Source: a virus
Reading direction: 5' to 3' (one strand)
DNA length: 64,000 nt
Virus record (IMG/VR): IMGVR_UViG_3300048839_001082
Coordinates: 17,523-81,522 of that record
The notes beneath the pieces are model-generated. The model made no database searches and was not told where the DNA came from. It saw nothing but the letters and a program-made list of their open reading frames with translations. The position numbers were made by a program, and so were the translations under genes. This document shows positions 1 through 64,000 of the stretch, in pieces (within the stretch, counting starts at the first letter, position 1; each line of letters opens with the position of its first letter).

Positions 1-1
1 C

Positions 2-3000
2 AGATACAATCCTAATTTCCGCTTCAGAACAGACGCTGCCACCAAAGAACTTTTAGATCTCGCTAAGAATGCTGAAGACTCTGTAGTATTCACTAATGAA
101 GCAATAGAAACTGCTTTAGGTGAAGCTCGTATAAAATTAGAAAGAATTGATGCATTAGTGCGTGAGCAAGAAACTACCATGTTTGGTAGTTATAAACCTT
201 TAGAAATGACCGGAAGACAAGGCGAGTACAATCAGACTTTATTGAATGGTTTTAACAGTGCCAGAGATGAAGCACTGCAACGCGTCAGAGAAAAGTTAGC
301 TTTCGATAGAGAAGAAAAGGCTATAAGAAAATTTAATAAACAGCTTAATGAAGTCGAAACCGTTGCTAAGAATATATTAAAGCTTGAGTTTGATGTTGAG
401 GATATATTTGCATTTGATCAACACAGCTTCAACAATATGGTCAGAATAACGACTGAAGTTGATGCATTGGGCAAGGCACTTATTAAGACATCAGATATTG
501 CCAGTAGAAATGCAATAATTTTAAAGATTAAAGAACAACGTGATCAATTTGTATATGAGCAATCTGAAGCAAGACTTGCGGAACCTGTTTATAATCAATC
601 CAGATTGCCTGAGTTCATGTCGGAAGCAGGCATGCAAATGTCACCCGAATTTGCGAATTCACTCAGTGACTTTAATGCAGGAATTATTGCAAAGATAGCT
701 ACAGACTTATCAAATAAAATAAAGAAAAGCAAGTTAAAAGTTCCGGGCAGTCCGGAGTATACAGTTCTTGCGGAAGAAATTAGAGCTGACCAAGACGCGA
801 ATGCAAGGTTCATTGCTGATTTGGCTAAATCCAATCAAGAGACCTTTTTCTATGTAAAAGATCTTGCGGGTAAATATGAAGTAGACTTCCCTGGGCTAAT
901 GAAGAAATACGGACTTTCCGGGGCAAAGACTTTATTATCGAAATTGGCGGATAAAGAACAAGCACGTAGTGATGCCATTGCCAAGGGTGATATAGGTATT
1001 CTACCTGGAATTGATAACGATATTGCCAGATTTAAAGAAACACTTGCTGAAATTCCTTTGGATGTGCAAACAATGCTTTCGACGATTGGAAATGTCGGCG
1101 TTTCGATTGACATCAATGATTTGTTTAATGCGCCTGAGCTTTTAGCAACACTTACAGAAGTTGCTAATAGACTAAGAGAAATTGATAAAGATTTTAAATT
1201 TAAAGGACCGACCCTTACTTCCGAAGGCCTTGATTCAATATTGATTCGTCAACAAGCTCAACAGAGAGCGGCTTTTGCGTCTTCTTTAAAGACGATTGAC
1301 AATACACCTCAAAAATTGGGGACTTTGCTTTCAAATTACGGAGCGGATACTTCTAAAGATATTTCGGCATTAACAGAAAGCACTCGTAATTATATTGTGG
1401 AACTTGAGCGTGTTAAAACCACTATTGAATTTTTGAGAAAGTCTAGACAAAGCCCTGCAGATACCGAAGCACTTTTTCAGATGGACACACTATTTAATCG
1501 ATTGACAGAAAGCTTTAAAAATCGTTTAAAGAAAGTGGGCGAAGTATTCGGTGAAGTGAATTCTACACTTAATTTAGAACTTACGGAATCGCAATTCTTT
1601 GGATTTTCTAAAGCTGCTCGTAAAACATTATCAGATTACGCTAACTATTTTGCCAGAGGAATTGAGGCTATTAGAGACTCATTTGATGGCAAAGACATGT
1701 TCGGTACAAGTGCTGAAGACTTCTATAAGAAATATAAAGCTGTTTTAAAGAAGTTAGAATTCATTAAAGTGGTGGAAACATCGCTGGAATCTATTTCTGA
1801 TGTCGTGACCGACGGTCTGGGTGCACAGTTTTCCAAGTTAAGCTCAGCCATGGGCGATCTTCAAATTGATAAGTCAAGCTTCGCCACATTGCCTTCAGAA
1901 CTTCGTGAAAGTTCGACTAAGAGTGCTCTCGCCGTTAATGCATTATCTGGTTTGAATGATTTATCAGGTTTATCTGAAGAGCAACGTGCTTTGATAAATA
2001 CATTGTCACCGGATGGCTCTAATGCAGAATCTATTTTAAATCAAATTGTTGAAGAATTACGTCGTTCCAATTTGACAGAATTGGATCCTCAGATAGCTGA
2101 ATTTTTGAAGAGTCAGTCTGAATTCCCGCGATCACAATTAGACGCCACCAATAACTTATCGTCCGCAATATGGACATTAAAAGATACTATTGATGCATTG
2201 ATTTTGAAATTTCCGATGGCAGTTCCGAAGTTTGCTTCAGGTGGTTCAATTAAAGGTCCCGGAAGCGGTATTTCAGATTCTATACCGGCATGGCTTTCCA
2301 ATGGTGAGTTTGTCGTAAATGCCAAGCAAACCAAAAAGCATCGCGGTCTTGTCGAAGCAATAAATAAAGATAGACTTCCTAGATTTGCTGATGGTGGGTA
2401 CTTCGGGAATCCCCTTCACATGATCGATAGTCTTGACGATACGATTAATGTGGATGAATTGCTGAAAGTCTATCCTAAGTTTCAAGATATTCTAAATTTA
2501 AAAGAAAATACTTCTGCTGAATTGGTTAAGAGATTTGGAAATAATTTAGATCTTAATAATTTGAATCCAAAAGCGTTTCTTGAGTTTCGAAAGATTTCAG
2601 ACAGTTACGCAGAATCTCTTGCGAATTTGTTAAATTTGGATTTAAATTTAACTGATGATCTAGACGTTTTTAGATTTGAACCTGATTTAAAATTAGGTTC
2701 GGAGCAAGTCAGAAAGTCATTTATAAATTTACCTGAACTTGGTGCAAAATACGCTGACTTTCCAAACAAGACCGCAGCGGAAGCAATCAGATACCATGAG
2801 TTTGGGCATGCAATTGCATTTAAATCTCGCAATCTTCCAATAGATCTCGGGCCTGATGTCGACCCTGGTTTAACAGCCGCAATGTTTAGAAGAGTAAAGG
2901 TTCCAATAACGGAATCTGGAAATCTTGTATTAAAAGATTTTCTCGGAACTCCCTTATCTTCGATAAGCATGGAAGATGCAATTAAACAATTTAATTTGCC

Positions 3001-5140
3001 GGATGCGCTATTAGAAAGGTATAAGAAGACTTCTCCTATTTTATTTGATGAAGTGGAAGCTTGGCGAATAGGTGATTTGATATCTCCTTTAAAATTGAAT
3101 ACAAAACCTTTCGAAAGAGCAGCTTTAGGGACATATTCAAATCCCGGACTTACTCAAACATTTGTTAGAATGCAATATGCGGATGAATTGAAATCATTAT
3201 CTTTTAAAGAAACTCCGACACATTCTGCGTTGGTATTAAAAGAAGCGACAGCAGCATTATCAAACCCCCTGGATGTAGACGCTTATCTTGCTAGAGTGAA
3301 TGCTTTTCCAGACTTTGCAACGCTTAAAGAGAATACGCCAGATGCGCTTCAAAAAGATCTTTTAATTTATAAAAGAATGTTTGATGAAAAGGCTAGCCAA
3401 ACATTAATGGGAAAAGCTACGCTTCCCCAGAAAGCTAAAGCTTTTGCAGAACTTTCCAAGAGTGTTCTAAAGAATGCTGCAAAGAATAGTATTGCTCTCA
3501 TAAAGAATCCTAATTTTGTTCCCAGTTTGATCGGTGGTGTTGCCGTTGAAGAACTATTAAGGAGAACGCTACCTATTGAAGACCATTTCATAGGTCTTGC
3601 AGACCAAATGGAAGGAACCTTACCGATAGAAATGAGAGGTGTGATAGCAGCATACGGCGCATTTGCGCAATCGTTGTTAGGACTCGTGGTAGGAAACTTA
3701 GTCGGTGATAAAATTTTTGGTGCTAAGAGACTCTTTAAAGTGTTTTCCAAAAATACATTTGCGAATGGAGGCTCAGTAAAAGGCCCCGGTGGCCCTGTTG
3801 AAGACAAAATTCCTGCATTTCTCTCCAATGGTGAATTTGTCGTAAACGCGGCCAGTACAAAGAAGCACAGAGCTCTTCTGGAACGTATCAATTCAGCTAA
3901 AGGTTACAAGCTCGGCGGTCCTGTCGGTGACAATCAAGATGTGATTGAACGCGCCCTTAGAGGGATTCAATATGGACAAATTGACGCTCTTCAAGGTGTC
4001 AGAAAGTTGAGAGCGCAAGCTTCTATACTCGATATCAATTTGAATCCATTGCAATTTGAAGTGCTCGATCAAAAGAAACGTGAAGAATTTAGAAGTCTTT
4101 TAGAAAATGCTTTCCGAGCAAGAATCGAAGCTTTAGATGCAAAGACTCCTGAACTTGCGGCTGCCGCTCACAGAGCTTTAACGAATGTCGATGAATTCAT
4201 GGATAAATACATGACACGATTCGCTGATCCTGCAAAAGAAGCTGGAGCTAATTTTGCCAGAGATTCAGAAGAAAACTTCCAATCGGGCTTAGCTGATTTA
4301 CTCAAGGGGAATACCGCAGAAGGTAAGTCAATTGGTAAGACATTTGCTGATAATTTTCTTGATCAATTCACGAATAGCGTTATAAATACATTCGCTAAGG
4401 GAATTACTGATCAACTTTTTGGAAAAGATTCGCCTATAACAGAAGTGTTAAAAGAAGCGGGAACAGGCATTTTTGGTGTGTTGAAAAAGAGTTTTTTCAA
4501 GAATAAAGAAGAAATTCCAACCGGTGCGCCTTTGACCGCGACATCCGGTACACTTTCGCCATTGATAGCCTCTGAAGGTAGTCCTTTATTGTCTGAAACG
4601 ATTAATCCTTTTGAAAGCTTAGAATCGTTAACGGAAGACTTCAAAGTCTGGTTTGATGGTTTCGATGCGACATTAACGGATGGTCTAAAAAGTATCGAAT
4701 CTATTGATCTGAGTACGCCACTGGCAGGATTGGGCAAGTTATTATCAGACAACCTAGATGAAGCTATCAATATGTTCATAAAGTTTACTGGTGGTTTTGC
4801 TTCCGGTGGTTTTGTCAGTGGACCGGGCACGAGTACTTCTGATTCTATTCCCGCAATGTTATCTGCGGGTGAATTTGTTGTAAATGCAGCATCTGTCAAA
4901 AAATTCGGCCCATTACTTGAATCTATTAATTCAGGACGTCCTCGTAATTTTTCTGGAGGCGGTCTTGTGGCACCTTCGCCATTAGCTGAAAGACCTGTTT
5001 CAGTCGGTGGGCAGCAAATCATAAACCTTAATATAACTGGTGATATTAGCCGACAAACAAGAAGTGAGATTTACGCAATGATCCCACAAATAGCCGGCGG
5101 AGTTAATTTACACAACAGAGAGAAAGGTTTAAAGGTATAA
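2..5140 (+). CDS. Tail tape measure protein, 5'-partial
   Basis: Frame is open from position 2. Long helical protein just upstream of the tail genes, with three copies of the TMP C-terminal motif FAxGGxVxGPG...DxIPAxLSxGEFVVNA (starting 2231, 3758, 4796). Confidence 0.85.
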   Translation, partial: RYNPNFRFRTDAATKELLDLAKNAEDSVVFTNEAIETALGEARIKLERIDALVREQETTMFGSYKPLEMTGRQGEYNQTLLNGFNSARDEALQRVREKLAFDREEKAIRKFNKQLNEVETVAKNILKLEFDVEDIFAFDQHSFNNMVRITTEVDALGKALIKTSDIASRNAIILKIKEQRDQFVYEQSEARLAEPVYNQSRLPEFMSEAGMQMSPEFANSLSDFNAGIIAKIATDLSNKIKKSKLKVPGSPEYTVLAEEIRADQDANARFIADLAKSNQETFFYVKDLAGKYEVDFPGLMKKYGLSGAKTLLSKLADKEQARSDAIAKGDIGILPGIDNDIARFKETLAEIPLDVQTMLSTIGNVGVSIDINDLFNAPELLATLTEVANRLREIDKDFKFKGPTLTSEGLDSILIRQQAQQRAAFASSLKTIDNTPQKLGTLLSNYGADTSKDISALTESTRNYIVELERVKTTIEFLRKSRQSPADTEALFQMDTLFNRLTESFKNRLKKVGEVFGEVNSTLNLELTESQFFGFSKAARKTLSDYANYFARGIEAIRDSFDGKDMFGTSAEDFYKKYKAVLKKLEFIKVVETSLESISDVVTDGLGAQFSKLSSAMGDLQIDKSSFATLPSELRESSTKSALAVNALSGLNDLSGLSEEQRALINTLSPDGSNAESILNQIVEELRRSNLTELDPQIAEFLKSQSEFPRSQLDATNNLSSAIWTLKDTIDALILKFPMAVPKFASGGSIKGPGSGISDSIPAWLSNGEFVVNAKQTKKHRGLVEAINKDRLPRFADGGYFGNPLHMIDSLDDTINVDELLKVYPKFQDILNLKENTSAELVKRFGNNLDLNNLNPKAFLEFRKISDSYAESLANLLNLDLNLTDDLDVFRFEPDLKLGSEQVRKSFINLPELGAKYADFPNKTAAEAIRYHEFGHAIAFKSRNLPIDLGPDVDPGLTAAMFRRVKVPITESGNLVLKDFLGTPLSSISMEDAIKQFNLPDALLERYKKTSPILFDEVEAWRIGDLISPLKLNTKPFERAALGTYSNPGLTQTFVRMQYADELKSLSFKETPTHSALVLKEATAALSNPLDVDAYLARVNAFPDFATLKENTPDALQKDLLIYKRMFDEKASQTLMGKATLPQKAKAFAELSKSVLKNAAKNSIALIKNPNFVPSLIGGVAVEELLRRTLPIEDHFIGLADQMEGTLPIEMRGVIAAYGAFAQSLLGLVVGNLVGDKIFGAKRLFKVFSKNTFANGGSVKGPGGPVEDKIPAFLSNGEFVVNAASTKKHRALLERINSAKGYKLGGPVGDNQDVIERALRGIQYGQIDALQGVRKLRAQASILDINLNPLQFEVLDQKKREEFRSLLENAFRARIEALDAKTPELAAAAHRALTNVDEFMDKYMTRFADPAKEAGANFARDSEENFQSGLADLLKGNTAEGKSIGKTFADNFLDQFTNSVINTFAKGITDQLFGKDSPITEVLKEAGTGIFGVLKKSFFKNKEEIPTGAPLTATSGTLSPLIASEGSPLLSETINPFESLESLTEDFKVWFDGFDATLTDGLKSIESIDLSTPLAGLGKLLSDNLDEAINMFIKFTGGFASGGFVSGPGTSTSDSIPAMLSAGEFVVNAASVKKFGPLLESINSGRPRNFSGGGLVAPSPLAERPVSVGGQQIINLNITGDISRQTRSEIYAMIPQIAGGVNLHNREKGLKV

Positions 5141-5141
5141 T

Positions 5142-5738
5142 ATGTACGGCATCCTCAATGGCACTACAGTCATTGCTAAATTCGTGGCACCTTTGTCAGT
5201 GAAAAGCAATGTACCGGTATTCGTGTCGGATGCCCTTTCATTAAAGAGAACAGTAACTAAAAGAAATGCTCAACGTTGGGAGATCTCAACGAATCTTGAG
5301 CCGTTATCTGTTGGTGCGAATGATTTATTCGCACTACTCGTTAATAAAGGTGCATCTGAAGTATTGACTATTCAAATGCCTCAAAATTATGGGGTTATTA
5401 AGAAAAGAGTATCCACAGCCTCTCCTAATGTTGATGGGCTATTGGGTGCTACAAACGTAAATGTTTCTCTAAACAATGGATTGATCCCTGCAGGTACTTT
5501 TATTAGATTTTCGAATCACAGTAAAATTTATATGGTGACTGCTGATTTCAATCAAACCGCAGGAATAATGAGTATTTTTCCTGGACTACTGATTGCTGTG
5601 CCGCCGGGTCAAATATTTAAACATCAGGACGATGTTGAAATGTTGTGCAGATTTGATACCGATGTTGTTATTGGCATGCAATACACAGACGGCATTCTAA
5701 TGGATGTCGGCACAGTGAATTTAATAGAGGCACTATGA
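5142..5738 (+). CDS. Minor tail protein (distal tail-like)
   Basis: Directly after the TMP and tightly coupled; beta-rich composition; call rests on synteny. Confidence 0.6.
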   Translation: MYGILNGTTVIAKFVAPLSVKSNVPVFVSDALSLKRTVTKRNAQRWEISTNLEPLSVGANDLFALLVNKGASEVLTIQMPQNYGVIKKRVSTASPNVDGLLGATNVNVSLNNGLIPAGTFIRFSNHSKIYMVTADFNQTAGIMSIFPGLLIAVPPGQIFKHQDDVEMLCRFDTDVVIGMQYTDGILMDVGTVNLIEAL

Positions 5739-6304
5739 TTAAAATATCTACAGGGCTTTCTGATTTACTGTTAGAGCAAACTGTTGAGTCTTTCTTTCTT
5801 GTGGATCTGAATAATGGTTTTAGAAAGACATCAAATGCATTTAATATAACCTATAACGGTAATTTATATATTGCTGATGGAACTCTTTTGACTGTGGAAC
5901 CTCCTCAAATGTCTTCGATCGTTGATCGTCAAGCTTTTAAAATTGTTATGTCCGATGTGAATATGGAAATGGGTGTGTTGGCGGAAGCCGGAATGTTAGG
6001 TACGCCTGTAAATGTATATATGGGTTTTATCAACATTGGAACAGATCAACCCCATACTGAGCTTGATAAATTTTTAACGATTTATAGCGGTCATATCGAT
6101 GGTGTTAGTTATCGCTATGATACTTCACTAATCGGAGAAAGAGCCTTTATATTGACATGCACAACACCAATGAGTGATTTAGATCTAAAGAAACCGATAT
6201 ATACCAGTCAAGACTATCTTGACAAAAATTATCCCGGCGATACCTCGTATCAACAGATATACGAGGGTTCCGGCCCGATTGAATTAAGATGGGGTAAGAT
6301 ATAA
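5735..6304 (+). CDS. Minor tail / tail-tip assembly protein
   Basis: Overlapping start; C-terminal Q...YPGD...ELRWG pattern typical of siphophage tip proteins; synteny. Confidence 0.6.
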   Translation: MIKISTGLSDLLLEQTVESFFLVDLNNGFRKTSNAFNITYNGNLYIADGTLLTVEPPQMSSIVDRQAFKIVMSDVNMEMGVLAEAGMLGTPVNVYMGFINIGTDQPHTELDKFLTIYSGHIDGVSYRYDTSLIGERAFILTCTTPMSDLDLKKPIYTSQDYLDKNYPGDTSYQQIYEGSGPIELRWGKI

Positions 6305-6675
6305 TGGTAGCTCCAGTAGTATTGTTTTGGATTAATGTAGCAGTTACAGCAGCTTCAATGGCTTATCAAGCAGATAAGGCACACAAGGCCAGAAAGAAAG
6401 CCAGAGAAGCAGCTGAAGCTCGTAAAGGTTTTGATGTGGTGGTTGAAGGTGAAGTGATGCGTCTTCCTATTGTATATGGAAGAGCTAAAGTAGGTGGTGT
6501 TCGCGTATTCCATGGCACTAAAAATAGTTTTGAATATGTAGAGCCTAATAGTGATCCTGCTTCGCGATTTCTAACTGGAACTCCTGATACTACTGCTCAG
6601 CAATGGACAGGATGGTCTGATAATGGCGGGAGTCCTGGTAATGGCGGTGGTATCGGTGACACCGGTGGTGGATAA
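6304..6675 (+). CDS. N-terminal segment of tail tip (gpJ-like) protein, encoded as a separate ORF
   Basis: LPIVYGRAKVGGVRVF motif normally found at the start of tail hub/gpJ-like proteins; ends in a Gly-rich tail. Confidence 0.65.
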   Translation: MVAPVVLFWINVAVTAASMAYQADKAHKARKKAREAAEARKGFDVVVEGEVMRLPIVYGRAKVGGVRVFHGTKNSFEYVEPNSDPASRFLTGTPDTTAQQWTGWSDNGGSPGNGGGIGDTGGG

Positions 6676-6691
6676 TTTATAAGGAACAATC

Positions 6692-9600
6692 ATGCCCGGT
6701 GGAAATCCATATGAAGATTATGCAGCATCAGTTGATGCACAATCCGCTGCCGAAGCTGCGGTAGTCCCTGAACAATATAATACAGTAACAATTCCCGGAA
6801 CGGTTTTAAATAAAACTGTTGAAGGTGAAAAGAATGAGTTTTTATTTATTCAACAAGCATTATGTGTAGGACCAATTCAAGGTGTTTATGATGTGTTAAT
6901 TGATGATGGTTTAGGGCTTACTGAACCTTCACTAGGTGCTGCAGGTTATGAAGATTTAGATGCAAAACCACTTTACCAAAGTGCGGCAATGCGTTTTGAT
7001 ATTCATAATGGAAATGGTGAAGAAGCTGATAATATCTTAGTAAAGAATTTTCCATCTAGATACTCAGCTAAATTTCCAAATACTGCGAATGCTTCTATCT
7101 GTGTTAAGCTAGATAGAGAAAATCCGCAATTCAATGGCGTGCCCAATGCGCAATTTTTCATCGAAGGTAAATTAGTAAGAGATATTACAAGGTCAGGCTC
7201 AGTTGGTGCTTATACTTACGCACTCACTGGTTTTGTTTACAGTAACAATTCCGCACTTTGTTTATTAGATTATCTTTTGTTATCGGAAGGTGGAAAAGGA
7301 CTTTCAGCTTCACAGATTGATCTTGAAAGTTTTTATGATGCCAGAATTTTATGTGACACACCCGTATTAGATAATGCTTTAATTGGTGGACGTATTTGGA
7401 GACCTGAATCTGGCAGAAGAAGTGTTTCACAACGAAACCTTCCACTCTATGAATGTAATATTGTAATAGACACTGAAAAGACAATCCGTGAAAATGTCGA
7501 AGCAATTCTTAACACAATGGGAGACGCTCGACTCGTGTGGAGTCAGTCTAAATATAAACTGGTAGTGGCCTACCCTGATTCAAATGCAGCGATTCCATAC
7601 AGCGGTGAAATCACGGATGATGAATTGGTGCTCGGAGAGCCTATTGATATTTCTTGGCCAACTTCCTCAGAACGCCTTAATTTTTGTACAGTTCGGTTCA
7701 GAAATGAATCGATGGATTTTAAAGAGGATTCTGTTTCATGGCCTCCGAAACAATCAGGTACGTACCTCAGAGGAATTGGAGCATATTCTTACCCGATAGT
7801 TACAGGTTGGCCTTTGGGTGAAACTACCAGTGTGTTCATGAATGCGAATGCTGTTTGGACGGGCGGGACAGATAATACATTTGTTTGGAAGTTCGCAGTA
7901 AAGAATTCAGGTGCGCATACTTTAGACATTGCAGTTGATGATGATGGTTTACTCAATGTCAGAAGGAATGGTATTTTAGAAAGCAACGCCACGAATGTCG
8001 GTACTGGTAATAACTGGCGAAACTTCGTAACTCGCAGTTTTAATTGGGTTGAAGATGATATTATTGAAGTTACGATTCTCGCTAACAATTACCAAGGGCG
8101 TATTGCCGGTGTCGCTGGTAGAGTTCTGAATGTTGCCCTTCAAGCTCAGATATGGACCACGAGGTCACCTGCTTATACTGATTTTGTTACAGTTAACCAA
8201 GATAAAACAGTTTATGATGAATTTTTAACTGAAGATAATAATATTCTTCTTGAAGCAGATATCTTCGCGGACGGTATTTCAGATTATTACCATGCTTTGG
8301 CGAAAGCTGAGGAAATGGTTAGAACAAGCAGAAGCGCATTTATTATTGAATTCACTTACAAAATTAAAGATAGATATTACGAACCGGGTGACTTCGTTAA
8401 ATTGACCAGTTCTACTTTGAATTTTGATGAATTGCCTTTAAAGACCGATGAGATTAAATCAAAAGACGATTTCACGGCTACTGTGAAGGCTACCAGATTT
8501 GACTATACTCAGTTAGCTTGGAATGTAAATGATAATGAATACATTGCTCCGAAAGCTGCCTACGATTTTCTTTTAAATGCTCCGAGTGAAGTCGTTTTGG
8601 ATCGTGAAATAATCTCTAACTTACAATCTTCAGGAACAGTTCGGTGGAAATCAACAGGTGATTCTAAGATAATTGGGTATATTGTTTATGTAAATAAAGG
8701 TGGTGATAACGATGCAAATGGTTATCCTTTGTTTACTGAAGTGGGCAGAACTGGAATAAGTGAAGAATTCGAACTTCCAACCCTAGGCTATATGTATGGC
8801 GGTGTGGGTGTTAAAGCAATTTCTAATACATCCAGTTCAAAAATGACGGTTAACGCACAAGTCATTTTTAATAATCGTAAAATTGCATTGACAAGCAGCG
8901 ATACACAGTTTATTAGAAGAGGTCCTGTTGATGAACCTAGTACAATAACACTGACAGCACACATTGCCGGATATGTGAATCCAGTGATCCATTGGTACAA
9001 GAACGATGTGCTTTTGCCTGACTCTTCAACAACACTTGTTATTTCTTCAGATCCTGATGGTCTAAGTGTTGTTTATAGATTAACAGTTGAAGAATCAGAA
9101 TTTGTTTGGAATGGTGAACACAGAACAGCTCTCTATAGTACAATTACCATAGCCACACTGTCTGTCGGAAATGCGGCATTTACGGACTACATATTTAGAC
9201 GTGCTTTAACTATGCCGGCAACACCTACAGAACAAGGGATGCCGGCAGGGTGGTACGACACGCCTCCCACACCAAATGGAAATCCATTATGGGTAACGTG
9301 GGCTGAAAAAGATTCTGATGGTTTCCTGATCACATCTTGGGTCACTCCCGTGAATATTGAATCGGGTGATATTCATGTTCAATATAGTAAAGATGGTATT
9401 GCTGATTGGCATGATGTATTTGCTCCCGGCGATCTTTTCATTCATTACAATGTGAATGGAGGGGCTTGGTCAGCAGCGATACAAATTTCTTTTGAAGGTA
9501 TTGATTATTTAACAACTCATTTCATATTCACACGTTCCTTACTTGACCCTCCAGCTCTTGATAATACCGCAGATGAGCCTGTCGGATGGCTTGATGCGCC

Positions 9601-12600
9601 TCCAACAAACACGTTATTAGGTCCGCTGTGGTTTAGCACCGGCCAACGTTATAAAAATGGTCAGCTGAATAATGTGTGGAGTCCTCCCGTCAAATTAGAA
9701 GGCGAGGGTGTTATAGCTGAATACAGTGTTACTGGATTACCTGGCACATGGCACTCTGTATTTGCTGAAGGTGATCTTTATGGTCGTTACAAAGTTGGTG
9801 ATGGTGACTGGTCAATTGCGGCAAGAATCGTTGCGGAAAATGGAACTTATGTTAGCTATATCTTTAAAAGATCAGCTACAGATATAAGTGGAACACGACC
9901 CACGGGAAATGATCCCACATCAAATCAGGGATGGTTTGATGCGCCTCCAGCGGCTAATGTTAATGGTGATCCACTCTGGGCAAGTTTTGCTAATAAAACA
10001 CTTGATGATGTTGTGATTGGGCTTTGGAGTTTCCCGGTACAGCTTGAAGGTGGTGCTTTTAAGATAGAATATAGTGATGATGGTTTGGGAGATTGGAATG
10101 CTACTTTCAATGGGACCACACATAAATGGGCTCGCGTAAGTCAAGATAATGGTGCTCACTGGTCACCTTCATATAAAATAGTTGGTGAAGATGGAACATC
10201 TTTTGTACTCAAAGGTACAAAGGCAACTGTGGGTGATCTGCCAGCTTCCGGAAATGCAGTGGGTGATATTTGGATTGTGACCGCGGACGGGAATGGTTAT
10301 GCATGGGATGGTGATTCTTGGAATAATGTAGGCTCAATTCAAGGACCTGAGGGGGCTGCCGGTAAATATTCCACATTTGTGTTTAAACGAGCACCGGCAA
10401 CACCGGTACCGACAACACCTACAGGGAACGATCCGACCGCACAAGGCTGGCTTGATTCCCCTCCAGCTGCGGATAACGGAAAGCCATTATGGGTCTCAAC
10501 GACTTACAAAACAGCCGCGGGTGTATTGATCTCTCCGGGCTGGACCACTCCGGTACAATTGGAAGGTTCCGCCGTAAAGGTTCAATATAGTGATGATGCT
10601 GCTGGTACCAATGGATGGTTTGATACTTTCAATGGCACTACTCACAAATGGGCACACTACTCAACGGATGGTGGTTTCAATTGGTCGGCTTCAATAAAGA
10701 TTGTCGGTGAGGACGGTGCTGACGCTATTTACGTTGATTTGACATCTGAATCGGATGTTACTGCAGCGGAGGCTGACGGCACCGGGTACGTACTCCCTTC
10801 AAGCAATCAATTAAAATTGTATGTTGGCGGTGTACATACAACAGTTGGTGTTACTTACGGTGGTAATGGGACTGTATCGGGCCTTACGGCAAGCATTAAT
10901 ACTTCAGGTGTGATCACATTCTCAGGTGCAAGTTGGACTTCAGATACGGTGGAATTCACGTTCACCGCGACACTCAATTCTATCAGTTATTCAGCCAAAT
11001 ACACTTACGCAAAATCAAGAAAAGGTTCCGATAGTATTTTTCCGGATCTTTTATCTGAAGCGGATGTCATTTCAGCAAATTTATCGGGAGTTTTGACAGC
11101 TTCTTTGCCGACGGGAAATAAATTCAATTTGCATAAGGGTGGTTTTATAATCCCATCAGCGCAAGTTGTCTTCGGCGGTAGTACTACGAGAAATGGATTG
11201 ACATTAAATATTGGTGCTTCAACTGGAGTTATTACACTCACTCAAAATCCCACTTGGACAAGTCTTTCTGAATCCTTTGTGTTAACTGCTACATATGGCC
11301 CTCCAGGTTCTGAAGTTGTGTACAGTAAAATTTACACCATATCTAAAGCACAACAAGGTGCGACGGGTGATGCCGGATCGAAAGGTGATACCGGTGAGCA
11401 GGGTGCACCGACCTATACATGGGTTGCTTATGCTAATGACGCTAATGGCACTACGCTCTTTTCGACGACAGACCCCGTCGGTCGTGCATATATTGGTCTA
11501 GCTTTCAATCAGTTAACACCGACACCTGAAGCATGGCCTGGATATTATACATGGTCTTTAATCAAAGGCGAACAAGGTATTCCGGGTGTCGGTATTCAAG
11601 GACCTCCTAGCTATACTTGGATAGCTTATGCAAATAACGCTACAGGCTTAAATTTCAATACAGGAGCTTGGACTAACGAAACTTATATCGGTATTGCTGT
11701 AAACAAATCAACTGCGGATGAATCCGGAAGTGTTTGGTCGGATTATGTGTGGTCAAAAATTCAAGGTTCGAAAGGTGATACTGGGAATCCTGGTCAACGC
11801 ACCATAATTTTGACCTGTTATAAATGGTATATGAGCGCACCCGCAGTCAATGATTATACACAGGTTGTGACTTATACATGGGCAGGCGGGCCTATAAGCT
11901 ATCCAGGTGGTACTATTGCATGGGCGACAGCTGCTCCCGCAAATACCTTGGGGGAAGGCGCATCATTATATCAATTAGAATTACATATAACAGACTTAAC
12001 GGGTATTTCGACTCAAACAGTTTCCAATTGGTCCGCGGCAAAACTAAATGTAATTGGATATACACCCGCAGGTATTGTTGGTGCCAATGGGCAATCCGCA
12101 AGAAAAGCCTACAAAGTTACTACCATACTTTCTCCAGCGCCAAGCGTTACTGCAGGAGTGGGAGATGCAGCTCCGACGGGAGGATGGTCGTTTATTGCCA
12201 CAACAACACTTGCTTCGTATGAATATCAATTCACTGTGGATGGCATTCTAACTCCCGGTGGTAATATTACATGGGGAAATCCTTATTTAGCTTCATGGAA
12301 AGTTGGTAATTTACAAGCTATAGCCGTCGATACAGGTGCTCTTAATGTTTCATTAGGGATGACGATTTCTGATACAGGGAGCATTGCGTCATCAGGTGCT
12401 ACTGCTTTTGGAACAGGTGTTGGTATCTGGCAAGGTTATGAAGCAGGTCAATACAAAGCCAGATGGGGAAATCCCACAGGCGCTAGAGTGCAATGGACAG
12501 GTACCAACTTTCAAGTTTATAATACAAACAATCAACTTGTGTTGAGTGCGGGTGGAGCGGTGTGGGATTATGTTACAGGGACGGGCAAACCCGCGAACAA

Positions 12601-13603
12601 TGCGGGGACGGTAATTGATGGTTCAAGAACCACAAACCCGCAACCTCAAGAATTTCCGCCTCATGAAACATTTTATCTTAAAGATGCAGCATCTATCCAG
12701 CACCCTACGACGTATGGTTCCCTTGGTATATTAAGAACTGTTCGTCCTTACGGACCAGCTGATGATCCAGATCTTACAGGTGGTGCTGTTAATCAATGGT
12801 TTGAAATTAACGGAATGGTGGGATTCCGAAAATCCACAAATGCAACTACGTGGGGCAGTTGGGAGTATGTTCCTAATGGCAAAATTAAAAGTAGCAATGT
12901 CACCACATTTATTGACTCCGCGGCTATTGGTTGGGCACAAATCGGTAATCTAGATATAAATGCCAATGGTTATTTACGATCTGTCAAACCAAGCTATGGC
13001 AGTGCCACTGCCGGTATTTATCTTGCTTATAATAATGGTGTCCCTCATTTAGACATTGGTGATTCAACAAAGTATTTTCGTTGGAGTGGAACTGATTTAT
13101 TGGTCGGTGGAGACATCATTGCCACCGGGAATATCAAGGCGAGGAATGTTACTAACTCTATATCCAATTCTCTTCAAAATTTTCAATTGCCAGTAACAGG
13201 AGGAAATGGTGCTTATCAAAGACTTATTGTCGGTGATTTTACTAAAGAACATGCAGGTTCAAAAGTTTTTTTATACTTAACACTTGTTTTAAATATAAAT
13301 ATAGTGAGTGGAGTTAATGGAGGTCTTGCTTCTTTAGTAGTTCCAGTGGCAGTTATAGGTGGTAAAGGAGCTGAGTCTTACATTTTTAGATATCCTGTTT
13401 CATCTTATTATACATCAAGTCCTATTAATATTCCTATATCGTTTTCAATGGACATTACCCCTTATGTATACGATGGATCTCCCAATCCTATAAATATTGA
13501 TATTAATTATATACAGTTGGTAAATGCTAATCAAGTTTCATTTAATTGGATTAGTACTGCTTTCTTATCAGGATCGTGCATTGTAACAGAATTGAAAGTA
13601 TAG
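6692..13603 (+). CDS. Central tail fibre / host-specificity protein (gpJ-like), 2303 aa
   Basis: SNNSALCLLDYL and SQIDLESF tail-hub motifs, internal repeats, collagen-like GxxGxxG linkers; RBS AAGGA upstream. Confidence 0.85.
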   Translation: MPGGNPYEDYAASVDAQSAAEAAVVPEQYNTVTIPGTVLNKTVEGEKNEFLFIQQALCVGPIQGVYDVLIDDGLGLTEPSLGAAGYEDLDAKPLYQSAAMRFDIHNGNGEEADNILVKNFPSRYSAKFPNTANASICVKLDRENPQFNGVPNAQFFIEGKLVRDITRSGSVGAYTYALTGFVYSNNSALCLLDYLLLSEGGKGLSASQIDLESFYDARILCDTPVLDNALIGGRIWRPESGRRSVSQRNLPLYECNIVIDTEKTIRENVEAILNTMGDARLVWSQSKYKLVVAYPDSNAAIPYSGEITDDELVLGEPIDISWPTSSERLNFCTVRFRNESMDFKEDSVSWPPKQSGTYLRGIGAYSYPIVTGWPLGETTSVFMNANAVWTGGTDNTFVWKFAVKNSGAHTLDIAVDDDGLLNVRRNGILESNATNVGTGNNWRNFVTRSFNWVEDDIIEVTILANNYQGRIAGVAGRVLNVALQAQIWTTRSPAYTDFVTVNQDKTVYDEFLTEDNNILLEADIFADGISDYYHALAKAEEMVRTSRSAFIIEFTYKIKDRYYEPGDFVKLTSSTLNFDELPLKTDEIKSKDDFTATVKATRFDYTQLAWNVNDNEYIAPKAAYDFLLNAPSEVVLDREIISNLQSSGTVRWKSTGDSKIIGYIVYVNKGGDNDANGYPLFTEVGRTGISEEFELPTLGYMYGGVGVKAISNTSSSKMTVNAQVIFNNRKIALTSSDTQFIRRGPVDEPSTITLTAHIAGYVNPVIHWYKNDVLLPDSSTTLVISSDPDGLSVVYRLTVEESEFVWNGEHRTALYSTITIATLSVGNAAFTDYIFRRALTMPATPTEQGMPAGWYDTPPTPNGNPLWVTWAEKDSDGFLITSWVTPVNIESGDIHVQYSKDGIADWHDVFAPGDLFIHYNVNGGAWSAAIQISFEGIDYLTTHFIFTRSLLDPPALDNTADEPVGWLDAPPTNTLLGPLWFSTGQRYKNGQLNNVWSPPVKLEGEGVIAEYSVTGLPGTWHSVFAEGDLYGRYKVGDGDWSIAARIVAENGTYVSYIFKRSATDISGTRPTGNDPTSNQGWFDAPPAANVNGDPLWASFANKTLDDVVIGLWSFPVQLEGGAFKIEYSDDGLGDWNATFNGTTHKWARVSQDNGAHWSPSYKIVGEDGTSFVLKGTKATVGDLPASGNAVGDIWIVTADGNGYAWDGDSWNNVGSIQGPEGAAGKYSTFVFKRAPATPVPTTPTGNDPTAQGWLDSPPAADNGKPLWVSTTYKTAAGVLISPGWTTPVQLEGSAVKVQYSDDAAGTNGWFDTFNGTTHKWAHYSTDGGFNWSASIKIVGEDGADAIYVDLTSESDVTAAEADGTGYVLPSSNQLKLYVGGVHTTVGVTYGGNGTVSGLTASINTSGVITFSGASWTSDTVEFTFTATLNSISYSAKYTYAKSRKGSDSIFPDLLSEADVISANLSGVLTASLPTGNKFNLHKGGFIIPSAQVVFGGSTTRNGLTLNIGASTGVITLTQNPTWTSLSESFVLTATYGPPGSEVVYSKIYTISKAQQGATGDAGSKGDTGEQGAPTYTWVAYANDANGTTLFSTTDPVGRAYIGLAFNQLTPTPEAWPGYYTWSLIKGEQGIPGVGIQGPPSYTWIAYANNATGLNFNTGAWTNETYIGIAVNKSTADESGSVWSDYVWSKIQGSKGDTGNPGQRTIILTCYKWYMSAPAVNDYTQVVTYTWAGGPISYPGGTIAWATAAPANTLGEGASLYQLELHITDLTGISTQTVSNWSAAKLNVIGYTPAGIVGANGQSARKAYKVTTILSPAPSVTAGVGDAAPTGGWSFIATTTLASYEYQFTVDGILTPGGNITWGNPYLASWKVGNLQAIAVDTGALNVSLGMTISDTGSIASSGATAFGTGVGIWQGYEAGQYKARWGNPTGARVQWTGTNFQVYNTNNQLVLSAGGAVWDYVTGTGKPANNAGTVIDGSRTTNPQPQEFPPHETFYLKDAASIQHPTTYGSLGILRTVRPYGPADDPDLTGGAVNQWFEINGMVGFRKSTNATTWGSWEYVPNGKIKSSNVTTFIDSAAIGWAQIGNLDINANGYLRSVKPSYGSATAGIYLAYNNGVPHLDIGDSTKYFRWSGTDLLVGGDIIATGNIKARNVTNSISNSLQNFQLPVTGGNGAYQRLIVGDFTKEHAGSKVFLYLTLVLNINIVSGVNGGLASLVVPVAVIGGKGAESYIFRYPVSSYYTSSPINIPISFSMDITPYVYDGSPNPINIDINYIQLVNANQVSFNWISTAFLSGSCIVTELKV

Positions 13604-13604
13604 T

Positions 13605-14195
13605 ATGCAATATTTTAAATCGGATGAATATGGAAATATTATTCAAATATTACAATCAGACCACGGAATTAACGATATTTCTTTTATACAATATGAGAAT
13701 GATCTTTCAAAACACTGGTATAACATAAGCACGCAGACCGTTATTCAATATACTGATCTACAACAGACAAACAAACGTAATTATAAAATTGGTGCTACGC
13801 ATTGGTCTAATGCAACAATGGAATGGGTGATTCCTGATGCACTCAATAACGCAAAACGCCTAGCCAATTCAAAGATAACATATGCACGTTCTCTCGCGAC
13901 ATTATCTAGCTTTACCTATGACGGAAAAGAAATTGCCACGGATTCATTATCAAGATCAGATATTGATGGAATTTCTAGTTATGTTGCGTTATTTGGAGCA
14001 TTGCCGTCCAACTTTCCGAACGCATGGAAAGCGATGGATAATACATATGTTTCAATTCCCGATGTCGCGACTTGGAAATTATTCATAACTGCGATGGTCG
14101 CTAAAGGCACGACAAATTTTCTCAATTCAGAAACAAAAAAATCATCAATTGCGTCAGCGCTCACGGTGGAGGAAGTTGAGGCCATCCAATGGTAA
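13605..14195 (+). CDS. Tail fibre assembly-like protein (DUF4376-like)
   Basis: FTYDG..IATD..S..DI, WKAMDNTYV and VEEVEAIQW C-terminal pattern; follows the fibre gene. Confidence 0.65.
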   Translation: MQYFKSDEYGNIIQILQSDHGINDISFIQYENDLSKHWYNISTQTVIQYTDLQQTNKRNYKIGATHWSNATMEWVIPDALNNAKRLANSKITYARSLATLSSFTYDGKEIATDSLSRSDIDGISSYVALFGALPSNFPNAWKAMDNTYVSIPDVATWKLFITAMVAKGTTNFLNSETKKSSIASALTVEEVEAIQW

Positions 14196-14380
14196 TCCCT
14201 TTGCATGAAATCGGAGAAGATATCGCTAGATTGATTATTGAGGTACATCAAACGGCGGCTCAATTGGAGAATCTTGCAGTATCTAAAAGATTACGTAAAC
14301 TAGCCGATGAGTTAGATGAATGTAGAAAAGTTGTTTTAGCATCAGACGAATATTTGAATTCAAAATGGGGAGATTTGTGA
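14189..14380 (+). CDS. Hypothetical protein
   Basis: Coupled to both neighbours. Confidence 0.5.
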   Translation: MVIPLHEIGEDIARLIIEVHQTAAQLENLAVSKRLRKLADELDECRKVVLASDEYLNSKWGDL

Positions 14381-14812
14381 ATGATTCGTGTCGCATTTCG
14401 CTATAAAGATCCCAGATTTTTTTCAAGAGCGGTTTGCTTGTTGCAAGGCGGTGATAGCGCACATTGTGAAATTGCTTGGAAATGGGAAAATGATACGCAC
14501 ATTTGCGTGAGTGCCTCTTTTCTTGATGGAGGTGTTCGTACTAAAAGTATTAATATGTCTAAAGAAAAATGGCGTATTTACGAGATGCAAGGCTCACCTG
14601 AATTGGTACGTGCTTGGCTTTTCAGAAATAAGGGCGCTCCCTATGATGTCTTAGGTCTAATGGGGTTCATCTTTAGAAGAATTAAAGGCTGGCGAAATGC
14701 TTGGTTTTGTTCTGAAGTGGCCGCTGAAGTTTTAGGATTGCCTGACCCTTGGAGATATGATTTAAATTTACTTGAAAGCATATGTATCAGATATGGTACT
14801 CGTGTTAATTAA
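14381..14812 (+). CDS. Permuted papain-like (NlpC/P60-superfamily) peptidase/amidase
   Basis: SAHCEI...PYD...WFCSE, with His before Cys (permuted order). Confidence 0.7.
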   Translation: MIRVAFRYKDPRFFSRAVCLLQGGDSAHCEIAWKWENDTHICVSASFLDGGVRTKSINMSKEKWRIYEMQGSPELVRAWLFRNKGAPYDVLGLMGFIFRRIKGWRNAWFCSEVAAEVLGLPDPWRYDLNLLESICIRYGTRVN

Positions 14813-14839
14813 AATGTATCAATGAAGCTCGTCGAATGA

Positions 14840-14990
14840 GGTTCGGGAACTCTGACCGGGTGACGCTCCAGGTTGCCCCAAGTCGGCCCGAAACGCGTCG
14901 AAGGCGAGCCGAACGCCGCCACCCCCTGACCACCCCCATGCGGGGCGGGTCGCGGGGCAAGGTGGGCGTTTTTAGGTCACGTATTTTCAG
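14840..14990. repeat. GC-rich intergenic element, related in inverted orientation to 44766-44872
   Basis: Reverse complement ctgaaaatacgtgacctaaaaac aligns with ctaaaaataagtgcgttaaaaac at 44766; acgcgtttcg and ggtggcg are shared. Confidence 0.5.
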
Positions 14991-15144
14991 TGCGGATTTT
15001 TTCCACGGGAGCGCGATTTCGATTGAAAAAGCTGTTAAATTAACCCATTCCGACGTGCCCCCTATATTAATTCCTTAGAGTTCCCCAAGGAGTTACCGTT
15101 AATATCCGCTGTTTCTAATTGATAAAGATTAGTAAAGGATAGTA

Positions 15145-15690
15145 ATGGAATTAATAGCTGCAGTATTCGGTTTCTTTGCTCCATTTCTGACTGAAGCGTT
15201 TAAGATATTTCAGAAGAAACAAGATAATGCTCATGAGCTCTCCATGATGAGAATTCAGATTGAAGCTAAAGCACAAGAACATGTTTATAGAATGGAAGAG
15301 ATTAATGCTAATGCTGATATCGCTGAAATGAGCACTCTCAGAGCTGCTCCTACATCTTTCGGTGTACAGTTGATCGATGCAGCTGCTAATAAGAATTTTA
15401 GCAAGTGGATGATTGGCCCGGTATTTTATCTATTTGCCATTCTTGATTTTATATCCAGTCTCGTGAGACCCACGATCACTTACGCGGCTTTCACGTTTTA
15501 CGCGGCAGTGAAGTGGGCTCAGTTTGAGCATGCTCGTACATATCTTGGAAGCAATTATAGCGCGCTTTTGCAGATATGGACGACTTCAGATATGTCCATT
15601 GTTATTTTAGTGCTATCCTATTGGTTTGGACAAAGAGCAGCTAAGGCAGCCTTTGGTGGCTCAGCTAATACAATAACCAAAGGTGGCTAA
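15145..15690 (+). CDS. Holin-like membrane protein
   Basis: Hydrophobic segments, VRPTITY and YWFGQR motifs; directly upstream of the lysozyme. Confidence 0.6.
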   Translation: MELIAAVFGFFAPFLTEAFKIFQKKQDNAHELSMMRIQIEAKAQEHVYRMEEINANADIAEMSTLRAAPTSFGVQLIDAAANKNFSKWMIGPVFYLFAILDFISSLVRPTITYAAFTFYAAVKWAQFEHARTYLGSNYSALLQIWTTSDMSIVILVLSYWFGQRAAKAAFGGSANTITKGG

Positions 15691-16190
15691 TGGACAAAGA
15701 AGTCTTAGAATTGGTGAAAACAATTGCAATGCCATTCGAAAGACTTTATTTAGATGCGTATTGGGACCCTCATCCTCACGGTCTTCCGACACAAGGATGG
15801 GGTCGTCTCCTCTCTCGCTACAGTCGGAAAATGCATCTAGATGAAGGTAAAACTTTAGAGCAAGCTAATGAATGGCTTCGCACCACATATCCACGAATAA
15901 CCAGAGACACGGCTGATGAATGGCTTGAAGAAGATATTGAAAAGGCTAATAAAGCGGTTAAACGATTGGTCAAGGTCTCACTCACTCCGGGACAAGAAGC
16001 TGCCTTAACTGATTTTGCCTATAACGTAGGACCGGGCAATTTACAAATTAGCACACTTCTTAGAATGATAAATCGAGGTGACTTCCCGGATGCCGTTGAA
16101 GAATTTGAGAAGTGGAATAAATCAGGGGGTGTTGTTCTTAAAGGTCTAGTTCGCCGTAGAGCGGCTGAAGTTTTGATGTTTATGCTTTGA
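15690..16190 (+). CDS. Endolysin, GH24 lysozyme
   Basis: FE..LDAYWD...PTQGWG, ALTDFAYNVG, STLLR, GLVRRRAAE. Confidence 0.92.
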   Translation: MDKEVLELVKTIAMPFERLYLDAYWDPHPHGLPTQGWGRLLSRYSRKMHLDEGKTLEQANEWLRTTYPRITRDTADEWLEEDIEKANKAVKRLVKVSLTPGQEAALTDFAYNVGPGNLQISTLLRMINRGDFPDAVEEFEKWNKSGGVVLKGLVRRRAAEVLMFML

Positions 16191-16191
16191 T

Positions 16192-16413
16192 ATGGAAATC
16201 ATACATTTGGTCGCTGTTACCCATATCAATAATACGACTTTGAGAACAGTTGAGATGGAAGATAAAACTTTTAGAACCATTGAATTTCCATTTAAAGGAG
16301 AACCGACCGTACTTGAAAGTTATTCGAAAGTATTCGAATCGACCATTGGTCATGTAAATTGGGCGCATGTAATAAAGACGCGCAGAGATTCAAACAATCA
16401 ACTTGAGGAATAA
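16192..16413 (+). CDS. Hypothetical protein
   Basis: Coupled ORF after the endolysin. Confidence 0.5.
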   Translation: MEIIHLVAVTHINNTTLRTVEMEDKTFRTIEFPFKGEPTVLESYSKVFESTIGHVNWAHVIKTRRDSNNQLEE

Positions 16414-16414
16414 T

Positions 16415-16804
16415 ATGTTTAGTGTAACCGCAACTTTTTCTTTTCTGAACGCGAATGGCTCTCCCGCTAAAGATCCTGTGATCGAAAAGTGGAACGGTCT
16501 CGAGAAGATGAAAGTCGTCGATCAACTTGAAGATCGTTTTTTAGAATTTTTATTGAAGTTAAATCAAGTCGCCACTGATGTTGGACATGGTAGAGTTGAA
16601 AAGCCCTCCACCACGAATCCTGTGGAAGTTCAATTGGAAGTTTTGGTTACTGAAGATGGAAAGAAGTGGACCAGAGCCGTTTTCGAATGGCCTAATATGG
16701 GCGAAGAGCAACAGGCAGTGATGTTAGGCTTATTCTACGGTGAAATGGCCACTCTCGATAAAGATACTGCTGATAAGAAAGAAAGCAAGAGCAAACAAAG
16801 ATGA
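16415..16804 (+). CDS. Hypothetical protein
   Basis: RBS GAGG before the ATG at 16415. Confidence 0.6.
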   Translation: MFSVTATFSFLNANGSPAKDPVIEKWNGLEKMKVVDQLEDRFLEFLLKLNQVATDVGHGRVEKPSTTNPVEVQLEVLVTEDGKKWTRAVFEWPNMGEEQQAVMLGLFYGEMATLDKDTADKKESKSKQR

Positions 16805-16907
16805 ATTTCCTATTTCGTATTAAACTCAGACTTCTGTATTGGGTGGGATACGCAGAAGGTCGCTTCGATTTACTCACTAAATTGTTAAAATAACCTTCTG
16901 AAAAATT

Positions 16908-16932
16908 GCGGAAAAAGGGGTATCTTATATGA
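16908..16932 (+). promoter_or_regulatory. Candidate phage RNAP promoter GCG-N3-AAA-N3-GTATCTTATATGA, copy 1
   Basis: Identical 13-nt core at 16920 and 20692; both copies are intergenic and precede gene clusters. Confidence 0.55.
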
Positions 16933-16968
16933 GAAGTAGAGATACCCCTTAACCCAATAGGAGATCAA

Positions 16969-17163
16969 ATGCTAGACTTCCATGCCCATGCTCGTAGAGA
17001 GCTTGATGCAACAGCATTACGTTGCAGATTAGAAGCGAATGTACTCGAAGCGAAGCGGACATTTAAAAATGATCCTCCAGAGCTTCAGATGGAGATTGAT
17101 TATCTCCGTCACAAGGCCTCTAAGCTTGATGCTGAAAGAGAACGACTGGAATTTCGAGATTAA
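16969..17163 (+). CDS. Hypothetical protein
   Basis: Strong RBS AGGAG. Confidence 0.6.
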   Translation: MLDFHAHARRELDATALRCRLEANVLEAKRTFKNDPPELQMEIDYLRHKASKLDAERERLEFRD

Positions 17164-17164
17164 G

Positions 17165-17435
17165 TTCTGTGGGTAACTCCTACGGCGTGGTGGTCACCAC
17201 GAAATAAGTGACGCCTTCGACAGGTATGTCGACCCAGTCTTACAAAGGGGTATTAATACTAGTGAGGGCGGCTAGCACCGTCTCAATTGCGATGAGTAAC
17301 CATGCTAGTGGTCTCATGTCGGATTCGTAACCGACACAGCTGGTAGGCTATCCCTTCTACCGCCGGCTAATGAAATGAAGGAACCCATCTGAAATATGGT
17401 GGGACCACTTAAGCATCTTCGAAAGAGGGTGGTTT
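17165..17435 (+). ncRNA. Candidate multi-hairpin structured RNA
   Basis: Back-to-back hairpins such as cgtggtg/caccacg, tcgaca/tgtcga, tgagggcgg/ccgtctca and tgtcgg/ccgaca, with no credible ORF. Confidence 0.45.
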
Positions 17436-17448
17436 ACAGGAGAAAACC

Positions 17449-17673
17449 ATGTGCGAGCTTTGTGTTCTCGGGGGTTGGCCAGAAGGTGAATGCTTCTGGA
17501 GTGAAAAGAACAAGAACGAGGAATCAATCATGATTGACTCGATCATGATTCACGACGACGCGGCCGCGAATGATCTTCTCGCGAGTGAGCGTCTCGATCT
17601 GTTGTGGGAATACGTCTGTGATTTCTACAGTACACCCAGGCAGACTTACGCGCGTTTTGTTTTCGGGGTTTGA
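17449..17673 (+). CDS. Hypothetical protein
   Basis: RBS AGGAG; start could be an internal ATG. Confidence 0.45.
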   Translation: MCELCVLGGWPEGECFWSEKNKNEESIMIDSIMIHDDAAANDLLASERLDLLWEYVCDFYSTPRQTYARFVFGV

Positions 17674-17758
17674 ATACATGCATGGTGCTGACCCTGTGCA
17701 TGCTAAGCCTCCGACGAGGCGGAGTCAGCTAGGAAAAACTGTGTCACCGAATTGACAC

Positions 17759-17792
17759 GCCGGATCAGTAACCGGCATTAATTTTTTTTTTT
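17759..17792 (+). terminator. Intrinsic terminator
   Basis: gccgg-loop-ccggc hairpin followed by a long T run. Confidence 0.6.
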
Positions 17793-17809
17793 CGACCAAA
17801 GGAGTCAAA

Positions 17810-18106
17810 ATGACGAAGTACATCGGAAATGCGTTTTCTCTGGCGATGGTCCGCGATGAGGATCTAAATAAGGTCTTCATGGTCCCTTGCATGGAGCCTG
17901 ATAGTCGTGAGTGTGTGTCCGTGGTTGGACACGCGGATACGGCGGCCATGCTGGGTGTTGCCTTCAATCGGGTCAGTCTTCAACTCGAGCCTGGCGACGA
18001 ACTTTATGTTGCCCAGTATCAAGGAGGACGGCTTCCTGAGGGTGCCACAACGTTGCCGGAGGGTAGTAGTTTCCGGTGGATCCTTGTTAGTGTTAGAGAT
18101 TTTTAA
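17810..18106 (+). CDS. acrIII-1: DUF1874 / AcrIII-1-like viral ring nuclease
   Basis: NAFSLAM, SVVGHADTA (catalytic GH motif), NRVSLQLEPGD, GRLPEG: signature of the STIV B116/YddF family. Confidence 0.8.
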   Translation: MTKYIGNAFSLAMVRDEDLNKVFMVPCMEPDSRECVSVVGHADTAAMLGVAFNRVSLQLEPGDELYVAQYQGGRLPEGATTLPEGSSFRWILVSVRDF

Positions 18107-18291
18107 GGAGAGCACATGCAAATGCACATCGGGCAAATGTCCAAGCCGAAAGGCACAATGAAATCTCCCGCTCAAATGCGAGAGATGTCCGAGGCTCTGA
18201 ATAAGAGTATTAGGAAACATGCGATGGACAATCATTGGGGAAGCCAACCAACGACATTTCCTGAAACAACCCGTAACCAACGAAAGGACTG

Positions 18292-18561
18292 ATGATGTCA
18301 AACGACAAGAACCTCGGTAAGTTCATGGCCAAGATCGCCATGTCTGCCGATGAGGCGACCAAGGAAAGCATTCGTGCTTTCCAGGAAGAGCTCAAGCAGC
18401 GCAATCAGGAGATGATCCTGAACAAGCTGAGGGAGGTCCACACGTTGATTGAACGTCAGGTGCAGAACTTGCGTGCGTTGCGTGCACGCGAAAAGACTCA
18501 TCTGGCTGAGATTCGTCGTCTGGAGGACTTGGCGAACAGCATCGTCTCCGGTAAGGAGTGA
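18292..18561 (+). CDS. Small coiled-coil protein
   Basis: RBS AAGGA; heptad-like composition. Confidence 0.65.
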   Translation: MMSNDKNLGKFMAKIAMSADEATKESIRAFQEELKQRNQEMILNKLREVHTLIERQVQNLRALRAREKTHLAEIRRLEDLANSIVSGKE

Positions 18562-18812
18562 TGTTGCGCGGGGCATACCGATGATCGGCACCGCGTTATA
18601 AATAAGTCGTGAAACGGTACGTAACGGTTCTCACGGACCGTTCGTCTATGCTATATTAAATTAAACTTTATAGGGTATAGCTTGAGTCTTGATGACCAAA
18701 AAGCCGCCCCTCGCCTTGTGCAAAATCTCAATCCGTCCTCGTGACGGAGGCAGCCACCCCGTACAATCTTTATGGTCCTTTATCAGAACTATAATAGATG
18801 AAAAGGTGGAAC

Positions 18813-18851
18813 CACTGCCTTAAGCGTCCCAAGTGGATTCTTAAGGCAGTG
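18813..18851 (+). promoter_or_regulatory. Long intergenic hairpin, candidate RNase III processing site
   Basis: Perfect 12-bp stem cactgccttaag/cttaaggcagtg. Confidence 0.4.
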
Positions 18852-18884
18852 CAATTGTGCTCTGCAACGACCAATGGAGTCGAT

Positions 18885-18977
18885 ATGCTCGTACGTCTGA
18901 AGAGTGACCGGAGTGTTGTAACCTGGATGTCCATTGAGCATTTGGAACATCTGTGGCATCGGTGGGAACCTGCGTAA
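18885..18977 (+). CDS. Small hypothetical peptide (30 aa)
   Basis: GGAG RBS; MLVRLKSDRSVVTWMSIEHLEHLWHRWEPA. Confidence 0.4.
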   Translation: MLVRLKSDRSVVTWMSIEHLEHLWHRWEPA

Positions 18978-19051
18978 TTAACGCAGGAAGCTGATAGTTA
19001 GGGCATCGATCAAAAGTCGGTGCCTTAAAATCAGTTTAACAAGGAGACTGT

Positions 19052-19285
19052 ATGGATTCAAGAGAGACTGCCCATTTTGTGGAAGGTGCGATGATGGAGT
19101 ACTATCGTCGCAACGAATGGAATCCTGAAGACTATACTCGGTATACTCAGGAAACGATCAATAAGGTCTGGAGGTATCTGACTCAACCGAGTCAAACCAT
19201 TGATGCGTCTTACACGGATATTCAAGCGCACATCGCGCTCGAAGCAGGTAAGATTCATTTTCCGCAAAGTCTCAAGCGCCGCTAG
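19052..19285 (+). CDS. Hypothetical protein
   Basis: RBS AAGGAG; the stop codon lies inside the tRNA-Arg 5' end. Confidence 0.6.
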   Translation: MDSRETAHFVEGAMMEYYRRNEWNPEDYTRYTQETINKVWRYLTQPSQTIDASYTDIQAHIALEAGKIHFPQSLKRR

Positions 19286-19351
19286 CTCAGGGGATAGAGC
19301 AACGGCCTTCTAAGCCGTAGGCCGCTGGTTCGAATCCAGCGCGGTGCGCCA
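19276..19351 (+). tRNA. tRNA-Arg(TCT)
   Basis: Cloverleaf GCGCCGC/GCGGTGC, anticodon loop CT-TCT-AA, TTCGAAT T-loop, encoded CCA. Confidence 0.93.
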
Positions 19352-19353
19352 GT

Positions 19354-19445
19354 TAACGAACGATGAGATGACGGGTTAGCGCCGTCATTGGTCAGAAGAC
19401 TCCTTTCTCCGTAAACGCTGCTTCATGCGAGCTCATCGTTCGTTA
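19354..19445 (+). ncRNA. Structured RNA directly 3' of tRNA-Arg
   Basis: Perfect 14-bp closing stem, inner 7-bp hairpin, possible loop pseudoknot. Confidence 0.55.
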
Positions 19446-19666
19446 TTCTAACTGTCCTGCTCGGATACGTCCCTGAGAGTATTGGACGAAAGGCATTAAA
19501 AGCAGCTGAGACTTGGTTGCAACTCATGAGGCAGCTGTGCTATAAGTCGATCGAAATCTGGGAAGAGCCGGGATGTCTGTGTCCCGTAGTAAGAAAACAG
19601 AATAGGTTGAGACTGTACTGCCGAACCAGTACGCCGGAAGGACAGTAACCGGCATCCTACAATTGC

Positions 19667-19987
19667 ATGGAGAATGATGTGACAGATTTCAGTAAACCTT
19701 TTGTTGTAAATTCGAATCCGTTCGGCTCTTTCGGAAGGGACTTTGAGAAGCTCGTTCCGAGACTCGAAGACATTCCTGAAGATTTCGATAATAAGCGTAA
19801 GTGGGAGGAGTGGCAGTCTGAATGGTTTTTCTCAGGTCTGACACCGACTCCGACACCTCGCCCTGGAATTGATGTCGATTTGGCATTGCGACATCTCGCC
19901 GCAATTCAGCGTTCGTGGGAACCAAAGCACGAGCACAAGCAGATCTACGTAGCCTATCTTGCCAGTCTCTGGTTTGAACATCCTTGA
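19667..19987 (+). CDS. Phage hypothetical protein
   Basis: Well-formed ORF with SWEPKHEHK..VAYL motif. Confidence 0.65.
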   Translation: MENDVTDFSKPFVVNSNPFGSFGRDFEKLVPRLEDIPEDFDNKRKWEEWQSEWFFSGLTPTPTPRPGIDVDLALRHLAAIQRSWEPKHEHKQIYVAYLASLWFEHP

Positions 19988-20334
19988 AAGGAATTATTAT
20001 GATGAACACTGAAATGTTGGCCGCTTTTGAATCCGCCAAAAATGAAATTCAGAGAATTCTGGAAGACTGTGAAAAGACGAGAGGTAAGAAATTCCGGGTG
20101 TATGTCGAACTGATGCAAACGCTGACACTGCTCTTTCAGTCCGGTGGAGTTGGGACCGGAATTCTCACCGCAAAAACGGCTGAAGTTTGCGGAGCAATCA
20201 GCGTGGAACTCGGCCTCAGTGATGCGGACAGCCGAGAAGCATTGAATATCGTGAGATCTCTCGAAAAGATCGGCAAAGAATTGGGAGATAAATTGTCACT
20301 TGCCCGAGCGGACGGTGTGTCCAATTTGAACTAA
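19984..20334 (+). CDS. Hypothetical protein
   Basis: Coupled ORF; the start is probably an ATG slightly downstream. Confidence 0.6.
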   Translation: MKGIIMMNTEMLAAFESAKNEIQRILEDCEKTRGKKFRVYVELMQTLTLLFQSGGVGTGILTAKTAEVCGAISVELGLSDADSREALNIVRSLEKIGKELGDKLSLARADGVSNLN

Positions 20335-20345
20335 AGAAGGCAATC

Positions 20346-20459
20346 ATGAACAAACAAAAAGGTTTCACGATTTTTGAGTTGATCGCAGCACTCGCCACTG
20401 TGGGTATTTTCAGTGTTGTAGCTTACGTGTTATTTCATTTCATCAGCAAGTTCTGGTGA
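20346..20459 (+). CDS. 37-aa type IV prepilin-like peptide
   Basis: MNKQKG|FTIFE followed by a hydrophobic helix (class III signal, G-F-x-x-x-E); RBS AAGG. Too short for the ORF track. Confidence 0.7.
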   Translation: MNKQKGFTIFELIAALATVGIFSVVAYVLFHFISKFW

Positions 20460-20464
20460 TTCGA

Positions 20465-20541
20465 GGGCCGTTAGCTCAGTCGGTAAGAGCAGCGGACTCA
20501 TAATCCGTTGGTCGTTGGTTCAAGTCCAACACGGCCTACCA
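20465..20541 (+). tRNA. tRNA with CAT anticodon, probably tRNA-Ile2 (lysidine type)
   Basis: Cloverleaf with CT-CAT-AA loop and CCA; body resembles ileX-type rather than initiator tRNA. Confidence 0.85.
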
Positions 20542-20556
20542 ATAAGGAGATAGTTC

Positions 20557-20676
20557 TTGAAAGAGCTCTACAAACCCTTAACCGAAAAGGAAGAAAAACT
20601 CGGTGTGATACTAAGGGCCATCACTGTTGTTGGGCTCACGGTTTTTTGGGCTTTTGTAATTGCATATCAATTTTAA
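20557..20676 (+). CDS. Small membrane peptide (39 aa)
   Basis: AAGGAG RBS, TTG start, C-terminal hydrophobic helix. Confidence 0.45.
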   Translation: MKELYKPLTEKEEKLGVILRAITVVGLTVFWAFVIAYQF

Positions 20677-20679
20677 ACA

Positions 20680-20704
20680 GCGCGTAAATCAGTATCTTAT
20701 ATGA
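20680..20704 (+). promoter_or_regulatory. Candidate phage RNAP promoter, copy 2
   Basis: gcgcgtaaatcaGTATCTTATATGA matches 16908-16932. Confidence 0.55.
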
Positions 20705-20735
20705 AGAGATCCCTCTTCTAACTTTGGAGTAAAAG

Positions 20736-21035
20736 ATGACCTCTTTCCAATGGATCAGTTTGTTGGTGACATTCACGATCAGTTACATTTACGGATTTGT
20801 GTTGAGCATTTTCTTCATGAGTCTGTTCCTGAGCATTGGTGTGGAAGCATTGGCGGCGGTGCTTTTGGCGACCGGCGCGACCTTCCTTGTCACTCTCGGA
20901 ACGATCAACCCACTCATGACAGTTTGTGAGAATGCTTCGACACTCGCTTACAGTGCATACGATAACATCCGAAAGGGTGTGAAGAGTCTTCGGAAGTCTC
21001 CGAAGAAGGATAACGTATTTATTCTCAACTTTTGA
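20736..21035 (+). CDS. Membrane protein
   Basis: Long hydrophobic N-terminus, basic C-terminus. Confidence 0.65.
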   Translation: MTSFQWISLLVTFTISYIYGFVLSIFFMSLFLSIGVEALAAVLLATGATFLVTLGTINPLMTVCENASTLAYSAYDNIRKGVKSLRKSPKKDNVFILNF

Positions 21036-21045
21036 AGGAGATGTC

Positions 21046-21291
21046 ATGTTCAAGACTATTGTTAATTTTCTCTTCAGTGGCCTGAGTTTCGCATGGTTCG
21101 TTCTGCTTCTCGGTGGGCTGATCACCATGTTGACCGCGCCTTCGCTGTTCGGTTTCGTGCTCGTCACGGCGGGTGCGTTGGCCACCCTCAAACTGGCCGT
21201 GGCAATCGCGTTCGGTGTCGGCGGCTTGCTCGGCGCCGGTGCGCATTATCTACGGCGGCGTTTGACAGGGCATAAGTTCGAGCAAGTATGA
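21046..21291 (+). CDS. Membrane protein
   Basis: AAGGAG RBS; almost entirely hydrophobic. Confidence 0.65.
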   Translation: MFKTIVNFLFSGLSFAWFVLLLGGLITMLTAPSLFGFVLVTAGALATLKLAVAIAFGVGGLLGAGAHYLRRRLTGHKFEQV

Positions 21292-21515
21292 TCGCATCTT
21301 TAAAACGTGCGGTGCTGGCCATGACAGTAGTGCTGTTTATCGGAATGCTTTTAGCGTTCTTTAGTGCACCTGTTTTCTTAGGGTTCACTATCATAACAGC
21401 CTCTGTCGTGGCCACAGTGACCACATATGCTCTGCTGGCATTTACAGTTACCTTCCTTTGGGAATGGTTGAGGAAAAAGAATGCAAAACATTCAAACAAT
21501 CAATCGACCGCCTGA
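21288..21515 (+). CDS. Membrane protein
   Basis: ATGA overlap; hydrophobic with a basic tail. Confidence 0.6.
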   Translation: MIASLKRAVLAMTVVLFIGMLLAFFSAPVFLGFTIITASVVATVTTYALLAFTVTFLWEWLRKKNAKHSNNQSTA

Positions 21516-21780
21516 AATACTGGTAGAAGGATTCTTTGCAACGCGCAAAGATTATCCAGATATCAGTAAGCAATTTTTGGATGAGCAATCGTTCAAACAG
21601 AGTGTGAGAAGATTTACTGCTGATGATCTATACATTACAGACATAGAAAAACTAAAAGGAAATCTTTTGAATGCAATCGAGGTAGTAGGTGTTATACAGC
21701 TGTCAGGGTCGCTCATCCCATTCTTCGTCACGAAGGAAAAAGCAAAACAATTGCGAATGTTGATTGGTAGACGGAGTTGA
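21481..21780 (+). CDS. Hypothetical protein
   Basis: GAGG RBS. Confidence 0.6.
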   Translation: MQNIQTINRPPEILVEGFFATRKDYPDISKQFLDEQSFKQSVRRFTADDLYITDIEKLKGNLLNAIEVVGVIQLSGSLIPFFVTKEKAKQLRMLIGRRS

Positions 21781-21789
21781 TAAAATAAA

Positions 21790-21840
21790 CTACCAAGCAC
21801 CTTAAAAAGGTGCTTGGTAGAGTTCCCTATTTTTTTTTTT
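21790..21840 (+). terminator. Hairpin plus T run (terminator or processing site)
   Basis: ctaccaagcacct/aggtgcttggtag 13-bp stem; T run at 21830-21840. Confidence 0.6.
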
Positions 21841-22072
21841 CGAAAGGGCAATGTGAGCGAGAATGAAATCAAGGGCGTGCATTTTTTGATGATTGTGATT
21901 ACCTTGATTGTTCTTTCTCCTTTGTCATTTGAAATGTCGGTATTAGTGTCGATTTTAATCTATATGTATCAGAAAGAAATGACCAAATGAAAATTTTGAT
22001 CTTGCTGTTTTTATTGTATGTAATTCCAAAAATTGTCAGTAAACTTAAATAAATTGTAAATCAGGAGTCGTC

Positions 22073-23639
22073 TTGAAATCGAGAGTAGTGGCTTCATTGA
22101 CTCGGAGAATTACCACTGAAGCTGTTCTGCAAGCTCAGTTACGATTCTTAAAAGAGCATGATGTGAACTCTTATGTAAATACTGTAATTTCTACATTATA
22201 CTTGTACACAAGACCTAAAAAGGGTTACGAAACAACTTCTGTTTACATGGCTGAATTGATTTCTGCCTTGGGTCATGGTGTGCGAACAAAACTTAAGCTC
22301 AAAAGAGACTCCAATGCCGCTGCTAAACTAGGTGCATTTTTATTATATACATTCGAAGAACTTGGTTATATAAAAGTGATATTGGGTGTGGGAACGAGAC
22401 ACGCCACTTATATCGTGACTGTAACCAATGACAATGCAATAGTATCGATGTGGAGTGCGATGGAAGCTTCTCATATTGAGAAATTACCGTCCGGAACTCC
22501 ATATGCTCCTTGGACCAGCACAAAACATAATGCTGGAATTCGAATGGTGAAGACTAATGATAAAGGAGTACTTGATAAAATCGCTCCTGAAACTCATCCA
22601 ATTTTATTCAATGTACTTAACAAAGCTCAAGCCGTCGGTTGGAGAATTCATAAAGAGATTTACGACCTTCATGCATGGGCGCTAAGGAATAAAACGGATG
22701 CATTTGCCGATATTTGGGAACAACAAAATCCCGAAGCGAAGGCTACGAAAATAAGAGAAGTTAAAGCCATCGGCGAAATGGCAAAGAAGTTTCTTAACAG
22801 TCCAATATATCATCTCTATTATTATGATTTTCGTGGTAGGAAATACACGAATACAGCTTATTTACATGAACAGGGTAATGATCTGGCCAGAGCTTTACTC
22901 CAAAGAATTGACGAGAAGAAAATAGGCAGAGCAGGTTATTGGTGGATGCTGGTATCAATTGCGTCAAATTGGGGTGGTGATTCTGGCAGACTTGATGGAC
23001 TAAAAACTGATAAGATTCCCCTTCAAGAACGTTATTTATGGGCGTTAGATAATGAAGATATTTTATTGGCATATGCTGAAAAGCCTAAGGTACATCAAGG
23101 TTGGATGAAGGCTGACAAACCTTGGCAGTTTCTCGCAGGATGCATTGAGCTAAAAAGACTCAGAGAATGGCAGTATCAATACGGCAGTGTTAAAAACCCA
23201 TTTGAAGATTATAATTATGAATCTCACATGGAAGCCTACATTGATGGTAGCAATAATGGTTCTCAACATCTGGCTGCTTTGACGCTGGATGAAGTCACGG
23301 CGCCTCACGTAAATTTGGTTCCGTTAGAACTTCCAGGAGATCTCTATTCTTATGTGGCCGGACATGTATGGGACCATCTGCATGAGCTCTTGAAAGATTA
23401 TCCAGAAGAAGAACGTGAAGACTGTGAAATCTTTATCGATAACTTGATAGAATTGAAGAAGAAGATAACTGCGGCCGAGCCTAAAAGCGATGTGAGAAGA
23501 GAATTAATAGCTTCGATTCAAACTTTTAAAGAGGCTAATCAATATATTCTAGATAAATCTGCCGCGGTGTATTGGTACAGGATCGAAGATAATAAGCACA
23601 AAAGAAAGATCGTGAAGAGAAACGCGATGACAATTCCGT
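22073..23639 (+). CDS. T7-like single-subunit RNA polymerase, exon 1
   Basis: DFRGRKY, DKPWQFLA, motif A YIDGSNNGSQHL, and the start of motif B RKIVKRNAMTIP. Confidence 0.92.
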
Positions 23640-24149
23640 TGTAAAGGCGGAAGTAAAAGAGGGTGAATTCAGTGGACATCCATTCGCTGTGGACAATACT
23701 GAGCCGAGCCGTTTAAACGGAAGGTGCAACGACTATCATGTAGGGCAGAAGTCTGCTCGAAGCCCCCTCCACTCCTTGAGTGATGATATAGTCTGGTCTG
23801 CATAGTAATATGCAGCTGTATTAAGCAATTGGTATGAATATGAATTGGAACGAAATCTTTATCTACAACGCAGATGGCAGTTTAACGAGGCGTTATTCAA
23901 ATAATCAGCATAATACTGTTGGCTGGATAAATAGTTCAGGTTACAGAGGTGTTGTTAGAACTAAAAATAATAAATTTCAAGCACGTTTAACGCTAGAAGG
24001 TAAAAAGCTTTACTTAGGCTTGTTCGATACGCCCAAGGAAGCTTTTGATTGTGTTGAAACTACACGTAAAGAGTTGTACGGCGAATTTGCAACTCTTAGA
24101 TAAATTGCTTAATACGGGTGAAGATTAACGAACTTCATTGAACACAACG
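23640..24149 (+). mobile_element. Group I intron (510 nt) in the RNA polymerase gene
   Basis: P1 UUCCGU/GCGGAA with U.G at the splice site; core elements aattcagtgg, aatactgagc, caacgacta, gatatagtc; terminal G at 24149. Splicing restores T|AT (Tyr) and the reading frame. Confidence 0.92.
23834..24103 (+). CDS. Intron-encoded degenerate HNH-AP2 endonuclease (AP2 domain only)
   Basis: SGYRGV..KFQARL...KKLYLGLFDTPKEA...LYGEFA is AP2-like; no HR/DH/N HNH core; enclosed by a 15-bp stem (23816-23830/24103-24117). Confidence 0.7.
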   Translation: MNMNWNEIFIYNADGSLTRRYSNNQHNTVGWINSSGYRGVVRTKNNKFQARLTLEGKKLYLGLFDTPKEAFDCVETTRKELYGEFATLR

Positions 24150-24829
24150 ATGGTGGAACAAGTTATGGAATGGGGCAGCAGATAATTGATGATTCTAGAA
24201 AACACGGTATTGACCAGTTACTCTATTTAGAACATAAATGGGGTGCCTTCTTGGGTAGAGCCGTCTTTAATGATTGTCGATTATCTTTAAAACGCCCTAT
24301 GAAGCTGTTATCAATTTTTGAAGAAGCCGGAAAGAAAGCCGAGAAACAAGGTAGATTTCTGTCTTGGACAGTGCCTATAACAAATTTCCCAGTAGTTCAA
24401 CACTACACAGAAGGTGTGGTGAAGAAGGTCTGGTGTCAATATGGTCCTCCTAGGGGTCCTCGACTCAGTACAAATTACTTCGAAAACACTTACCAAATTT
24501 CTATTTCTTTCATCGAAGAACGTGTGCCTTCCCGAAATAAACAATCTCAAGGTGCGAGTCCCAATGCCATTCATAGCTTAGATGCAGCTCATTTGGCGTT
24601 GACCGTTGAAAGATGTGATTTCCCAGTAACTACCATTCATGATAGTTTCGGGTGTTTATTAGCTGACATGCCTGTTTTGTTCAGGACGGTTAGAGAGACT
24701 TTTGTTGAACTTTATAATGCCAATCCGTTAGAGCATTTAATGAAAGACTTAGGCTGCAATATCAATGATGTGGATAGAGGTACGCTAGATATTTCACTAA
24801 TACTCGAATCTGAGTATGCATTTTCATAG
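24150..24829 (+). CDS. T7-like RNA polymerase, exon 2 (spliced product 748 aa)
   Basis: (Y)GGTSYGM, SPNAIHSLDAAHL, motif C TIHDSFG. Confidence 0.92.
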
Positions 24830-24836
24830 GATCAAA

Positions 24837-25265
24837 ATGAGATTTATTACTGACGTTTCTCAAGTGTACCGTATGGCTGGTTTAGAACATGAGTGTCCAG
24901 TTACCTTCTCTGCGACTTCATTCCCACCATATGAGTACAATCTCAAAATCCCCAAAGCTGTTGGTAAACGCTTGATTGAAAGCTTTGAAGGAGTAACACT
25001 CTATCCTGGTCGAGATTTTTTGAATGATGATGGTGGATTTGCAATAATTCTCGATTCTAAAAAGGACCTTTCAGATTCGAGATTTGGATTGCCGGATCTT
25101 AATGTCGCTGAAGCTGTTCGATTGATAAATACCGAAAATAAAGAAAGATGGGCAAGTGTACTATTTATCACGAACAATGAAACAGGCATTGAGTATGTCT
25201 TTAATATTGATCTCTTGAATGAAGAGCAATTGGTCCAGCTTCTTCATATGCACCAGGAAGATTGA
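24837..25265 (+). CDS. Hypothetical protein
   Basis: AGGA RBS before ATG 24837. Confidence 0.6.
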   Translation: MRFITDVSQVYRMAGLEHECPVTFSATSFPPYEYNLKIPKAVGKRLIESFEGVTLYPGRDFLNDDGGFAIILDSKKDLSDSRFGLPDLNVAEAVRLINTENKERWASVLFITNNETGIEYVFNIDLLNEEQLVQLLHMHQED

Positions 25266-25498
25266 TGAACAAACTCAACATCTTGTTTGAAGGATCTCAA
25301 GGCGTCCTCTTTTCAGTTTCTCCCGAACAATTGCCGGGGTTGTTATTGAATTGTCAATTCGTGAAGAAAGAATACGATTATGAGTTACATAAATACGTAT
25401 TCACGAAAGTTGATAAAGATACATCAATAAGCATTGTTCGTGAAGAGGATATGCCTTCTTCACCCCCAACGGAGATTCCCGTTGAATCTCCTTTTTAG
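25262..25498 (+). CDS. Hypothetical protein
   Basis: Coupled ORF. Confidence 0.5.
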   Translation: MMNKLNILFEGSQGVLFSVSPEQLPGLLLNCQFVKKEYDYELHKYVFTKVDKDTSISIVREEDMPSSPPTEIPVESPF

Positions 25499-25579
25499 AT
25501 CGTCAAAACAATTTCAGTTAAAATTGCTGTTGACTAAACCCTAAAGGGGACTTTCTATTTCAACATTTTAAGGTAAATA

Positions 25580-26107
25580 ATGACAATTCTGAAAGACTGC
25601 CAATTGTGGTTCGTGAAGGCAAACCCTAAGTACCCTAATGATAAGTTTAATAAAAAGAATCCGACATGGGAATGTCAGATTCGTACAGAAAGTAAAGAAC
25701 AGAAGAAGCTTTGGGAAGATCTAAAGCTCGGCGTGAAGGCAGTCGTACCCGATGAAGGTGCTCCTTTCTACCGTGTTAATTTACGTAAGAAGTCTATTAA
25801 AGAAGATGGAACACCTGCTTCTACAGTGATCACCGTCAGTGGAAAAATGGTTGACGGAAAGCTAGAGGAAGTCAATCCTGATTCTATTGGAAACGGCTCT
25901 ATTGGTAATGTTAGAATCTTCCAATATGAGTATGAGAAGGAAGTAGGTGGTAAGGGTGTTGCTACAGTACTGATGGGTATTCAAGTCACTAAGCACATTG
26001 TGTATAAGCCTAAGAAGAGAAGCGATGATTTCGGTGAAGCAGATACTGAGACCATCGGCGAATTCGATGAAGAGGCTGTGCCTGAAGATGACGACGTAAA
26101 ATATTAA
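25580..26107 (+). CDS. Single-stranded DNA-binding protein (T7 gp2.5-like)
   Basis: IGNGSIGNV motif, acidic C-terminal tail ending in an aromatic residue, position in the replication module. Confidence 0.75.
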   Translation: MTILKDCQLWFVKANPKYPNDKFNKKNPTWECQIRTESKEQKKLWEDLKLGVKAVVPDEGAPFYRVNLRKKSIKEDGTPASTVITVSGKMVDGKLEEVNPDSIGNGSIGNVRIFQYEYEKEVGGKGVATVLMGIQVTKHIVYKPKKRSDDFGEADTETIGEFDEEAVPEDDDVKY

Positions 26108-26110
26108 AAA

Positions 26111-26130
26111 GAGGGGACTTCGGTCCCCTT
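26111..26130 (+). terminator. cUUCGg hairpin ggggac-ttcg-gtcccc
   Basis: Same hairpin recurs at 38750-38767; both are intergenic. Confidence 0.5.
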
Positions 26131-26149
26131 AAAATTCAAAAGGATAATT

Positions 26150-26689
26150 ATGACTGTTCCGTTGCAGAAAAAAGATCCATTCGAGCGCTTTCGTGATCTT
26201 GAGAAATTTCCTGATGATAAAAAGAAAGATCCTACTGATAGATTTACTGATCATTACACAGACCATCTCGCGAAAGATTATAGAACACAAGCGCCTATCG
26301 AAATGACTTCTGTTGATTTGGGAAATTGGGCAGCTGAAGACGATGCCGATAAACGTTTCAGCAATGCTCTGGCCCGTGATAACAACGAAATGATCGAAAA
26401 AGACCTAATCGCGGCCGCCGTTAACCCTTCACACCACAAAGGATTTATTGATGACCTTCAATGGATTGATGTGATGTCACGCATACCACGATATCGAAAC
26501 AATCCTGAGGCTTTTAAAGGTGCCGTAGAACTTCAAATTCGAAAGTATCTGGATAGAAATGGTCGTAAAGATAACGAACTCCAAGAGCTCCTCAAAGGGC
26601 TTTGGTACTACAAGTATCTTTGCGCTTATATAAAGAATGGCTGCAAACCCATTCGAGGTGATGACGTGGAGAGGATTCTAGCGAAATGA
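26150..26689 (+). CDS. DUF3310 / T7 gp1.7-like nucleotide kinase domain protein
   Basis: VNPSHH..QWID...KYLDRNGRKD..QELLKGLWY. Confidence 0.6.
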   Translation: MTVPLQKKDPFERFRDLEKFPDDKKKDPTDRFTDHYTDHLAKDYRTQAPIEMTSVDLGNWAAEDDADKRFSNALARDNNEMIEKDLIAAAVNPSHHKGFIDDLQWIDVMSRIPRYRNNPEAFKGAVELQIRKYLDRNGRKDNELQELLKGLWYYKYLCAYIKNGCKPIRGDDVERILAK

Positions 26690-28638
26690 GCTTCGAGAAG
26701 ATTCTGTTTGACATAGAAACGGATGGATTGCTTGACACTTGCACACGTATGTGGATACTTCATGCCGTAGATCTGAAAACGGGTGAAATGAAAGAGTATC
26801 TTGAAGGTGACCTGGGTTGGCAGGATCTTCTCAGCAATGCCAAGCATGTCATCGGCCATAATGTTATCGGGTTTGATTTACAGGCCTTAAAGAAACTATT
26901 CGATTTCGACTTAAAGAGTGATTGTCAAATTACCGACACGATGATCTTATCATTGGTCTTAAATTACAGAAGATTTGGTGATGACGGTCATAGTCTTGAG
27001 GCTTGGGGCAAGTTTCTAAAACAACCTAAACAAGAGCATGAAGATTGGACACAATTCTCAGAAGAAATGAGAACAAGATGCCGTTCAGACGTTCAATTGA
27101 ATATTAAGGTTTATGAAATTGTCAGAAAAGAGTTGGTTGCATTATCAACTAAAGCCCCTCAGATAATTCATTATTTAGATGCCGAACATTACACAGCTGA
27201 ATGGTGCGCTCAAGCCGAAAGAGAGGGTTGGCCGTTCGATATGGAAAAGGCATCCATTCTTCAGCCAAAGCTTGAAGCTTCAGTACAATTAGCATATGAA
27301 GCACTATCCGCAAAACTGGGAACTAAAACAGTCGCCATCGATAAGAAGAATGGAGAAGTACTTCCTAAAAAACCAAAGTGGACTAAAGACGGTTTCTATG
27401 ATGCGCATACTTGTCGATGGTTTGATATAGAACCACCTTCAGGTTTTGAAGGTGAAGAAAGAATGGTTTTAGGGCCATACTCTCGTATTAAGTTTGAACC
27501 GTTGTCTCTAGATTCTGTTACCGATGTAAAAATCTTTCTTAATAGAAATGGATGGAAGCCTACTCAATGGAATTACAAAACTGAATTCGATGATGAAACC
27601 GGAAGATACAAGAGAATAAAGACATCTCCCAAAATCACTGAGGATTCTTTGGAGTTTCTTGGTGGTGATGGTAAACTCTATTCGGATTTTGCGGTAGCAA
27701 GATCCAGATTGAGTATTTTAAAAACATGGATTGAAGCGGCTAAAAAAGATGGAAAAGTACATGGTGGCGCTTTCCCCATTGGGACTCCTAGTTTCCGTGC
27801 AAGGCATAGCATTATCGTTAATGTTACTAGTGTTGATAGCGCGTGGGGAAAAGAAATGCGCGAACTCTTCACTTGTAAACCCGGCTGGAGACTTGTGGGT
27901 TGTGACAGCTCAGGTAACCAAGCTCGAGGACTTGCGCATTATCTTAAAGATGCTGCGTACATTGACACTTTACTCCATGGCGATGTTCATCGTGTTAACG
28001 CTAGGATTCTTGATTCAGTTCTTTTGGGAATGGGTATTGCCTGGGATGAATGGCTAGTCGAGCAGGGAATGACTGCCGATGAAAAGCATACTCTCGAAGA
28101 GAATATCCTGGCAAGACAAAGAAGTAATGCCAAAAGAATTCTATATGCTTTCTTATTTGGAGCTTCCGGTGAAAAACTGTGGAGTTACGTCTTCGGTGTA
28201 TTTAATAAGAGAAAAGGAAGTGAATTAAAAACAGGATTCATGAAAGCTGTTCCTGGATTTGAAGCACTAATCACCAAACTAAACGATATCTTCAATAAGA
28301 CTAAAAGAACGGGAGATGGCTACATACCGTCCATCACCGGTGCCAGAATATATGTGGATTCCCCACACAAGCTTTTAGTGTATTTATTGCAAGCCACTGA
28401 AAAAGCCACTTGCGCAGCTGCCTTAATGCTCACGGTCAAAGAGCTCAGAAAAAGAAATATTCCTTATACTCCTTGTATTTTTATGCATGATGAAATTCAA
28501 TTCCAAGTGCCTGAAGAGTATGCGGAAGAAGTGGGTAAGATCGGTAAGTTGGCCTTTAAAGAAGGTCCCAAGTTGTTCAACATTCAGATAATGGATGGTG
28601 AATATAAGATCGGTAATAATTGGTTTGAGACACATTGA
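26686..28638 (+). CDS. DNA polymerase, family A (T7 gp5-like) with 3'-5' exonuclease
   Basis: ExoI FDIETDG, ExoII GHNVIGFD, motif A GCDSSGNQAR, motif B RSNAKRILYAFLFG, motif C MHDEIQ. Confidence 0.95.
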   Translation: MSFEKILFDIETDGLLDTCTRMWILHAVDLKTGEMKEYLEGDLGWQDLLSNAKHVIGHNVIGFDLQALKKLFDFDLKSDCQITDTMILSLVLNYRRFGDDGHSLEAWGKFLKQPKQEHEDWTQFSEEMRTRCRSDVQLNIKVYEIVRKELVALSTKAPQIIHYLDAEHYTAEWCAQAEREGWPFDMEKASILQPKLEASVQLAYEALSAKLGTKTVAIDKKNGEVLPKKPKWTKDGFYDAHTCRWFDIEPPSGFEGEERMVLGPYSRIKFEPLSLDSVTDVKIFLNRNGWKPTQWNYKTEFDDETGRYKRIKTSPKITEDSLEFLGGDGKLYSDFAVARSRLSILKTWIEAAKKDGKVHGGAFPIGTPSFRARHSIIVNVTSVDSAWGKEMRELFTCKPGWRLVGCDSSGNQARGLAHYLKDAAYIDTLLHGDVHRVNARILDSVLLGMGIAWDEWLVEQGMTADEKHTLEENILARQRSNAKRILYAFLFGASGEKLWSYVFGVFNKRKGSELKTGFMKAVPGFEALITKLNDIFNKTKRTGDGYIPSITGARIYVDSPHKLLVYLLQATEKATCAAALMLTVKELRKRNIPYTPCIFMHDEIQFQVPEEYAEEVGKIGKLAFKEGPKLFNIQIMDGEYKIGNNWFETH

Positions 28639-28819
28639 CCATGCCTATTGAAATTAAAATTTTTATTACATGTTTGATTGTTTGGGTAGGCTCAATGATC
28701 ACAATCATTGAAATTAGACCGGACTCTTATACTTTCATAGATATTATTTTGAAAATTTGTTTTAGTGGAAGTTTATTTATTATGGCAGCTACAATATTAT
28801 ACAGTATTTGGAGATTTTA

Positions 28820-29044
28820 ATGGCTGAAATGAAACAATATGGAATTACGGTTAAGTTCAATGAAAGAGGTTATTGGTCGAAACCTTATACATACAAGTCC
28901 ATTGTCACATATGAAAAGAACGATATCGTAGTGGTTCCCACAGGTACATTTTATTCAGTGGGCAAAGTTCTTTCATGTGAAGAGAACTATCAATTCGATC
29001 CTAAGATTAACTATAAACACATTCATTCAAAGGTAATCCTGTGA
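28820..29044 (+). CDS. Hypothetical protein (SH3-like beta protein)
   Basis: SKPYTYKS...NDIVVVPT; GGAG RBS. Confidence 0.5.
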   Translation: MAEMKQYGITVKFNERGYWSKPYTYKSIVTYEKNDIVVVPTGTFYSVGKVLSCEENYQFDPKINYKHIHSKVIL

Positions 29045-29256
29045 AAACATTCGCTATCTCCTGGTTGCGATTTGTTGATGGTGAAATCCACATGGCCGAG
29101 TTCGAAGCGCATTCTTTATATGAAGCTATTTGTGAAGCTTTCTTCAGAGCGACGGATACGAAGTATGAAGGCATTCCAACAGCTGAAGATGTGATAGATG
29201 CAGGATATGACGATCATGAAACTGCTCTCGGAGCTATTCAAATAGGTGGAATTTAA
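29041..29256 (+). CDS. Hypothetical protein
   Basis: Coupled ORF. Confidence 0.5.
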   Translation: MKTFAISWLRFVDGEIHMAEFEAHSLYEAICEAFFRATDTKYEGIPTAEDVIDAGYDDHETALGAIQIGGI

Positions 29257-29513
29257 TGACTATCAATTTTGGTGAGCTGTTAATCGAAGCAGTCGGTGAT
29301 ATTGAAGCTCATTATGATAAGCCTGAAATTCTTCCGGTTTCTATAATTGATATAGAACGCACTGATCAAACATTTGACATGAATCACCATATGTCAGACC
29401 CTTGTCCTGAATGTGGAGGTTTTAATATGCTATTAGGGGATTGGGTTTGCTACGGCACATGCCACGTATGTTTTGAAAAACGTATGGATGAAGATGACAT
29501 TAGCAATTATTGA
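29256..29513 (+). CDS. Small zinc-finger protein
   Basis: CPECGG...CYGTCHVC. Confidence 0.5.
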   Translation: MTINFGELLIEAVGDIEAHYDKPEILPVSIIDIERTDQTFDMNHHMSDPCPECGGFNMLLGDWVCYGTCHVCFEKRMDEDDISNY

Positions 29514-30324
29514 TGGCGATGTCCTCGCATATCAGGCCTGCTACTCTATATGGGAAGACCGTCTCAAGGCCGCAGGTCGAATTCGCGATGAAATGATTTT
29601 AATCGCGTTGGATGAAGATGGCCATAAAGCACCAATAGAGTTCACTAAAGAAGAAGAAAGAAAAGCGCTTGAAAAAGCTTGGAAGTATTTTGTTTTTCTT
29701 CATCAAAATTTAATGGATAAACTTTATTGTGAAGATTATCTCATGGCCGTGAAGGGTCCTAACAACTTTCGTAATTTACTTTATCCTGATTATAAGCTCA
29801 ATCGCCATTCTGATCCTACTAAACGTAATATCTTTGTCCCTATCATTAGATCTCTTGCAGTGGCTGAAGGATTCGCCGTTGATTCCGATGGTCGTGAAGC
29901 GGATGATTTAATGCGAATTTGGGCCGAGCAAGCCATGGAATCTGGTGATGATTTTATTATCGCAACGATTGATAAAGACTTAAAGTGTATTCCAGGTAAA
30001 CACTACTTGATGAATAAAGAAATATTTTTTGAAGTTTCTAAAGAAGAGGCTCGAAAACATTATTATGAACAATTGCTTAAAGGGGATCCTACAGATCACA
30101 TTCCAGGTGTACCTAAAATTGGAAATGTTAAAGCAGAGAAATTAATCAAGCCTTGCAAGAATGAAGAAGAAATGCAAGAAGTAGTCGTGAATGCATATAT
30201 TGAAGCATATGGAGAAGAATGGTATAGTTACTTTTTATCTAATGCCAAAATGATTCATTTACAAAAAGACCCTAATGATTATTTTAAGGCTTCTGATTGG
30301 CCTGTCTTATTGGAGTTGAGATGA
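29494..30324 (+). CDS. 5'-3' exonuclease (T7 gp6-like)
   Basis: IIDGD, YPDYKLNR, READD, IDKDL, KGDPTDHIPGVPKIG. Confidence 0.9.
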   Translation: MTLAIIDGDVLAYQACYSIWEDRLKAAGRIRDEMILIALDEDGHKAPIEFTKEEERKALEKAWKYFVFLHQNLMDKLYCEDYLMAVKGPNNFRNLLYPDYKLNRHSDPTKRNIFVPIIRSLAVAEGFAVDSDGREADDLMRIWAEQAMESGDDFIIATIDKDLKCIPGKHYLMNKEIFFEVSKEEARKHYYEQLLKGDPTDHIPGVPKIGNVKAEKLIKPCKNEEEMQEVVVNAYIEAYGEEWYSYFLSNAKMIHLQKDPNDYFKASDWPVLLELR

Positions 30325-30968
30325 AATTAGAATGGCAAAATGCGCCCGTGAAAACGCAGTGGGGTGACTGTATGAGAGAATGTCTTGTTGAATTAGACAA
30401 AGATTCAACATTGCGACTTTTCGCGGATGTTGATGATTTGCACAAAGTGGAAAGTGCGCTCTTACGCGAACTGCTGGACGAGCCGGTGCAGGAGTCAAGC
30501 CCACTCGCGGGCACGATGGCAGAGCAATTCCTGCAAGTCGTCGCCAGCATCTGGCACGATCACCCGGACTATTCGATCCGGCAGACGCTGGACGCGCTCA
30601 ATGCGAAGTTTCCTGCAGAGCCGGTGCAGGACACGCCGCCGCAGCGTCCACCCACACCTGTAGGCTGGAGTGATACGGACTGGCTGGCTCACCTATCGAC
30701 CATGCCGCCGATTGCATACGCGCTACGCGACACCCTATACGGCACCAGCAAAGCCGGCGTGCTGCGTTTCTGCGCCGCCAACGAGCCGGGTGCGTTTGCT
30801 GTCTACACCCACCCACCGCAGCAGCGCAAGCCGCTGACGGATGACGAAGCACTCGCGCTTATCCGCGCCACGCCGCAAGAGGACGTTACTCAAGAAGGAT
30901 GGATTCGCAGGCAGCGTCTTTCCTGGGTTCGCGCCATCGAGCGTGCCATCACAGGAGAGCCAACATGA
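30321..30968 (+). CDS. Mosaic EPVQ-repeat phage protein (AT-rich 5' part, GC-rich 3' part)
   Basis: ATGA overlap; EPVQ modules; LYTHP...RKPLTD-like pattern; ends RAIERAITGEPT. Confidence 0.6.
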   Translation: MKLEWQNAPVKTQWGDCMRECLVELDKDSTLRLFADVDDLHKVESALLRELLDEPVQESSPLAGTMAEQFLQVVASIWHDHPDYSIRQTLDALNAKFPAEPVQDTPPQRPPTPVGWSDTDWLAHLSTMPPIAYALRDTLYGTSKAGVLRFCAANEPGAFAVYTHPPQQRKPLTDDEALALIRATPQEDVTQEGWIRRQRLSWVRAIERAITGEPT

Positions 30969-31327
30969 ACGACCTCATCAGCAGACTGCGAGCCCTGTCG
31001 CGCCACGAGCACGACGACCTCACGATTGGGGATGAGGCGGTGGATGAAATCAAGCGGCTGCGGGTCGATCATGCCGCTGCGATGGCGGCAATGTGGAAGC
31101 GAGTCGCTGAGCTGAAGCAACTGTCGAACGATCGCTGGCGCGAGAACGAACGCTTGCAGGCCCTCAACAGCAGCCTCACCCGTAAGGCGAACGCTTACCT
31201 CATCGAGAACGCACGGCTGGCAGAAGAGAACACACGCATGCGTAGTGTGCTTGGCGAGATCGAGTGGAGCAACGACACCACATGGCAGTCCGAGGCCGCA
31301 CGCGCAGCCCTGAAGGAGACGCCATGA
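30965..31327 (+). CDS. Coiled-coil hypothetical protein
   Basis: GGAG RBS inside the repeat; MNDLISRLR...EAVDEIKRLR. Confidence 0.6.
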   Translation: MNDLISRLRALSRHEHDDLTIGDEAVDEIKRLRVDHAAAMAAMWKRVAELKQLSNDRWRENERLQALNSSLTRKANAYLIENARLAEENTRMRSVLGEIEWSNDTTWQSEAARAALKETP

Positions 31328-31986
31328 CCCCCACCCAACGCGCCGCCGCGAAGCGGCTGGCAAAAGAACTTGCCAGTGTTCACCCACTGCACCCTTACGC
31401 GCAGATGTGTGGAAGTGCCGCCGCCCTCCTGCGCGAACTGGCCGCAGAGCCGGATGACGTACCTGAGTTAGTGAAGGTACGCCGTCAACTATTTGCCGCA
31501 GAGCCGGTGGTGACTGAATGCGCTGACAACGACTCACCGTGGCTGGTCTGCAAGACGTGCGCAGCGGCGGGGAAGTGCGTGAAGGAAGCAGAGCAGGTGC
31601 AGAAGCCGGTGGCGTGGGGGGTTTTTGTAGATGACGAGTTGTTCAAGCCGTTTAACTGCAAAGACGAGGCTGTGGACTGGTTCCAAGCACAATACAACCA
31701 CGGATCGCGGTACGATTATTTGGTTCTTCCGCTCTACGCCGCACCGCAGCAGCCCATGCACTGCCCAAAGGACGGCGGAGAGTGCGGTGCCGGAGGGTAC
31801 TGCCGGCCGGAGCCGGTGCAGCGCAAGCCGTCGATTGAACCATTTGTTGTGAGGCATTACGCTTTTGACGAACGGTCAAGCATCAAGGGCAACGGTTTCG
31901 ACGGCCTAGCGATTGGCGAAGACCGCGAGGAGGCTGAATGCTTTATCAAGTTTGTGAATGCCGCAATCAAGGGAGAGCCGACATGA
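31324..31986 (+). CDS. Mosaic EPV-repeat phage protein
   Basis: AAGGAG RBS; EPV/KPVAW modules with Cys-rich inserts. Confidence 0.6.
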   Translation: MTPTQRAAAKRLAKELASVHPLHPYAQMCGSAAALLRELAAEPDDVPELVKVRRQLFAAEPVVTECADNDSPWLVCKTCAAAGKCVKEAEQVQKPVAWGVFVDDELFKPFNCKDEAVDWFQAQYNHGSRYDYLVLPLYAAPQQPMHCPKDGGECGAGGYCRPEPVQRKPSIEPFVVRHYAFDERSSIKGNGFDGLAIGEDREEAECFIKFVNAAIKGEPT

Positions 31987-32186
31987 GTGATTACTTTGAG
32001 GGATTGAAACTGGCGCAGCGCATTGGCGTGCCATGCAGAAACTGCGCAACCTCAAGCATCTGGTGCGAGCGATGCGCTCAAAAGTGGCGCAAGGCGTGTG
32101 AAGACACAGCAAGACAAGTGTCTCCACCAAACGCGGCCCACATGCCTGACGCCATCGAGCGCGCCATCACAGGAGAGCCGACATGA
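31983..32186 (+). CDS. Small zinc-finger protein
   Basis: CRNC...CERC; ends AIERAITGEPT. Confidence 0.5.
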   Translation: MSDYFEGLKLAQRIGVPCRNCATSSIWCERCAQKWRKACEDTARQVSPPNAAHMPDAIERAITGEPT

Positions 32187-32434
32187 AATTTAATGCGTTA
32201 TTTGGTTTAGGCGAAATCGTCTGTACGCATCAGCGTGAGACAGTTAATGGTGTGTACCCCGACATGATACTGAAGGTGGTCGCCATTCAATTTGAGTTAA
32301 ATGGATCGGTGATGTATTTGTGTCGCAATGCAATATCTGGTAATATTATCGTGTGTGGAGAGAATGAGCTGATCGGCGATCCGGCATTTGACCAAGAGGC
32401 TGGCAAGTATCCACAGGAAACAAATGAAATTTGA
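32183..32434 (+). CDS. Hypothetical protein
   Basis: Starts in the repeat-borne RBS and ATG. Confidence 0.55.
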   Translation: MKFNALFGLGEIVCTHQRETVNGVYPDMILKVVAIQFELNGSVMYLCRNAISGNIIVCGENELIGDPAFDQEAGKYPQETNEI

Positions 32435-32978
32435 AGGCAAATTACCGAAAGACTTCGAATCCGTGAAAGAGGCCAAGAAAGTCGCGATTCATCAATTATC
32501 GTATTACAACAAAATGATGAATCAAAAAATAATGGGGAGTTCCATAGCTTCAAATGGCCATTGGCAATTTCCTGAAGAAATGGGGCCACCATTCGTGGGC
32601 TTTATTTATGCGCTTTATGACCCTGTTTTGCATCGCGCCTATTTAGGAAAGAAGGCCTATTTAGGTACAGGTGTTAAAAATCGCGGCAAAGACAGTGGGT
32701 GGCGTAATTATGTATCTTCTTCAAATCTATTAAAAGAATTATTTCAGCATCGACCGGTGAGTGAATTTGAATTTATATGTATTGAGCAATACAAAACCAA
32801 AGGTACCTTATCATACGCTGAAACATGGTCGTTGTGCATGGCTGAGGCACCAACAAGTAAACTTTTCTACAATACACGAATAGAGTCAGTTTCTTGGTCA
32901 GTTAAAGAGCCGATATCTGAAAGACATAAAGAAAGATTATCAATGATAATAAAGATAGTGAAAGAAAATAATGAGTAA
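32424..32978 (+). CDS. GIY-YIG endonuclease (Seg/EndoII-like)
   Basis: GFIYALYD...YLGKK...SGWRNYVSSS...YAET...FYN. Confidence 0.7.
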   Translation: MKFEGKLPKDFESVKEAKKVAIHQLSYYNKMMNQKIMGSSIASNGHWQFPEEMGPPFVGFIYALYDPVLHRAYLGKKAYLGTGVKNRGKDSGWRNYVSSSNLLKELFQHRPVSEFEFICIEQYKTKGTLSYAETWSLCMAEAPTSKLFYNTRIESVSWSVKEPISERHKERLSMIIKIVKENNE

Positions 32979-33195
32979 AATTTTAGCCGCATTGTCGGTG
33001 TTATCCGCATTTTCCGCATTGCTTTACGGTAGTTTCATTTTGATATCTAAGACGGTCCCTTTGGAAAGTGTTGATTATATCTTACTAGGGATTACATTTA
33101 TGATCGGAGGCAAGGTTTTTATCAGCTTCACTGAAACCTCCAAGGACAAATCCAGCGATGGGAACGATAGTAGCCAAGAACAGACCTTGCCTTGA
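32971..33195 (+). CDS. Small membrane protein
   Basis: Two hydrophobic segments. Confidence 0.5.
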   Translation: MSKILAALSVLSAFSALLYGSFILISKTVPLESVDYILLGITFMIGGKVFISFTETSKDKSSDGNDSSQEQTLP

Positions 33196-35794
33196 TAGTG
33201 CTTGTGGCTCTTCAGACGCGAGGCAAATATATGAAGATGGCACAAGCTTCTGTTTCTCTTGCATGAAGTTCTTTCCTAAAAATGCAGAAGATATCGTGCC
33301 AGATAAAGAAGAACATAACTATTTACCGAAAGTGGTAAGAACAGTGGAAGATATCGAAAAGAAGCTTAAAGAAATTTCCACCCTCCCAGTGAGAGGGTTT
33401 AAAGAGAGAAAAGTCTCAAAAGAAGTTTGTGAATTCTTCGATGTTAAGGTTTCTTATAATGCAGATAGTGGTGAAATCGCTGCTCACTATTATCCTTATG
33501 AAAATGGAAAAGCCTATAAAGTCCGAGAGCTTCCTAAACAATTCAAATGGATTTCGAAATCAGAAGATCTCTTTGGTAAAGACAAATTCAGCAGTGGCGG
33601 AAAGCGAATTTTCATTGTAGAAGGTGAAGTTGATACGTTGAGTGTTGCACAGACCCTTCACGACAAGTATGGAAAAATTTATCCTGTTGTGGGTCTCTCA
33701 TCAGCCACGATCGCTGGAAAGACACTTTTAAAAAATCGAGAGTGGTTACGAAGCTTTAAAGAAATTATTCTGTGTCTCGATAATGATGATGCTGGCAAGG
33801 TGGCCACAGAAACAGCCATCAAGATACTAGGTATTGATAAAATTAAAGTTGTCAAACTGGCCGGAAAAGATCCTAATGAAGTATATTTAAAGCAAGGCTC
33901 TTCTGTCTTAATGCAGAATCTATTTGATGCTGCTCCATATATTCCTTCCGGTATCATTACCAAAGAAGCACTATGGGAAGCACTGGTTAACTATAACAAT
34001 ACACCTTCGATTCCATATCCTGCTTGTGTGCATCGTTTAAATGAAAAAGTCAAAGGGATGCGTAAAGGGGAAATTACTCTCTTTGTGTCTGGCACTTCCT
34101 GCGGCAAGAGCACATTGTTGCGAGAAATCATGCTCAGTAATCAAGAATTGACCACAAGTAAAATTGGTGTTGTCAGTCTTGAGGAATCTCCCGCGGAAAC
34201 TGCGCGTAAGTTGTCGGGAATGAAAATTAATAAAAATCCTGCTAAAGAGGAGATACCACTTGAAGAGCTCAAAGTCGGTTTTGACGCTGTGTTCGGAGAT
34301 GATCGCTACATTGTATTGGACCATCAAGGATCACTTAAAGACGAAACGATTTTGGACAAGCTTGAGTATATGGCTCTTAGTGGTTGTGAGTATATATTTA
34401 TTGATCATATCACGATTTTAGTATCTGAAGGTGCCGGTGAATTGACGGGCAATGAAGCCGTTGATAAGATCATGAACGATCTATTAAGATTCGTTAAAAG
34501 ACATAATGTCTGGATTGGGTTAGTTTCACATCTTCGAAAAACCACGAACACAGGTAAGTCATTCGAAGAAGGCAGAATGCCCAATCTAGATGATATCAAG
34601 GGATGTTTAGCATACAATACTGAAGTGTTGCTCTCAAATGGTCATTCTACTGCAGTTCAAAATATTAAGATTGGAGATTGTTTGATAGGGGATAATGGGA
34701 TACGTCGTGTGCTCTCATTAAGGAGGGGTGAGCAACAGATGTATAAGGTTACCACTAAGACCACGAATGACAGTTTTATATGTAATGAAGATCATGTTTT
34801 AACAGTATCTCATAATGATATTTTATTAGACATCTCAATCAAAGATTTTCTTAAAAAGAGTAGCAGTTTTCAGGAAAGATGTAAACAGCATTACTCAAAG
34901 GGATATGAATTGCCTGAAAAAACTTTATTGATCCCACCATATGCTCTTGGTGCTTGGTTAGGAGATGGTTCTAAATCGGCATTTAGAATAATGGATGCTA
35001 GCGAACTCGGCATCGCTGAGAGAGTTGCAAGGGAACTTAATGCGGAATTGAAACAACCCTCAAATAAAAGAAGAGAGTATTTCAACTTTGATACAGGTGT
35101 TCAGGGCGACATGCTCACGCGATTGAAAGAATTAGATCTCCTTTGTAACAAACATATTCCTGAAGAGTATATATTTAACACAAAAGAAAACAGACTTCTT
35201 TTGTTAGCAGGTTTAATTGATACTGATGGAACATACAGCTATAAAGATAATGCTTACTATTTTTACCAAAAAGATGAAGTATTGGCAGAGAATGTAAAAA
35301 AGATAGCAAGATCATTGGGTTTCTATAGCAATGTTAGATCACAAATCATCAATGGTAAATATTCGTCCAATGGTAGTTTAATTTTTGTAGTGACAATTTC
35401 TGGTGATATTGAACAAATTCCTGCTCAGAAAAATATTAAATTAACTCTTAATGAAAGACACACAGATCCATTAAAACGTGGCATTATTATAGAAAAATTA
35501 GGTATTCAACCTTATTACGGATTTACATTAGATGGAAATGGCAGATTTCTATTAGGAAATCATACAATCACTCACAATTCAGGCTCAATCAAGCAAATAT
35601 CATTCGACATTGTTGCTTTCGCGCGTAACCTTCAAGAGCCAGATCCAATCAAATGTAATACCATCTCCATGTCAGTATTGAAATGTCGTTTCTCAGGATT
35701 GACTGGAGAAATTGGCGGTTCTTATTATGACTATGATACCGGTAGGTTCAGACCGGAAGAGGAAATTCCACAAGAAGATTTCACTTCGTTATGA
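33158..35794 (+). CDS. Primase-helicase (T7 gp4-like) containing an intein
   Basis: N-terminal Cys zinc finger, TOPRIM VEGEVD and LDNDDAG, Walker A SGTSCGKST, FIDHI, VSHLRK, DDIKG|intein|SGSIKQ. Confidence 0.93.
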   Translation: MGTIVAKNRPCLDSACGSSDARQIYEDGTSFCFSCMKFFPKNAEDIVPDKEEHNYLPKVVRTVEDIEKKLKEISTLPVRGFKERKVSKEVCEFFDVKVSYNADSGEIAAHYYPYENGKAYKVRELPKQFKWISKSEDLFGKDKFSSGGKRIFIVEGEVDTLSVAQTLHDKYGKIYPVVGLSSATIAGKTLLKNREWLRSFKEIILCLDNDDAGKVATETAIKILGIDKIKVVKLAGKDPNEVYLKQGSSVLMQNLFDAAPYIPSGIITKEALWEALVNYNNTPSIPYPACVHRLNEKVKGMRKGEITLFVSGTSCGKSTLLREIMLSNQELTTSKIGVVSLEESPAETARKLSGMKINKNPAKEEIPLEELKVGFDAVFGDDRYIVLDHQGSLKDETILDKLEYMALSGCEYIFIDHITILVSEGAGELTGNEAVDKIMNDLLRFVKRHNVWIGLVSHLRKTTNTGKSFEEGRMPNLDDIKGCLAYNTEVLLSNGHSTAVQNIKIGDCLIGDNGIRRVLSLRRGEQQMYKVTTKTTNDSFICNEDHVLTVSHNDILLDISIKDFLKKSSSFQERCKQHYSKGYELPEKTLLIPPYALGAWLGDGSKSAFRIMDASELGIAERVARELNAELKQPSNKRREYFNFDTGVQGDMLTRLKELDLLCNKHIPEEYIFNTKENRLLLLAGLIDTDGTYSYKDNAYYFYQKDEVLAENVKKIARSLGFYSNVRSQIINGKYSSNGSLIFVVTISGDIEQIPAQKNIKLTLNERHTDPLKRGIIIEKLGIQPYYGFTLDGNGRFLLGNHTITHNSGSIKQISFDIVAFARNLQEPDPIKCNTISMSVLKCRFSGLTGEIGGSYYDYDTGRFRPEEEIPQEDFTSL
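34604..35578 (+). mobile_element. Intein (325 aa) with LAGLIDADG endonuclease
   Basis: Starts CLAYNTEV, ends ITHN followed by Ser; LGAWLGDGS and LAGLIDTDG motifs. Confidence 0.93.
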
Positions 35795-36820
35795 AAGGTA
35801 TAATGAGCAGTATTCAAACACCTTGGAGCTCAGTCGGCTACCTAACTTATAAAAGAACGTATGCCAGAGAAATCACTCCAGGGGTTACCGAAGAATTTCC
35901 ACAAACAATTGAACGTGTTTTAGATGCTTGTCAAACTCAGTTGCATTGTGGATTTATCGGGGAAGAGTTAGATCGTCTTAGAGAATACTTTCTTAAGCTT
36001 AAAGCGTCAGTTGCTGGAAGATTTCTTTGGCAATTGGGCACTCAGACCGTAGATCGTTTTGGTCTTGCCAGTCTTCAAAATTGTGCATTTACTGTTGTAG
36101 ATAGTCCGGTAAGACCTTTCTGTTGGGCTATGGATATGTTGGCATTAGGCTCTGGAGTAGGCTACAATATCCAACATCGACATATAGATAAATTGCCCAC
36201 AGTTAAGGAGTGGTTTAGAGCACCTACCAGAATGGACAATGGTGGAGCTGACTTTATTATTCCAGATTCAAGAGAGGGATGGGTTAAATTTCTTGGCAAA
36301 ACACTCAAAGCTGCGTTCCTCAGCGAGACGCCGGAAAAGGGCACTTTCACATATTCAACACAAGTTATCCGAGGGAAGGGCTCGCCGATTAAAGGATTTG
36401 GCGGAGTTGCTTCAGGCCCCGAAGATCTCTGTTGGGGGATTGGAAAAATATCTGAAATATTATCGAAGCGTCACGGGAAGAAAATTAGGCCAATCGATGC
36501 ATTGGACATAATGAATATTATAGGTTATATTATTGTGGCCGGTAATGTTCGTCGAAGTGCTCAAATTGCCATCGGCGATCCTGATGACGTTGAATTCCTT
36601 TTGGCTAAGCGTTGGGATATGGGCAATATTCCTTCTTGGCGTGCCATGTCAAATAACAGTGTAGCTGTTGATGACATTGAAGACCTTCACGATTATTTCT
36701 GGGAAGGATATGAAGGCAAAGGGGAAGCATATGGTCTTATTAACTTAAGACTTGCTCGCAAAGTTGGACGTTTGGGTGAAACACAATATCCAGATCCCGG
36801 TGTTGAAGGAATGAATCCGT
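35791..36820 (+). CDS. nrdJ: Class II (B12-dependent, RTPR-type) ribonucleotide reductase, exon 1
   Basis: YKRTYAR, AGRFLW, LQNCAF, IPDSREGW, GNVRRSAQI, GMNP; start may be ATG 35803. Confidence 0.9.
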
Positions 36821-37636
36821 TAATCGCTAGCGGCATACATTAGAAATTCTGTATGAAAATTTATCTAAAAACGGTGGATCTCCCGATGGGACAATACCGT
36901 GCCAATCCGTTATGGAAGGTGTAACGACTATGAGTAAAGATCTGAACAAACGTTTGTATGCTTATGCGATGTTTGATGGCCACCTAATGTTTACTGGTAG
37001 TTCTTTAAACGCGTGTTTAGTAGTCAATATGCTTGAAAAACATAATGATTACATAGACAAAGTTATACAAACTCTGGAAGAACTTCCTGTAGGCTATAAA
37101 AGAAGTTTACCGGAAATTTATACAAAAGACGGTTATGAGCGACAGCAGCAAATAAGACTGCAATCACGCAACCATCCGATATTTACGAAAATTCACAGTA
37201 GAATATATATTGACAAGCAAAAGACAATAGATCCACATATGTTAACAATGATGGATGAAGAACTGTTGGCAATAGCCTTCATGGCTGATGGTAGCAGAGA
37301 TATAGATAAGCGCTGGGCAAACGCCAAGCCTTGTTATAGACTTCATTTTAACAATTTAACGTACGGTGATTTGATGTTGTTTAAGAAAAGCTTGAAAGAT
37401 GTATTCAATTTGGAAATAAATACTAGGAAAAAAGGATCTAGATACGATCTTGCAATTCCTACCTTTCATTCCGAATTTTTCGAAGAAATTGTCGGGCCTT
37501 TTATTCTTCCATCGTTTCAGTACAAACTTGGACGATGAACCCCCGAAAGGGGTGGTGATATAGTCTGTTCTATACGGTAACGTATAGAGATTGACAGAAA
37601 TGATCAATCAACGTTGTAAAACGTTTAACAACAAAG
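36821..37636 (+). mobile_element. Group I intron (816 nt) in nrdJ
   Basis: P1 CCGU/GCGG, core taacgacta and gatatagtc, P8 cccc-gaaa-gggg, terminal G at 37636. Splicing gives NP-T|GT(Cys)-AEQSL. Confidence 0.92.
36930..37538 (+). CDS. Intron-encoded two-motif LAGLIDADG homing endonuclease
   Basis: LYAYAMFDGH and LAIAFMADGS motifs; PSFQYKL ending. Confidence 0.8.
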   Translation: MSKDLNKRLYAYAMFDGHLMFTGSSLNACLVVNMLEKHNDYIDKVIQTLEELPVGYKRSLPEIYTKDGYERQQQIRLQSRNHPIFTKIHSRIYIDKQKTIDPHMLTMMDEELLAIAFMADGSRDIDKRWANAKPCYRLHFNNLTYGDLMLFKKSLKDVFNLEINTRKKGSRYDLAIPTFHSEFFEEIVGPFILPSFQYKLGR

Positions 37637-38520
37637 GTGCTGAGCAATCTTTGTACCCGTATGAGACTTGCTGTTTAGCGGAAGTATTCCTACCAAACGT
37701 CGACAGTAAAGAAGAATTCTTCGATATTCTTGAATTGCTTTATCGAATTAATAAACATAGCCTTTTGTTACCATCTCACCATCCTGAAACAGAAAAAGTT
37801 GTTCATCAAAACATGAGGATGGGTATTGGTTTGACTGGACTTCTTCAAGTCTCTGATGAAAAGAACGGATGGTTGAGTGAAGGTTATGAGTATCTCAGAG
37901 AATTTGATGTTGCATATTCTGAAGAAAATGATATTCCCATTTCTATTAAACTAACAACGGTCAAGCCAAGTGGAACTTTATCACTACTTCCAGGTGTTAC
38001 TCCAGGGATTCACCCTGGTTATGCTCAGTATATGTTTCGTAGGATTCGTATCGGCGCTAGCAATCCGCTCGTGGAAACTTGCAGGAGTCATGGTTATCCT
38101 GTGGAGTATGTTCGTAATTTTGACGGAACTGAAGACTACAATACAGTGGTTGTGACATTTCCTTTCAGTTATCCTAAAGGGACAATTCTCGCGTCAGACA
38201 TGACCGCCATTGATCAACTAAAGGAGATACAAAGGTTACAAAATGACTGGTCGGATAACTCTGTATCGTGTACTATCTACTATCGCAAAGAAGAGTTACC
38301 GAGCATTCGAGATTTTCTTAAGAAGCACTACAGAAACGGATTCAAGAGTCTCTCCTTCCTTCTCCACAAAGACCATGGATTCGATCAAGCTCCCTATGAA
38401 GAAATTACAGAGACCGAATTCAGACTACTCTCCAACCGAACTACAATTATTGGAAACCTTGAAAATGCCGAATTCGAATCAAGCGACGAATGTGCCACTG
38501 GAGCCTGCCCCATTAAATAA
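37637..38520 (+). CDS. nrdJ: Class II ribonucleotide reductase, exon 2
   Basis: ETCCLAE, TTVKPSGTLS, WSDNSVSCT, C-terminal CATGACPIK. Confidence 0.9.
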
Positions 38521-38746
38521 AATCAAGGGTGAAATCATTCTTAATGATGGTCGATTCGTGACTATTTATAATGTTACCGTGAATCATGTTAGACTATCGT
38601 ATTCTAACAATTCAAGTGACCTTGATAATGCTATTCGATTGGTTAATGCAGCCACACTGATTGATGGGAAACCATTCGCATTAAATGAAATAGCTAGTCT
38701 GAAAATGTCAGAATTCGATAAAATTATCAAAGCACTTTTTAAGTGA
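38465..38746 (+). CDS. Hypothetical protein (weakly tail-chaperone-like)
   Basis: Fills the gap after nrdJ; start uncertain. Confidence 0.4.
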   Translation: MPNSNQATNVPLEPAPLNKIKGEIILNDGRFVTIYNVTVNHVRLSYSNNSSDLDNAIRLVNAATLIDGKPFALNEIASLKMSEFDKIIKALFK

Positions 38747-38783
38747 TTCTGGGGACTTCGGTCCCCATTTAATTGGAGATAAC

Positions 38784-38993
38784 ATGGTTAGACCCGCAAA
38801 AGGTTGGCTATCTTCAGATGGTTTATTTTTTGAAGATAAAGAAGCAGCCGAAAAGCACGAATTGCGTCAAACAATTATTGATGTGCTCGAATCTGTCTAT
38901 GGGGATGAACATATGTCGATTGGCAAGTTCGTAGATCATCTTCTTAAAAGCCCAAAACTATATATTTCACGTATTGATCCACTGGCACTATAA
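38784..38993 (+). CDS. Hypothetical protein
   Basis: GGAG RBS; SDGLFFEDKEAAEKHE. Confidence 0.6.
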   Translation: MVRPAKGWLSSDGLFFEDKEAAEKHELRQTIIDVLESVYGDEHMSIGKFVDHLLKSPKLYISRIDPLAL

Positions 38994-39355
38994 TGTCAAT
39001 TACATTTTCAGTTGGTACGCCAATTTTGGCAAAACTTACTAATGAATATTATGATTTCAATTCATTGGAAGATGCCGTGTTCAACACTAAAGAGCATCTT
39101 GTAGAGTTAACTCCAAATCTTAATATGGCAAATGGCAACGCATTTGAATTCATGCGAATGTTGGCGTTGCCTCAAGAATATTCAGGGATCATCCAACCAG
39201 GCGATATATATGCATTTCATAGCATGGTAGTCACATTGCACCGAAAGGCAAGATATTCAAGAACAGTGGAAGAACGCATTTTGAGATATTATCTAGAAAT
39301 GGAGCGTATTTCAGCCTATGCATTAGCGACCGAAGATTCAATTATTTGGGGATAA
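38993..39355 (+). CDS. Hypothetical protein
   Basis: Coupled ORF. Confidence 0.6.
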   Translation: MSITFSVGTPILAKLTNEYYDFNSLEDAVFNTKEHLVELTPNLNMANGNAFEFMRMLALPQEYSGIIQPGDIYAFHSMVVTLHRKARYSRTVEERILRYYLEMERISAYALATEDSIIWG

Positions 39356-39356
39356 T

Positions 39357-39638
39357 ATGTTTATAGACCTTGATGATCAAAAGCGAGAAAAATGTTTTCA
39401 AGAATTAGTTCATTGGATTAATACTAATTCATTAGAAAACGGAAGTAACACCCCCGATTTTATTTTAGCTGATTTTTTGCTGGAATCTTTAATCCTTTTT
39501 GAAAAAATAAACCAAGACAAAAAAGAATGGGGACAGGTTCCTGATCCCGGTGAAATGGACGGCGATGCTCAAAGCGCTTTATCGTCCGCGGGAATGGGGA
39601 CTGATGAAGATTACGGGGGCACTGATGAGCGTATCTGA
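39357..39638 (+). CDS. Phage hypothetical protein
   Basis: SLENGSNTPDFILA and DGDAQSALSSAGMGTDEDYG motifs. Confidence 0.6.
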   Translation: MFIDLDDQKREKCFQELVHWINTNSLENGSNTPDFILADFLLESLILFEKINQDKKEWGQVPDPGEMDGDAQSALSSAGMGTDEDYGGTDERI

Positions 39639-39805
39639 AGGACTCTCTTCACAATCTGATGTTACTGTATCTGATTGGAAACTTCGAATGGTCTATTTTG
39701 ATGCAGACGGTTATCCTATGTTACATAAGGAACCCGATCCTGAAGATATACGTGAAGCATTCTTGAAAACTTTTAAGGTAGAAGAAAAAACCGAGGTGAT
39801 AAAGA

Positions 39806-40696
39806 ATGTTTAAGCCAATGCTCAGCCCTCGGGAAGACCCTCTTTCATATCCGGACTATTTTAGAAAGCTTCAATATCCTCTGTTAGCCTCACCGAAGCT
39901 GGACGGTATTCGTGCGATCATCAAAGATGGTATAGCCTTTTCAAGGACTTTTAAAGCGTTGCCCAGTGGTCAGGTTCAAGATCAATTCACGTTGATTAAT
40001 CATTTTGATGGCGAAATTCTTGAAGGAAACCCTTCAGACACAGATGTGTATAATCGTACTCAAAGTCATGTAATGTCTTTTGACAAGCCGGGTGAGCTTT
40101 CATATCATGTATTTGACTGGTGTCATGAAGATTGGCTGCACAGACCTTTTTATGAAAGGTTGGAGATGGCACGCAAAATGTTACCTTCAACGCCTTCTTA
40201 TAAATTTGTGGATCATATTTCTATTGAAACTGAAAAAGAATTATTGGAGTATGAGGAATACGTTTTGAAGCAAGGCTATGAGGGCATTATGATGCGTAGT
40301 CCGGTTGGATATTACAAGACCGGTAGAGGCACATTTAAGGAAGGTTTAATTTATAAGCTCAAGAGATTCGAAGATGTGGAGTGCCCGATTTGGGACTTTA
40401 TTGAGAAACAGATTAACACCAGTCCCAAGGAACGTGATGAGTTGGGTTATGTGAAAAGGGTTGATAAAAAAGACTTTAAGGAAGGCGCGGGGATGGTCGG
40501 TGCCTTCGTAGTTTCATTTGAAGAACAGAAGCTCATTGTGGCACCGGGCGCGTTCAGTCATGACGAATTAATCACCATGTGGGAAAATCAAGAACTTTAT
40601 CGCGGTGCACCTTTGAAATTTCGATTTATGCGTCACGGCATGAAAGATAAACCGAGATTCCCGAGAGCTGTGGGACTCAGAACAAAAGGTACATAA
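39806..40696 (+). CDS. ATP-dependent DNA ligase
   Basis: SPKLDGIR, FDGEI, YHVFD, EGIMMR, KLKRF, PRFP. Confidence 0.92.
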   Translation: MFKPMLSPREDPLSYPDYFRKLQYPLLASPKLDGIRAIIKDGIAFSRTFKALPSGQVQDQFTLINHFDGEILEGNPSDTDVYNRTQSHVMSFDKPGELSYHVFDWCHEDWLHRPFYERLEMARKMLPSTPSYKFVDHISIETEKELLEYEEYVLKQGYEGIMMRSPVGYYKTGRGTFKEGLIYKLKRFEDVECPIWDFIEKQINTSPKERDELGYVKRVDKKDFKEGAGMVGAFVVSFEEQKLIVAPGAFSHDELITMWENQELYRGAPLKFRFMRHGMKDKPRFPRAVGLRTKGT

Positions 40697-40901
40697 TGAA
40701 ATCAAGACTTTGTATTGTGCATTTTGATGAGGACGGTGAGCCGATGTCATACGAAGCACCTGATGAGCCTGTAGTTTTTCGTTGGAAGAGAGATTACTGG
40801 TCTGATTGGAATCCCTTGCCTTATGAGAAGCAACTTCATGCTAGTATTAAAGAGCACGGCTATCCTATTGAATATGCATACAGTGAAAAGGTAAAACAAC
40901 G

Positions 40902-41243
40902 ATGAAAGCGGTTCTGTATTTTGGTAACAATCCATTTGTACTCGTGGACATTACTAAGAACGCAAAAGGCGAAATCACAAGCGGATGGGTGGTAAACGGT
41001 GAATGGATGCTTGAAATGGATGATCAACGTATTTATGTAAAGAAAGGCAATAATATCGTTGATACGTATTTTAAAGAACCATTTCTTTACATTGAGGTTC
41101 CCGAAGAAATGCGCTGTAATTCCACTACCTATAACAAAGTCATTGATTGGGCAAATAAAGAACTCTTAAAATACCGCAAAGCGCAAGATGAGCAAAAATC
41201 TTCTTCACAAGAAAAGATTAATGGAGTTCGCCACTTGGTGTAG
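40902..41243 (+). CDS. Hypothetical protein
   Basis: Coupled ORF. Confidence 0.55.
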   Translation: MKAVLYFGNNPFVLVDITKNAKGEITSGWVVNGEWMLEMDDQRIYVKKGNNIVDTYFKEPFLYIEVPEEMRCNSTTYNKVIDWANKELLKYRKAQDEQKSSSQEKINGVRHLV

Positions 41244-41430
41244 AAAAGAAGGGTTTGTGGTATCTGATGCACAAATTGATTATATTGTCCTACGAGTGCA
41301 AAACCCCAGCAAGCCCACAAATCCTATGATGGGTGTGTGGTATCGAGAGCATATGCCCGAACATCTAACAGTCGATTATAGATTAATACCCATAGTTCGA
41401 AGATTTATTAAGGAAACTAAAGATGCCTAG
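41188..41430 (+). CDS. Hypothetical protein
   Basis: MSKNLLHK..L.EF..W phage-type ORF. Confidence 0.55.
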   Translation: MSKNLLHKKRLMEFATWCRKEGFVVSDAQIDYIVLRVQNPSKPTNPMMGVWYREHMPEHLTVDYRLIPIVRRFIKETKDA

Positions 41431-41755
41431 CCTAGGTGTGGGTGATGTATTCTTGCTTAAAGAAGGCCAGAAAGTATTCTTCACTGGTTATAGAAAACAA
41501 GGTTTGGATGTTACACTGGAAAGAACCGAACGTTATGTTGTGTATAAAACAACGCATGACGGAGGCGGCACGGGACATGGTATGCACGATATTTATCCAG
41601 ATGGACATCATGTTTGGTGTGAACAATTGGACGTGATCAAACCTTTGCGAGTAAATTTTTATCAATCGGGCTGTTTCAGAAATATGTATCCTGATTTGGA
41701 GATTATTGGAACAGCCAAAAAGATGTGGGTATTCACCCCTAAGAAAGGAACTTAA
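41423..41755 (+). CDS. Hypothetical protein
   Basis: AAGGA RBS; GGGTGHG.HD.YPDGHHV motif. Confidence 0.6.
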   Translation: MPSLGVGDVFLLKEGQKVFFTGYRKQGLDVTLERTERYVVYKTTHDGGGTGHGMHDIYPDGHHVWCEQLDVIKPLRVNFYQSGCFRNMYPDLEIIGTAKKMWVFTPKKGT

Positions 41756-42898
41756 ATGACCGGAATGAAGAGCTCCACGATCAAGTCAGTCTTGAGGGAT
41801 CAACTCAACTCTTGGATCTCCACAATCAATGAACCTGAGGTTAGAGAGCTCACGGAAAAGAATGCGTTCGTGACAGGCGGCGCAATCTCATCGATGTTGC
41901 TCGGTGAAATGCCTAATGATTTTGATATTTATTTCAAGACTAAGGAGGCCGCACTCGCGATCGCGACGTATTATGTTCAAGATTTTAATCGACGTGTCAA
42001 TAATCAATATAAAACAGACTTGAAGTTATACAAGCAACATGAAGATTATGTAAAACAGCTCGCCGGTTATTATGAAAGTGAAGGGAAAGAATTCGTAGAT
42101 ACCAGCAAATGGCCGCCCAAGCCGGTGAAACCGATGCATGAAACATTGGTGAAATTGGAAGATCGCGTGAATTGTAAAGGAGTGATCGAGAATCGAATCA
42201 TTGTATATGCGAAGAGTGCCGGAGTAGTTTCCGAAACTCAGAGTGAATACAAGTATTTCGAACAACACGGAGAGTTTGAAGCGGACGATTTTATGCGATC
42301 GTTGAAGGCCGATGAAGGTGTTCAATCTGAGATTGAGTATCAACAGTTTAGAGAAGATCCAATCGGTTATACAGCCACGCTCGCAAATGAAGTCAAAAGA
42401 CCGCCGGGTAAACCTCCTGGAGAAATTGTCGGAAAATTTAGACCTGTCTTTCTCTCAGAGAATGCCATCACATTGTCTCACAAGATGCAATTGGTGGTGA
42501 GGTTCTTCGGCACACCTGGAGAAATTCATGAAAATTATGATTTTGCTCATTGCATGTGTTGGTATGATCTTGAAAAAGATCATTTGGAACTTCCTTCAGA
42601 AGCTATGCAGTGTGTACTGTCTAAGACACTAATCTATAAAGGCTCACTGTATCCGATCGCATCTATCTTCAGAATTCGCAAGTTTATTGAAAGAGGATGG
42701 AGGATCACCGCCGGACAACTTCTCAAAATCATCTGGCAAATTTCGAGTCTTGATTTGAAAGATTCTAGGATCTTGCGAGAGCAGCTTATCGGCGTGGACC
42801 AAGCTTATATGAAGCAATTGCTCCTGGCGTTGGAAAAGAAAGACGTCAAGATCGACGCCATTTATATTGTCAAGCTCATTGATGAGATTTTCGAATGA
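41756..42898 (+). CDS. Pol-beta-superfamily nucleotidyltransferase (CCA-adding/poly(A) polymerase head-like)
   Basis: VTGGAISSMLLGEMPNDFDIYF (GG...DxD), YDFAHC, FRIRKFIERGW. Confidence 0.65.
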   Translation: MTGMKSSTIKSVLRDQLNSWISTINEPEVRELTEKNAFVTGGAISSMLLGEMPNDFDIYFKTKEAALAIATYYVQDFNRRVNNQYKTDLKLYKQHEDYVKQLAGYYESEGKEFVDTSKWPPKPVKPMHETLVKLEDRVNCKGVIENRIIVYAKSAGVVSETQSEYKYFEQHGEFEADDFMRSLKADEGVQSEIEYQQFREDPIGYTATLANEVKRPPGKPPGEIVGKFRPVFLSENAITLSHKMQLVVRFFGTPGEIHENYDFAHCMCWYDLEKDHLELPSEAMQCVLSKTLIYKGSLYPIASIFRIRKFIERGWRITAGQLLKIIWQISSLDLKDSRILREQLIGVDQAYMKQLLLALEKKDVKIDAIYIVKLIDEIFE

Positions 42899-43236
42899 GA
42901 AAAATCTTTGTGTTTGGGAGTAATCTCGCGGGCAGACACGGCGCAGGGGCGGCTCTATTCGCGAGAAACAACTATGGTGCAATTTACGGTCAAGGAAAAG
43001 GACTTCAAGGAAATAGTTATGCCATTCCCACGAAGAATGGTGACTTGAGTGTTAGAACGTTGGATGAAATTTTTAAAGACGTGATGGAGTTTCTCAATTT
43101 CGCGGAAGACCACCCTGAGATGACATTTGATGTCACTCCGATCGGTTGCGGATTGGCTGGTTATCAACCGGAACAAATCAAACCTTTCTTTGTGGATGTT
43201 CCTAAGAATGTGAACTTACCGGATGTGTTTAAATGA
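42895..43236 (+). CDS. Macro-domain-like phage protein
   Basis: IFVFGSNLAGRHGAGAA...YAIPT...VTPIGCGLAG. Confidence 0.65.
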   Translation: MRKIFVFGSNLAGRHGAGAALFARNNYGAIYGQGKGLQGNSYAIPTKNGDLSVRTLDEIFKDVMEFLNFAEDHPEMTFDVTPIGCGLAGYQPEQIKPFFVDVPKNVNLPDVFK

Positions 43237-43457
43237 CATTCTATGATATTAAATCCTTTTTGACATTTCGATGGCATCATTTTATTAAACCCAGAAGTCT
43301 TGAAGATATTATTAAGGAGGAACTCTATGATGCACAACGAAATCTGCTTTTAGATGAAAGAAACTTAGAATATTCACAACAAATGGTAAAGTTTAGAAAA
43401 TTTCAGATCGCACGCTTGGCCAAAAGATTGGAAACACTAAATGACAGAATTTTCTGA
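43233..43457 (+). CDS. Hypothetical protein
   Basis: ATGA overlap. Confidence 0.55.
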   Translation: MTFYDIKSFLTFRWHHFIKPRSLEDIIKEELYDAQRNLLLDERNLEYSQQMVKFRKFQIARLAKRLETLNDRIF

Positions 43458-43701
43458 GTTTCGAACACCGAAAGAGATGTCTAATGAGGAATTCTTTGAG
43501 TACATTTTTAACTATTCTAAAGCAGGGCCATTCGTATAGGTAATCGCTGTTCAGGCAATAATGTCTTTCTTAGAAAATGAGGTATCACAACCTCGACCTG
43601 AGAAAGATTTGGGTTGGTCAATTATCAATAGACAAGCTTGGTACGATGCTTGTGTAATCCTCTATAAAGAGTTTCAGGAAAAATATGGCAAAGAATCTTG
43701 A
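43441..43701 (+). pseudogene. 86-codon ORF interrupted by one in-frame TAG (43537-43539)
   Basis: The frame overlaps both neighbours and is otherwise open: ...SKAGPFV*VIAVQAI...YGKES. Confidence 0.6.
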
Positions 43702-43930
43702 TGATTTTGTGAAAGCTTTGAGCGTACTTCAGAGCATACCTTTTGAAAAAGCATTGGGGCTAATGGTTGAAAATTTTAAAGTGTACGGCAATTGGAATCA
43801 AAACGCCTACACACTGGGCTTGCACAATGGGCTCGAAGTCGCTCTCGCATTGTTCCAAAAAAGAGATCCCGCTTTGAAGCAAATTCCAGAAGAGGGGTAT
43901 ATTGACGATTTCATGGATAAGGATGATTGA
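43685..43930 (+). CDS. Hypothetical protein
   Basis: GNWN..AY.LGLHNGLE motif. Confidence 0.55.
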   Translation: MAKNLDDFVKALSVLQSIPFEKALGLMVENFKVYGNWNQNAYTLGLHNGLEVALALFQKRDPALKQIPEEGYIDDFMDKDD

Positions 43931-44763
43931 TGAGCAAACCCATAGTCATTTATCACGCCAATTGTGCGGACGGCTTCTCGGCTGCCTGGGTCTTCTGGCA
44001 TAAATACAAAGATGCCCTGGAGTACTTCCCCGGTATTTACGGTAAACCACCCCCGAACGTTCAAAATCGTATTGTATACATAGTAGACTTTAGCTATACT
44101 CTTGATGTGATGATCGAGATTATTAAAGATGCGATTCAAGTGACCTTACTTGATCATCATCAAACTGCTATGCAAGCGTTAGATGGCCTTCACGCAAATA
44201 ATTATTTTCCACATTTTGATATTAATCGAAGCGGTGCTTCAATTGCTTGGGACTTTGTATTCCCTCATGAGAAACGACCTTTGTTGTTGAATCACGTGGA
44301 AGATAGAGATTTGTGGCGATTTAAACTAGATGGCACACGTGAGTATTCAGCGGCATTGTTCAGTCACAAGTATGATTTCGAAACTTGGGAAAAATTGATG
44401 GCGATGGATGAGATCGCCATGGTTGATTTCAGAATCGCCGGAATGCATATTGAAAGAAAGCATTTCAAAGATATTGAAGAATTGTTGAAGGTCGGTACTC
44501 GTGAGATTGTCATTGATAAGATCCTGGTGCCTTGCTGTAATCTGCCTTGTACAATGTGCAGCGATGGTGGCGATATCCTTTCAAAATCAGCACCATTTGC
44601 GGCCACATATTACGACACGGCCACATATCGAGTCTTCAGCCTTCGTTCTCAAAAGGAAGGTGGAATGGACGTGGCGAGAATTGCCGAGAAATATGGAGGA
44701 GGTGGGCACAAGAATGCCGCCGGTTTTCGGGTGAAGAGAGATACTTTTCTAGCACAAATTTAA
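43930..44763 (+). CDS. DHH/DHHA1 phosphoesterase
   Basis: YHANCADG, IVDFS, LDHH, DRDLW, SLRS, GGGHKNAAGF. Confidence 0.9.
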   Translation: MSKPIVIYHANCADGFSAAWVFWHKYKDALEYFPGIYGKPPPNVQNRIVYIVDFSYTLDVMIEIIKDAIQVTLLDHHQTAMQALDGLHANNYFPHFDINRSGASIAWDFVFPHEKRPLLLNHVEDRDLWRFKLDGTREYSAALFSHKYDFETWEKLMAMDEIAMVDFRIAGMHIERKHFKDIEELLKVGTREIVIDKILVPCCNLPCTMCSDGGDILSKSAPFAATYYDTATYRVFSLRSQKEGGMDVARIAEKYGGGGHKNAAGFRVKRDTFLAQI

Positions 44764-45046
44764 CTCTAAAAATAAGTGCGTTAAAAACTGCGATCCTGAC
44801 ACGCGTTTCGCCGCCCTTCCCTCCCCCATGACTTTCGAAAACGGTGGCGACTCGGGTCAGTTCTGGCCCACGGTGTGGCATCCTCGATGTGTAGGTATTG
44901 CACCGAGATTTCCTGTTGGCTTAACCCTATGGGCAATCCTGGATGATCATTAATAAGTATTAAGGTTCTGGATTAGAAACATACTCTCTTCGGAGAGCCG
45001 TTATCTGGTCGCGGTTCGGCCAGAATTTTTATTAGGAAACTTTCTC

Positions 45047-45694
45047 ATGAGTCAAGAACTCCGTCAAGTATATGTTATCGGTGACAAGGAATTCACCACG
45101 AAGGCCGAAGCTCTGACATTCCTGCGTCGCCCTAAGATCGAAGCGGAAATGGTCAAGGTCACCGGTGGTAATAAAGACTTGACTACATGGCTTCTGGATA
45201 ATCAGGAGTCGGTGGAAGTTGCGTTTGAAGTTGGCACGATTCGTCGCGTCACTAAGTCTGAGCACAATAAGTTGTCCAAGGCCGTCGAAGCGCTGAAGGC
45301 CATTGAAGGCAATCCGAAGATTGCTTTCTTGCAAGAGAATGCCGGTGCGATCCTGGATTCTTTCCGTTGGCCCGCTGTTAAGCGTATGGATGAAGCTGAG
45401 AAGAATGCCGCGGCTCGTAATTCGCTCGTCGCCGCTAGCGAAGGTAATGAGGAATTGGCGGAGTGGATCGTCAGCAATAAGGATGCAGTCCTGGCCGCTT
45501 ATGACGCCGGTAAGGAGAAGCGTGAAGTCTCTACCAAGGCTACCGAAGGTCTGGCCGCTTATCGCGCCAAGAAGGCTGCTGAGAAGGCAGAAGCGGAAGC
45601 CCTTGAAATGGCGGAAGCTGAAAAGAAGGGACCTGAAGCGGTCGCTGCTCTTATTCAGAAGCGTGAAGCTGCAGCTGCTAAGAACGCTAAGTAA
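45047..45694 (+). CDS. Probably abundant Ala/Lys/Glu-rich protein of unknown function
   Basis: Strongly biased codons (AAG, GCT, CGT); own leader and downstream hairpin. Confidence 0.7.
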   Translation: MSQELRQVYVIGDKEFTTKAEALTFLRRPKIEAEMVKVTGGNKDLTTWLLDNQESVEVAFEVGTIRRVTKSEHNKLSKAVEALKAIEGNPKIAFLQENAGAILDSFRWPAVKRMDEAEKNAAARNSLVAASEGNEELAEWIVSNKDAVLAAYDAGKEKREVSTKATEGLAAYRAKKAAEKAEAEALEMAEAEKKGPEAVAALIQKREAAAAKNAK

Positions 45695-45702
45695 ATAATG
45701 TG

Positions 45703-45776
45703 AAGCCCCATTTTGAAGCACCCTGAGGTGTTTTGAGATGGGGCTTAAAAATGGAGATGGGCTTAAAAATGGAGAT
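45703..45776 (+). repeat. Long hairpin with 18-bp tandem duplication gggcttaaaaatggagat
   Basis: Units at 45741-45758 and 45759-45776. Confidence 0.7.
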
Positions 45777-45918
45777 TAATATGCTTACTTTGATAAATAT
45801 CGGACTTGCTTTGCTTTTCGCGGCCAATTTAACACTTTTTGTTACGCCTCATGGTTCTTGGTTCAATCTTTTCGCAGCTTCTTTCATTGGTCTTCTTTCA
45901 ATTATCAAATAAATAATC

Positions 45919-46197
45919 ATGACCGCAAAACGTACATGTCTGACCGTTCGCCAGAACTGGCTTCTCTGCAACTATCTCGCGGAGAATTACACAAGTTCAA
46001 AGATGAACGATACGCAATTCGCGAAGAAGGCTTCCGAAGAACTGGGATTTGATGTCTCAGTACCTCAACTCGGACAGCGTCGTCGAGAGATGGAAATTCC
46101 TTCTTTCATGGAAACGTCCAAAGAACCTGAGACAGTGATTGAACGTGTGCGGGAACTCGAGAAACGTGTTGACGCACTGGAACAAATGTTCAAATGA
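45919..46197 (+). CDS. Small HTH-like protein
   Basis: DTQFAKKASEELGFDVS..L..RR plus a coiled-coil tail. Confidence 0.5.
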   Translation: MTAKRTCLTVRQNWLLCNYLAENYTSSKMNDTQFAKKASEELGFDVSVPQLGQRRREMEIPSFMETSKEPETVIERVRELEKRVDALEQMFK

Positions 46198-46203
46198 TTA
46201 ACA

Positions 46204-46293
46204 GGACAGTTGGCTGAGAGGCTTAAAGCGCCGGTCTTGAAAACCGGAGTTGGCGAAAGTCGACCGTGAGTTCGAATCTCACACTGTCCGCCA
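46204..46293 (+). tRNA. tRNA-Ser(TGA)
   Basis: GGACAGT/ACTGTCC acceptor, CT-TGA-AA loop, long variable arm, G73 and CCA. Confidence 0.93.
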
Positions 46294-46319
46294 TTTAAAA
46301 TATAAGAGGATTAAATAGA

Positions 46320-46661
46320 ATGATTACAGAATCAAGACCAATTAGCGTACTCCGACGTGTTTTAATATGGGGAGGTGTTACAATTTTATCTAAACATGTA
46401 CGACAGTTTCCTGTTATTGAAATGCTCAATGCTGATGACATTGGGATTGGTTGGGTCATGACAAACACAGAATGGATGTTATTTGAACGTGATGATGCTT
46501 TAGTAAAGATCAAACGTAAATTGACAGTTGAGAGAATAGATTACGACGCATACACAAATAAGCAATTTAAAGAAAAGTATGGCTTTTATAAAGAGGCGCA
46601 TTTTGATCATTATCATAAATTTCATAAGGCATTGAAGACATTGCAACAATATTATGTTTAA
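46320..46661 (+). CDS. Hypothetical protein
   Basis: GAGGA RBS. Confidence 0.55.
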   Translation: MITESRPISVLRRVLIWGGVTILSKHVRQFPVIEMLNADDIGIGWVMTNTEWMLFERDDALVKIKRKLTVERIDYDAYTNKQFKEKYGFYKEAHFDHYHKFHKALKTLQQYYV

Positions 46662-46845
46662 GAACTAAAATGACACTCCCATTTCCCAGAGACATTGACC
46701 TCAAAACTATCATTTCAGACCTTAAAATCTCTCAGAGAGGACTTGAATTGCTGATAAATCGAACACCGACGAGCGAGTCTCGCAATGATTTGACGGAAGC
46801 AAATATCCATCTCATGGAAGCAATTGACGTTTTAAAGAAACAACT

Positions 46846-47055
46846 ATGAGCACTGTTAGTAAAAAAATCGCTGATGAAGTGATCGCTCAGAACGGTCGCT
46901 ATGAAGGAGATCCCCAAGTTTATTCTATTTGGAAATACACATCTAAGTGGAATACGGAGGGTTACAAGTTGTTTTATAAGCCGAATATGTATCTATCTGA
47001 TTCGAAATTTACGATCGATCCAAGGATTTATTGGAGTTATGATGAGCAATTCTAA
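46846..47055 (+). CDS. Hypothetical protein
   Basis: Coupled ORF. Confidence 0.55.
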   Translation: MSTVSKKIADEVIAQNGRYEGDPQVYSIWKYTSKWNTEGYKLFYKPNMYLSDSKFTIDPRIYWSYDEQF

Positions 47056-47296
47056 ATCAGGCACTGTGGTATTTGATGATCTTTGTATCAGTTACTTTTC
47101 TGATAAGGCTGGTCAAATCAATTACAAGATCACACGATTTGATCATTGCATAGCTCAGGATTTCACGGTTGATGATCAAAGCTTTTTTAGAGCATTGTCA
47201 ATTGCATTGCATCCCACTAACTTTCCGGATTACGACCGTGACTTTATGTGGGCAGAAGCAATTATGCCGAAAGGAGAGTTTAGATGGATTCCATGA
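47042..47296 (+). CDS. Hypothetical protein
   Basis: GGAG RBS before ATG 47042. Confidence 0.5.
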   Translation: MSNSKSGTVVFDDLCISYFSDKAGQINYKITRFDHCIAQDFTVDDQSFFRALSIALHPTNFPDYDRDFMWAEAIMPKGEFRWIP

Positions 47297-47315
47297 GTAT
47301 CGATGTTTCTCTTTT

Positions 47316-47501
47316 ATGCGCAAAGATGTCAAAAAGGCTTTAGAGCCTTATCTTGAAAAAGGATGGGAGATCTCTAAAAGTTCTAAACATTATCAAATGA
47401 AACATCGAGAGTACGGGACTGTTGTGATGTCTTCAACAGCTTCCTGCCCCTTCTCAATCAAACACATTCTCGGTGATCTTAAAAGAGCTGAAAAGAAATA
47501 A
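47316..47501 (+). CDS. HicA-like small RNase/toxin
   Basis: 61 aa; KGWEI..SSKHYQMKH...TVVMS...IKHILGDLKR pattern; start uncertain. Confidence 0.5.
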   Translation: MRKDVKKALEPYLEKGWEISKSSKHYQMKHREYGTVVMSSTASCPFSIKHILGDLKRAEKK

Positions 47502-47507
47502 TCGTTT

Positions 47508-47581
47508 GCCCTCATAGTTAAATGGTATAACAGGTCACTTGTAATGATCAATTCACTGTTCGATTCAGTGTGAGGGCACCA
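47508..47581 (+). tRNA. tRNA-Thr(TGT)
   Basis: GCCCTCA/TGAGGGC acceptor, CT-TGT-AA loop, TTCGATT, CCA. Confidence 0.9.
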
Positions 47582-47585
47582 TTAA

Positions 47586-47617
47586 GGTCGTCGGTTCGAT
47601 TCCGACTGGCGGCACCA
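47586..47617 (+). pseudogene. Isolated tRNA 3' half (Thr-like)
   Basis: ggtc-GTCGG-TTCGATT-CCGAC-TGGCGGC-A-CCA: intact T arm, acceptor 3' strand and CCA. Confidence 0.8.
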
Positions 47618-47633
47618 TTTTAAGGAAATCACA

Positions 47634-48026
47634 ATGAAGACTATTGGTATTGTTCTTTTGTCAGTGGTTTTGGCGTCGTGTGGTGGAGGCGGAGATGACT
47701 CGCCTTACGTCTCTAAATATGCTCGTTACAACGGGAGCTATACATGCAAAGTCGAAATGACGACACCCATGTATTTTCAGGTTAAAGGCGAATTTGAGGA
47801 TACACGGGCCACGCTCACGATGGGAGGCGCTAAGTACGTGTATGACGATGTATTCGCCGAAGTACGCGGTGGACATCCTCGTTACTCTGAAAAGTTCGGT
47901 GACTATGACAAGTATGAGACCGTGACATTTGGATATAAAGATGAAATGGTCATTTATCGAGGACCCTCCAGTAATTTGGATTATTATTACACGGATGAAT
48001 TCTTTCTTTGCACTAAGGATCGTTAA
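47634..48026 (+). CDS. Lipoprotein
   Basis: Signal peptide with lipobox LAS-C followed by a GGGG linker. Confidence 0.75.
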   Translation: MKTIGIVLLSVVLASCGGGGDDSPYVSKYARYNGSYTCKVEMTTPMYFQVKGEFEDTRATLTMGGAKYVYDDVFAEVRGGHPRYSEKFGDYDKYETVTFGYKDEMVIYRGPSSNLDYYYTDEFFLCTKDR

Positions 48027-49296
48027 TGGTGATCACTAAATTGAATACTTTGCCTGAAGAAGGTAAGGAAGACATGTTGGAAATTCTCGAATTGATGAAG
48101 AAATCAGTAACAGAGGGTGAGATCATTTCCTTCATCTCCGTTGGGATTGCACCCAATGATGAAACACTTATATGGATAGGTTCTCAAAAAAGAGTCACCA
48201 GGCTGCGCATGATGGGTGCGATCGCTAATCTTCAACATCATTTTAATTCAGAACAAGTATGATTACAGATGCCGATCGTTTAGACTTCTTAGATACTCTG
48301 ATCAATCGCACAGAGTTTCAAAACACTAGACGTCCCAAAGAATATGTCGCGTCAGATATGCATTTAGGGCAAGGTTGGTGTTCACTATATGTCAGAAACT
48401 TATTTGGAAACATCGTGAAATCTTCCAGTCAAAGTTCAGTTAGAGAAACAATTGATGCTGTCATGAATGGCGCAAAGGAATAAATATGGAACGCGTCACG
48501 TTGCACGGAGAAACATTTTTCGTGGTTCATCCGGTCGATCGACTAATGTCAAGTCATATGGTTCGTGAAGTGGTCGAATCTGGCGCTCGATTCGTGGTCA
48601 ATGCTAGAACAAGTGAATTGACCATTGACCGATCGGCCGTGAAGCAAAATGCTTCAATTTCTGTCACTGAAGATATTTATAAACGACTTGAGGTACTCAC
48701 GAAACAATTTCAATCAGCACTCAATGAATTAGCCGAGATTCGCAAAGAAATTTCCCTTCTTAAGAGGTGATTATGAAACGAGCTGATGTAATTGAAAATC
48801 TTTTGTTGAGTCGGAAAGCCGCACTTCATTTGTTCTATATTACTCAACAGTTCGGCATTCAGATCACCACCGATAATTTTGATATTGTGACAGTAGTTGA
48901 AGATGAGCCAGAAGTTCTTCGAGAAATTGAATTGTGGGCTGATGATGTAGGTTTGCTATCAAGAAAGCATCCTGAAGAAGCCAAGTTACTTTTCTTAGAA
49001 GTGCCTAAGAAATGACTAAAACAAGAGTAATTAATCAATGGATGGACAGAGACCCTAATTGGGTCTTTGTTCCCGTTGAACACGGTAAATATATGAGAGT
49101 CGAAGTGGCGGTGGTCAGAGCACCATGCATCGCTTGCGGAGCGCAATTGGGAGTACCTTGTAAACGTCTTAAAACAAATGGGATGGATTATAGCTCTTTC
49201 GTGCATGATGTAAGAAAGACACACGCGAAAGCAGGGCATCTTCATGATATTTATCATGATGTAATTTCAGAGGAAGTCGAATCACCACTTAAATAA
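48026..49296 (+). other. Run of five small coupled hypothetical genes (48026-48262, 48259-48483, 48486-48770, 48767-49015, 49012-49296)
   Basis: Overlapping start/stop codons; the last has a CxxC...C...H zinc-binding pattern. Confidence 0.55.
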
Positions 49297-49300
49297 CAAT

Positions 49301-49332
49301 GCGGGGTTGGTGGAATTGGTAGACGTAAGGGG
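49301..49332 (+). pseudogene. 5' fragment of a broken tRNA-Leu
   Basis: GCGGGGT-TG-GTGGAATTGGTAGAC...AAGGG; its acceptor strand is exactly complementary to ACCCCGC at 49982-49988. Confidence 0.8.
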
Positions 49333-49336
49333 GCAT

Positions 49337-49858
49337 ATGTTACCTTCGATAGAAAATGATAAATTTTTTCTAGAATTAATTGAAAAAGAAGAGCTATTTG
49401 TATCAAATTTAGGCGATGTCTTAGACCTAAATACTGGTAAACAAATAGGGTTTATCACAGGCGGTTATAAGAGAATTAATATGTACGGCAAGACGATGGC
49501 AGTGCATCGTTTAGTTTATTTAGTACATATTTCTGAAAACATACCTGAATTTCTAGCAATTGATCATTTAGATGGGAATAAGCTCAATAACAAGGTTGAA
49601 AATTTAGAAGCGGTCTCATATTCTGAAAATAATAAAAGAGCTGTTTCAAAAGGTCTGCACAAAATCGATATAGCGCGTTTAAAAGAAATTTCAAAAGGGT
49701 CTAAAAATGGAATGGCTAAATTGAATTGTGAAGAAGTAAAAGAAATACGCGCATTACGTGAAAAAGGATTTAAGGTAAAAGATATTGCAGAATTGTATCA
49801 TGTGTTGCCAAAAGCAATTTCACAATTGCTCAATGGCGTGACATATAAAGACTGTTAA
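49337..49858 (+). CDS. Free-standing HNH homing endonuclease with C-terminal HTH
   Basis: VSNLG, VHRLV, IDHLDGNKLNN...NLE....EN, then KNGMAKL...IAELY HTH. Confidence 0.88.
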   Translation: MLPSIENDKFFLELIEKEELFVSNLGDVLDLNTGKQIGFITGGYKRINMYGKTMAVHRLVYLVHISENIPEFLAIDHLDGNKLNNKVENLEAVSYSENNKRAVSKGLHKIDIARLKEISKGSKNGMAKLNCEEVKEIRALREKGFKVKDIAELYHVLPKAISQLLNGVTYKDC

Positions 49859-49863
49859 ATTCA

Positions 49864-49948
49864 GGCCGTGTGGCGAAATTGCTAAACGCAGTAGATTTAA
49901 AATCTACCACCGAAAGGTTTACGGGTTGGAGTCCCGTCACGGCCACCA
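49864..49948 (+). tRNA. tRNA-Leu(TAA) with reversed C19:G56 elbow pair
   Basis: GGCCGTG/CACGGCC acceptor, TT-TAA-AA loop, variable arm, A73 and CCA; D-loop has GC and T-loop TTGGAGT. Confidence 0.88.
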
Positions 49949-49956
49949 TTTCTATT

Positions 49957-49992
49957 GCGGTCATACCGGTTCGATTCCGGTACCCCGCACCA
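49957..49992 (+). pseudogene. 3' fragment of the broken tRNA-Leu
   Basis: ACCGG-TTCGATT-CCGGT-ACCCCGC-A-CCA. Confidence 0.82.
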
Positions 49993-50000
49993 TAAACATA

Positions 50001-50213
50001 ATGAAAATCAAATTTCCAATTTTAGATAAGAATTTTAACTTCTTGGGACATGTAGATGCCATCACTCCTGAAGAAGCATTGATGAAAGCTAAGAAGAAGT
50101 TTCATGAACCGGCAATGATGGTTGATCTTCTGGCGGTACCTCAGGGTAAATATATAATGTACTCAAAACTTCAAACTGTTGAAAGGTGGTCTGAATATGG
50201 TGTCACGCATTGA
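50001..50213 (+). CDS. Hypothetical protein
   Basis: ATG just after the tRNA fragment. Confidence 0.5.
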   Translation: MKIKFPILDKNFNFLGHVDAITPEEALMKAKKKFHEPAMMVDLLAVPQGKYIMYSKLQTVERWSEYGVTH

Positions 50214-50448
50214 TCGAAGAGAATATTATGAATATGTATTTTGGTATCAGGGTCGCCCTGAAGGTAATTGGGAAACTTTAGAAGAATTTACTGCATGCCC
50301 TCGTTATGAGTTGACTAAAGCCTTTTCTAATTTTGACAATAAACAAGAATTGATTTTTGATTATGAGGATAGTGAGACTTGCAAAAGAGCTGTTGAAGAA
50401 CACAATATGAGGCTCTATAGAAGAATTCCTTTCGTCATAAAGGATTGA
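50197..50448 (+). CDS. Hypothetical protein
   Basis: AGGTGG RBS. Confidence 0.5.
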   Translation: MVSRIDRREYYEYVFWYQGRPEGNWETLEEFTACPRYELTKAFSNFDNKQELIFDYEDSETCKRAVEEHNMRLYRRIPFVIKD

Positions 50449-50449
50449 T

Positions 50450-51127
50450 ATGTTGTTATACTCAGCTGATAAATTGGTGAAGCAGTCATGTTCTCAAATG
50501 AATTATTTGGATTGGCAAAGAAACCCTTCAGATGGCAACGTAATGACAGATTGGGATCAATTCAAAGGATCCACTGAAAGCCAACTCAAAGGAAATGAAT
50601 TCGCTGAGGAAGCCTCTAAATCTGATTACAAAGAGATGAGAGGTAGTTTCATTTTTGACTCTAAGACTTTGGGTGACACAATTCAAATCAATTATTGCTT
50701 TGATGAAGTTCGTTCCTTGCCTTCCAAAAACATTGTGATTGAACATAAGAGCGTCATATTGCGAGATGATGAGGATGTCACCACGAAAGAGTATTTAACT
50801 GATTGTGTTACTCAAGTCGGATTTTACAAAGCACTTCATGAGTTTTCAAACAAACAATATCGAACAGCTCGATTTTATGAAGAAGCGGGATGGCCTGTTC
50901 ATACATTAAATCTTTCATTCAAACCAATTGAATTTCTTCTTCATATTGGTGATAAATGGTATAAAATAAATACTAAAGATCCTTCTGAGATTCTTCGGTA
51001 TTACATCACTAAAATCAAAGCTTCAAAAGATTTTCAGAAATCGAGGGCATTTGATCTCAAATATCATAATAAATCTTGGAATTATTTTAAGAAGTTTATC
51101 ACTCGACGTGTAACTAAGGCGCTTTAA
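50450..51127 (+). CDS. Putative PD-(D/E)XK nuclease
   Basis: CFDEV...VIEHKS...TQVGFY resembles the D...ExK...QxxxY of RecB/Cas4-like nucleases. Confidence 0.5.
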   Translation: MLLYSADKLVKQSCSQMNYLDWQRNPSDGNVMTDWDQFKGSTESQLKGNEFAEEASKSDYKEMRGSFIFDSKTLGDTIQINYCFDEVRSLPSKNIVIEHKSVILRDDEDVTTKEYLTDCVTQVGFYKALHEFSNKQYRTARFYEEAGWPVHTLNLSFKPIEFLLHIGDKWYKINTKDPSEILRYYITKIKASKDFQKSRAFDLKYHNKSWNYFKKFITRRVTKAL

Positions 51128-51316
51128 TGAACTATACTTCTGACATCGTCAAAGAACAACAACTGAGGTTCGATCATTCACCCAAGATGAGGCAATTATT
51201 GAGGCATGAACTCATTTGTGAGAATCCTGATTCATCAACATTGAAGAGATATAAACTGGTGTTTCATTATGATGATGGAACCAAAATTGAGACTGATTAC
51301 AATGGCAGAATGATCA

Positions 51317-51748
51317 ATGGAAACACTCAAGCTTGAGAATGGTAAATATGAGCTTCGATATGATTCAAAAGAGCACACTCTGAAGGCATATCGACATGGC
51401 GAAATGTGGCAGGACTTCACCGGTAATAAATTCATTTATTTGTTGTTTATCAAAGCAATGGAATCTGATTATTATACTTCCAATTTCTTTCAGCAACCTT
51501 ATCAACTATCGGAGAAGGACATTAAGCTTCGAGAATTTGCTGAGAGATATAGTAAAGAAACTGAAGCATACGATCGAATGGTTTGTACCGGGCCAATTAT
51601 TGAAGGTTCAATTCGACCCATGAATGCTCGAGAAACAGCATTGATTTCAAGGAATGCTTCAAGGGCCTTTAATGAGATTGCTCATATGGCGATTCAATAC
51701 GGAATAACTGGGAAAGAACTCAGAAGCGAAATACTTTCAATCCCATAA
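51317..51748 (+). CDS. Hypothetical protein
   Basis: LKAYRHGEMWQDFTGNKFIY motif; last gene before the terminator. Confidence 0.6.
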   Translation: METLKLENGKYELRYDSKEHTLKAYRHGEMWQDFTGNKFIYLLFIKAMESDYYTSNFFQQPYQLSEKDIKLREFAERYSKETEAYDRMVCTGPIIEGSIRPMNARETALISRNASRAFNEIAHMAIQYGITGKELRSEILSIP

Positions 51749-51752
51749 TCAC

Positions 51753-51806
51753 ACCCTCCCCGGCTCACCTTAATTGGTGGGTTGGGGGGGGGTATAATTT
51801 TTTTTT
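51753..51806 (+). terminator. Strong intrinsic terminator
   Basis: Long GC-rich stem accctccccggctcacc/ggtgggttggggggggg plus T run. Confidence 0.75.
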
Positions 51807-51809
51807 GAT

Positions 51810-52330
51810 TTTATTATACATAAATAAAGAATGAAATTTTCAATTTATCGATCCTTCAGGGACCAAAAAGGGAAAATTCGGAGTTTCAATCTTTGTGTGA
51901 GTTGAGATTGAAAAGCTGTTAACTAAATGAAAGAGGTGCTTTGAGAAAGACACTCATCAGAATATCAAGAATAATGATTAACGATTAATGATACGTCTTT
52001 AATGACATTAGAGCACTCGAGCGAGAAGGTGAAATGAGACGTCATTAGTATAGATAATCGTTAATCTTATCGAACTCAATGGACGTGTTTAGAAGAACGT
52101 CCATAATAAGAACGTCCTATAAAGACGTGAGCGACACACGTCAGGTGCTATGCCTGGATCGCTCAGAGATCATTAAAGATGTATAAGTAGATAATAGCTA
52201 ACCTAAAAGATTATTAGTTAATTAGCGATACTCTATACTCTCTAAGAACGTTCTTAAAGATTATTATGGATTACACTCGGTGATGTACTTATGTCACTGA
52301 AAATTGGGTCGATTTTGGGCAGTTATTTGA
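51810..52330. other. Non-coding region with inverted and short direct repeats upstream of terminase (candidate origin or packaging region)
   Basis: gattaacgatta/taatcgttaatc inverted repeat, repeated agaacgtcc, palindrome taagaacgttctta. Confidence 0.45.
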
Positions 52331-52345
52331 TTTTAAAGGAGAAAA

Positions 52346-52849
52346 ATGGAACATCAAGATGATGTTTTTAATGTCATAGATGTGTATGAAAACAAGGAGT
52401 ACATAGTTCCAACCCCTAAACCTAGTGCTCCTGATTTTCCTGTGACCAACCAACCACAATACACGAATGCAGGGCGAACTATTAATAGGGCTCCATCACC
52501 GAAGTCAGTAAGACGTTTGGAGATGTTAAATTTTGACCCTATCACTAAATTAGTGGAAAGGCATTCAGCTTTAACTAAAGAATTAGAATATCAGGAAAAG
52601 AGAAGGAAAAATGAGATTGTGGAACTAACAGGTTCCGGTAAGGCCAGAGCCTTTATGATGGACCATCTATTGATGATTCATAGTCAACTCTTCACAATCG
52701 AAAAAGAATTACTTCGTTATGGTTATGGTCGTGTACCTGAACAAGGGATGGTCGAAAATACCAGGACTGCTCCGTTAGTCATTAATTTGACTAAGAAAGG
52801 GGAACAATATATCGTGAATGATTATGGTCCTTCTTCGGGGGAAGAATGA
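52346..52849 (+). CDS. Putative terminase small subunit
   Basis: AAGGAG RBS; LNFDPI..LV and KELLRYGY helical pattern; upstream of TerL. Confidence 0.55.
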   Translation: MEHQDDVFNVIDVYENKEYIVPTPKPSAPDFPVTNQPQYTNAGRTINRAPSPKSVRRLEMLNFDPITKLVERHSALTKELEYQEKRRKNEIVELTGSGKARAFMMDHLLMIHSQLFTIEKELLRYGYGRVPEQGMVENTRTAPLVINLTKKGEQYIVNDYGPSSGEE

Positions 52850-53091
52850 GTATTTCGATAGGTATTAAAATCTTTAAAATTATGTTAAGAGAGCCTTCTA
52901 CTGAAGTAGATCTAATTGATGAGACTGGTGCTTCAAGACATGCAATATCCGCTTGGATTAAAGAAATGTCTAATCAAAATTTAATTGTGTTGTGTGGTGA
53001 ACGAAAGCTGGGCGACAAGACTGTTTCTGTATGGAAACTAAATGATGCTCTTAAAGTATGTTGGATGGACATTAAATCATTGGCCAAATGA
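52846..53091 (+). CDS. Winged-helix DNA-binding protein
   Basis: TEVDLIDETGASRHAISAWIKEM..QNLIV HTH plus wing. Confidence 0.55.
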   Translation: MSISIGIKIFKIMLREPSTEVDLIDETGASRHAISAWIKEMSNQNLIVLCGERKLGDKTVSVWKLNDALKVCWMDIKSLAK

Positions 53092-54431
53092 TAAATCTAC
53101 ATGAAGGCCAATCAGAAGTATATGAAGACTTGTTCATAAAACGATTGTGTGATTATTCTGTTGTTAATTGCTCACGTGGATGGGGTAAGTCTTATTTAGC
53201 CGGCACAGCGGCAATGACAGGTATATTTGAACTCTTAGAGTTAGCTGATAATGTGCCTAATAAATTTGTGTATATAATTGCTCCCACATATGATCAAGTT
53301 ACTGACATTTATTATCCTTTATTAAACTTCGACCTTGGCCTTGAAAGATATGCCATCAGCAGCTCTCGAGATCTTGGCAGGTTTATCTTTCCGGGTAATG
53401 TCGAATTAAGGCTGTTGTCTTATGAAGCTGTAGAGCGCATGCGCGGTAAAGGTGCATACTTAGTCATATGGGATGAAATCTCATCGTGTAAGAAAGGGAT
53501 TAGCCCGAAAGAAGCTTGGAACTCAGTTATTAAGCCTTGTATTAATACTCGATGGTCAGCCAAAAGAGCGCGTATCTATGGTGCTAAGAATCCGGGTAGA
53601 GCATTGTTCATTGGAACACCCAAAGGTTTTAATTTCTTTTATGATGCTTACAACTATCGAGAAGTAGATACCCAGTGGCGTTCTTACACATTCGATTATA
53701 AAACATCACCCCTATTAGATCCTGAAGAAATCGATCGCAATCGTTCAATGATGGATCCGATTGAATTCGCTTCTGAATATCTTGCATCCTTTAAAGAGTC
53801 AGGTAATTCTGTGTTCTATTGTTTCGACAGAAGTAAACACGTCAGAAAGGATTTGCCTTACTTCGAACCTGCGAGAGATGGTGATATGGGTGAAGATGTT
53901 CATTTGACTATTGACTTTAACGTGGGTCTTCAGTGCACTGGAGCATTTGCTCTCAGAGGACATCAGATGCACTTCTTAGATGAGTTCAAAGGACATCCAG
54001 ACACTGAGACCTTAGCGCAAGTTCTCAAACAGAAATATAAAGGACATAAGTTGTATGCCTATCCTGATCCTTCAGGGCGTGCTCGTAAAGCTTCTGCTCC
54101 TGTGGGTCGTACTGACTTTAGCATCTTGGCTGCAGCGGGTATTAATTGTCTAGCTCGAAACAAAGCACCTCCGATTGTTGATAGTGTTCAAGCAGTGAAC
54201 AGAAAGTTATTGACAGCCAAGGGTGATATAAACATGTTCTTCAGTCCTAATGTGCCTGGAATAGTCACTTCAATGGAGAGAACTAAATGGGTGGATAACA
54301 ATCCTGATATCGCAGTTATTGATAAGTCTGAAAGTATCGAACACTATTCTGACGGTATCAGATACGGTACTGAGTTTTTATTCCCTGTGGAGGCCGGTGT
54401 TCGCAAGACGGCCAGAGGCTTTAATTTCTGA
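53088..54431 (+). CDS. terL: Terminase large subunit
   Basis: LHEGQ, Walker A SRGWGKS, IAPTYDQ, Walker B IWDE, IGTPKG, nuclease IDFNV and HYSDG. Confidence 0.95.
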   Translation: MINLHEGQSEVYEDLFIKRLCDYSVVNCSRGWGKSYLAGTAAMTGIFELLELADNVPNKFVYIIAPTYDQVTDIYYPLLNFDLGLERYAISSSRDLGRFIFPGNVELRLLSYEAVERMRGKGAYLVIWDEISSCKKGISPKEAWNSVIKPCINTRWSAKRARIYGAKNPGRALFIGTPKGFNFFYDAYNYREVDTQWRSYTFDYKTSPLLDPEEIDRNRSMMDPIEFASEYLASFKESGNSVFYCFDRSKHVRKDLPYFEPARDGDMGEDVHLTIDFNVGLQCTGAFALRGHQMHFLDEFKGHPDTETLAQVLKQKYKGHKLYAYPDPSGRARKASAPVGRTDFSILAAAGINCLARNKAPPIVDSVQAVNRKLLTAKGDINMFFSPNVPGIVTSMERTKWVDNNPDIAVIDKSESIEHYSDGIRYGTEFLFPVEAGVRKTARGFNF

Positions 54432-54439
54432 GGATCATA

Positions 54440-54676
54440 ATGAAAATAAGCGCAATATTCGGTAGTCTCTATTATCGTCCGGATTATTATCGTTTTAAGG
54501 TAAGACTGAACGGCGATTTTAAAGATCACGTATTCTTCGCCGATGAAGAAGCCGGTTATGTTGAAGTGTATAGAACCCATAAAGGGGGTGTTGTCACGAT
54601 CAACGACAGGCCGCTCGTCGACAGATTGTTCGGTCAGGTCCAAATTGAAGAGGAAGGAAATCTCCTTCTACTTTGA
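54440..54676 (+). CDS. Hypothetical protein
   Basis: GAGGA RBS; ADEEAGYV motif. Confidence 0.55.
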   Translation: MKISAIFGSLYYRPDYYRFKVRLNGDFKDHVFFADEEAGYVEVYRTHKGGVVTINDRPLVDRLFGQVQIEEEGNLLLL

Positions 54677-54712
54677 AGCCTCGAGTTTTGAAGTTTAAAC
54701 TTCGAGGATTTA

Positions 54713-55006
54713 ATGAATGATGAGCAAGTACACAAAATCGAGAAAGATATTGAAGCGCTGCATGAAGCTATTTCTCGATTAACAATCGCAGTGAATGCAC
54801 TTTCGGGTAATCTAAAGAGTATCACGAAAGAAGCCGCTCACGAATTGAGAGACGATAAAGAATTTGTCGGTCCTGCGTGGAGAAGCGGTGCGGATCATAT
54901 GCTGGATCATTGGTTGACGAAATCGGGAAGAAGTATCGTCAAATGGCTATTGGGCATAGCCCTAGCCGCCGGTTTGGTATTGGCCGGTAAGTTGGGGGTA
55001 TTATAG
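54713..55006 (+). CDS. Coiled-coil protein with C-terminal membrane helix
   Basis: GAGGA RBS; hydrophobic C-terminus. Confidence 0.55.
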   Translation: MNDEQVHKIEKDIEALHEAISRLTIAVNALSGNLKSITKEAAHELRDDKEFVGPAWRSGADHMLDHWLTKSGRSIVKWLLGIALAAGLVLAGKLGVL

Positions 55007-55436
55007 TGAAACAGTTTAAATCTTATATATCGCCAGTAATCGTGGGTCTTTCATTGGGTTGGTTATTAGATCCCGGCATCATTCGGGAAAAGCTTTATGA
55101 CTTTCATGATTGGCTAAATCCAGTGGCCGAAACATATGCGACGTCTGTGCCTTCCCTGATCGTTCTCTTCGATTTCTGATGTACGGCACCAAATTCCGGG
55201 ATTGTGAGTTAGAGTCTGTTTTGGCGTATGACGTTAATGCAATACCTATTGAACGTATTCGATTAACGGTCACTCGTGTCGACGGCTCTCACAGCACTCA
55301 GCACGATATTGGACCTTTTAAAGGAACTATCCCATGGATCATAACACCACCAGCTCTCGGCAAATTAGAATTATATTCACGCCACATGTGCGATGATCGC
55401 CATGTGATCACCCCGATAATAATTAAATAGGACATT

Positions 55437-56018
55437 ATGGCCAGATCAAAATTGACCTCCACCACAGACGATCTGGTCAGTGATGGAGGTAGCGTACTCT
55501 TTTCTTTTGTTCAGGGTGAACAGTTAGAACATCCAATAACACTGAACTTTATTGATGATGCTAATAATTATGAATATGAAGCTGTTATTGTTGAAGCTTT
55601 GAATGTAGCTGATCAAACATCTAATCCTTTGTTGATAAAAGTGGGCGGTGTCCAAACCACACTTTATGTACGGGTTCCTTTGTACAGGGGTGCGTGGTCA
55701 TCTGTAGCTGCATATAATGCTGGCGAACTTATTTTGTATCAGAACATATACTACATACTTCTTGATGGAAGTAATAGAACAAATAGCACACTCCCCACTT
55801 CCGATCCGTATTGGCAAGTCACCACAAAGAATAAAGTATATGTTCAGTTTCCCAAAACAATGAGCTTAAATTGGGAAATACAGCCCAAGGTTAATTACTC
55901 AGTCTATGGATTTTTTGAATTGCGTGTGACTGAACTATCAGGCGTGTTTCCCCGGACATGGAAGCCCGTTCGAGGTCTCGTTGAGGTTCTCTTCAGCCCA
56001 ACTGAATTGGTGGTCTAA
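55437..56018 (+). CDS. Virion structural protein with carbohydrate-binding-like insert
   Basis: YRGAWSSVAAYNAGELILY...PYWQ motif; late-region context. Confidence 0.55.
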   Translation: MARSKLTSTTDDLVSDGGSVLFSFVQGEQLEHPITLNFIDDANNYEYEAVIVEALNVADQTSNPLLIKVGGVQTTLYVRVPLYRGAWSSVAAYNAGELILYQNIYYILLDGSNRTNSTLPTSDPYWQVTTKNKVYVQFPKTMSLNWEIQPKVNYSVYGFFELRVTELSGVFPRTWKPVRGLVEVLFSPTELVV

Positions 56019-57205
56019 TGACCAAGGTAGTCAACATCACTTTAAAAGATGTTGAAGCCAACCTATCGGTGTCCGAAACAATATCGAATGTCGATAATGA
56101 TCATACGGTCATTCCGAGAACGCCTAAAGGATATGATACAGCCTTCGAGCTAAAATCTACATTATCCTCTTCGCGTTTCGATAGCTTGGTGGTCAATACA
56201 CCACGACAGATTCGTTTGCCCGGCTGGTCCAAATTAATACAGGAATATGTTACCTCGATTGATTTATTGGATATTCCGGGCTTTGAAAGTCAACAAGACT
56301 ACTTTCTTGAAGACTACGTTGATCTTTCTTATATTCAAGCCACGGGAGGTCAAGCAGCTCCTGATGAAGCTTCCGGTATTTTTGAAACGTTTTCAACTAG
56401 TTTTTCAAAAGTTCTTTCTGAATCGATTAATATCTTCGAAAATCTGGAGAAACCAAGTTCAAGCGAACAATCTGAACACAGCAGTATTACAGAATCTTAT
56501 CAAATAGCCTTTGATAAGACGCTCAATGAATCAGTCGAAGCTTCAGAAACACTATCGTATGCACTGGGCATAAACTTCTCAGAGAGTAGTATAGTAATTG
56601 ATTCTGATTATTCAGCGAACACGGACATATTGTCCAATTCTTTAGAATTGAACAACACCTCTGAAGTTGTTTCAGGACACCTCCAAAGCTATTGGGCAGA
56701 TTTTGTTGAACTTGATTATGTTGGTAGTACTTTCGTAATAGTCTCTAGTTTCTTAATACCCAATTTCTTAAATGAAACTAGCTCGATATATGAAACATTG
56801 CTCTTTGAATCAGGTATATTCCCGAATGAAACCAGTTCAGCATCAGAAACGTTACTATTCGAAACAGGAACTTTCTCAGAAGAGTCTAATTCCATAAGTG
56901 AATCGTTAATATTCGAATTTCAGTTCGGTGTTCTTCCGGATGAAGTCGGTACATTGCATGAGAATTTGTTATTTGAAACCGGTCTCTTCCCAAGTGAGGT
57001 TAGTACTGCGCATGAAGTATTATTATTTGAAAGAGGAATTTCTTTAGATGAAGTCGGTACGGTACATGAAGTCTTGTTATTTGAAAGAGGAATCTTCCCA
57101 AGTGAGTCGGGAAATGCTTTTGAAAATATTTCTCTTCATAAGCAAAGCTATATACTGACCGATGCATGGAATCAGAGTTACACTGGAACAACACAATCAA
57201 TTTAA
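56018..57205 (+). CDS. Acidic Ser/Glu-rich repeat virion protein
   Basis: About six 18-aa repeats ExLLFExGxxPxE at 56792-57121. Confidence 0.6.
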   Translation: MTKVVNITLKDVEANLSVSETISNVDNDHTVIPRTPKGYDTAFELKSTLSSSRFDSLVVNTPRQIRLPGWSKLIQEYVTSIDLLDIPGFESQQDYFLEDYVDLSYIQATGGQAAPDEASGIFETFSTSFSKVLSESINIFENLEKPSSSEQSEHSSITESYQIAFDKTLNESVEASETLSYALGINFSESSIVIDSDYSANTDILSNSLELNNTSEVVSGHLQSYWADFVELDYVGSTFVIVSSFLIPNFLNETSSIYETLLFESGIFPNETSSASETLLFETGTFSEESNSISESLIFEFQFGVLPDEVGTLHENLLFETGLFPSEVSTAHEVLLFERGISLDEVGTVHEVLLFERGIFPSESGNAFENISLHKQSYILTDAWNQSYTGTTQSI

Positions 57206-57213
57206 GGGGAAAT

Positions 57214-57684
57214 ATGCAGGACACTGCCGTTAATGCTGTTGGCGACGTACACATTCTGTTAGATGACGGAATGGGTGATGTGCGTAACTATCATTTTAAA
57301 AATCTCGTTGTCACTTTAGGTCTTCAGTTCATTGCCCAATCACTCATTAAAACTACCAATAGTCCTGTGGCAATGACCCATATGGGTATTGGTAGCGATG
57401 CCACTGCTGCGGCCACTGCACAAAGTGCCCTATTGAATCAATTAATCCGCAAATCACTTACTAGTGCAACCAATGTGGCCGGTACTTTGGGCAATGATAC
57501 TGTTCAATATCAGGCAACATTCGCTCCCGGTGAAGGCACAAGCACACAAGTTCAAGAAGCTGGTCTTTTCAATGCAAGTACTGCGGGTACAATGCTCTCT
57601 CGGGTTGTGTTCGGCGCAATCAATAAGCAAGCAGCTGACTCAATGACGATCACTTGGAAGATTCGCTTCGCGGCTGGGGTTTAA
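57214..57684 (+). CDS. Virion structural protein (fibre base-like)
   Basis: KNLVVT.G, HMGIG, EAGLFNASTAGTMLSR, INK...DSMTITW. Confidence 0.7.
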   Translation: MQDTAVNAVGDVHILLDDGMGDVRNYHFKNLVVTLGLQFIAQSLIKTTNSPVAMTHMGIGSDATAAATAQSALLNQLIRKSLTSATNVAGTLGNDTVQYQATFAPGEGTSTQVQEAGLFNASTAGTMLSRVVFGAINKQAADSMTITWKIRFAAGV

Positions 57685-57686
57685 CT

Positions 57687-59144
57687 ATGCCGACGATAGT
57701 GACGCGAGAAACGGGCGTTACTTCCAAAGACGCTCCTCTGACTAATGCTGAAGTTGACGCTAACTTTATTAACCTTAACAATGCCATTAATGCTCTATCA
57801 AAGCTGAGCCAACCTTCCGGACAACTTATTGTTGCGCTGGGCGATAGTTTGCAAGGGAATGCAGTAGGTATGGGCAGCTATGGATTTGCAACTTATTCAA
57901 AATCTGGCTTAAATTGGGGTTGCGCTTTATTAAAACAGGCAATATGGATGCCGGTTGGGATTACACCTGCTTATACATCAGGTCCCCCTGATTTAATTAA
58001 TTATTGTTTGGCAGTATCAGGTGCAACCTCTCAAGACGTTATCGATAACCAAATACCATTAGCTCAAGCATTAAAAGCAAGTTGGTGGTCTGTACAATGT
58101 GGTACAAATGATTTGACACTATTAGCCGGGTCGACCGTTGCGCAAGTTACGGCCCGCCTACAAACGATATGTGAGACCGGCCTTTTGTCTGGGTTAAAAA
58201 TCGCACTATGGACCATTGTTCCCCGTAATGATGCACAATGGACAGCGTTTGAATCTAGTATCACCAGCGCTGGATCTACTATTGCCAAGCAAAAACTAAA
58301 GCAAATGGCTATCAACAATTGGATTAGACGGTATGCACAAGAGACACCGAATATCGTCTTAATCGATCCTTATGAAGAATTGGTAAATCCCGCTAGTTCT
58401 ACGGGTAATTGGTTGGCCGCGTATTCATCTGATGGCGTTCATTGGAATAACACAGGTGCATTTGTTGCTGGGCAAATATTCGCTTCTGCAATGCGCCCAT
58501 TCATCAAACCTATTAACGTAAGCAGTGTAAGTCAATTAGATATTTATAATGCAACTGATAATGTAACCGGTGATTTTGCTATTAACAAGGGAATGCAAGG
58601 TTCTGTTTCCGCATCCGGGCTTGGGATGAGTGGAACATGGCCTACGAATTGGACTGTAGATAATGATGGAACAGCTGATTGTGTCGCCACAACACAAGCC
58701 AGATCTGATACACTCTCGGCCGGGGTTCCTGCAAATGGTCGTGAATTGGAAATTGCAATTTCATCGGTAATTGGCAATTCGACAATTCGTGCATATCAAG
58801 CGTCTACTGGTGCTATTATCCCTGCAAATACTCCTTTTTATGCAGAAATAGAAATTTCTGTAATTTCAAATTCAGCAGCATGGAAAGGTCCATGGATACA
58901 GCTTTTTTCGAACGAAGGTTCAGCGGTGTATGCTGCAAGTATGGAAACTGATTCAAATCTTCCATTAGGTGCATTGTTTGATGCGGTCATTCGTACACCG
59001 GTAATGATAAGTACCGGTGTAACAGGCGGATTGATAATCGCTAATCTAAGTTGTATTACTAGCAGCAATGTAACTGTAAAAATCAAGCGCGTTAGTATTC
59101 GTGCTATTAATGTTAATTTGCCAGGTTTAATCATGAGTGTATAA
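57687..59144 (+). CDS. Virion appendage with SGNH/GDSL esterase domain
   Basis: N-terminal LTNAEVDANFINL anchor; blocks LGDSL, AVSG, GTND, DGVH. Confidence 0.8.
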   Translation: MPTIVTRETGVTSKDAPLTNAEVDANFINLNNAINALSKLSQPSGQLIVALGDSLQGNAVGMGSYGFATYSKSGLNWGCALLKQAIWMPVGITPAYTSGPPDLINYCLAVSGATSQDVIDNQIPLAQALKASWWSVQCGTNDLTLLAGSTVAQVTARLQTICETGLLSGLKIALWTIVPRNDAQWTAFESSITSAGSTIAKQKLKQMAINNWIRRYAQETPNIVLIDPYEELVNPASSTGNWLAAYSSDGVHWNNTGAFVAGQIFASAMRPFIKPINVSSVSQLDIYNATDNVTGDFAINKGMQGSVSASGLGMSGTWPTNWTVDNDGTADCVATTQARSDTLSAGVPANGRELEIAISSVIGNSTIRAYQASTGAIIPANTPFYAEIEISVISNSAAWKGPWIQLFSNEGSAVYAASMETDSNLPLGALFDAVIRTPVMISTGVTGGLIIANLSCITSSNVTVKIKRVSIRAINVNLPGLIMSV

Positions 59145-59147
59145 ATT

Positions 59148-61088
59148 ATGGTGAATATTATAACAAGATCAGTCGGTACGACTGCTAAAGGTAGCCCACT
59201 CACAAATGTTGAGCTTGATAATAACTTTATCAATCTGAAAAATGCTATTGAGTCTGGATTAAGTACAACTCAAATAAATGCTGCTGTAGCACTATTGAAT
59301 GGTAATTTCTCTGGTATTACTCCAGCAGATTTGGAATTCTCTAATTCAAAACTACGTGGAATGAGCGTTGATGATGTCGGTGCTGTTCCTCGTGATCAGA
59401 ATTATTGGGATTTGTTTAGTCGTTTTAATGCAAATGTGGTGCGTACATTTATAAGACCGAATGCAGTTTCTTTTGGTTCAGCTTATACGCTGTTAAGTTC
59501 GCACTATGCCAGTATGGACACGGATATTGCGGCCGCTTGGGCCATTGGGATTAAAACCATTATTGCCGTTCAATCAACAACGGCTTCCAGTATTCTGGAT
59601 GCTCAAAGCCACGACTTCCTGACGAGTGCCGCTGCCAAAACACAATATGCAAATTTTATAGGCAGTCTTGGCCAGCGTTATGCAGGGGATGAGCGTATCG
59701 CGGCTATTGACATAATTAATGAACCTTTTGATGCAACAGTGGGTGTTACTCAAATCGGTTCCGACAATATTATGGCCTTGCAAGAGGAATGCATTGCCGC
59801 AATTCGTTTGCACGATCTAAATAGAATATGTATTGTTGAGTGTACGGGTCATGATTCACCAGTCGGGTTTACTTTCTTAAAACCGGTTGCTGACAAAAAT
59901 GTGGTGTATTCTGTTCATGTGTATCAACCATTTGGTGTCACGCACAGTAATGTGACAGCTCCTCTTTATACAGGATTATGGCCCACAGCAACACCTGTTG
60001 ATGGTGGTTTTTCTTGGCTGAATGCTCAAATAGGAAATCGTGAACGCTTAAAACAAGAATTGAAGCCAGTTATTGATTTTCAGAACAGATATGGCGTGAA
60101 TATTTTTGTTGGAGAGTTTTCATGCTCTCGCATGACGCATCATACGGTTGCTCCCGCTTATGTCGAAGATGCTATTAATGTATTTGAAGAATTGGGTTGG
60201 AGTTGGAACTATCATTCATTTGGATTTCCATCAGTGCCTTGGGGACCCTTTGAAATGCCCTTTAGTAGTGCTTTAATTTCTTATAATAATACAGTTACAT
60301 CAGGCACTGTGGCGTTAAATACGACGACAGGTAATCCAGGAAATAGCTCCAGAACTCCGATTGCTCCTATCTCTTCAGCATTTTCCAAAAACAAGTTGCA
60401 CAGAAATGCACCGGTACCGCCACAGGTGGCATTTTTCGCCGGCGAAGATTTTGAGTTAGCTTCATCAGGCCGTTCTTGGACAAGTCTTAATGGCGTTACT
60501 GGCGCTGGTGTTGTCAATACTGCTGCCACCTCTTTCCCGAAAAGCGGTACGAAGCACGCGCTGTTCACTCACGCAGATACGGGAGATGCCGCAGCGGCTT
60601 CTATCCTGATGTCTGATCAAGTAGGTGCTCAAGGTGAAGGTGAATTATTCTTAAGTTTTGATGTCCGTTTGGGAGCCACCATCACATCCAGTAAAACACT
60701 TCAACTACTTCAGGCTTTCGGAGAAGGCGGCTCAAACCCTTACCTTACGCTTGCCAATGTGCCCGGTACTAACACGTGGCAATTGGACGTTTGGAAAGGT
60801 AGTGGAGACTATGGTGCTAGACAATTTTATCTAGTAAATGGATTGAGTCTTCCTGTGGGTGTTTACACACGACTTAAGCTGGCATGGATTGCAGATCAAT
60901 ACATAGGCAGAATACGTGTGTGGCAAGATAACATTCTTCTGGTTGATATAAATACCACACCAACGATCACCAATAACGCCACTGATGGCTTGTGGCGTCC
61001 TCAATTGGGTTTATTAAACAGTAATCAACGCTTACAGAATTTGGCGTTTGATAATATTTTGTTCAGTCGTGGTAGCGACATTTGTTAA
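59148..61088 (+). CDS. Virion appendage with GH5 glycoside hydrolase and C-terminal beta-sandwich
   Basis: Same anchor LTNVELDNNFINL; IINEP acid/base, YSVHVY, FVGEF nucleophile. Confidence 0.8.
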   Translation: MVNIITRSVGTTAKGSPLTNVELDNNFINLKNAIESGLSTTQINAAVALLNGNFSGITPADLEFSNSKLRGMSVDDVGAVPRDQNYWDLFSRFNANVVRTFIRPNAVSFGSAYTLLSSHYASMDTDIAAAWAIGIKTIIAVQSTTASSILDAQSHDFLTSAAAKTQYANFIGSLGQRYAGDERIAAIDIINEPFDATVGVTQIGSDNIMALQEECIAAIRLHDLNRICIVECTGHDSPVGFTFLKPVADKNVVYSVHVYQPFGVTHSNVTAPLYTGLWPTATPVDGGFSWLNAQIGNRERLKQELKPVIDFQNRYGVNIFVGEFSCSRMTHHTVAPAYVEDAINVFEELGWSWNYHSFGFPSVPWGPFEMPFSSALISYNNTVTSGTVALNTTTGNPGNSSRTPIAPISSAFSKNKLHRNAPVPPQVAFFAGEDFELASSGRSWTSLNGVTGAGVVNTAATSFPKSGTKHALFTHADTGDAAAASILMSDQVGAQGEGELFLSFDVRLGATITSSKTLQLLQAFGEGGSNPYLTLANVPGTNTWQLDVWKGSGDYGARQFYLVNGLSLPVGVYTRLKLAWIADQYIGRIRVWQDNILLVDINTTPTITNNATDGLWRPQLGLLNSNQRLQNLAFDNILFSRGSDIC

Positions 61089-61097
61089 GGAATAAAA

Positions 61098-61304
61098 ATG
61101 GATATTAAAATCAATGAAGTAACAATTACCCCGACTTCTAATATAATTTCCGCTATTACAAACCCTGCAGATCAAATCCCCGAGAATTGGGACATTGTGC
61201 CCAGTGATAAAAATGAAATGTGGTTCGTATATAATAATAAAGCCACGGGTTCTCATTTCGAAGGACCAAAGAGAGAATTTATGTCCATTTACATGAAAGG
61301 TTAA
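61098..61304 (+). CDS. Small hypothetical protein
   Basis: AAGGA RBS. Confidence 0.55.
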   Translation: MDIKINEVTITPTSNIISAITNPADQIPENWDIVPSDKNEMWFVYNNKATGSHFEGPKREFMSIYMKG

Positions 61305-61307
61305 CAC

Positions 61308-61706
61308 GTGGCTAACGTAAAATATCCGAAGTACGCTGAGGCACTGCTTCAGGCGGGCGTCAATTTGAGTTCAGGCACCGTTAAAGCTGCCCTAATCGAT
61401 ACGGGAACTGTTACTTATAACGCCACACATCAATATTACAGTAGTGTTTCCACAGGTGTCATCGGCACACCGGTGGCACTTGCAAGTAAAACATTTACCA
61501 ATGGACTGTTTGATGCAGCCGATTTAGCGTTTTCAGCGGTGACCAGTAATACGGCAGAAGCCTTGATTCTTTATGTTGACACAGGTACTGCGGGCACTTC
61601 TCCATTATTGGTTTGGATGGATACAGGCGTTAGTGGTTTTCCAGTCACTCCGAATGGTGGCGATATTAATCTTACTTGGAATGCTTCAGGCATTTTTCAG
61701 ATTTAA
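61308..61706 (+). CDS. Virion structural protein
   Basis: KAALID...FDAADL...PVTPNGGDINLTWNASGIF. Confidence 0.7.
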   Translation: MANVKYPKYAEALLQAGVNLSSGTVKAALIDTGTVTYNATHQYYSSVSTGVIGTPVALASKTFTNGLFDAADLAFSAVTSNTAEALILYVDTGTAGTSPLLVWMDTGVSGFPVTPNGGDINLTWNASGIFQI

Positions 61707-61755
61707 TTATGATAAGCATCAACGAAACGCGGCCCGCGCCGCTGGGAGATTGAGC

Positions 61756-62229
61756 ATGACACCGGAACAACTGACGACGCTGAAGGCGGCGATTCTGGCG
61801 GAGACGAATGCTGGATTTGTTGAGCTACGCACGCAGGGCGCTACGGGCGCGATGGCGGCGTTCTACAACGAACAAGCGGCGCCAGTTTTCTACATCTGGC
61901 GCAAGAACTACACGCCAGACCTAATCGCAGATGCCATCGACATTGGCATCACGCAGCTTGACGGGTTGACGGCTAGCAAGCGCGATTCGCTGTTGTGGTG
62001 GGCAAATCGTCAGCACGACGCATCGCTGGCAGCGACTCAGGCCGCGATCAATGATCTGTGCGGCAGTCAGAACACGCTCAAGAATGCTGTGCTTGATGGC
62101 GGAAAACGCAAGGTGACGCGCGGAGAAAAGCTGTACTCCACCGGCACCGGCTCGCTGGCTTCACCGGGGGCCACCGGCTTTGAGGGCGCGATCAACAACG
62201 GCGACATCGTGGCCGCGCTGGAGGCTTAA
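61756..62229 (+). CDS. Hypothetical protein (GC-rich island)
   Basis: GGAG RBS; MTPEQLTTLKAAI...TGTGSLASP. Confidence 0.65.
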   Translation: MTPEQLTTLKAAILAETNAGFVELRTQGATGAMAAFYNEQAAPVFYIWRKNYTPDLIADAIDIGITQLDGLTASKRDSLLWWANRQHDASLAATQAAINDLCGSQNTLKNAVLDGGKRKVTRGEKLYSTGTGSLASPGATGFEGAINNGDIVAALEA

Positions 62230-62670
62230 ATGGCAACCACAGCAACCTATGCACAAGGCACACGAAGCTCTGCCGTTCTCGCGTTGGGAACGCTTGCAAG
62301 CGCGACCTATGTGACCAGCAGCGCCATTGACCTCGGGGCCACTATCCCGATGGACGTGACTTTCGAGATGGAAGCAAACGCCAACGGCTCGCCAAGCGGA
62401 AACAAGCAGCTGGTGCTGTTCTGCAAGTTCAGCCTTGACGGCACGAACTACGGCAGCGGCCCGGAGAGCGGCACAACGGCGACGGAAGAAGGCGACCTGC
62501 ATTTCATCGGCGCCATGCCGACCGTTGACACGAACGATCACCGCAAGTTCTTTTCGCTGGCTGGGCTGCCGATTGCGCGCTACCTGAAGCTGGTTGTGAA
62601 GAACGACCTGGGCGTTGCACTCACCAGCGGCAACGTCTACAAGTCTGACATCACCATTGTCTCGACATAA
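62230..62670 (+). CDS. Beta-sandwich structural-like protein (GC-rich island)
   Basis: GGAGG RBS; SLDGTNY, KLVVKND. Confidence 0.65.
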   Translation: MATTATYAQGTRSSAVLALGTLASATYVTSSAIDLGATIPMDVTFEMEANANGSPSGNKQLVLFCKFSLDGTNYGSGPESGTTATEEGDLHFIGAMPTVDTNDHRKFFSLAGLPIARYLKLVVKNDLGVALTSGNVYKSDITIVST

Positions 62671-62679
62671 GGCCCCGCC

Positions 62680-63528
62680 GTGCTGATTCTCGAAAGGCCG
62701 TGGACGCGGCAGCCGCAGTTTGCTGCTATCCCGTCTCGGAAATGGCTTGGCAGCGGCATGCGAGCATTATTCCTGCCGCTACCCAATGGCATGATTTATG
62801 AGGCTGTAACGAGGCGCATCCCAGATGCTTTCGTTGCAACCCCTGTAACTCGTCCTAGAGGCACTTATAGCAGGCTGAGTTCATCTGCTGCGACTGCACA
62901 ATTCAATACAGTATTCGGCATGCCGCAAAACGGCATTACGATAGTAGTATTCTGCCGGAACACATCAACATCAGGATTTGATGCCGGCGCAATTCTTAAA
63001 GTTGGCAGTCCAACAACCGGCTACGGAATTGGCGTTGGGTCTGGAGTTGTTGACTCATGGGACACGCCGGCATCAGCGCAGCGCCTGACTGGGCTGTACG
63101 AGGCGGTGGCTTGGAAGTACCCTGGTTCTGTAGTAACAGTTCCATCGACGGGCATTGAATATTACTGCGCCGCGATGCGCATTAGCGCCAACAATACTGG
63201 CGGCATTTACGCCCCTGGCTTGGGTGAAGGAACCTGGGCCGCAAGCACGCCAGTCGCTCCGGCATCCAACACATACATCGGCGGCTACCAATCGGGACGC
63301 TACCCTGAAGAGCATGAATTGCTGGCTGCGGCTTTGTTCTCATCGATCCTGACAAATGCCGACGTGCTTTCGCTTTATAACGATCCCTGGCAGCTATTCC
63401 AGCCCAGCCGCATCTACATCCCGCAAGCCACCGCAGCCGGCTACACCCACCCCACCCTGAGCGTCGCGACCGCGCTCGAAATCAGCGCGACGAGCTTCAA
63501 GCCGAGCGTGACGTACACGTTTTCATAA
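62680..63528 (+). CDS. Concanavalin/LamG-like lectin domain protein
   Basis: PWTRQPQ...TYIGG...LT.ADV.SLY.DPWQLF. Confidence 0.6.
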   Translation: MLILERPWTRQPQFAAIPSRKWLGSGMRALFLPLPNGMIYEAVTRRIPDAFVATPVTRPRGTYSRLSSSAATAQFNTVFGMPQNGITIVVFCRNTSTSGFDAGAILKVGSPTTGYGIGVGSGVVDSWDTPASAQRLTGLYEAVAWKYPGSVVTVPSTGIEYYCAAMRISANNTGGIYAPGLGEGTWAASTPVAPASNTYIGGYQSGRYPEEHELLAAALFSSILTNADVLSLYNDPWQLFQPSRIYIPQATAAGYTHPTLSVATALEISATSFKPSVTYTFS

Positions 63529-63537
63529 GGATGACAT

Positions 63538-64000
63538 ATGAGTCGTACTGCCTACTGGATCGCGCATCCGACAAGTACTTGGGTGGCTGGTACTTTAACC
63601 GGCGAACATGTTCGTTTACGTAAACTTTCAAATGGTACTACGGACGCTAATTTCTTCGGAGATGAGCCGTTCATCGCGACCATCGGCAGTGATACGCTCA
63701 CCGAAAGTGTAGCTGCATCGCCGGCCACAGAAGGTATTGAATATACTGTTGCGTGGGTCATTTATGATCCTGAAGCGACTCCGCAATACAGTAACGTTGA
63801 AATTGGCACCTTCAATACTATTTCAAATACCATAACAGCTTCGTATATTGAATCTAGTTTATTAATTTATGCGCCTTCATTATCATTAGGGGCTGTATCT
63901 TTAACTGCTCCTTTAATTGATTCCACATTTACTATCAATGCTCCTTCATTATCATTAGGGGCTGTATCTTTAACTGCTCCTTTAATTGATTCCACATTTA
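63538..64000 (+). CDS. 3'-partial virion protein with 23-aa (69-bp) tandem repeats
   Basis: AAGGA RBS; open to the window end; repeat units start at 63869 and 63938. Confidence 0.7.
   Translation, partial: MSRTAYWIAHPTSTWVAGTLTGEHVRLRKLSNGTTDANFFGDEPFIATIGSDTLTESVAASPATEGIEYTVAWVIYDPEATPQYSNVEIGTFNTISNTITASYIESSLLIYAPSLSLGAVSLTAPLIDSTFTINAPSLSLGAVSLTAPLIDSTF

Follow-up and report, generated by a model that had tools for sequence, protein, structure and literature searches.

Among phage group I introns, those in td, nrdB and nrdD (sunY) of T4 belong to subgroup IA2, a feature of which is the extra pair of hairpins, P7.1 and P7.2, between P7 and P3'. In sunY, as in the intron analysed here, the ORF occupies a peripheral loop on the 3' side. 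In phage phiL7 the DNA polymerase gene reportedly contains a group I intron that encodes an HNH endonuclease. The RNA polymerase (RNAP) of phage PhiPA3 is a multisubunit enzyme whose fold is unrelated to the T7 family. The DNA polymerase genes of the podophages Pf-WMP3 (PMC3428280) and LUZ24 (PMC10914365) are each reported to be interrupted by an HNH-endonuclease-bearing group I intron, and an RNAP gene of the jumbo phage PhiPA3 to contain one with an HNH nuclease (as described in PMC11878797). The accessible text on Pseudomonas phage ZC08 reports an HNH element in the RNAP2 gene and discusses homing-endonuclease insertions as an origin of split RNAPs (PMC5418858). In the G7C-like coliphages N4G2 and Sz33, splicing in vivo of the intron in g16, which encodes a T7-family RNAPII, was demonstrated by RT-PCR and sequencing, according to the available part of that report (10.1101/542787).

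The DNA analysed here, a stretch of 64 kb (the window), comes from an uncultured wastewater phage with a complete genome of 81.5 kb and direct terminal repeats. Positions 23640–24149 of the + strand (510 nt) probably represent a mobile-type, subgroup-IA-like group I intron in the sole RNAP gene of this phage, a reading that, judged from sequence, we hold at a probability of about 90%. An earlier note on this DNA had proposed that a group I intron splits the motif-B tyrosine codon of the gene and that the active RNAP depends on its splicing; it had named a covariance-model search and a survey of RNAP genes for the insertion site as checks. The core of that proposal is supported by the covariance-model score, the colinearity of the exons, the match between P1 and its guide, and covariation across 12 introns. 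The features are listed in Table 1.

Table 1. Features of the interrupted RNAP gene and its intron, in window coordinates
Feature	Positions	Strand	Description	Basis
RNAP exon 1	22073..23639	+	522 codons + T of Tyr codon; TTG start from ORF list	Pfam, PHROG 414, tblastn
Group I intron	23640..24149	+		RF00028, splice-site scan, family pairs
RNAP exon 2	24150..24829	+	AT of Tyr codon, GGTSYGMGQQ... to stop	Pfam, PHROG 414
P1	23634..23652	+	exon UUCCGU 23634-23639 / guide GCGGAA 23647-23652	sequence, MFE fold
P3	23659..23769	+	23659-23663 + 23665 / 23763 + 23765-23769	covariation, Rfam alignment
P4	23669-74/23697-702	+	inside P3	covariation, Rfam alignment
P5	23679-83/23689-93	+	inside P3	covariation, Rfam alignment
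P6	23703-04/23724-25	+	inside P3	covariation, Rfam alignment
P7.2-like hairpin	23743-48/23753-58	+	inside P3	covariation, Rfam alignment
P7 pseudoknot helix	23729..23794	+	23729 + 23731-35 / 23789-94	covariation, MFE fold
P8	23770-74/23778-82	+	within P7	covariation, MFE fold
P9 hairpin	23798..23815	+	CUGCAUA GUAA UAUGCAG	Rfam alignment, covariation, MFE fold
P9.1	23816-23830 / 24103-24117	+	15-bp stem, closes around intron ORF	MFE folds of 23796-24149 and 23630-24160
Intron ORF	23834..24103	+	89 aa; HNH-AP2 homing-endonuclease remnant without HNH core	PHROG 99, Pfam, L043 comparison
P9.2 hairpin + 3' tail	24118..24149	+	hairpin 24118-23/24133-38; tail to terminal G24149	MFE fold

In the covariance-model search, Rfam family RF00028 (Intron_gpI) matched positions 23619–23815 and, at 63.6 bits, cleared its gathering score of 50 (E 8.5e-14 when all 64 kb were searched, 1.1e-15 locally), which is far beyond what chance explains. 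The intron has all the helices from P3 to P9 and, in addition, a P7.2-like hairpin. The elements that the earlier note had listed (a U.G pair in P1, P3/P7/P8 and a terminal G) were each located by sequence, Rfam alignment or MFE fold. The wobble pair U23639.G23647 lies at the 5' splice site, and a U.G pair is kept there in all 12 introns. P7, usually the guanosine-binding helix of group I introns, shows one compensatory change from A-U to G-C in 2 of the 12, its remaining pairs being invariant. The Rfam match extends as far as P9 (23815); 334 nt follow, made up of the P9.1 stem with the enclosed ORF, P9.2 and the tail, and these go beyond what the earlier note described. The same 3' layout of a hairpin plus tail occurs in at least six of the other introns.

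When the 12 introns were aligned, 95.6% of the 528 cells of the 44 proposed pairs were paired, compared with 33–41% for slid partners, a comparison that favours the structure because it was drawn from the same 12 sequences. Both sides change in 28 of the 44 pairs, and none of 500 shuffles matched the observed score. The window intron makes 43 of the 44 pairs of this family structure. It lacks the P7.1 hairpin, as does the intron of the related locus L043, and both have one hairpin between P7 and P3' (23743–23758 in the window); most sister introns have P7.1 and two hairpins there. P10 is weak in the window intron (at most 3 bp between exon 2 and the intron 5' end, AUG with UGU, including two wobble pairs), and no convincing P10 pairing was found in the two Tyr-codon introns (window and L043), while at site B1 the introns of L003, L028 and L055 form 5–7 bp, all judged by hand.

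At the boundaries given in the earlier note, exon 1 ends ...AAT TCC G-T (23639) and exon 2 resumes with AT GGT GGA from 24150, the Tyr codon being split T/AT; the intron between them opens with TGTAAAGGCGGAAG (23640) and closes with ...CACAACG (24149). Joining the exons in silico yields an open frame of 748 aa containing ...KRNAMTIPYGGTSYGMGQQ..., which aligns over residues 1–748 with the uninterrupted genes of L002, L004, L005 and L006 at 52–64% identity (tblastn). Among all U...G-flanked pairs from about -60 to +40 nt around each boundary, the splice pair 23639/24150 fitted an intronless homologue best, with a score of 252 and a runner-up of 242. The PHROG 414 RNAP profile is matched by exon 1 at positions 130–591 and by exon 2 at 593–816; positions 591 and 593 abut, so that exactly the split codon is missing. 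Both exons also match Pfam RNA_pol (PF00940), with E values of 6.9e-31 and 8.6e-24, respectively. With the terminal G24149 at the 3' splice site, excision restores the RNAP frame.

With L002 representing the protein of the window, the motif-B Tyr of the clade aligns with Tyr639 of T7 RNAP (chain 1aro_P), in agreement with the residue assigned in the earlier note. In motif A, YIDGSNNGSQH lines up with the mitochondrial RNAP segment HQDGTCNGLQH, and the motif-B Tyr and motif-A Asp come to lie in a single polypeptide only after splicing. The prediction that ORF callers would report two parts also holds, since the ORF list gives ORFs of 523 and 219 aa.

The survey of related genes covered 69 IMG/VR loci, of which 60 are intron-free and 9 have an interrupted RNAP gene (10 of 70 counting the window). 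Uninterrupted relatives encode one RNAP of 748–750 aa. In these nine loci 11 homologous introns occupy four sites of motifs A and B, with up to two introns per gene, 45 nt apart, which leaves a 45-nt mini-exon in one gene. The guide of each intron pairs with its own exon and changes with that exon across the four sites. The insertion site itself recurs: the same Tyr codon is interrupted in L043, where the guide is again GCGGAA and the intron carries a full ORF of 152 aa matching HNH_3; the ribozyme core of L043 is 80.9% and its exons are 57.9% identical to those of the window. Seven RNAP introns of the clade score above the Rfam cut-off (L044a 58.1, window 63.6, L043 69.7, the others 75–86 bits). 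The introns of L023, L069 and L076 gave no Rfam match at the gathering score or at E<=0.01, but their alignment with the others and their 38–42 pairs out of 44 lead us to count them among the group I introns. A metagenome scan returned five loci, most of them on contigs already present among the IMG/VR matches, with L009 and L011 uninterrupted. The closest phages by protein are DSS3_VP1/PM1, at 31%. Assignment to the N4-like phages finds no support in the 64-kb window, which starts after the first 17.5 kb of the genome: it has no ORF above 2303 aa, and its two largest match tail/tape-measure PHROGs.

The intron ORF begins 3 nt past the P9.1 stem (MFE fold) and matches PHROG 99 'HNH endonuclease' (E 1.2e-17) through residues 22–87, covering only positions 199–265 of the 383 in the profile. 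It has no Pfam HNH_3 match, whereas the ORFs of L043, L003 and L064 match that family at E 1.7e-20 to 2.8e-17; with Pfam AP2 it reaches 15.3 bits, below the cut-off of 33.3. Compared with the 152-aa ORF of L043, a gap of 67 aa falls over the HNH core, and a wastewater DNA contig that is 98% identical has 201 additional nucleotides at the point of this gap. An in-frame deletion of 201 nt has removed the HNH core, and the window copy of the intron is probably no longer mobile by itself. In the sister intron of L044a the ORF is nearly all gone.

In an independent wastewater run, one DNA contig extends from exon 1 through the intron into exon 2. None of the sequencing runs listed for the locus is on record as RNA. 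The intron-bearing allele is found in DNA contigs of at least two studies (X1, X3), and also in X7, from a third. No intron-skipping joint was found in the contigs of X1 and X3 (DNA) or of X7 and X12, whose RNA-Seq label is a guess; these contigs are uninformative on splicing. The X7 contig across the 5' splice site starts with adaptor-like letters and may be DNA.

These features predict a two-step reaction. The guide GCGGAA would pair with the exon end UUCCGU in the pre-mRNA to form P1, and an external guanosine held at P7 would attack after U23639. The terminal G24149 would then replace the external guanosine, and the freed 3'-OH of exon 1 would attack after G24149, joining T to AT and restoring the Tyr codon equivalent to T7 Tyr639, in which case an intact motif B would be encoded solely by the spliced mRNA. 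As for its history, the intron probably entered a highly conserved target by endonuclease-driven homing, and its HNH-AP2 gene lost the nuclease core later. The intron would persist because precise splicing renders it harmless; the decay of its endonuclease gene shows relaxed selection on the element, so that some decay of the ribozyme is possible. The element is an ordinary selfish intron, in a host gene, the phage T7-type RNAP, that is seldom reported to carry such introns, and it reveals no new mechanism.

If the insertion were not spliced, the RNAP would be made as two polypeptides, like N4-type RNAPII or the unspliced g39 of 10Gb. According to the available text of the respective reports, the insertion in the DNA polymerase of 10Gb is unspliced and two proteins are made (10.1101/542787), and N4-like phages have two-subunit RNAPs of the T7 family (PMC5418858); exon 1 itself matches PHROG 2166 'N4-like RNA polymerase' (E 4.8e-28), and the contigs of the four runs, two of them with a guessed RNA-Seq label, hold no spliced RNA. 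We nevertheless regard this as very improbable. The unspliced frame of exon 1 ends two codons inside the intron (...TIPL, then a stop) and the first in-frame start of the downstream piece is the ATG at 24170, so that the Tyr and YGGTSYG would be encoded by neither unspliced piece. Moreover, the insertion is a complete ribozyme with a guide matched to its exact site, and in place of the two genes of the N4 type the relatives make one protein. It is exceedingly improbable that the ribozyme has decayed together with its endonuclease gene, leaving an RNAP pseudogene or a defective assembly variant in a phage that uses the host RNAP. The deleted HNH core, an Rfam score under that of most sister introns, the weak P10 and the missing P7.1 would fit such decay, but nearly all core pairs are intact (43 of 44), neither exon has lost its open frame or its conservation, the assembly is a complete genome with terminal repeats, and the allele recurs in X1, X3 and X7; L043 likewise lacks P7.1 with its endonuclease gene intact.

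An additional reading, compatible with a spliced group I intron, is that the intron or its AP2-only ORF has been co-opted, so that splicing gates the level of the RNAP or, as the earlier note had suggested, its timing, or the protein binds the RNAP target and, for example, hinders related endonucleases. Splicing would be obligatory for all RNAP synthesis, the deletion is in frame, the ORF stays intact with its N-terminal segment and a putative AP2-like domain, and its start lies close behind P9.1; on the other hand, one-third of random deletions are in frame, the near loss of the L044a ORF is what plain decay predicts, and most relatives (60 of 69) do without the intron. We consider co-option unlikely. 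Decidedly unlikely, in our view, is the broader idea that motifs A and B serve as a landing strip for introns, with the AP2-only ORF kept as a DNA-binder at the RNAP target or as a regulator in co-infections with active HNH-AP2 relatives and splicing setting the timing of the RNAP.

Read as a split gene with a group I intron, the locus adds the one-piece T7-type RNAP to the phage genes colonised by such introns. The two ORF calls are open to misreading as an N4-like two-subunit enzyme or a pseudogene, and the same annotation problem affects 9 of the 69 relatives. The clade also offers a compact natural series for homing, site switching and endonuclease-gene decay, with four sites in two catalytic motifs and ORFs that are intact, truncated or nearly gone. 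The novelty suspected in the earlier note is limited: an intron in the motif-B region was already known from g16 (10.1101/542787), while our literature search, which covered cultured Autographiviridae unsystematically, found no paper on a group I intron in a T7-type RNAP made in one piece.

Compared with the T4 introns in td, nrdB and sunY, the window intron has the same type of ribozyme core, and megablast against GenBank phages gave only matches of 36–49 nt, 90–97% identical, to T4-like phages in the P7–P9 stretch. In both cases a conserved catalytic motif is interrupted, in an essential gene of nucleotide metabolism; the window intron differs in its host gene, its HNH-AP2 remnant ORF and its single P7–P3' hairpin without P7.1. 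Its core is similar, too, to introns that Xanthomonas phage CP1 and Aeromonas phages carry in their DNA polymerase genes. The podophage introns of Pf-WMP3 and LUZ24, as far as their available descriptions show, are likewise mobile group I introns; they lie in palm/fingers motifs of an enzyme with the T7-type polymerase fold, but target DNA polymerase instead of RNA polymerase. The PhiPA3 intron suggests that such an element may serve related phages in competing with each other, although its nuclease is active according to the available account (PMC11878797) and the nuclease core in the window is deleted. ZC08, like the window, has an HNH homing-endonuclease element inside a T7-family RNAP gene; it is an N4-like phage, however, and the available text proposes no intron or splicing (PMC5418858). 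The g16 intron is the closest parallel: judging from the accessible part of the report, it too has a homing-nuclease ORF inside the catalytic gene of a T7-family RNAP, and its junction peptide QAVMTAFYGSEAK falls in the same motif-B segment, a likeness at the level of the segment that is taken from the published description (10.1101/542787). There, the host gene encodes the large subunit of a two-subunit RNAPII of an N4-like phage and the insertion of about 800 bp gave no match in the authors' Rfam search (10.1101/542787), whereas the window has a one-piece RNAP of 748 aa and a shorter intron that matches RF00028.

The source record (81,522 bp, with direct terminal repeats) is rated complete, and ORF calling placed a small ORF between two large ones in the RNA polymerase (RNAP) region. 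Both large ORFs matched Pfam RNA_pol (E 6.9e-31 for the 523-aa ORF and 8.6e-24 for the 219-aa ORF). Against the PHROG 414 RNA polymerase profile, the first covered positions 130–591 and the second, read from 24152, positions 593–816, so that the sole profile position absent is the split codon. A covariance search with the group I model, suggested in the earlier note, supported an intron here: in the whole window, Rfam matched 23619–23815 with 63.6 bits (gathering score 50, E 8.5e-14), and this was the only match of that family above cut-off in the whole genome. Exon 1 ends in ATT CCG T at 23639 and exon 2 starts with AT GGT GGA at 24150, leaving an intron of 510 nt (23640–24149) whose last base is G. 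Joining the exons by script gave a 748-aa open frame containing KRNAMTIPYGGTSYGMGQQ. All candidate splice-site pairs lying roughly −60/+40 nt around each boundary, with U as the last base of exon 1 and G as the last base of the intron, were scored against an intronless homologue; 23639/24150 came top with 252, the runner-up reaching 242. By alignment to chain 1aro_P (T7 residues 626–883, E 3.9e-15), the Tyr of the clade's MTLPYGG is T7 RNAP Tyr639, which bears out the earlier claim that the intron splits the codon of this residue's equivalent. We consider the group I intron in this gene real and well supported.

Features of the window and insertion sites of the RNAP introns (slash, intron position)
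Feature	Position	Strand	Detail
Exon-1 ORF, 523 aa	22073–23644	+	ORF calling
Intron ORF, 89 aa	23834–24103	+	ORF calling; between the two large ORFs
Downstream ORF, 219 aa	24170–24829	+	ORF calling
P1	23634–23639 with 23647–23652		UUCCGU with GCGGAA; U.G wobble at splice site
15-bp stem	23816–23830 with 24103–24117		3′ of P9; encloses the 89-aa ORF
6-bp hairpin	24118–24123/24133–24138		Followed by 11-nt tail up to terminal G
Class II (B12-type) ribonucleotide reductase, part 1	35791–36843		PHROG 367 positions 22–370
LAGLIDADG_2 ORF, 208 aa	36912–37538		E 3.8e-18; between the reductase parts
Class II (B12-type) ribonucleotide reductase, part 2	37591–38520		PHROG 367 positions 386–697
Five tRNA genes	within 19276–20541 and 46204–49948		Arg-TCT, Met-CAT, Ser-TGA, Thr-TGT, Leu-TAA
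Site A	motif A, IDG/SNNGSQH		L069, L076a
Site B1	KR/N, between T7 Arg632 and Ser633		L003, L023, L028, L055, L044a, L076b
Site B2	Tyr639-equivalent codon, T/AT		Window, L043
Site B3	GLG/QQ, between T7 Arg647 and Gln648		L064, L044b

P3 to P9 were located in the window intron, the Rfam match stopping at P9. The P7.1 hairpin, present in most sister introns, is absent, and P10, read by hand, is weak (at most 3 bp, two of them wobble pairs). The 5′ parts of 12 introns (the window's and 11 others) were aligned with MAFFT and tested against a proposed structure of 44 pairs, comprising P1, P3, P4, P5, P6, P7 (pseudoknot), P7.2 and P9. Standard pairs filled 95.6% of 528 cells, compared with 32.6–41.5% when the 3′ partners were slid by 1–3 columns, a comparison biased in favour of the structure because it was drawn from the tested sequences themselves. 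Among the 12 introns, both-side changes were found at 28 of the 44 proposed pairs; the observed values for pairing, both-side changes and covariation were each reached in none of 500 shuffles, and the count of further pair types was reached in 18 of 500. The splice-site U.G pair was present in all 12, and the remaining P1 pairs change with the insertion site, with AU, UA or GC at one position and GC or CG at another. These site-specific guide sequences, together with the both-side changes, are the stronger support in the test. Individual introns formed 38–44 of the pairs.

The five closest IMG/VR relatives showed 47–61% identity to exon 1 over the best-matching segment. Four of them (L002, L004, L005 and L006) have an uninterrupted gene, aligned over 1–748 of the spliced protein, and the fifth (L003) carries a 707-nt group I intron (Rfam 78.2 bits) 19 nt upstream of the window's site, at KR/NVMT. 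A profile of these four intronless proteins yielded 69 IMG/VR loci, 60 of which gave a single uninterrupted match in local tblastn; three of these are shortened by contig ends, two of them ending before motif B. The nine interrupted loci are L023, L028, L030 (the same contig as L003), L043, L044, L055, L064, L069 and L076, and two metagenome fragments (L009 and L011) are also uninterrupted. Six introns in five of the eight loci searched reached the Rfam cut-off (58–86 bits), and RF00028 gave no match in L023, L069 and L076, even at E ≤ 0.01. By sequence, 11 introns and the window's were placed at four sites, with T7 positions taken from the 1aro_P alignment. The motif-A introns (L069, 4183–4891; L076, 992–1751) fold like the others, with 41–42 of the 44 pairs. 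Motif B of the L044 RNAP holds two group I introns (3589–3883 and 3929–4644), separated by a 45-nt exon (3884–3928) encoding NVMTLPYGGTAYGLG.

The survey of the insertion site that the earlier note proposed found the same split Tyr codon in L043 among the 69 loci. The L043 intron has 714 nt, and its guide sequence and split codon are identical to the window's. The ribozyme 5′ cores are 80.9% identical and the RNAP genes 57.9% (DNA) and 58.1% (protein), a gap consistent with a single intron lineage having spread laterally among diverged phages, though short of proof, because stronger constraint on the ribozyme could add to it. In the target DNA, ATGACnnTnCCnTAtGGnGG, nearly every first and second codon position is invariant in 50 of the 60 intronless loci, those matching a simple motif pattern (10 were dropped: 2 truncated, 8 with variant residues).

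The intron ORFs of L043, L003 and L064 matched Pfam HNH_3 (E 1.7e-20 to 2.8e-17). In the same database, the window's ORF had no HNH_3 match and a sub-threshold AP2 match (15.3 bits vs 33.3), and it matched PHROG 99 'HNH endonuclease' (E 1.2e-17) only over profile positions 199–265 of 383. Compared with the 152-aa L043 ORF, it retains the N-terminal 35 residues and an AP2-like C-terminus; the 67 residues missing from it, which lie between two -SGY/-TGY motifs, take in the HNH core. An 8,168-nt contig from a wastewater DNA sequencing run (X1) aligns with 22073–23945 (30 differences), and its next 192 letters are unaligned before the match picks up again at 23937; it has 201 extra nt exactly at this gap, so that the longer form is still present in a near-identical phage and the window copy is a recent in-frame deletion. 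The same contig is ~98% identical up to 23945 and ~83% from 23937 (140 differences in the 838 nt of 23937–24774), a divergence step inside the intron ORF that may be a recombination junction. In the first L044 intron, just the last codons of the endonuclease ORF are left. Such erosion of the ORF corresponds to the normal decay stage within a homing cycle, of which section 10 of PMC5418858 gives one account.

We assign a probability of about 0.9 to ordinary guanosine-initiated self-splicing of the window element, which would join T to AT and restore the Tyr codon. That the insertion stays unspliced and the RNAP is made as two polypeptides has a precedent in the 10Gb g39 insertion, for which 10.1101/542787 reports two proteins and no spliced RNA. 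In the window, however, the unspliced exon-1 frame would stop two codons into the intron and no in-frame start follows before the ATG at 24170, so that the Tyr and the six motif-B residues after it would be encoded by neither ORF; a split enzyme fits poorly and is very improbable. Even less probable is a ribozyme that no longer splices, given that 43 of the 44 pairs are intact and that the intron-bearing allele was found repeatedly in independent DNA data sets. The further proposal that splicing serves as a timing checkpoint for the phage RNAP is speculation, and the absence of any intron from the gene in 60 of 69 relatives argues against it.

The ribonucleotide reductase gene probably contains another group I intron, with its homing endonuclease encoded in a loop: two sub-threshold Rfam group I matches (20.4 and 30.8 bits) lie either side of the LAGLIDADG_2 ORF. 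The primase-helicase ORF (878 aa, 33158–35794) has an intein-like insert (residues ~483–750) after its DnaB_C domain, with matches to Hom_end_hint (E 6.7e-17), LAGLIDADG_3 and Hom_end. Counting the RNAP intron, the genome thus has three or more selfish elements in genes of replication or transcription. In runs from wastewater and sludge, numerous unrelated contigs matched only the P7–P9 stretch (23780–23819, 35–40 nt), and summed depth in X1 was up to 722 in the P7–P9 bin, compared with 16 for the contig of the phage itself; this excess shows that the intron core is widespread in such communities.

A literature search confined to main articles turned up no account of a one-piece T7-type RNAP gene with a group I intron. 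The discussion of PMC11878797 describes an intron with an HNH nuclease in the RNAP gene of jumbo phage PhiPA3, and section 10 of PMC5418858 mentions an HNH element within the RNAP2 gene of phage ZC08, which the authors do not term an intron there. The closest published case found comes from the G7C-like coliphages N4G2 and Sz33 (10.1101/542787): their g16 intron, an insertion of ~800 bp with a nuclease ORF, lies in the gene for the RNAPII large subunit, and its splicing in infected cells was demonstrated by RT-PCR and a sequenced junction. Its junction peptide, QAVMTAFYGSEAK, is the same motif-B segment as that interrupted in the window. The window intron is a selfish element of an ordinary type, lodged in a host gene for which few cases have been described and surrounded by a tidy set of sister introns.

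Follow-up and report, generated by a model that had tools for sequence, protein, structure and literature searches.

Homing endonuclease genes normally spare the host gene by hiding in an intron or intein or by occupying an intergenic position. The parts of two papers that deal with SegB of phages T4 and T6 describe a free-standing GIY-YIG homing endonuclease, encoded in a tRNA gene cluster, which cleaves tRNA genes in relatives without it and is co-inherited with the neighbouring tRNA genes (PMC2330249, PMC13096335). According to the same parts, SegB recognises GGTTCRANTCC, a motif of the T loop, its cut falls close to the CCA, its homing proceeds via homologous flanks and leaves no stumps, and the association of endonucleases with phage tRNA genes is widespread (PMC2330249, PMC13096335). 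[quoted passage not shown]

Here we analyzed a locus in a stretch of 64,000 nucleotides (the window; positions 17,523 to 81,522 of IMG/VR record IMGVR_UViG_3300048839_001082), the record being a complete 81.5-kb genome with terminal repeats. The closest known systems are the free-standing homing endonucleases of phage tRNA clusters, exemplified by T4 SegB. As with the T5 enzymes and SegB, so far as those passages describe them, an endonuclease gene sits among phage tRNA genes, and as with SegB, tRNA genes are carried along. Our locus differs from SegB, however, in that its enzyme has an HNH_3 instead of a GIY-YIG fold, so the two are not homologous; that the segment lost is the anticodon arm, whereas SegB is described as reading the T loop; and that the module is embedded in its presumed target, of which both stumps persist, and brings a spare tRNA of the same anticodon. 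The enzyme would be SegB-like in its working but lies outside the SegB/GIY-YIG family. Instead of sparing a host gene, the element sits within the presumed target gene and brings a replacement copy.

Two other precedents are relevant. Group I introns occupy the anticodon loop of cyanobacterial and plastid tRNA-Leu(UAA) genes, sometimes with an endonuclease ORF; the insertion described here is likewise at the anticodon region of a tRNA-Leu(UAA) gene, but it has no ribozyme, it deleted 26 nt and it carries a second tRNA gene. Illegitimate double-strand-break repair was reportedly described in 1999 by Parker, Belisle and Belfort (Genetics) for the ectopic acquisition of an intron and its endonuclease in T4. 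Repair of an endonuclease break from a donor that shares hardly any or no homology at the flanks would yield joints such as those found here, though the T4 case is experimental and concerns introns, while ours is a natural event with tRNA cargo. Searches of full-text articles yielded no account of an endonuclease-plus-spare-tRNA module nested in a broken tRNA.

Organization of the locus

A preliminary description, made from the letters of the window, had noticed an HNH endonuclease gene and a tRNA-Leu gene within a broken tRNA-Leu gene. Our analysis confirmed this observation: a 633-bp insert (49325-49957) lies between two tRNA-Leu(UAA) stumps, with the following features.

49301..49324, + strand: 5' stump of the resident tRNA-Leu(UAA) gene, from the acceptor strand through the 5' strand of the D stem and the D loop to the first base of the 3' strand of that stem
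49325..49336, + strand: left end of the insert, a 12-nt leader unlike the letters of the empty allele, with a Shine-Dalgarno-like AAGGGGG, 3 nt 5' of the ATG
49337..49858, + strand: gene for an HNH_3 (I-HmuI-like) endonuclease of homing type, 173 aa and a stop codon, whose C-terminal part is helix-turn-helix-like
49864..49948, + strand: complete nested tRNA-Leu(UAA) with encoded CCA (ARAGORN, Rfam)
49949..49957, + strand: right end of the insert, 9 nt of filler absent from the empty allele, whose match starts at 49958
49958..49992, + strand: 3' stump of the same resident gene, with the second (3') half of the variable arm, the T arm, the 3' acceptor strand, the discriminator base A and CCA

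Apart from the ORF and the nested tRNA, the insert comprises only 12 + 5 + 9 nt, and its G+C content is 34.6% compared to 41.7% in the window. No integrase gene was found in the insert, which holds the HNH ORF and the tRNA only and does not qualify as an integrase-type insertion.

The 5' stump begins with GCGGGGT at 49301, followed by a Leu-type D arm, and can be aligned with intact phage tRNA-Leu(UAA) genes; the best phage-database matches of the 5' piece were annotated tRNA-Leu genes (Klebsiella phage Pylas, 88% over 33 nt). The 3' piece consists of a T arm (ACCGG/TTCGATT/CCGGT), ACCCCGC, A and CCA, ends at 49992 and best matches the tRNA-Leu(UAA) of Aeromonas phage AhC3_1 (91% over 35 nt); it does not repeat the 3' end of the nested tRNA. 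The acceptor strands of the two stumps are complementary in 7/7 Watson-Crick pairs. A strict scan for orphan pieces made of T arm, acceptor and CCA, covering 1,169,826 nt (the window plus 178 loci, with 62 ARAGORN tRNAs), found this piece, its copy in locus L001 and one more in the window, and no others. The pieces are more than chance matches and are the ends of one tRNA-Leu(UAA) gene. This assignment, already made in the preliminary description, was borne out by a wastewater run that reads through an intact tRNA-Leu(UAA), as described below.

The HNH endonuclease

The ORF starting at ATG 49337 and ending at 49858 (173 aa) matched Pfam HNH_3 (PF13392) at residues 55-99 with 42.8 bits and 4e-11, against a curated cut-off of 24.8 bits, and phrog_59 'HNH endonuclease' at 1.1e-30, while residues 106-170 matched phrog_517 (HTH). 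HNH_3 was the sole Pfam family found in the protein, which has no GIY-YIG domain. The ATG at 49337 lines up with the starts of homologues P0002-P0008, and the in-frame TTG/GTG starts 5' of it fall within the tRNA stump. Residues H77, N81, N84, N85, N89 and N98 do not vary across alignments A1 and A3 and are candidates for the conserved His/Asn of the beta-beta-alpha-metal motif. A profile of alignment A1 searched against PDB matched I-HmuI of Bacillus phage SPO1 (1U3E; 1u3e_M) with E 2e-13 over query positions 19-118, making this HNH nicking homing endonuclease the closest solved relative. The two proteins are similar in length (174 aa for I-HmuI), and in both a helical or HTH-like tail for DNA binding follows the HNH_3 core. 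I-HmuI is intron-encoded, its gene lying in a group I intron of a DNA polymerase gene; our locus, in contrast, has no intron, and a cargo gene would replace the function of the interrupted gene without splicing.

The nested tRNA

ARAGORN called the nested gene as tRNA-Leu(taa) at 49864-49948, and Rfam RF00005 scored it at 56.8 bits. It is the sole intact tRNA-Leu of the 81.5-kb genome, as the window has no other and the first 17.6 kb of the genome contain no tRNA of any kind. The codon UUA accounts for 343 of 1234 Leu codons and is the commonest Leu codon of the phage. The nested tRNA has in common with the segment lost from the resident gene the 9-nt anticodon-loop core TTAAAATCT, so resistance of the nested gene to cleavage is not evident from its sequence.

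Its elbow carries a C19:G56 swap, which we considered as an immunity determinant and rejected. The swap also occurs in the HNH-linked tRNAs of L002 and L082, two loci retrieved via the protein and not via the motif, but the HNH-linked tRNA-Leu of L189 has the ordinary GG and TTC, so the swap is not needed for HNH linkage. It was also found without this HNH in L171, L172, L173 and L176, where the two changes occur together by construction because the search pattern required both.

Empty and filled alleles in wastewater phages

The preliminary description had predicted an allele of the intact GCGGGGT...ACCCCGC type, and such an allele was present in wastewater run X2. Contigs of this run pass straight through an intact tRNA-Leu(UAA) gene, with 26 nt at the place of the insert, between flanks of 97-99% identity to the window (4/512 and 5/186 positions differ). 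One X2 contig matches the window up to 49324 and continues for 22 nt more, X2 record 6 (49958-50143) has 34 nt ahead of 49958, and the overlapping loose ends make up an 85-nt tRNA-Leu(UAA) with a GTG/CAC D stem, an AGAGA/TCTCT anticodon stem, the loop CTTAAAA and an AhC3_1-like variable arm; the allele is thus built from the ends of two short Logan contigs of one run, at depths of about 3-6. Compared to this allele, a single 633-bp block replaces 26 nt that made up the remainder of the D-stem 3' strand, the entire anticodon arm and the first (5') half of the variable arm, in agreement with the earlier proposal that the HNH gene and the nested tRNA were one acquisition. All letters described earlier were right, but two boundaries had to be moved, since homology to the uninterrupted allele ends at 49324 and not at 49332, and resumes at 49958 and not at 49957. 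Similarly, AAGGG does lie at the Shine-Dalgarno position, as stated, but is no leftover anticodon stem: the empty allele has AGAGA/TCTCT there and homology stops 8 nt before, so AAGGGGG is the insert's own ribosome-binding site.

The filled allele was also found in run X1. X1 record 2 covers 48953-49332 with 0 differences, which places the left joint in a second data set, and X1 record 3 (49745-50210) crosses the nested tRNA, the filler, the 3' stump and downstream DNA. A chimeric contig of unrelated pieces might be suspected in view of the metagenome-derived virus record, the shortness of Logan contigs and the odd strand-switch joint at 50093 in one X4 record. Since both joints of the filled form were read in X1, whose contigs show a few differences from the window and hence represent a separate assembly, and since the record is complete with terminal repeats, we regard an assembly artefact as practically negligible. 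In X3 and X4, stretches of the locus that no contig covers are uninformative. The RNA-Seq-of-metagenome label of X1 is a guess with no bearing on expression, and none of the runs with the locus is listed as a holder of RNA.

Natural phages thus include both the interrupted and the uninterrupted allele, on near-identical backbones. A free-standing homing endonuclease is recognised by the presence of its gene in some and its absence from others of otherwise near-identical genomes, and such a polymorphism was found between the window and X1 on one side and X2 on the other. The before and after states of an invasion are both visible, with invaded and uninvaded alleles still circulating in wastewater phages at strain-level divergence.

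The missing 26 nt also bear on whether the insert could be removed from the RNA to restore the outer tRNA-Leu, in the manner of tRNA-Leu(UAA) group I introns. I-HmuI-like enzymes are frequently intron-encoded; however, the filled allele lacks 26 nt including the anticodon, so splicing would be unable to restore the outer tRNA. A search of 45000-52000 with E values up to 1 gave no match to Intron_gpI or another ribozyme, and the few nucleotides of the insert beyond the ORF and the nested tRNA stand against this reading as well. With no ribozyme core and with stumps that do not make a whole tRNA, we rejected a group I intron in tRNA-Leu(UAA), and an intron-like element of any kind hardly deserves credence.

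The preliminary description had further suggested that the paired stumps form an anticodon-less, tmRNA-like domain on either side of the HNH mRNA and thereby govern the processing of that mRNA; a related possibility is that they are aminoacylated. The acceptor and T-stem pairs are all intact, and the minimum-free-energy fold of 49301-49992 joins both ends including the acceptor strands (z -4.3 over the whole 692 nt). Several findings speak against a working split RNA. First, the predicted fold is no cloverleaf, with letters of the D arm paired to letters of the T arm. Second, neither ARAGORN nor Rfam called anything at the stumps; ARAGORN found no tmRNA at the locus and the only Rfam tmRNA fragment match lies elsewhere, at 47589-47606. 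Third, the filled allele of X1 carries A>G at 49974, which is T-loop A58 of the 3' stump, a position near-invariant in tRNA. Fourth, G3:U70 is absent, the 3:70 pair being G:C, and stumps were seen at none of the other loci of this HNH subfamily with DNA context. Lastly, RNase P/Z processing of the nested tRNA would be expected to part the halves. The intactness of the stumps is accounted for by recency of the insertion, as the empty allele persists on a 97-99% identical backbone. The suggested role in processing was not upheld and we consider it very improbable; the insertion is recent, and the stumps are probably a recent scar and no working RNA.

Linkage of the HNH gene and tRNA-Leu(UAA) in relatives

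A tRNA-Leu(UAA) gene lies directly 3' of the HNH gene in 3/3 relative lineages with DNA context (44-47% identity), including the further relative L189 (44% identity), where it follows immediately. The tRNAs of relatives were called by ARAGORN on the retrieved records, because an RF00005 search missed tRNAs that ARAGORN detects. Among the 168 HNH-relative loci listed, 163 had no tRNA within 600 nt and five had one; the three with a tRNA-Leu are the copy in the window itself and its two nearest relatives. The pair is flanked by the genes for family-A DNA polymerase and 5'-3' exonuclease in L082/L174 and L189; in L002/L175 it has tRNA-Met and tRNA-Thr as neighbours and lies upstream of the terminase region. 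This linkage at two other genome contexts shows that the HNH gene and tRNA-Leu are a recurrent unit; the polymerase site of the window genome holds no cassette. In two near-complete relatives (96% and 98%), the HNH-linked gene was the sole tRNA-Leu called by ARAGORN. The HNH copy in L082/L174 is frameshifted, so the linkage outlasts an active enzyme. Matching tRNA halves around an HNH-tRNA pair, for which the preliminary description had proposed a search of phage genomes, were not seen in L002, L082 or L189; among the loci with DNA context, nesting is therefore a one-off and not the usual state of the module.

The closest HNH homologues, P0002-P0006, have 55-68% identity. No donor of the module was found, the nearest HNH being P0002 at 65% identity, and P0002 itself was not found in viral contigs (8 distant relatives, best 40%) or genome contigs (1 distant match, 41%). 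With the 1.7-kb locus as DNA query, isolated phages gave no near match, and a distant search returned a 67-nt tRNA match only. IMG/VR yielded 14 pattern matches and 0 confirmed ones with the upstream 94-aa protein as query, and 0 matches with the 24-nt 5' stump; these collections may have been stripped of close relatives on purpose.

A candidate self-complementing homing element

We consider it likely that a 633-bp mobile module invaded a resident tRNA-Leu(UAA) gene by way of a putative homing endonuclease and that the spare tRNA compensates for the loss. The HNH protein would cut or nick the ordinary tRNA-Leu(UAA) genes that competing phages carry, in or close to the 26-bp segment, its original homes being sites where a free-standing endonuclease gene lies beside its own tRNA-Leu copy. 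A break in the tRNA-Leu gene of this lineage would have been repaired from such a donor without flanking homology, by an illegitimate or microhomology route after resection, leaving both stumps behind. With its long homologous flanks, the filled allele would now home into empty alleles by ordinary double-strand-break repair, while the spare tRNA would make up for the destroyed resident gene; the filled allele should be immune because the target segment is missing. It is the place of the module that points to a tRNA-Leu(UAA) gene as the predicted HNH target. The enzyme family includes proven homing nickases (I-HmuI), and the insert removes 26 bp of the tRNA-Leu gene, as expected were the predicted cut site there.

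The block might instead have entered by random illegitimate recombination or through a break made by another agent, the HNH having a different target or none and taking no part. Such a passenger would fit with a target predicted from position alone, with the abundance of other mobile nuclease genes in this phage and its relatives (up to 5 HNH-like matches in L174), and with the second orphan tRNA 3' piece (47590-47617), which no recognised nuclease gene adjoins. Yet the accidental arrival of a tRNA-Leu(UAA) module inside a tRNA-Leu(UAA) gene would be an unlikely coincidence, the HNH subfamily is tied to tRNA-Leu(UAA) in every relative lineage with context while nearly all HNH-family loci have no tRNA nearby, and landing within the target is a classic homing signature. 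We therefore judge a passenger unlikely and favor invasion by the module's own endonuclease.

More tentatively, and with more doubt than confidence, we suggest that the HNH and tRNA-Leu(UAA) pair may be a self-complementing homing element with tRNA-Leu(UAA) genes as a universal landing pad, which would cut anticodon-arm DNA, insert without flanking homology and bring an uncuttable tRNA. If true, this would be a third way, beside introns and inteins, for a homing endonuclease to live within a useful gene. The empty and filled alleles offer a natural, testable substrate pair for an uncharacterised, putatively tRNA-gene-specific HNH enzyme, and comparing them narrows the likely cut region to 26 bp without experiment. 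The locus also represents one concrete route of phage tRNA gene turnover and swapping between genomes. Phage tRNAs counter tRNA-cutting host defences and SegB can amplify phage tRNAs, according to the parts of PMC13096335 that concern them, so endonuclease-driven tRNA gene replacement may be a general route for exchanging defence-evading tRNA variants.

Other features of the region

A scan of 47400-51400 for promoters and terminators remained at shuffle level, and an ORF before the tRNA-Thr, considered as 'HicA-like', was rejected since it had no Pfam support. A + strand GCCGCCA copy was not found nearby, and a D-arm motif search returned tRNA-Arg only, when a 5' partner was sought for the second orphan tRNA 3' piece of the window, which is tRNA-Thr-like and lies at 47590-47617.

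An HNH endonuclease gene and a complete tRNA-Leu lie within a split tRNA-Leu gene

The window is the final 64 kb of a phage genome of 81.5 kb, derived from a metagenome and bearing direct terminal repeats. It contains two tRNA pieces that flank an HNH gene and an intact tRNA-Leu(UAA), and a further orphan piece lies upstream.

Features of the split tRNA-Leu locus and the further tRNA piece (window positions)
From 49301: 5' piece; GCGGGGT, TG, Leu-type D arm (GTG / GAATTGGTAGA / C...), then GTAAGGGGGCAT
49337 (ATG) to 49858 (end): HNH reading frame, 173 aa
49864-49948: complete nested tRNA-Leu(UAA), starting 5 bases past the reading frame; ARAGORN, Rfam tRNA 56.8 bits
Directly 3' of the nested tRNA: 9-base filler
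49958-49992: 3' piece; 3' side of a long variable arm, T arm ACCGG / TTCGATT / CCGGT, ACCCCGC, A, CCA
47586-47617: orphan tRNA 3' piece; AGGTC, T arm GTCGG/TTCGATT/CCGAC, TGGCGGC, A, CCA

The best matches of the 5' piece among 50,697 phage records were annotated tRNA-Leu genes (Klebsiella phage Pylas, 88% over 33 nt), and the best match of the 3' piece, whose T arm is perfect, was a gene of Aeromonas phage AhC3_1 (91% over 35 nt) that ARAGORN calls as tRNA-Leu(UAA). The preliminary description took the two pieces for the ends of one tRNA-Leu gene, which is confirmed by their acceptor strands (7/7 complementary), by a joint alignment placing them at opposite ends of canonical Pylas/AhC3_1-type tRNA-Leu(UAA) genes, and by an allele in a public run that reads through the site. 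We also scanned 1,169,826 nt (the window and 178 loci, with 62 tRNA genes) for the pattern T arm, 7 nt, N and CCA outside ARAGORN genes. The three matches were the 3' piece, its counterpart in L001, a copy of the window locus, and the orphan piece at 47586-47617, with none in the remaining loci.

The intact HNH gene and complete tRNA-Leu(UAA) described between the halves were likewise upheld, the former by a Pfam HNH_3 match above the cut-off (42.8 against 24.8 bits) and the latter by the ARAGORN and Rfam calls. The 173-aa product also matched phrog_59 (1.1e-30), its C-terminal part is HTH-like, and its closest solved relative is I-HmuI (1U3E, E 2e-13), an intron-encoded homing nickase. Database searches gave 255 relatives at E <= 0.001, just seven of them above 40% identity. 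The starts of homologues align with ATG 49337; a longer TTG/GTG-initiated frame (183 aa as computed, 182 aa on record) extends back into the tRNA stump. The insert is richer in A+T than the genome (34.6% vs 41.7% G+C).

Empty and filled alleles occur in public sequencing runs

Public runs with words in common with 48700-50600 were sought, and four were compared to 48000-51500. The empty allele with an intact tRNA-Leu that the preliminary description had proposed looking for was found in X2, a run labelled wastewater metagenome, where it rests on two short Logan contigs. One agrees with the window up to 49324 and continues into 22 nt unlike it, while the other (record 6) matches 49958-50143 preceded by 34 unmatched nt, and the two loose ends overlap each other as expected of consecutive assembly units. 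After ...GGTAGAC they complete the D stem (GTG/CAC) and supply an anticodon stem AGAGA/TCTCT with loop CTTAAAA, a variable-arm 5' half identical to that of AhC3_1, and an exact junction with CGGTCAT-ACCGG.... The result is an uninterrupted 85-nt tRNA-Leu(UAA) with 26 nt in place of the window's 633 bp (49325-49957). The flanks differ from the window at only 4/512 (record 5) and 5/186 (record 6) positions, so the empty allele belongs to a strain-level relative of the window phage. Because its 26 nt complete a perfect cloverleaf, the empty form must be ancestral.

The filled form was also read in a second run, X1. Record 2 covers 48953-49332 with 0 differences and crosses the left joint by 8 nt, and record 3 (49745-50210) extends across the nested tRNA, the filler and the 3' stump into the DNA beyond; it differs from the window at 4 positions and therefore represents a distinct assembly. 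For practical purposes, this rules out an assembly artefact as the source of the split locus. Contigs of X2 and of another run, X4, match the window at 49574-49609 only (36 nt, the conserved DGNKLNN region) and diverge on both sides; they are other HNH genes of those samples, not the window cassette.

The empty allele also refines the insert boundaries. The anticodon loop is indeed gone, as first described, but the comparison with X2 shows that the entire anticodon arm was removed. Homology to the tRNA ends at 49324, where the next bases, GTAAGGGG, differ from the empty allele at 4/8 positions. Since homology stops there and the anticodon stem of the empty allele is AGAGA, not AAGGG, the AAGGGGG located 3 bases 5' of ATG 49337 is most readily read as a ribosome-binding site belonging to the insert, and AAGGG is not a leftover anticodon stem.

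The stumps might form a tmRNA-like RNA domain bracketing the HNH mRNA, and a fold of 49301-49992 does pair both ends. However, the predicted pairing is a long irregular helix with no tRNA-like domain, ARAGORN and Rfam detected no tmRNA or other RNA family at the stumps, their good condition is accounted for by a young insertion, and the filled allele of X1 carries A>G at T-loop position 58 (49974), where the empty allele of X2 keeps A. We consider an RNA function of the stumps very improbable and abandoned the tmRNA-like reading.

The HNH gene is paired with tRNA-Leu(UAA) in distant relatives

Context was obtained for three relative lineages: L002 (identical to contig L170) with a second contig, L175; L082 with its IMG/VR counterpart L174; and L189. 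Their HNH proteins share 44%, 47% and 44% identity with that of the window, respectively. The phages have polymerase, exonuclease and terminase-region genes (named from Pfam) in common with the window phage at about 44-67% amino-acid identity and are its distant relatives. A tRNA-Leu(UAA) lies directly 3' of the HNH gene in all three lineages; among 168 loci examined for the HNH family, 163 lacked any tRNA within 600 nt. The two genes thus form a recurrent pair, in keeping with the initial view of them as one unit.

The location of the pair varies. L082/L174 and L189 have it in the interval that separates the family-A DNA polymerase gene from the 5'-3' exonuclease gene, where the window has no cassette; in L002/L175 it is placed between tRNA-Met and tRNA-Thr, a few kb upstream of the terminase region. 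Only in the window is it inside a tRNA-Leu gene, as Leu stumps around the pair are absent from the L002, L082 and L189 lineages. The HNH-linked gene is the sole tRNA-Leu of two near-complete relatives (CheckV 96% and 98%) and, as the nested gene, the sole intact tRNA-Leu of the window's genome. Since UUA is the phage's commonest leucine codon (343/1234), loss of tRNA-Leu(UAA) without a substitute is plausibly costly. The HNH copy of L082 (3120-3680) and L174 (7442-8000) is frameshifted after about residue 134, with the C-terminal part in another frame, and is a decaying copy still adjoining its tRNA-Leu; homing genes that have become fixed usually end this way.

Two other observations concern these loci. 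In L002, seven bases (GGCACCA, 4657-4663) separate the CCA end of the HNH-linked tRNA-Leu from the following tRNA-Thr; they may be what is left of a displaced tRNA 3' end, but the stretch is too short for judgement. In L174, the 10.6 kb surrounding the polymerase gene contain about five separate HNH-like matches (1221-9442), so HNH endonuclease genes have heavily colonised this group of phages.

In the nested tRNA-Leu, G19 of the D loop is replaced by C and C56 of the T loop by G. Both changes are shared by the HNH-linked tRNA-Leu of L002 (4572-4656) and L082 (3701-3787), loci found via the protein. The swapped form also occurs without this HNH in four IMG/VR contigs (L171, L172, L173 and L176), retrieved by a pattern demanding both changes. 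The HNH-linked tRNA-Leu of L189 (3564-3649) shows the usual GG and TTC, which rules out the unusual C19/G56 elbow as a requirement of the linkage and makes it improbable that this elbow alone determines immunity. The anticodon-loop core is common to the nested tRNA and the lost 26-nt segment, so resistance of the nested tRNA is not readable from sequence.

A putative homing element related in habit to SegB

We propose that the HNH protein is a putative homing endonuclease whose target would lie in ordinary tRNA-Leu(UAA) genes, within or beside the 26-bp segment. Its usual state would be a free-standing gene adjoining its own tRNA-Leu allele; linkage to resistant genes is a known arrangement of the free-standing endonucleases of T-even phages. 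Given the different neighbours of the donor, a break in the tRNA-Leu gene of this lineage would have found no homologous flanks for its repair and so, after some resection, would have been sealed by illegitimate or microhomology-based copying of ribosome-binding site, HNH gene, tRNA and 9 nt, leaving both stumps. Having lost the target and possessing long homologous arms to empty alleles, the filled allele would now be a textbook homing donor. That wastewater samples contain both filled and empty alleles is the pattern expected of an active element.

The nearest published system is SegB of phages T4 and T6, which uses the T-loop motif GGTTCRANTCC as its guide to cut tRNA genes in relatives lacking segB and takes neighbouring tRNA genes along (PMC2330249); PMC13096335 describes it as widely associated with phage tRNA genes. 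SegB is a GIY-YIG enzyme, whereas the window enzyme is HNH and is therefore an analogue, not a SegB family member. It is already known that phage tRNA clusters harbour endonuclease genes and that these co-convert tRNA genes. Full-text literature searches returned no case of an endonuclease-plus-spare-tRNA module that interrupts a tRNA gene of its own anticodon while the uninvaded allele still circulates, though one may still be published. The main value of the locus is a natural, ready-made substrate pair for testing a putative tRNA-gene-specific HNH homing enzyme.

A second orphan tRNA piece

The orphan at 47586-47617 begins four bases past an intact tRNA-Thr(UGU) (47508-47581), and the database entries it resembles most are annotated tRNA-Thr genes (88.6% over 35 nt). 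Neither a 5' partner nor a recognisable nuclease gene was found nearby. It looks like a second scar and suggests that same-identity tRNA replacement has occurred at least twice in this genome. Just 5' of the tRNA-Thr, an ORF (47322-47486) that matched no Pfam family, which leaves a HicA-like identity unsupported, has a homologue at L189 3681-3845 (35% over 55 aa, tblastx), which sits just 3' of the HNH-linked tRNA-Leu, pointing to a small gene that accompanies tRNA genes.

Follow-up and report, generated by a model that had tools for sequence, protein, structure and literature searches.

A tRNA-Leu(UAA) gene in a phage genome of 81.5 kb with terminal repeats (IMG/VR record IMGVR_UViG_3300048839_001082) carries C19 and G56 at the tRNA elbow, where the pair G19:C56 is taught as nearly invariant. 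The gene lies between the two remnants of another tRNA-Leu(UAA) gene, directly downstream of a gene with an HNH_3 domain, and an unbroken allele of the interrupted gene is present in public sequence data. We consider it probable that the C19:G56 tRNA is a working spare carried by a mobile HNH_3 unit that broke the resident gene, and that the exchange at 19:56 is near-neutral. The analysis concerned a part of the virus record of 64,000 nucleotides (the window, i.e., the whole stretch of DNA that was analysed), to which all positions refer. The features around the gene are the following.

49301–49324, + strand: 5′ remnant of the resident tRNA-Leu(UAA) gene, nucleotides 1–24 (sequence match, X6 contig)
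49325–49957, + strand: inserted cassette, 633 bases in place of 26 in the unbroken allele
49327–49333, + strand: putative ribosome-binding site AAGGGGG, 3 bases before the HNH ATG (read from the sequence)
49337–49858, + strand: putative HNH_3 endonuclease gene, 173 aa (Pfam HNH_3)
49864–49948, + strand: tRNA-Leu(UAA) with C19 and G56, 85 nt, CCA encoded (ARAGORN, Rfam tRNA)
49958–49992, + strand: 3′ remnant of the resident tRNA-Leu(UAA) gene, 35 bases (sequence, X6 contig)

C19 and G56 in an intact tRNA-Leu(UAA)

The tRNA-Leu(UAA) matched the Rfam tRNA model (RF00005) over model positions 1–71 with 56.8 bits, against a cut-off of 29; this is the lowest score among the five tRNAs of the phage. 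In the covariance-model alignment (Infernal), the consensus GG of the D-loop was occupied by G-C, with G18 at 49881 and C19 at 49882, and the consensus UUC of the T-loop by U-U-G, with G56 at 49928. The changes fell in columns 19 and 56 also when the gene was aligned by MAFFT with two Aeromonas-phage tRNA-Leu genes. A reversal to C19:G56 had been claimed by the first-pass annotation, made from the DNA letters, and its numbering is correct, because columns 19 and 56 of the Infernal alignment, and not other columns, hold the C and the G. The loop sequences on which it relied, AAATTGCTAAA for the D-loop and TTGGAGT for the T-loop, were read directly from the DNA. Its statement that the remaining four tRNAs of the window stay ordinary also held, with C56 in 4/4 and GG in their D-loops. 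C19:G56 is a real and confirmed feature of this gene.

All stems of the tRNA are fully Watson-Crick paired (acceptor 7/7, D 3/3, anticodon 5/5, T 5/5). The anticodon loop has 7 nt (TTTAAAA), with U33 and a purine at position 37, and the variable arm has 13 nt with a 3-bp stem. The tRNA keeps U8, A14, A15/U48, G18, U54, U55, A58, and A73, and it misses the canonical elbow set G18/G19/U54/U55/C56/A58 solely at 19 and 56, where the pair geometry stays Watson-Crick. An ordinary class II tRNA-Leu(UAA), such as that of Aeromonas phage phiWae14, shares with it the cloverleaf, the 3-bp D-stem, the long variable arm, the encoded CCA, A73, A14, G18, U54, U55, A58, and the anticodon loop. The phage gene, which is ~79% identical to the phiWae14 tRNA-Leu over 67 bases, departs from the ordinary type by C19:G56 for G19:C56. 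BLAST of 49250–50050 against phage records returned nothing beyond the 67-base tRNA match, and exact-pattern scans using stretches of the tRNA-Leu(UAA) gave one chance match, located in a coding region, and nothing more.

According to the available part of a report on bacterial tRNA-Leu (PMC2377443), leucine identity in bacteria depends on A73 and on the tertiary core U8-A14, 15-48, 18-55, and 19-56 as pairs. Of these elements, the phage tRNA contains A73, U8, A14, A15 with U48, and G18 with U55, and its bases 19 and 56 are pairable. In the same part of that report, charging of Aquifex aeolicus tRNA-Leu was not measurable with G19C, and the matched G19U:C56A restored it to about half of wild type. 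As in the phage gene, the matched Aquifex mutant has a non-G:C Watson-Crick 19:56 pair in a tRNA-Leu, and in these excerpted data charging needs the pair and not the particular bases. The Aquifex mutant contains a laboratory U:A pair, whereas the phage tRNA-Leu contains a natural C:G pair. [quoted passage not shown] The outer elbow pair forms a flat surface that is recognised through stacking (PMC4810234, in the portion available), and this flat outer face, the stacking site for RNase P, the ribosome, and other partners, would be retained.

ARAGORN found five tRNA genes in the window (Arg-UCU, Met, Ser-UGA, Thr-UGU, and Leu-UAA), and the whole virus record gave no tRNA matches beyond these five. 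UUA, which the tRNA at 49864–49948 is predicted to read, is the commonest leucine codon of the phage (27%). Each of the 4 elongator tRNAs (Leu, Arg, Ser, and Thr) reads the top codon of its own family, with codon shares of 27% for UUA, 39% for AGA, 26% for UCA, and 36% for ACA; the fifth tRNA is tRNA-Met. Among the other genes of the phage are those for a T7-type RNA polymerase, a family A DNA polymerase, and an intein-bearing primase-helicase. Its terminase is ~55% identical to the terminases of EBPR siphovirus 1 and roseophage DSS3_VP1, the nearest cultured relatives. A search of IMG/VR with the terminase and with a 225-aa protein encoded downstream of the cassette gave no useful relatives.

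A cassette interrupts the resident tRNA-Leu(UAA) gene

The annotation had called the tRNA-Leu nested, and this was borne out by the remnants of another tRNA-Leu gene at 49301–49324 and 49958–49992, which flank it and have complementary acceptor halves (GCGGGGT in the 5′ remnant and ACCCCGC at 49982–49988). The 5′ remnant comprises the acceptor strand, U8, G9, the D-stem strand, and the D-loop with ordinary G18 G19. Its bases 8–24 have the same letters in many ordinary phage tRNA-Leu genes. The 3′ remnant comprises the second half of the variable arm, the T-arm with TTCGATT, the acceptor strand, A73, and CCA. Between the two remnants lie, in this order, AAGGGGG, the ATG at 49337 with the HNH_3 gene, 5 bases between its stop codon and the start of the C19:G56 tRNA, this tRNA itself, and 9 bases.

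Contigs of four public runs (X1, X3, X5, and X6) were compared with positions 48800–50400. One contig of run X6 matched 49257–49324 and continued with 22 further letters, and the same 22 letters occur before the match to 49958–50143 in a second X6 contig (contig 14). We read the letters shared by X6 contigs 11 and 14 as the last part of the D-stem, A26, an anticodon stem of 5 bp with the loop CTTAAAA, and the variable arm up to its middle. Joined to both remnants, the X6 letters form an ordinary 85-nt tRNA-Leu(UAA), which is the unbroken allele. The X6 flanks show 14 differences from the window in 1050 bases (~98.7% identity). The junction between cassette and remnant is identical in the contigs of X1, X3, and X5, which come from three studies. 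The presence or absence of the cassette is a polymorphism at one site between near-identical genomes (X6 vs X1/X3/X5). Since 633 bases stand where the relative has 26, the cassette broke one tRNA-Leu(UAA) gene and brought another. The tRNA-Leu at 49864–49948 and the resident gene have different bases at nt 11, 13, 20b, and 24, and they also diverge along the anticodon stem.

The mobile unit would consist of the ribosome site, the HNH_3 gene, and the spare tRNA. The 26 bases that it presumably replaced in the resident tRNA-Leu(UAA) are the end of the D-stem, the anticodon arm, and half of the variable arm. Because such a unit replaces part of the resident gene and carries a spare, it would break the gene and supply the substitute at once. 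RNase P probably cuts the tRNA from the HNH transcript, 5 bases past the stop codon. A search for promoter and terminator signals in 48700–50500 gave none above shuffles.

Group I introns classically reside in tRNA-Leu(UAA) genes. The outer gene here is likewise a tRNA-Leu(UAA), which would fit a self-splicing intron that contains the HNH gene and the inner tRNA, with the outer tRNA still being made. This reading is virtually excluded. The insert is not an intron, because no group I or group II model matched in 44000–52000 at E up to 1, and because the anticodon arm of the outer gene is gone. The loss amounts to 26 bases including the whole arm, which splicing cannot restore, and the insert opens with a ribosome site and an ORF. 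A group I intron in tRNA-Leu was also rejected as a candidate class: its ribozyme core was undetected within the same range and E limit, and the exons are incomplete. An integrase island at a tRNA gene, with attL and attR, was another rejected candidate, as the HNH gene is the sole ORF and the remnants are non-overlapping parts of the gene without repeats.

Group I introns with homing endonucleases in tRNA genes (PMC3984707, as far as its available part describes them) likewise occupy a tRNA gene whose function is kept. The phage cassette differs from them: a spare gene takes the place of splicing, the search for a ribozyme found none, and the host gene has been cut short. The cassette thereby suggests one way in which a selfish nuclease can settle in an essential small RNA gene with no intron involved: it brings along a spare copy. 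In the literature searched, in which subscription journals were thinly covered, we found no description of a phage cassette composed of a nuclease and a spare tRNA.

Two further observations were made in the run comparison. Over the HNH region, run X6 gave no cover except for a 36-base piece of another HNH gene; this gap was not counted as evidence, and the case for the unbroken allele is built on the loose contig ends. Run X5 gave matches at 49868–49906 with 6–7 differences, and these belong to other tRNA-Leu genes.

The HNH_3 gene and its relatives

The 173-aa protein matched Pfam HNH_3 with E = 4.4e-11 (42.7 bits, against a cut-off of 24.8). We found 255 relatives, and the HNH motif block is conserved in the alignment. 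Five homologues with 55–66% identity start at the residue aligned with the ATG at 49337. Judged by its sequence, the gene appears to be of the free-standing homing-endonuclease type, and we infer both the endonuclease activity of the protein and, from the site of the cassette, its target. Pfam gave no match for the ORFs after the cassette or for the ORF before tRNA-Thr (47319–47501).

The closest HNH relative with visible context is that of locus L214 (47% identity); the closer relatives P0002–P0005 (55–66%) are available as proteins only. In L214, the HNH gene stands directly after a DNA polymerase gene (PolA) whose product is 53% identical to that of the phage. A tRNA-Leu(UAA) with C19 and G56 and the T-loop TTGGAAT follows 128 bases past the HNH gene, with no outer remnants. 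In the window and in L214, which are different loci, a nuclease of this lineage thus occurs with a flipped tRNA-Leu(UAA).

[quoted passage not shown] As described there, SegB resembles the phage cassette in being encoded by a free-standing nuclease gene amid phage tRNA genes, and it cuts the tRNA genes of relatives that lack it. However, SegB is a GIY-YIG enzyme encoded between intact genes, whereas the phage cassette has an HNH_3 gene inside a tRNA gene. Unlike SegB in that account, the cassette deletes 26 bases of the host gene and brings a substitute with the same anticodon. By analogy, the cassette may act in the manner of T4 Seg/Mob, as a free-standing homing endonuclease. The tRNA region of T5 is also known to contain HNH enzymes.

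Positions 19 and 56 covary in viral tRNAs

We scanned IMG/VR for the exact D-loop motif and the T-arm motif of the tRNA-Leu(UAA), spaced 30–50 bases apart. The double pattern C19+G56 gave 42 matches, 38 of which lay within ARAGORN tRNA genes. These 38 swapped tRNA genes represent 24 distinct sequences and comprise 25 Ser(UGA), 12 Leu, and 1 Phe; the anticodons of the 12 viral tRNA-Leu genes are UAA (6), CAA (5), and UAG (1). The pattern with a single change to C19 (C19+C56) gave 10 matches and no true tRNA case, as the one match that lay inside a tRNA-Tyr had the motif in another register. The pattern with a single change to G56 (G19+G56) gave 2 matches, neither of which was in a tRNA, and the ordinary pattern G19+C56 gave at least 117. 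Chance does not account for the paired change at 19:56. Among 14 swapped and 4 ordinary tRNA-Leu genes hand-picked from the matches, 378/378 stem cells were paired and both sides changed in 18/21 stem pairs. The swapped tRNA-Leu genes are diverse and intact.

A less biased sample was drawn from the remaining tRNAs in every phage locus fetched. After pattern-selected genes, duplicates, genes with T-arm parses <11/12, and genes with T-loops not starting with TT had been dropped, it contained 782 distinct genes. C56 was present in 761/782, and 758/761 of these had GG in the D-loop. U56 was found in 14/782, all 14 of them with G-A and no GG in the D-loop, and A56 in 4/782, all 4 with G-U and no GG. 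G56 was found in 3/782, and these cases are ambiguous. The 19:56 pair is other than G:C in ~2.7% of these phage tRNAs (21/782), with C:G being the rarest form. By these counts, 19:56 in phage tRNAs is a Watson-Crick pair whose two bases covary. The supposedly invariant G19:C56 acts as an ordinary pair of this kind, of which all three alternatives occur in nature.

These data bear on the possibility that the tRNA at 49864–49948 is a decaying or non-functional tRNA-like sequence dragged along by the cassette. Its Rfam score, the lowest of the five tRNAs, and the alteration of both conserved boxes would be expected of such a sequence. Yet each of the two changes is the exact complement of the other, and 0/12 control matches to the single-change patterns were true tRNAs. 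All stems are perfect. Within 49864–49948, the contigs of X1, X3, and X5 showed zero differences, and the X3 and X5 pieces were without any difference at all, while the adjoining 3′ remnant has an A>G change at 49974 (A58) in run X1. Such a change is to be expected of a dead copy. Moreover, with the resident gene broken, the inner gene is the sole phage tRNA for the top leucine codon. Decay is therefore a very improbable account of this gene.

C19:G56 in cellular genomes

Prokaryotic genomes, one per species, were scanned with the same double pattern, which gave 39 matches, 17 of them in tRNAs. Five of the 17 were tRNA-Ser(UGA), located in tRNA-rich, phage-like MAG contigs, and 3 were tRNA-Lys(UUU) from actinobacterial MAGs. 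The rest were 1 tRNA-Leu(CAG) and 8 tRNA-Leu(UAA), 6/8 of the latter from Patescibacteria (CPR) MAGs. For two CPR genomes, all tRNA matches were listed (43 and 46) and 20 long-arm tRNAs were fetched. Both genomes have a single tRNA-Leu per anticodon, and in both the UAA gene has C19:G56; in one of the two, tRNA-Leu(CAA) has it as well. As there is one tRNA-Leu per anticodon, the sole reader of UUA in these cells has C19:G56, and the design therefore works in cells. Some phage tRNAs, and the sole tRNA-Leu(UAA) of certain CPR bacteria, have a fixed C:G elbow.

The six CPR tRNA-Leu(UAA) genes (L180, L184, L185, L188, L212, and L213) share with the phage gene the D-loop and T-loop motifs, C19:G56, the anticodon, and the class II build. 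Unlike the phage gene, they are cellular housekeeping genes, and they have other stems. No HNH_3 match was found in the six CPR loci.

The tRNA at 49864–49948 is very probably functional, because its build is intact, the swap recurs in other tRNAs, CPR cells use the same design, the Aquifex charging data (from the available part of that report) show that a matched non-G:C pair is accepted, and the tRNA matches the top leucine codon of the phage. The claim of the first-pass annotation that the paired change marks a tRNA under selection agrees with the intact stems, the recurrence in intact tRNAs, the sole CPR tRNA-Leu(UAA), and the use of UUA as top codon.

At the RNA level, the flip might alter how the tRNA is handled by host tRNA-cleaving defence nucleases or by T-loop modification enzymes. 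TruB and TrmA require C56, and evasion of this kind would fit with the non-G:C 19:56 pairs in ~21/782 unselected phage tRNAs and with the recurrence of the swap in several isoacceptors. In the parts of the respective reports that are available, 2-thiolation of m5U54 in Thermus has C56 as a determinant (PMC7912444), and a defence system cuts the variable loop of a tRNA (PMC13096335). However, we met no nuclease in the literature that reads position 56 or 19, and the other four tRNAs of the phage are ordinary. Evasion would also make no sense in the housekeeping CPR tRNA-Leu or in the tRNA-Lys of the three actinobacterial MAGs, yet the swap occurs there. We regard RNA-level evasion as highly unlikely.

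C19:G56 bears on the question of which features RNase P, the ribosome, and T-loop enzymes recognise. It also concerns programs that find tRNA genes, since 3/4 C19:G56 genes were missed by Rfam at its default threshold. We found no description of natural C19:G56 tRNAs in phages in the literature searched, which covered subscription journals thinly.

Nuclease genes beside swapped and ordinary tRNA genes

The first-pass annotation had proposed a survey of phage tRNAs for C19:G56 and its linkage to HNH genes, and escape from the neighbouring HNH, from host tRNA-targeting nucleases, or from recombination as possible purposes of the swap. The survey bore out the recurrence of the swap; over all swapped loci, the excess of HNH genes was not significant. 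All three purposes are conjectural, and the swap and the nucleases also occur apart.

At the DNA level, the flip could confer immunity: the HNH protein or other homing endonucleases would read the D-loop or T-loop box, G19C or C56G would remove the site, and the partner change would restore the fold. The flip would then let the cassette carry a tRNA-Leu(UAA) without self-cutting. We consider this explanation unlikely. Some features of the sequences point towards it. The box that T4 SegB reads as GGTTCRANTCC (PMC2330249, in its available part) is GGTTGGAGTCC in the tRNA-Leu at 49864–49948. The insertion point of the cassette lies 5 bases past G19 in the resident gene, whose D-arm block of nt 8–24 is common to many phage tRNA-Leu genes. 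In L214, where the tRNA lies downstream of the HNH relative, G19C is the sole difference of the D-arm block from the common tRNA-Leu block. However, position 19 is not needed for immunity, because the inner and the resident genes already differ at nt 11, 13, 20b, and 24 and in the anticodon stem.

The association with HNH_3 genes was counted over the loci. An HNH_3 match was present in 3/12 swapped-Leu loci against 5/117 of the ordinary loci listed (Fisher P = 0.027), which favours immunity, but over all swapped loci the figure was 3/42 against the same 5/117 ordinary loci listed (P = 0.44); these linkage statistics are weak and partly post hoc. No HNH_3 was found nearby in 9/12 swapped-Leu loci or in 25/25 viral swapped Ser(UGA) loci. 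HNH_3 stands beside three separate swapped tRNA-Leu lineages, namely those of the window, L214, and L025, and it adjoins the swapped tRNA-Leu also in L039, a member of a fourth lineage whose other members have no HNH_3 nearby; this distribution hints at a swap that is not neutral. L031 belongs to the same lineage as L039, and its only HNH_3 match is 1.3 kb off, while L012 and L006 have the swapped tRNA of L039 with no HNH_3 match in the locus. The adjacency in L025 and L039 supports immunity; the fact that L031 and L039 are one lineage, with the nuclease distant or lacking in other members, weighs against it.

The loci of the HNH relatives, which were found blind to the elbow, contained any tRNA in 7/80 cases and 4 tRNAs within 300 bases. 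Of these 4 tRNAs, 2 were tRNA-Leu(UAA) with an altered elbow (C19:G56 in L214, and A18/G55 in L286). Against the background of 21/782, this gives a binomial P = 0.004, which is post hoc and would favour a swap that is not neutral. A PD-(D/E)XK endonuclease gene ends 4–5 bases before the tRNA in 11/30 swapped Ser(UGA) loci, as might be expected if the flip were a shield. We take the Pfam family PDDEXK_5 to be linked to an intron-encoded homing endonuclease. Against a shield, nuclease genes adjoin ordinary tRNAs too: an HNH gene stands beside an ordinary G19:C56 tRNA-Phe in L101, and PD-(D/E)XK paralogues stand beside ordinary tRNA-Tyr in L024, L041, and L198. Moreover, the swap is fixed in the cellular CPR tRNA-Leu genes.

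A broader form of the immunity reading, drawn by analogy, is that homing endonucleases which read the D-loop and T-loop boxes as DNA drive recurrent matched rewrites of the elbow in phage tRNAs. We think this doubtful. If it were true, C19:G56 would be an immunity allele: selection on the DNA would favour one change, and selection on the RNA the other. Cut-and-replace cassettes would then spread by destroying ordinary tRNA genes and installing an immune version. It would also account for phages showing the most variation in a tRNA pair regarded as invariant.

Between a near-neutral variant and a shield against a nuclease, the near-neutral variant is more likely. The swap would be a tolerated alternative elbow that arises now and then, and more easily in phage tRNAs. 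That it is not a device aimed at the neighbouring HNH is the least certain of our conclusions. Homing and a possible role in immunity are directly testable, because the broken and the unbroken alleles are both in public data.

The genome contains one further tRNA fragment.

47586–47617, + strand: second orphan 3′ tRNA half, with T-arm TTCGATT, acceptor strand, and CCA, 4 bases after tRNA-Thr(UGU) at 47508–47581

The Rfam run lists a T-arm-like match at this position, and no matching 5′ half was found nearby. The orphan half suggests a second tRNA replacement in this genome, one without the elbow swap. The intact tRNA-Thr(UGU) beside it keeps G19:C56, which argues against immunity as the reason for the swap.

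Endonuclease genes next to altered-elbow tRNA genes

In 11 of the 30 loci carrying a tRNA-Ser(UGA) with the swapped C19:G56 elbow pair, a PD-(D/E)XK endonuclease gene (Pfam PDDEXK_5) stops 4–5 bases upstream of this tRNA (L008 at positions 6540–7026, and L004, L005, L009, L016, L019, L022, L024, L034, L036, and L198). This arrangement is the same as that of the HNH gene and tRNA-Leu in the window. In L024, L041, and L198, paralogues of the PD-(D/E)XK gene also lie upstream of tRNA-Tyr genes with the ordinary elbow. Several large phage contigs (L008, L016) contain two strongly dissimilar tRNA-Tyr(GUA) genes ~700 bases apart, which may be a further trace of cassette-driven tRNA replacement or duplication. 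The pair in L008 is located at:

L008 3417–3500, tRNA-Tyr(GUA)
L008 4198–4282, tRNA-Tyr(GUA)

The window itself contains what looks like a second tRNA replacement, in which the elbow is not swapped:

window 47508–47617, intact tRNA-Thr(UGU) and orphan 3′ tRNA half

The orphan half, consisting of the T-arm, acceptor strand, and CCA, starts 4 bases past the intact tRNA-Thr(UGU), and no matching 5′ half was found nearby. The Pfam search with the ORF upstream of this tRNA returned no match.

The HNH relative upstream of the flipped tRNA-Leu in L214 (3120–3640) comprises only 150 amino acids. It may be a decaying copy, because its C-terminal helix-turn-helix portion seems to continue in a different frame. 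Two further HNH-type genes (457–1188 and 4743–5504) are present within this 7.5-kb locus. A different elbow change was observed in the metagenome contig L286, where a ROOL RNA (296 bits), tRNA-Gln, an HNH_3 relative, and tRNA-Leu(UAA) follow one another at positions 2913–4608. The elbow of this tRNA-Leu(UAA) has A18 and G55 replacing G18 and U55. The same A18/G55 pair occurs in a tRNA-Phe close to an HNH gene in L248.

Detection of altered-elbow tRNA-Leu genes

At the gathering threshold with default filters, the Rfam tRNA model did not match three altered-elbow tRNA-Leu genes called by ARAGORN:

L214 3701–3787, tRNA-Leu
L039 1145–1229, tRNA-Leu
L286 4522–4608, tRNA-Leu

With the same settings, the altered-elbow tRNA-Leu of L025 was detected with 54.4 bits. 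Altered-elbow tRNA-Leu genes may be under-annotated.

Elbow pairs in other phage and cellular tRNA genes

Among the phage tRNAs of loci L004–L174, A19:U56 was found in 14 genes and U19:A56 in four, matched in every case. In one tRNA-Lys (L165), U19 seems to face G56.

Swapped elbows also occur in cellular genomes. The single tRNA-Leu(UAA) of CPR (Patescibacteria) genomes is C19:G56 in G001 and G002 (L301, L311, L312), as is the CPR tRNA-Leu(UAA) at L180, L184, L185, L188, L212, and L213. One CPR genome has a C19:G56 tRNA-Leu(CAA) as well; the remaining three or four tRNA-Leu genes of these genomes have the ordinary elbow. In three actinobacterial MAGs (L181, L203, L209), it is tRNA-Lys(UUU) that carries C19:G56, apparently as a single chromosomal gene.
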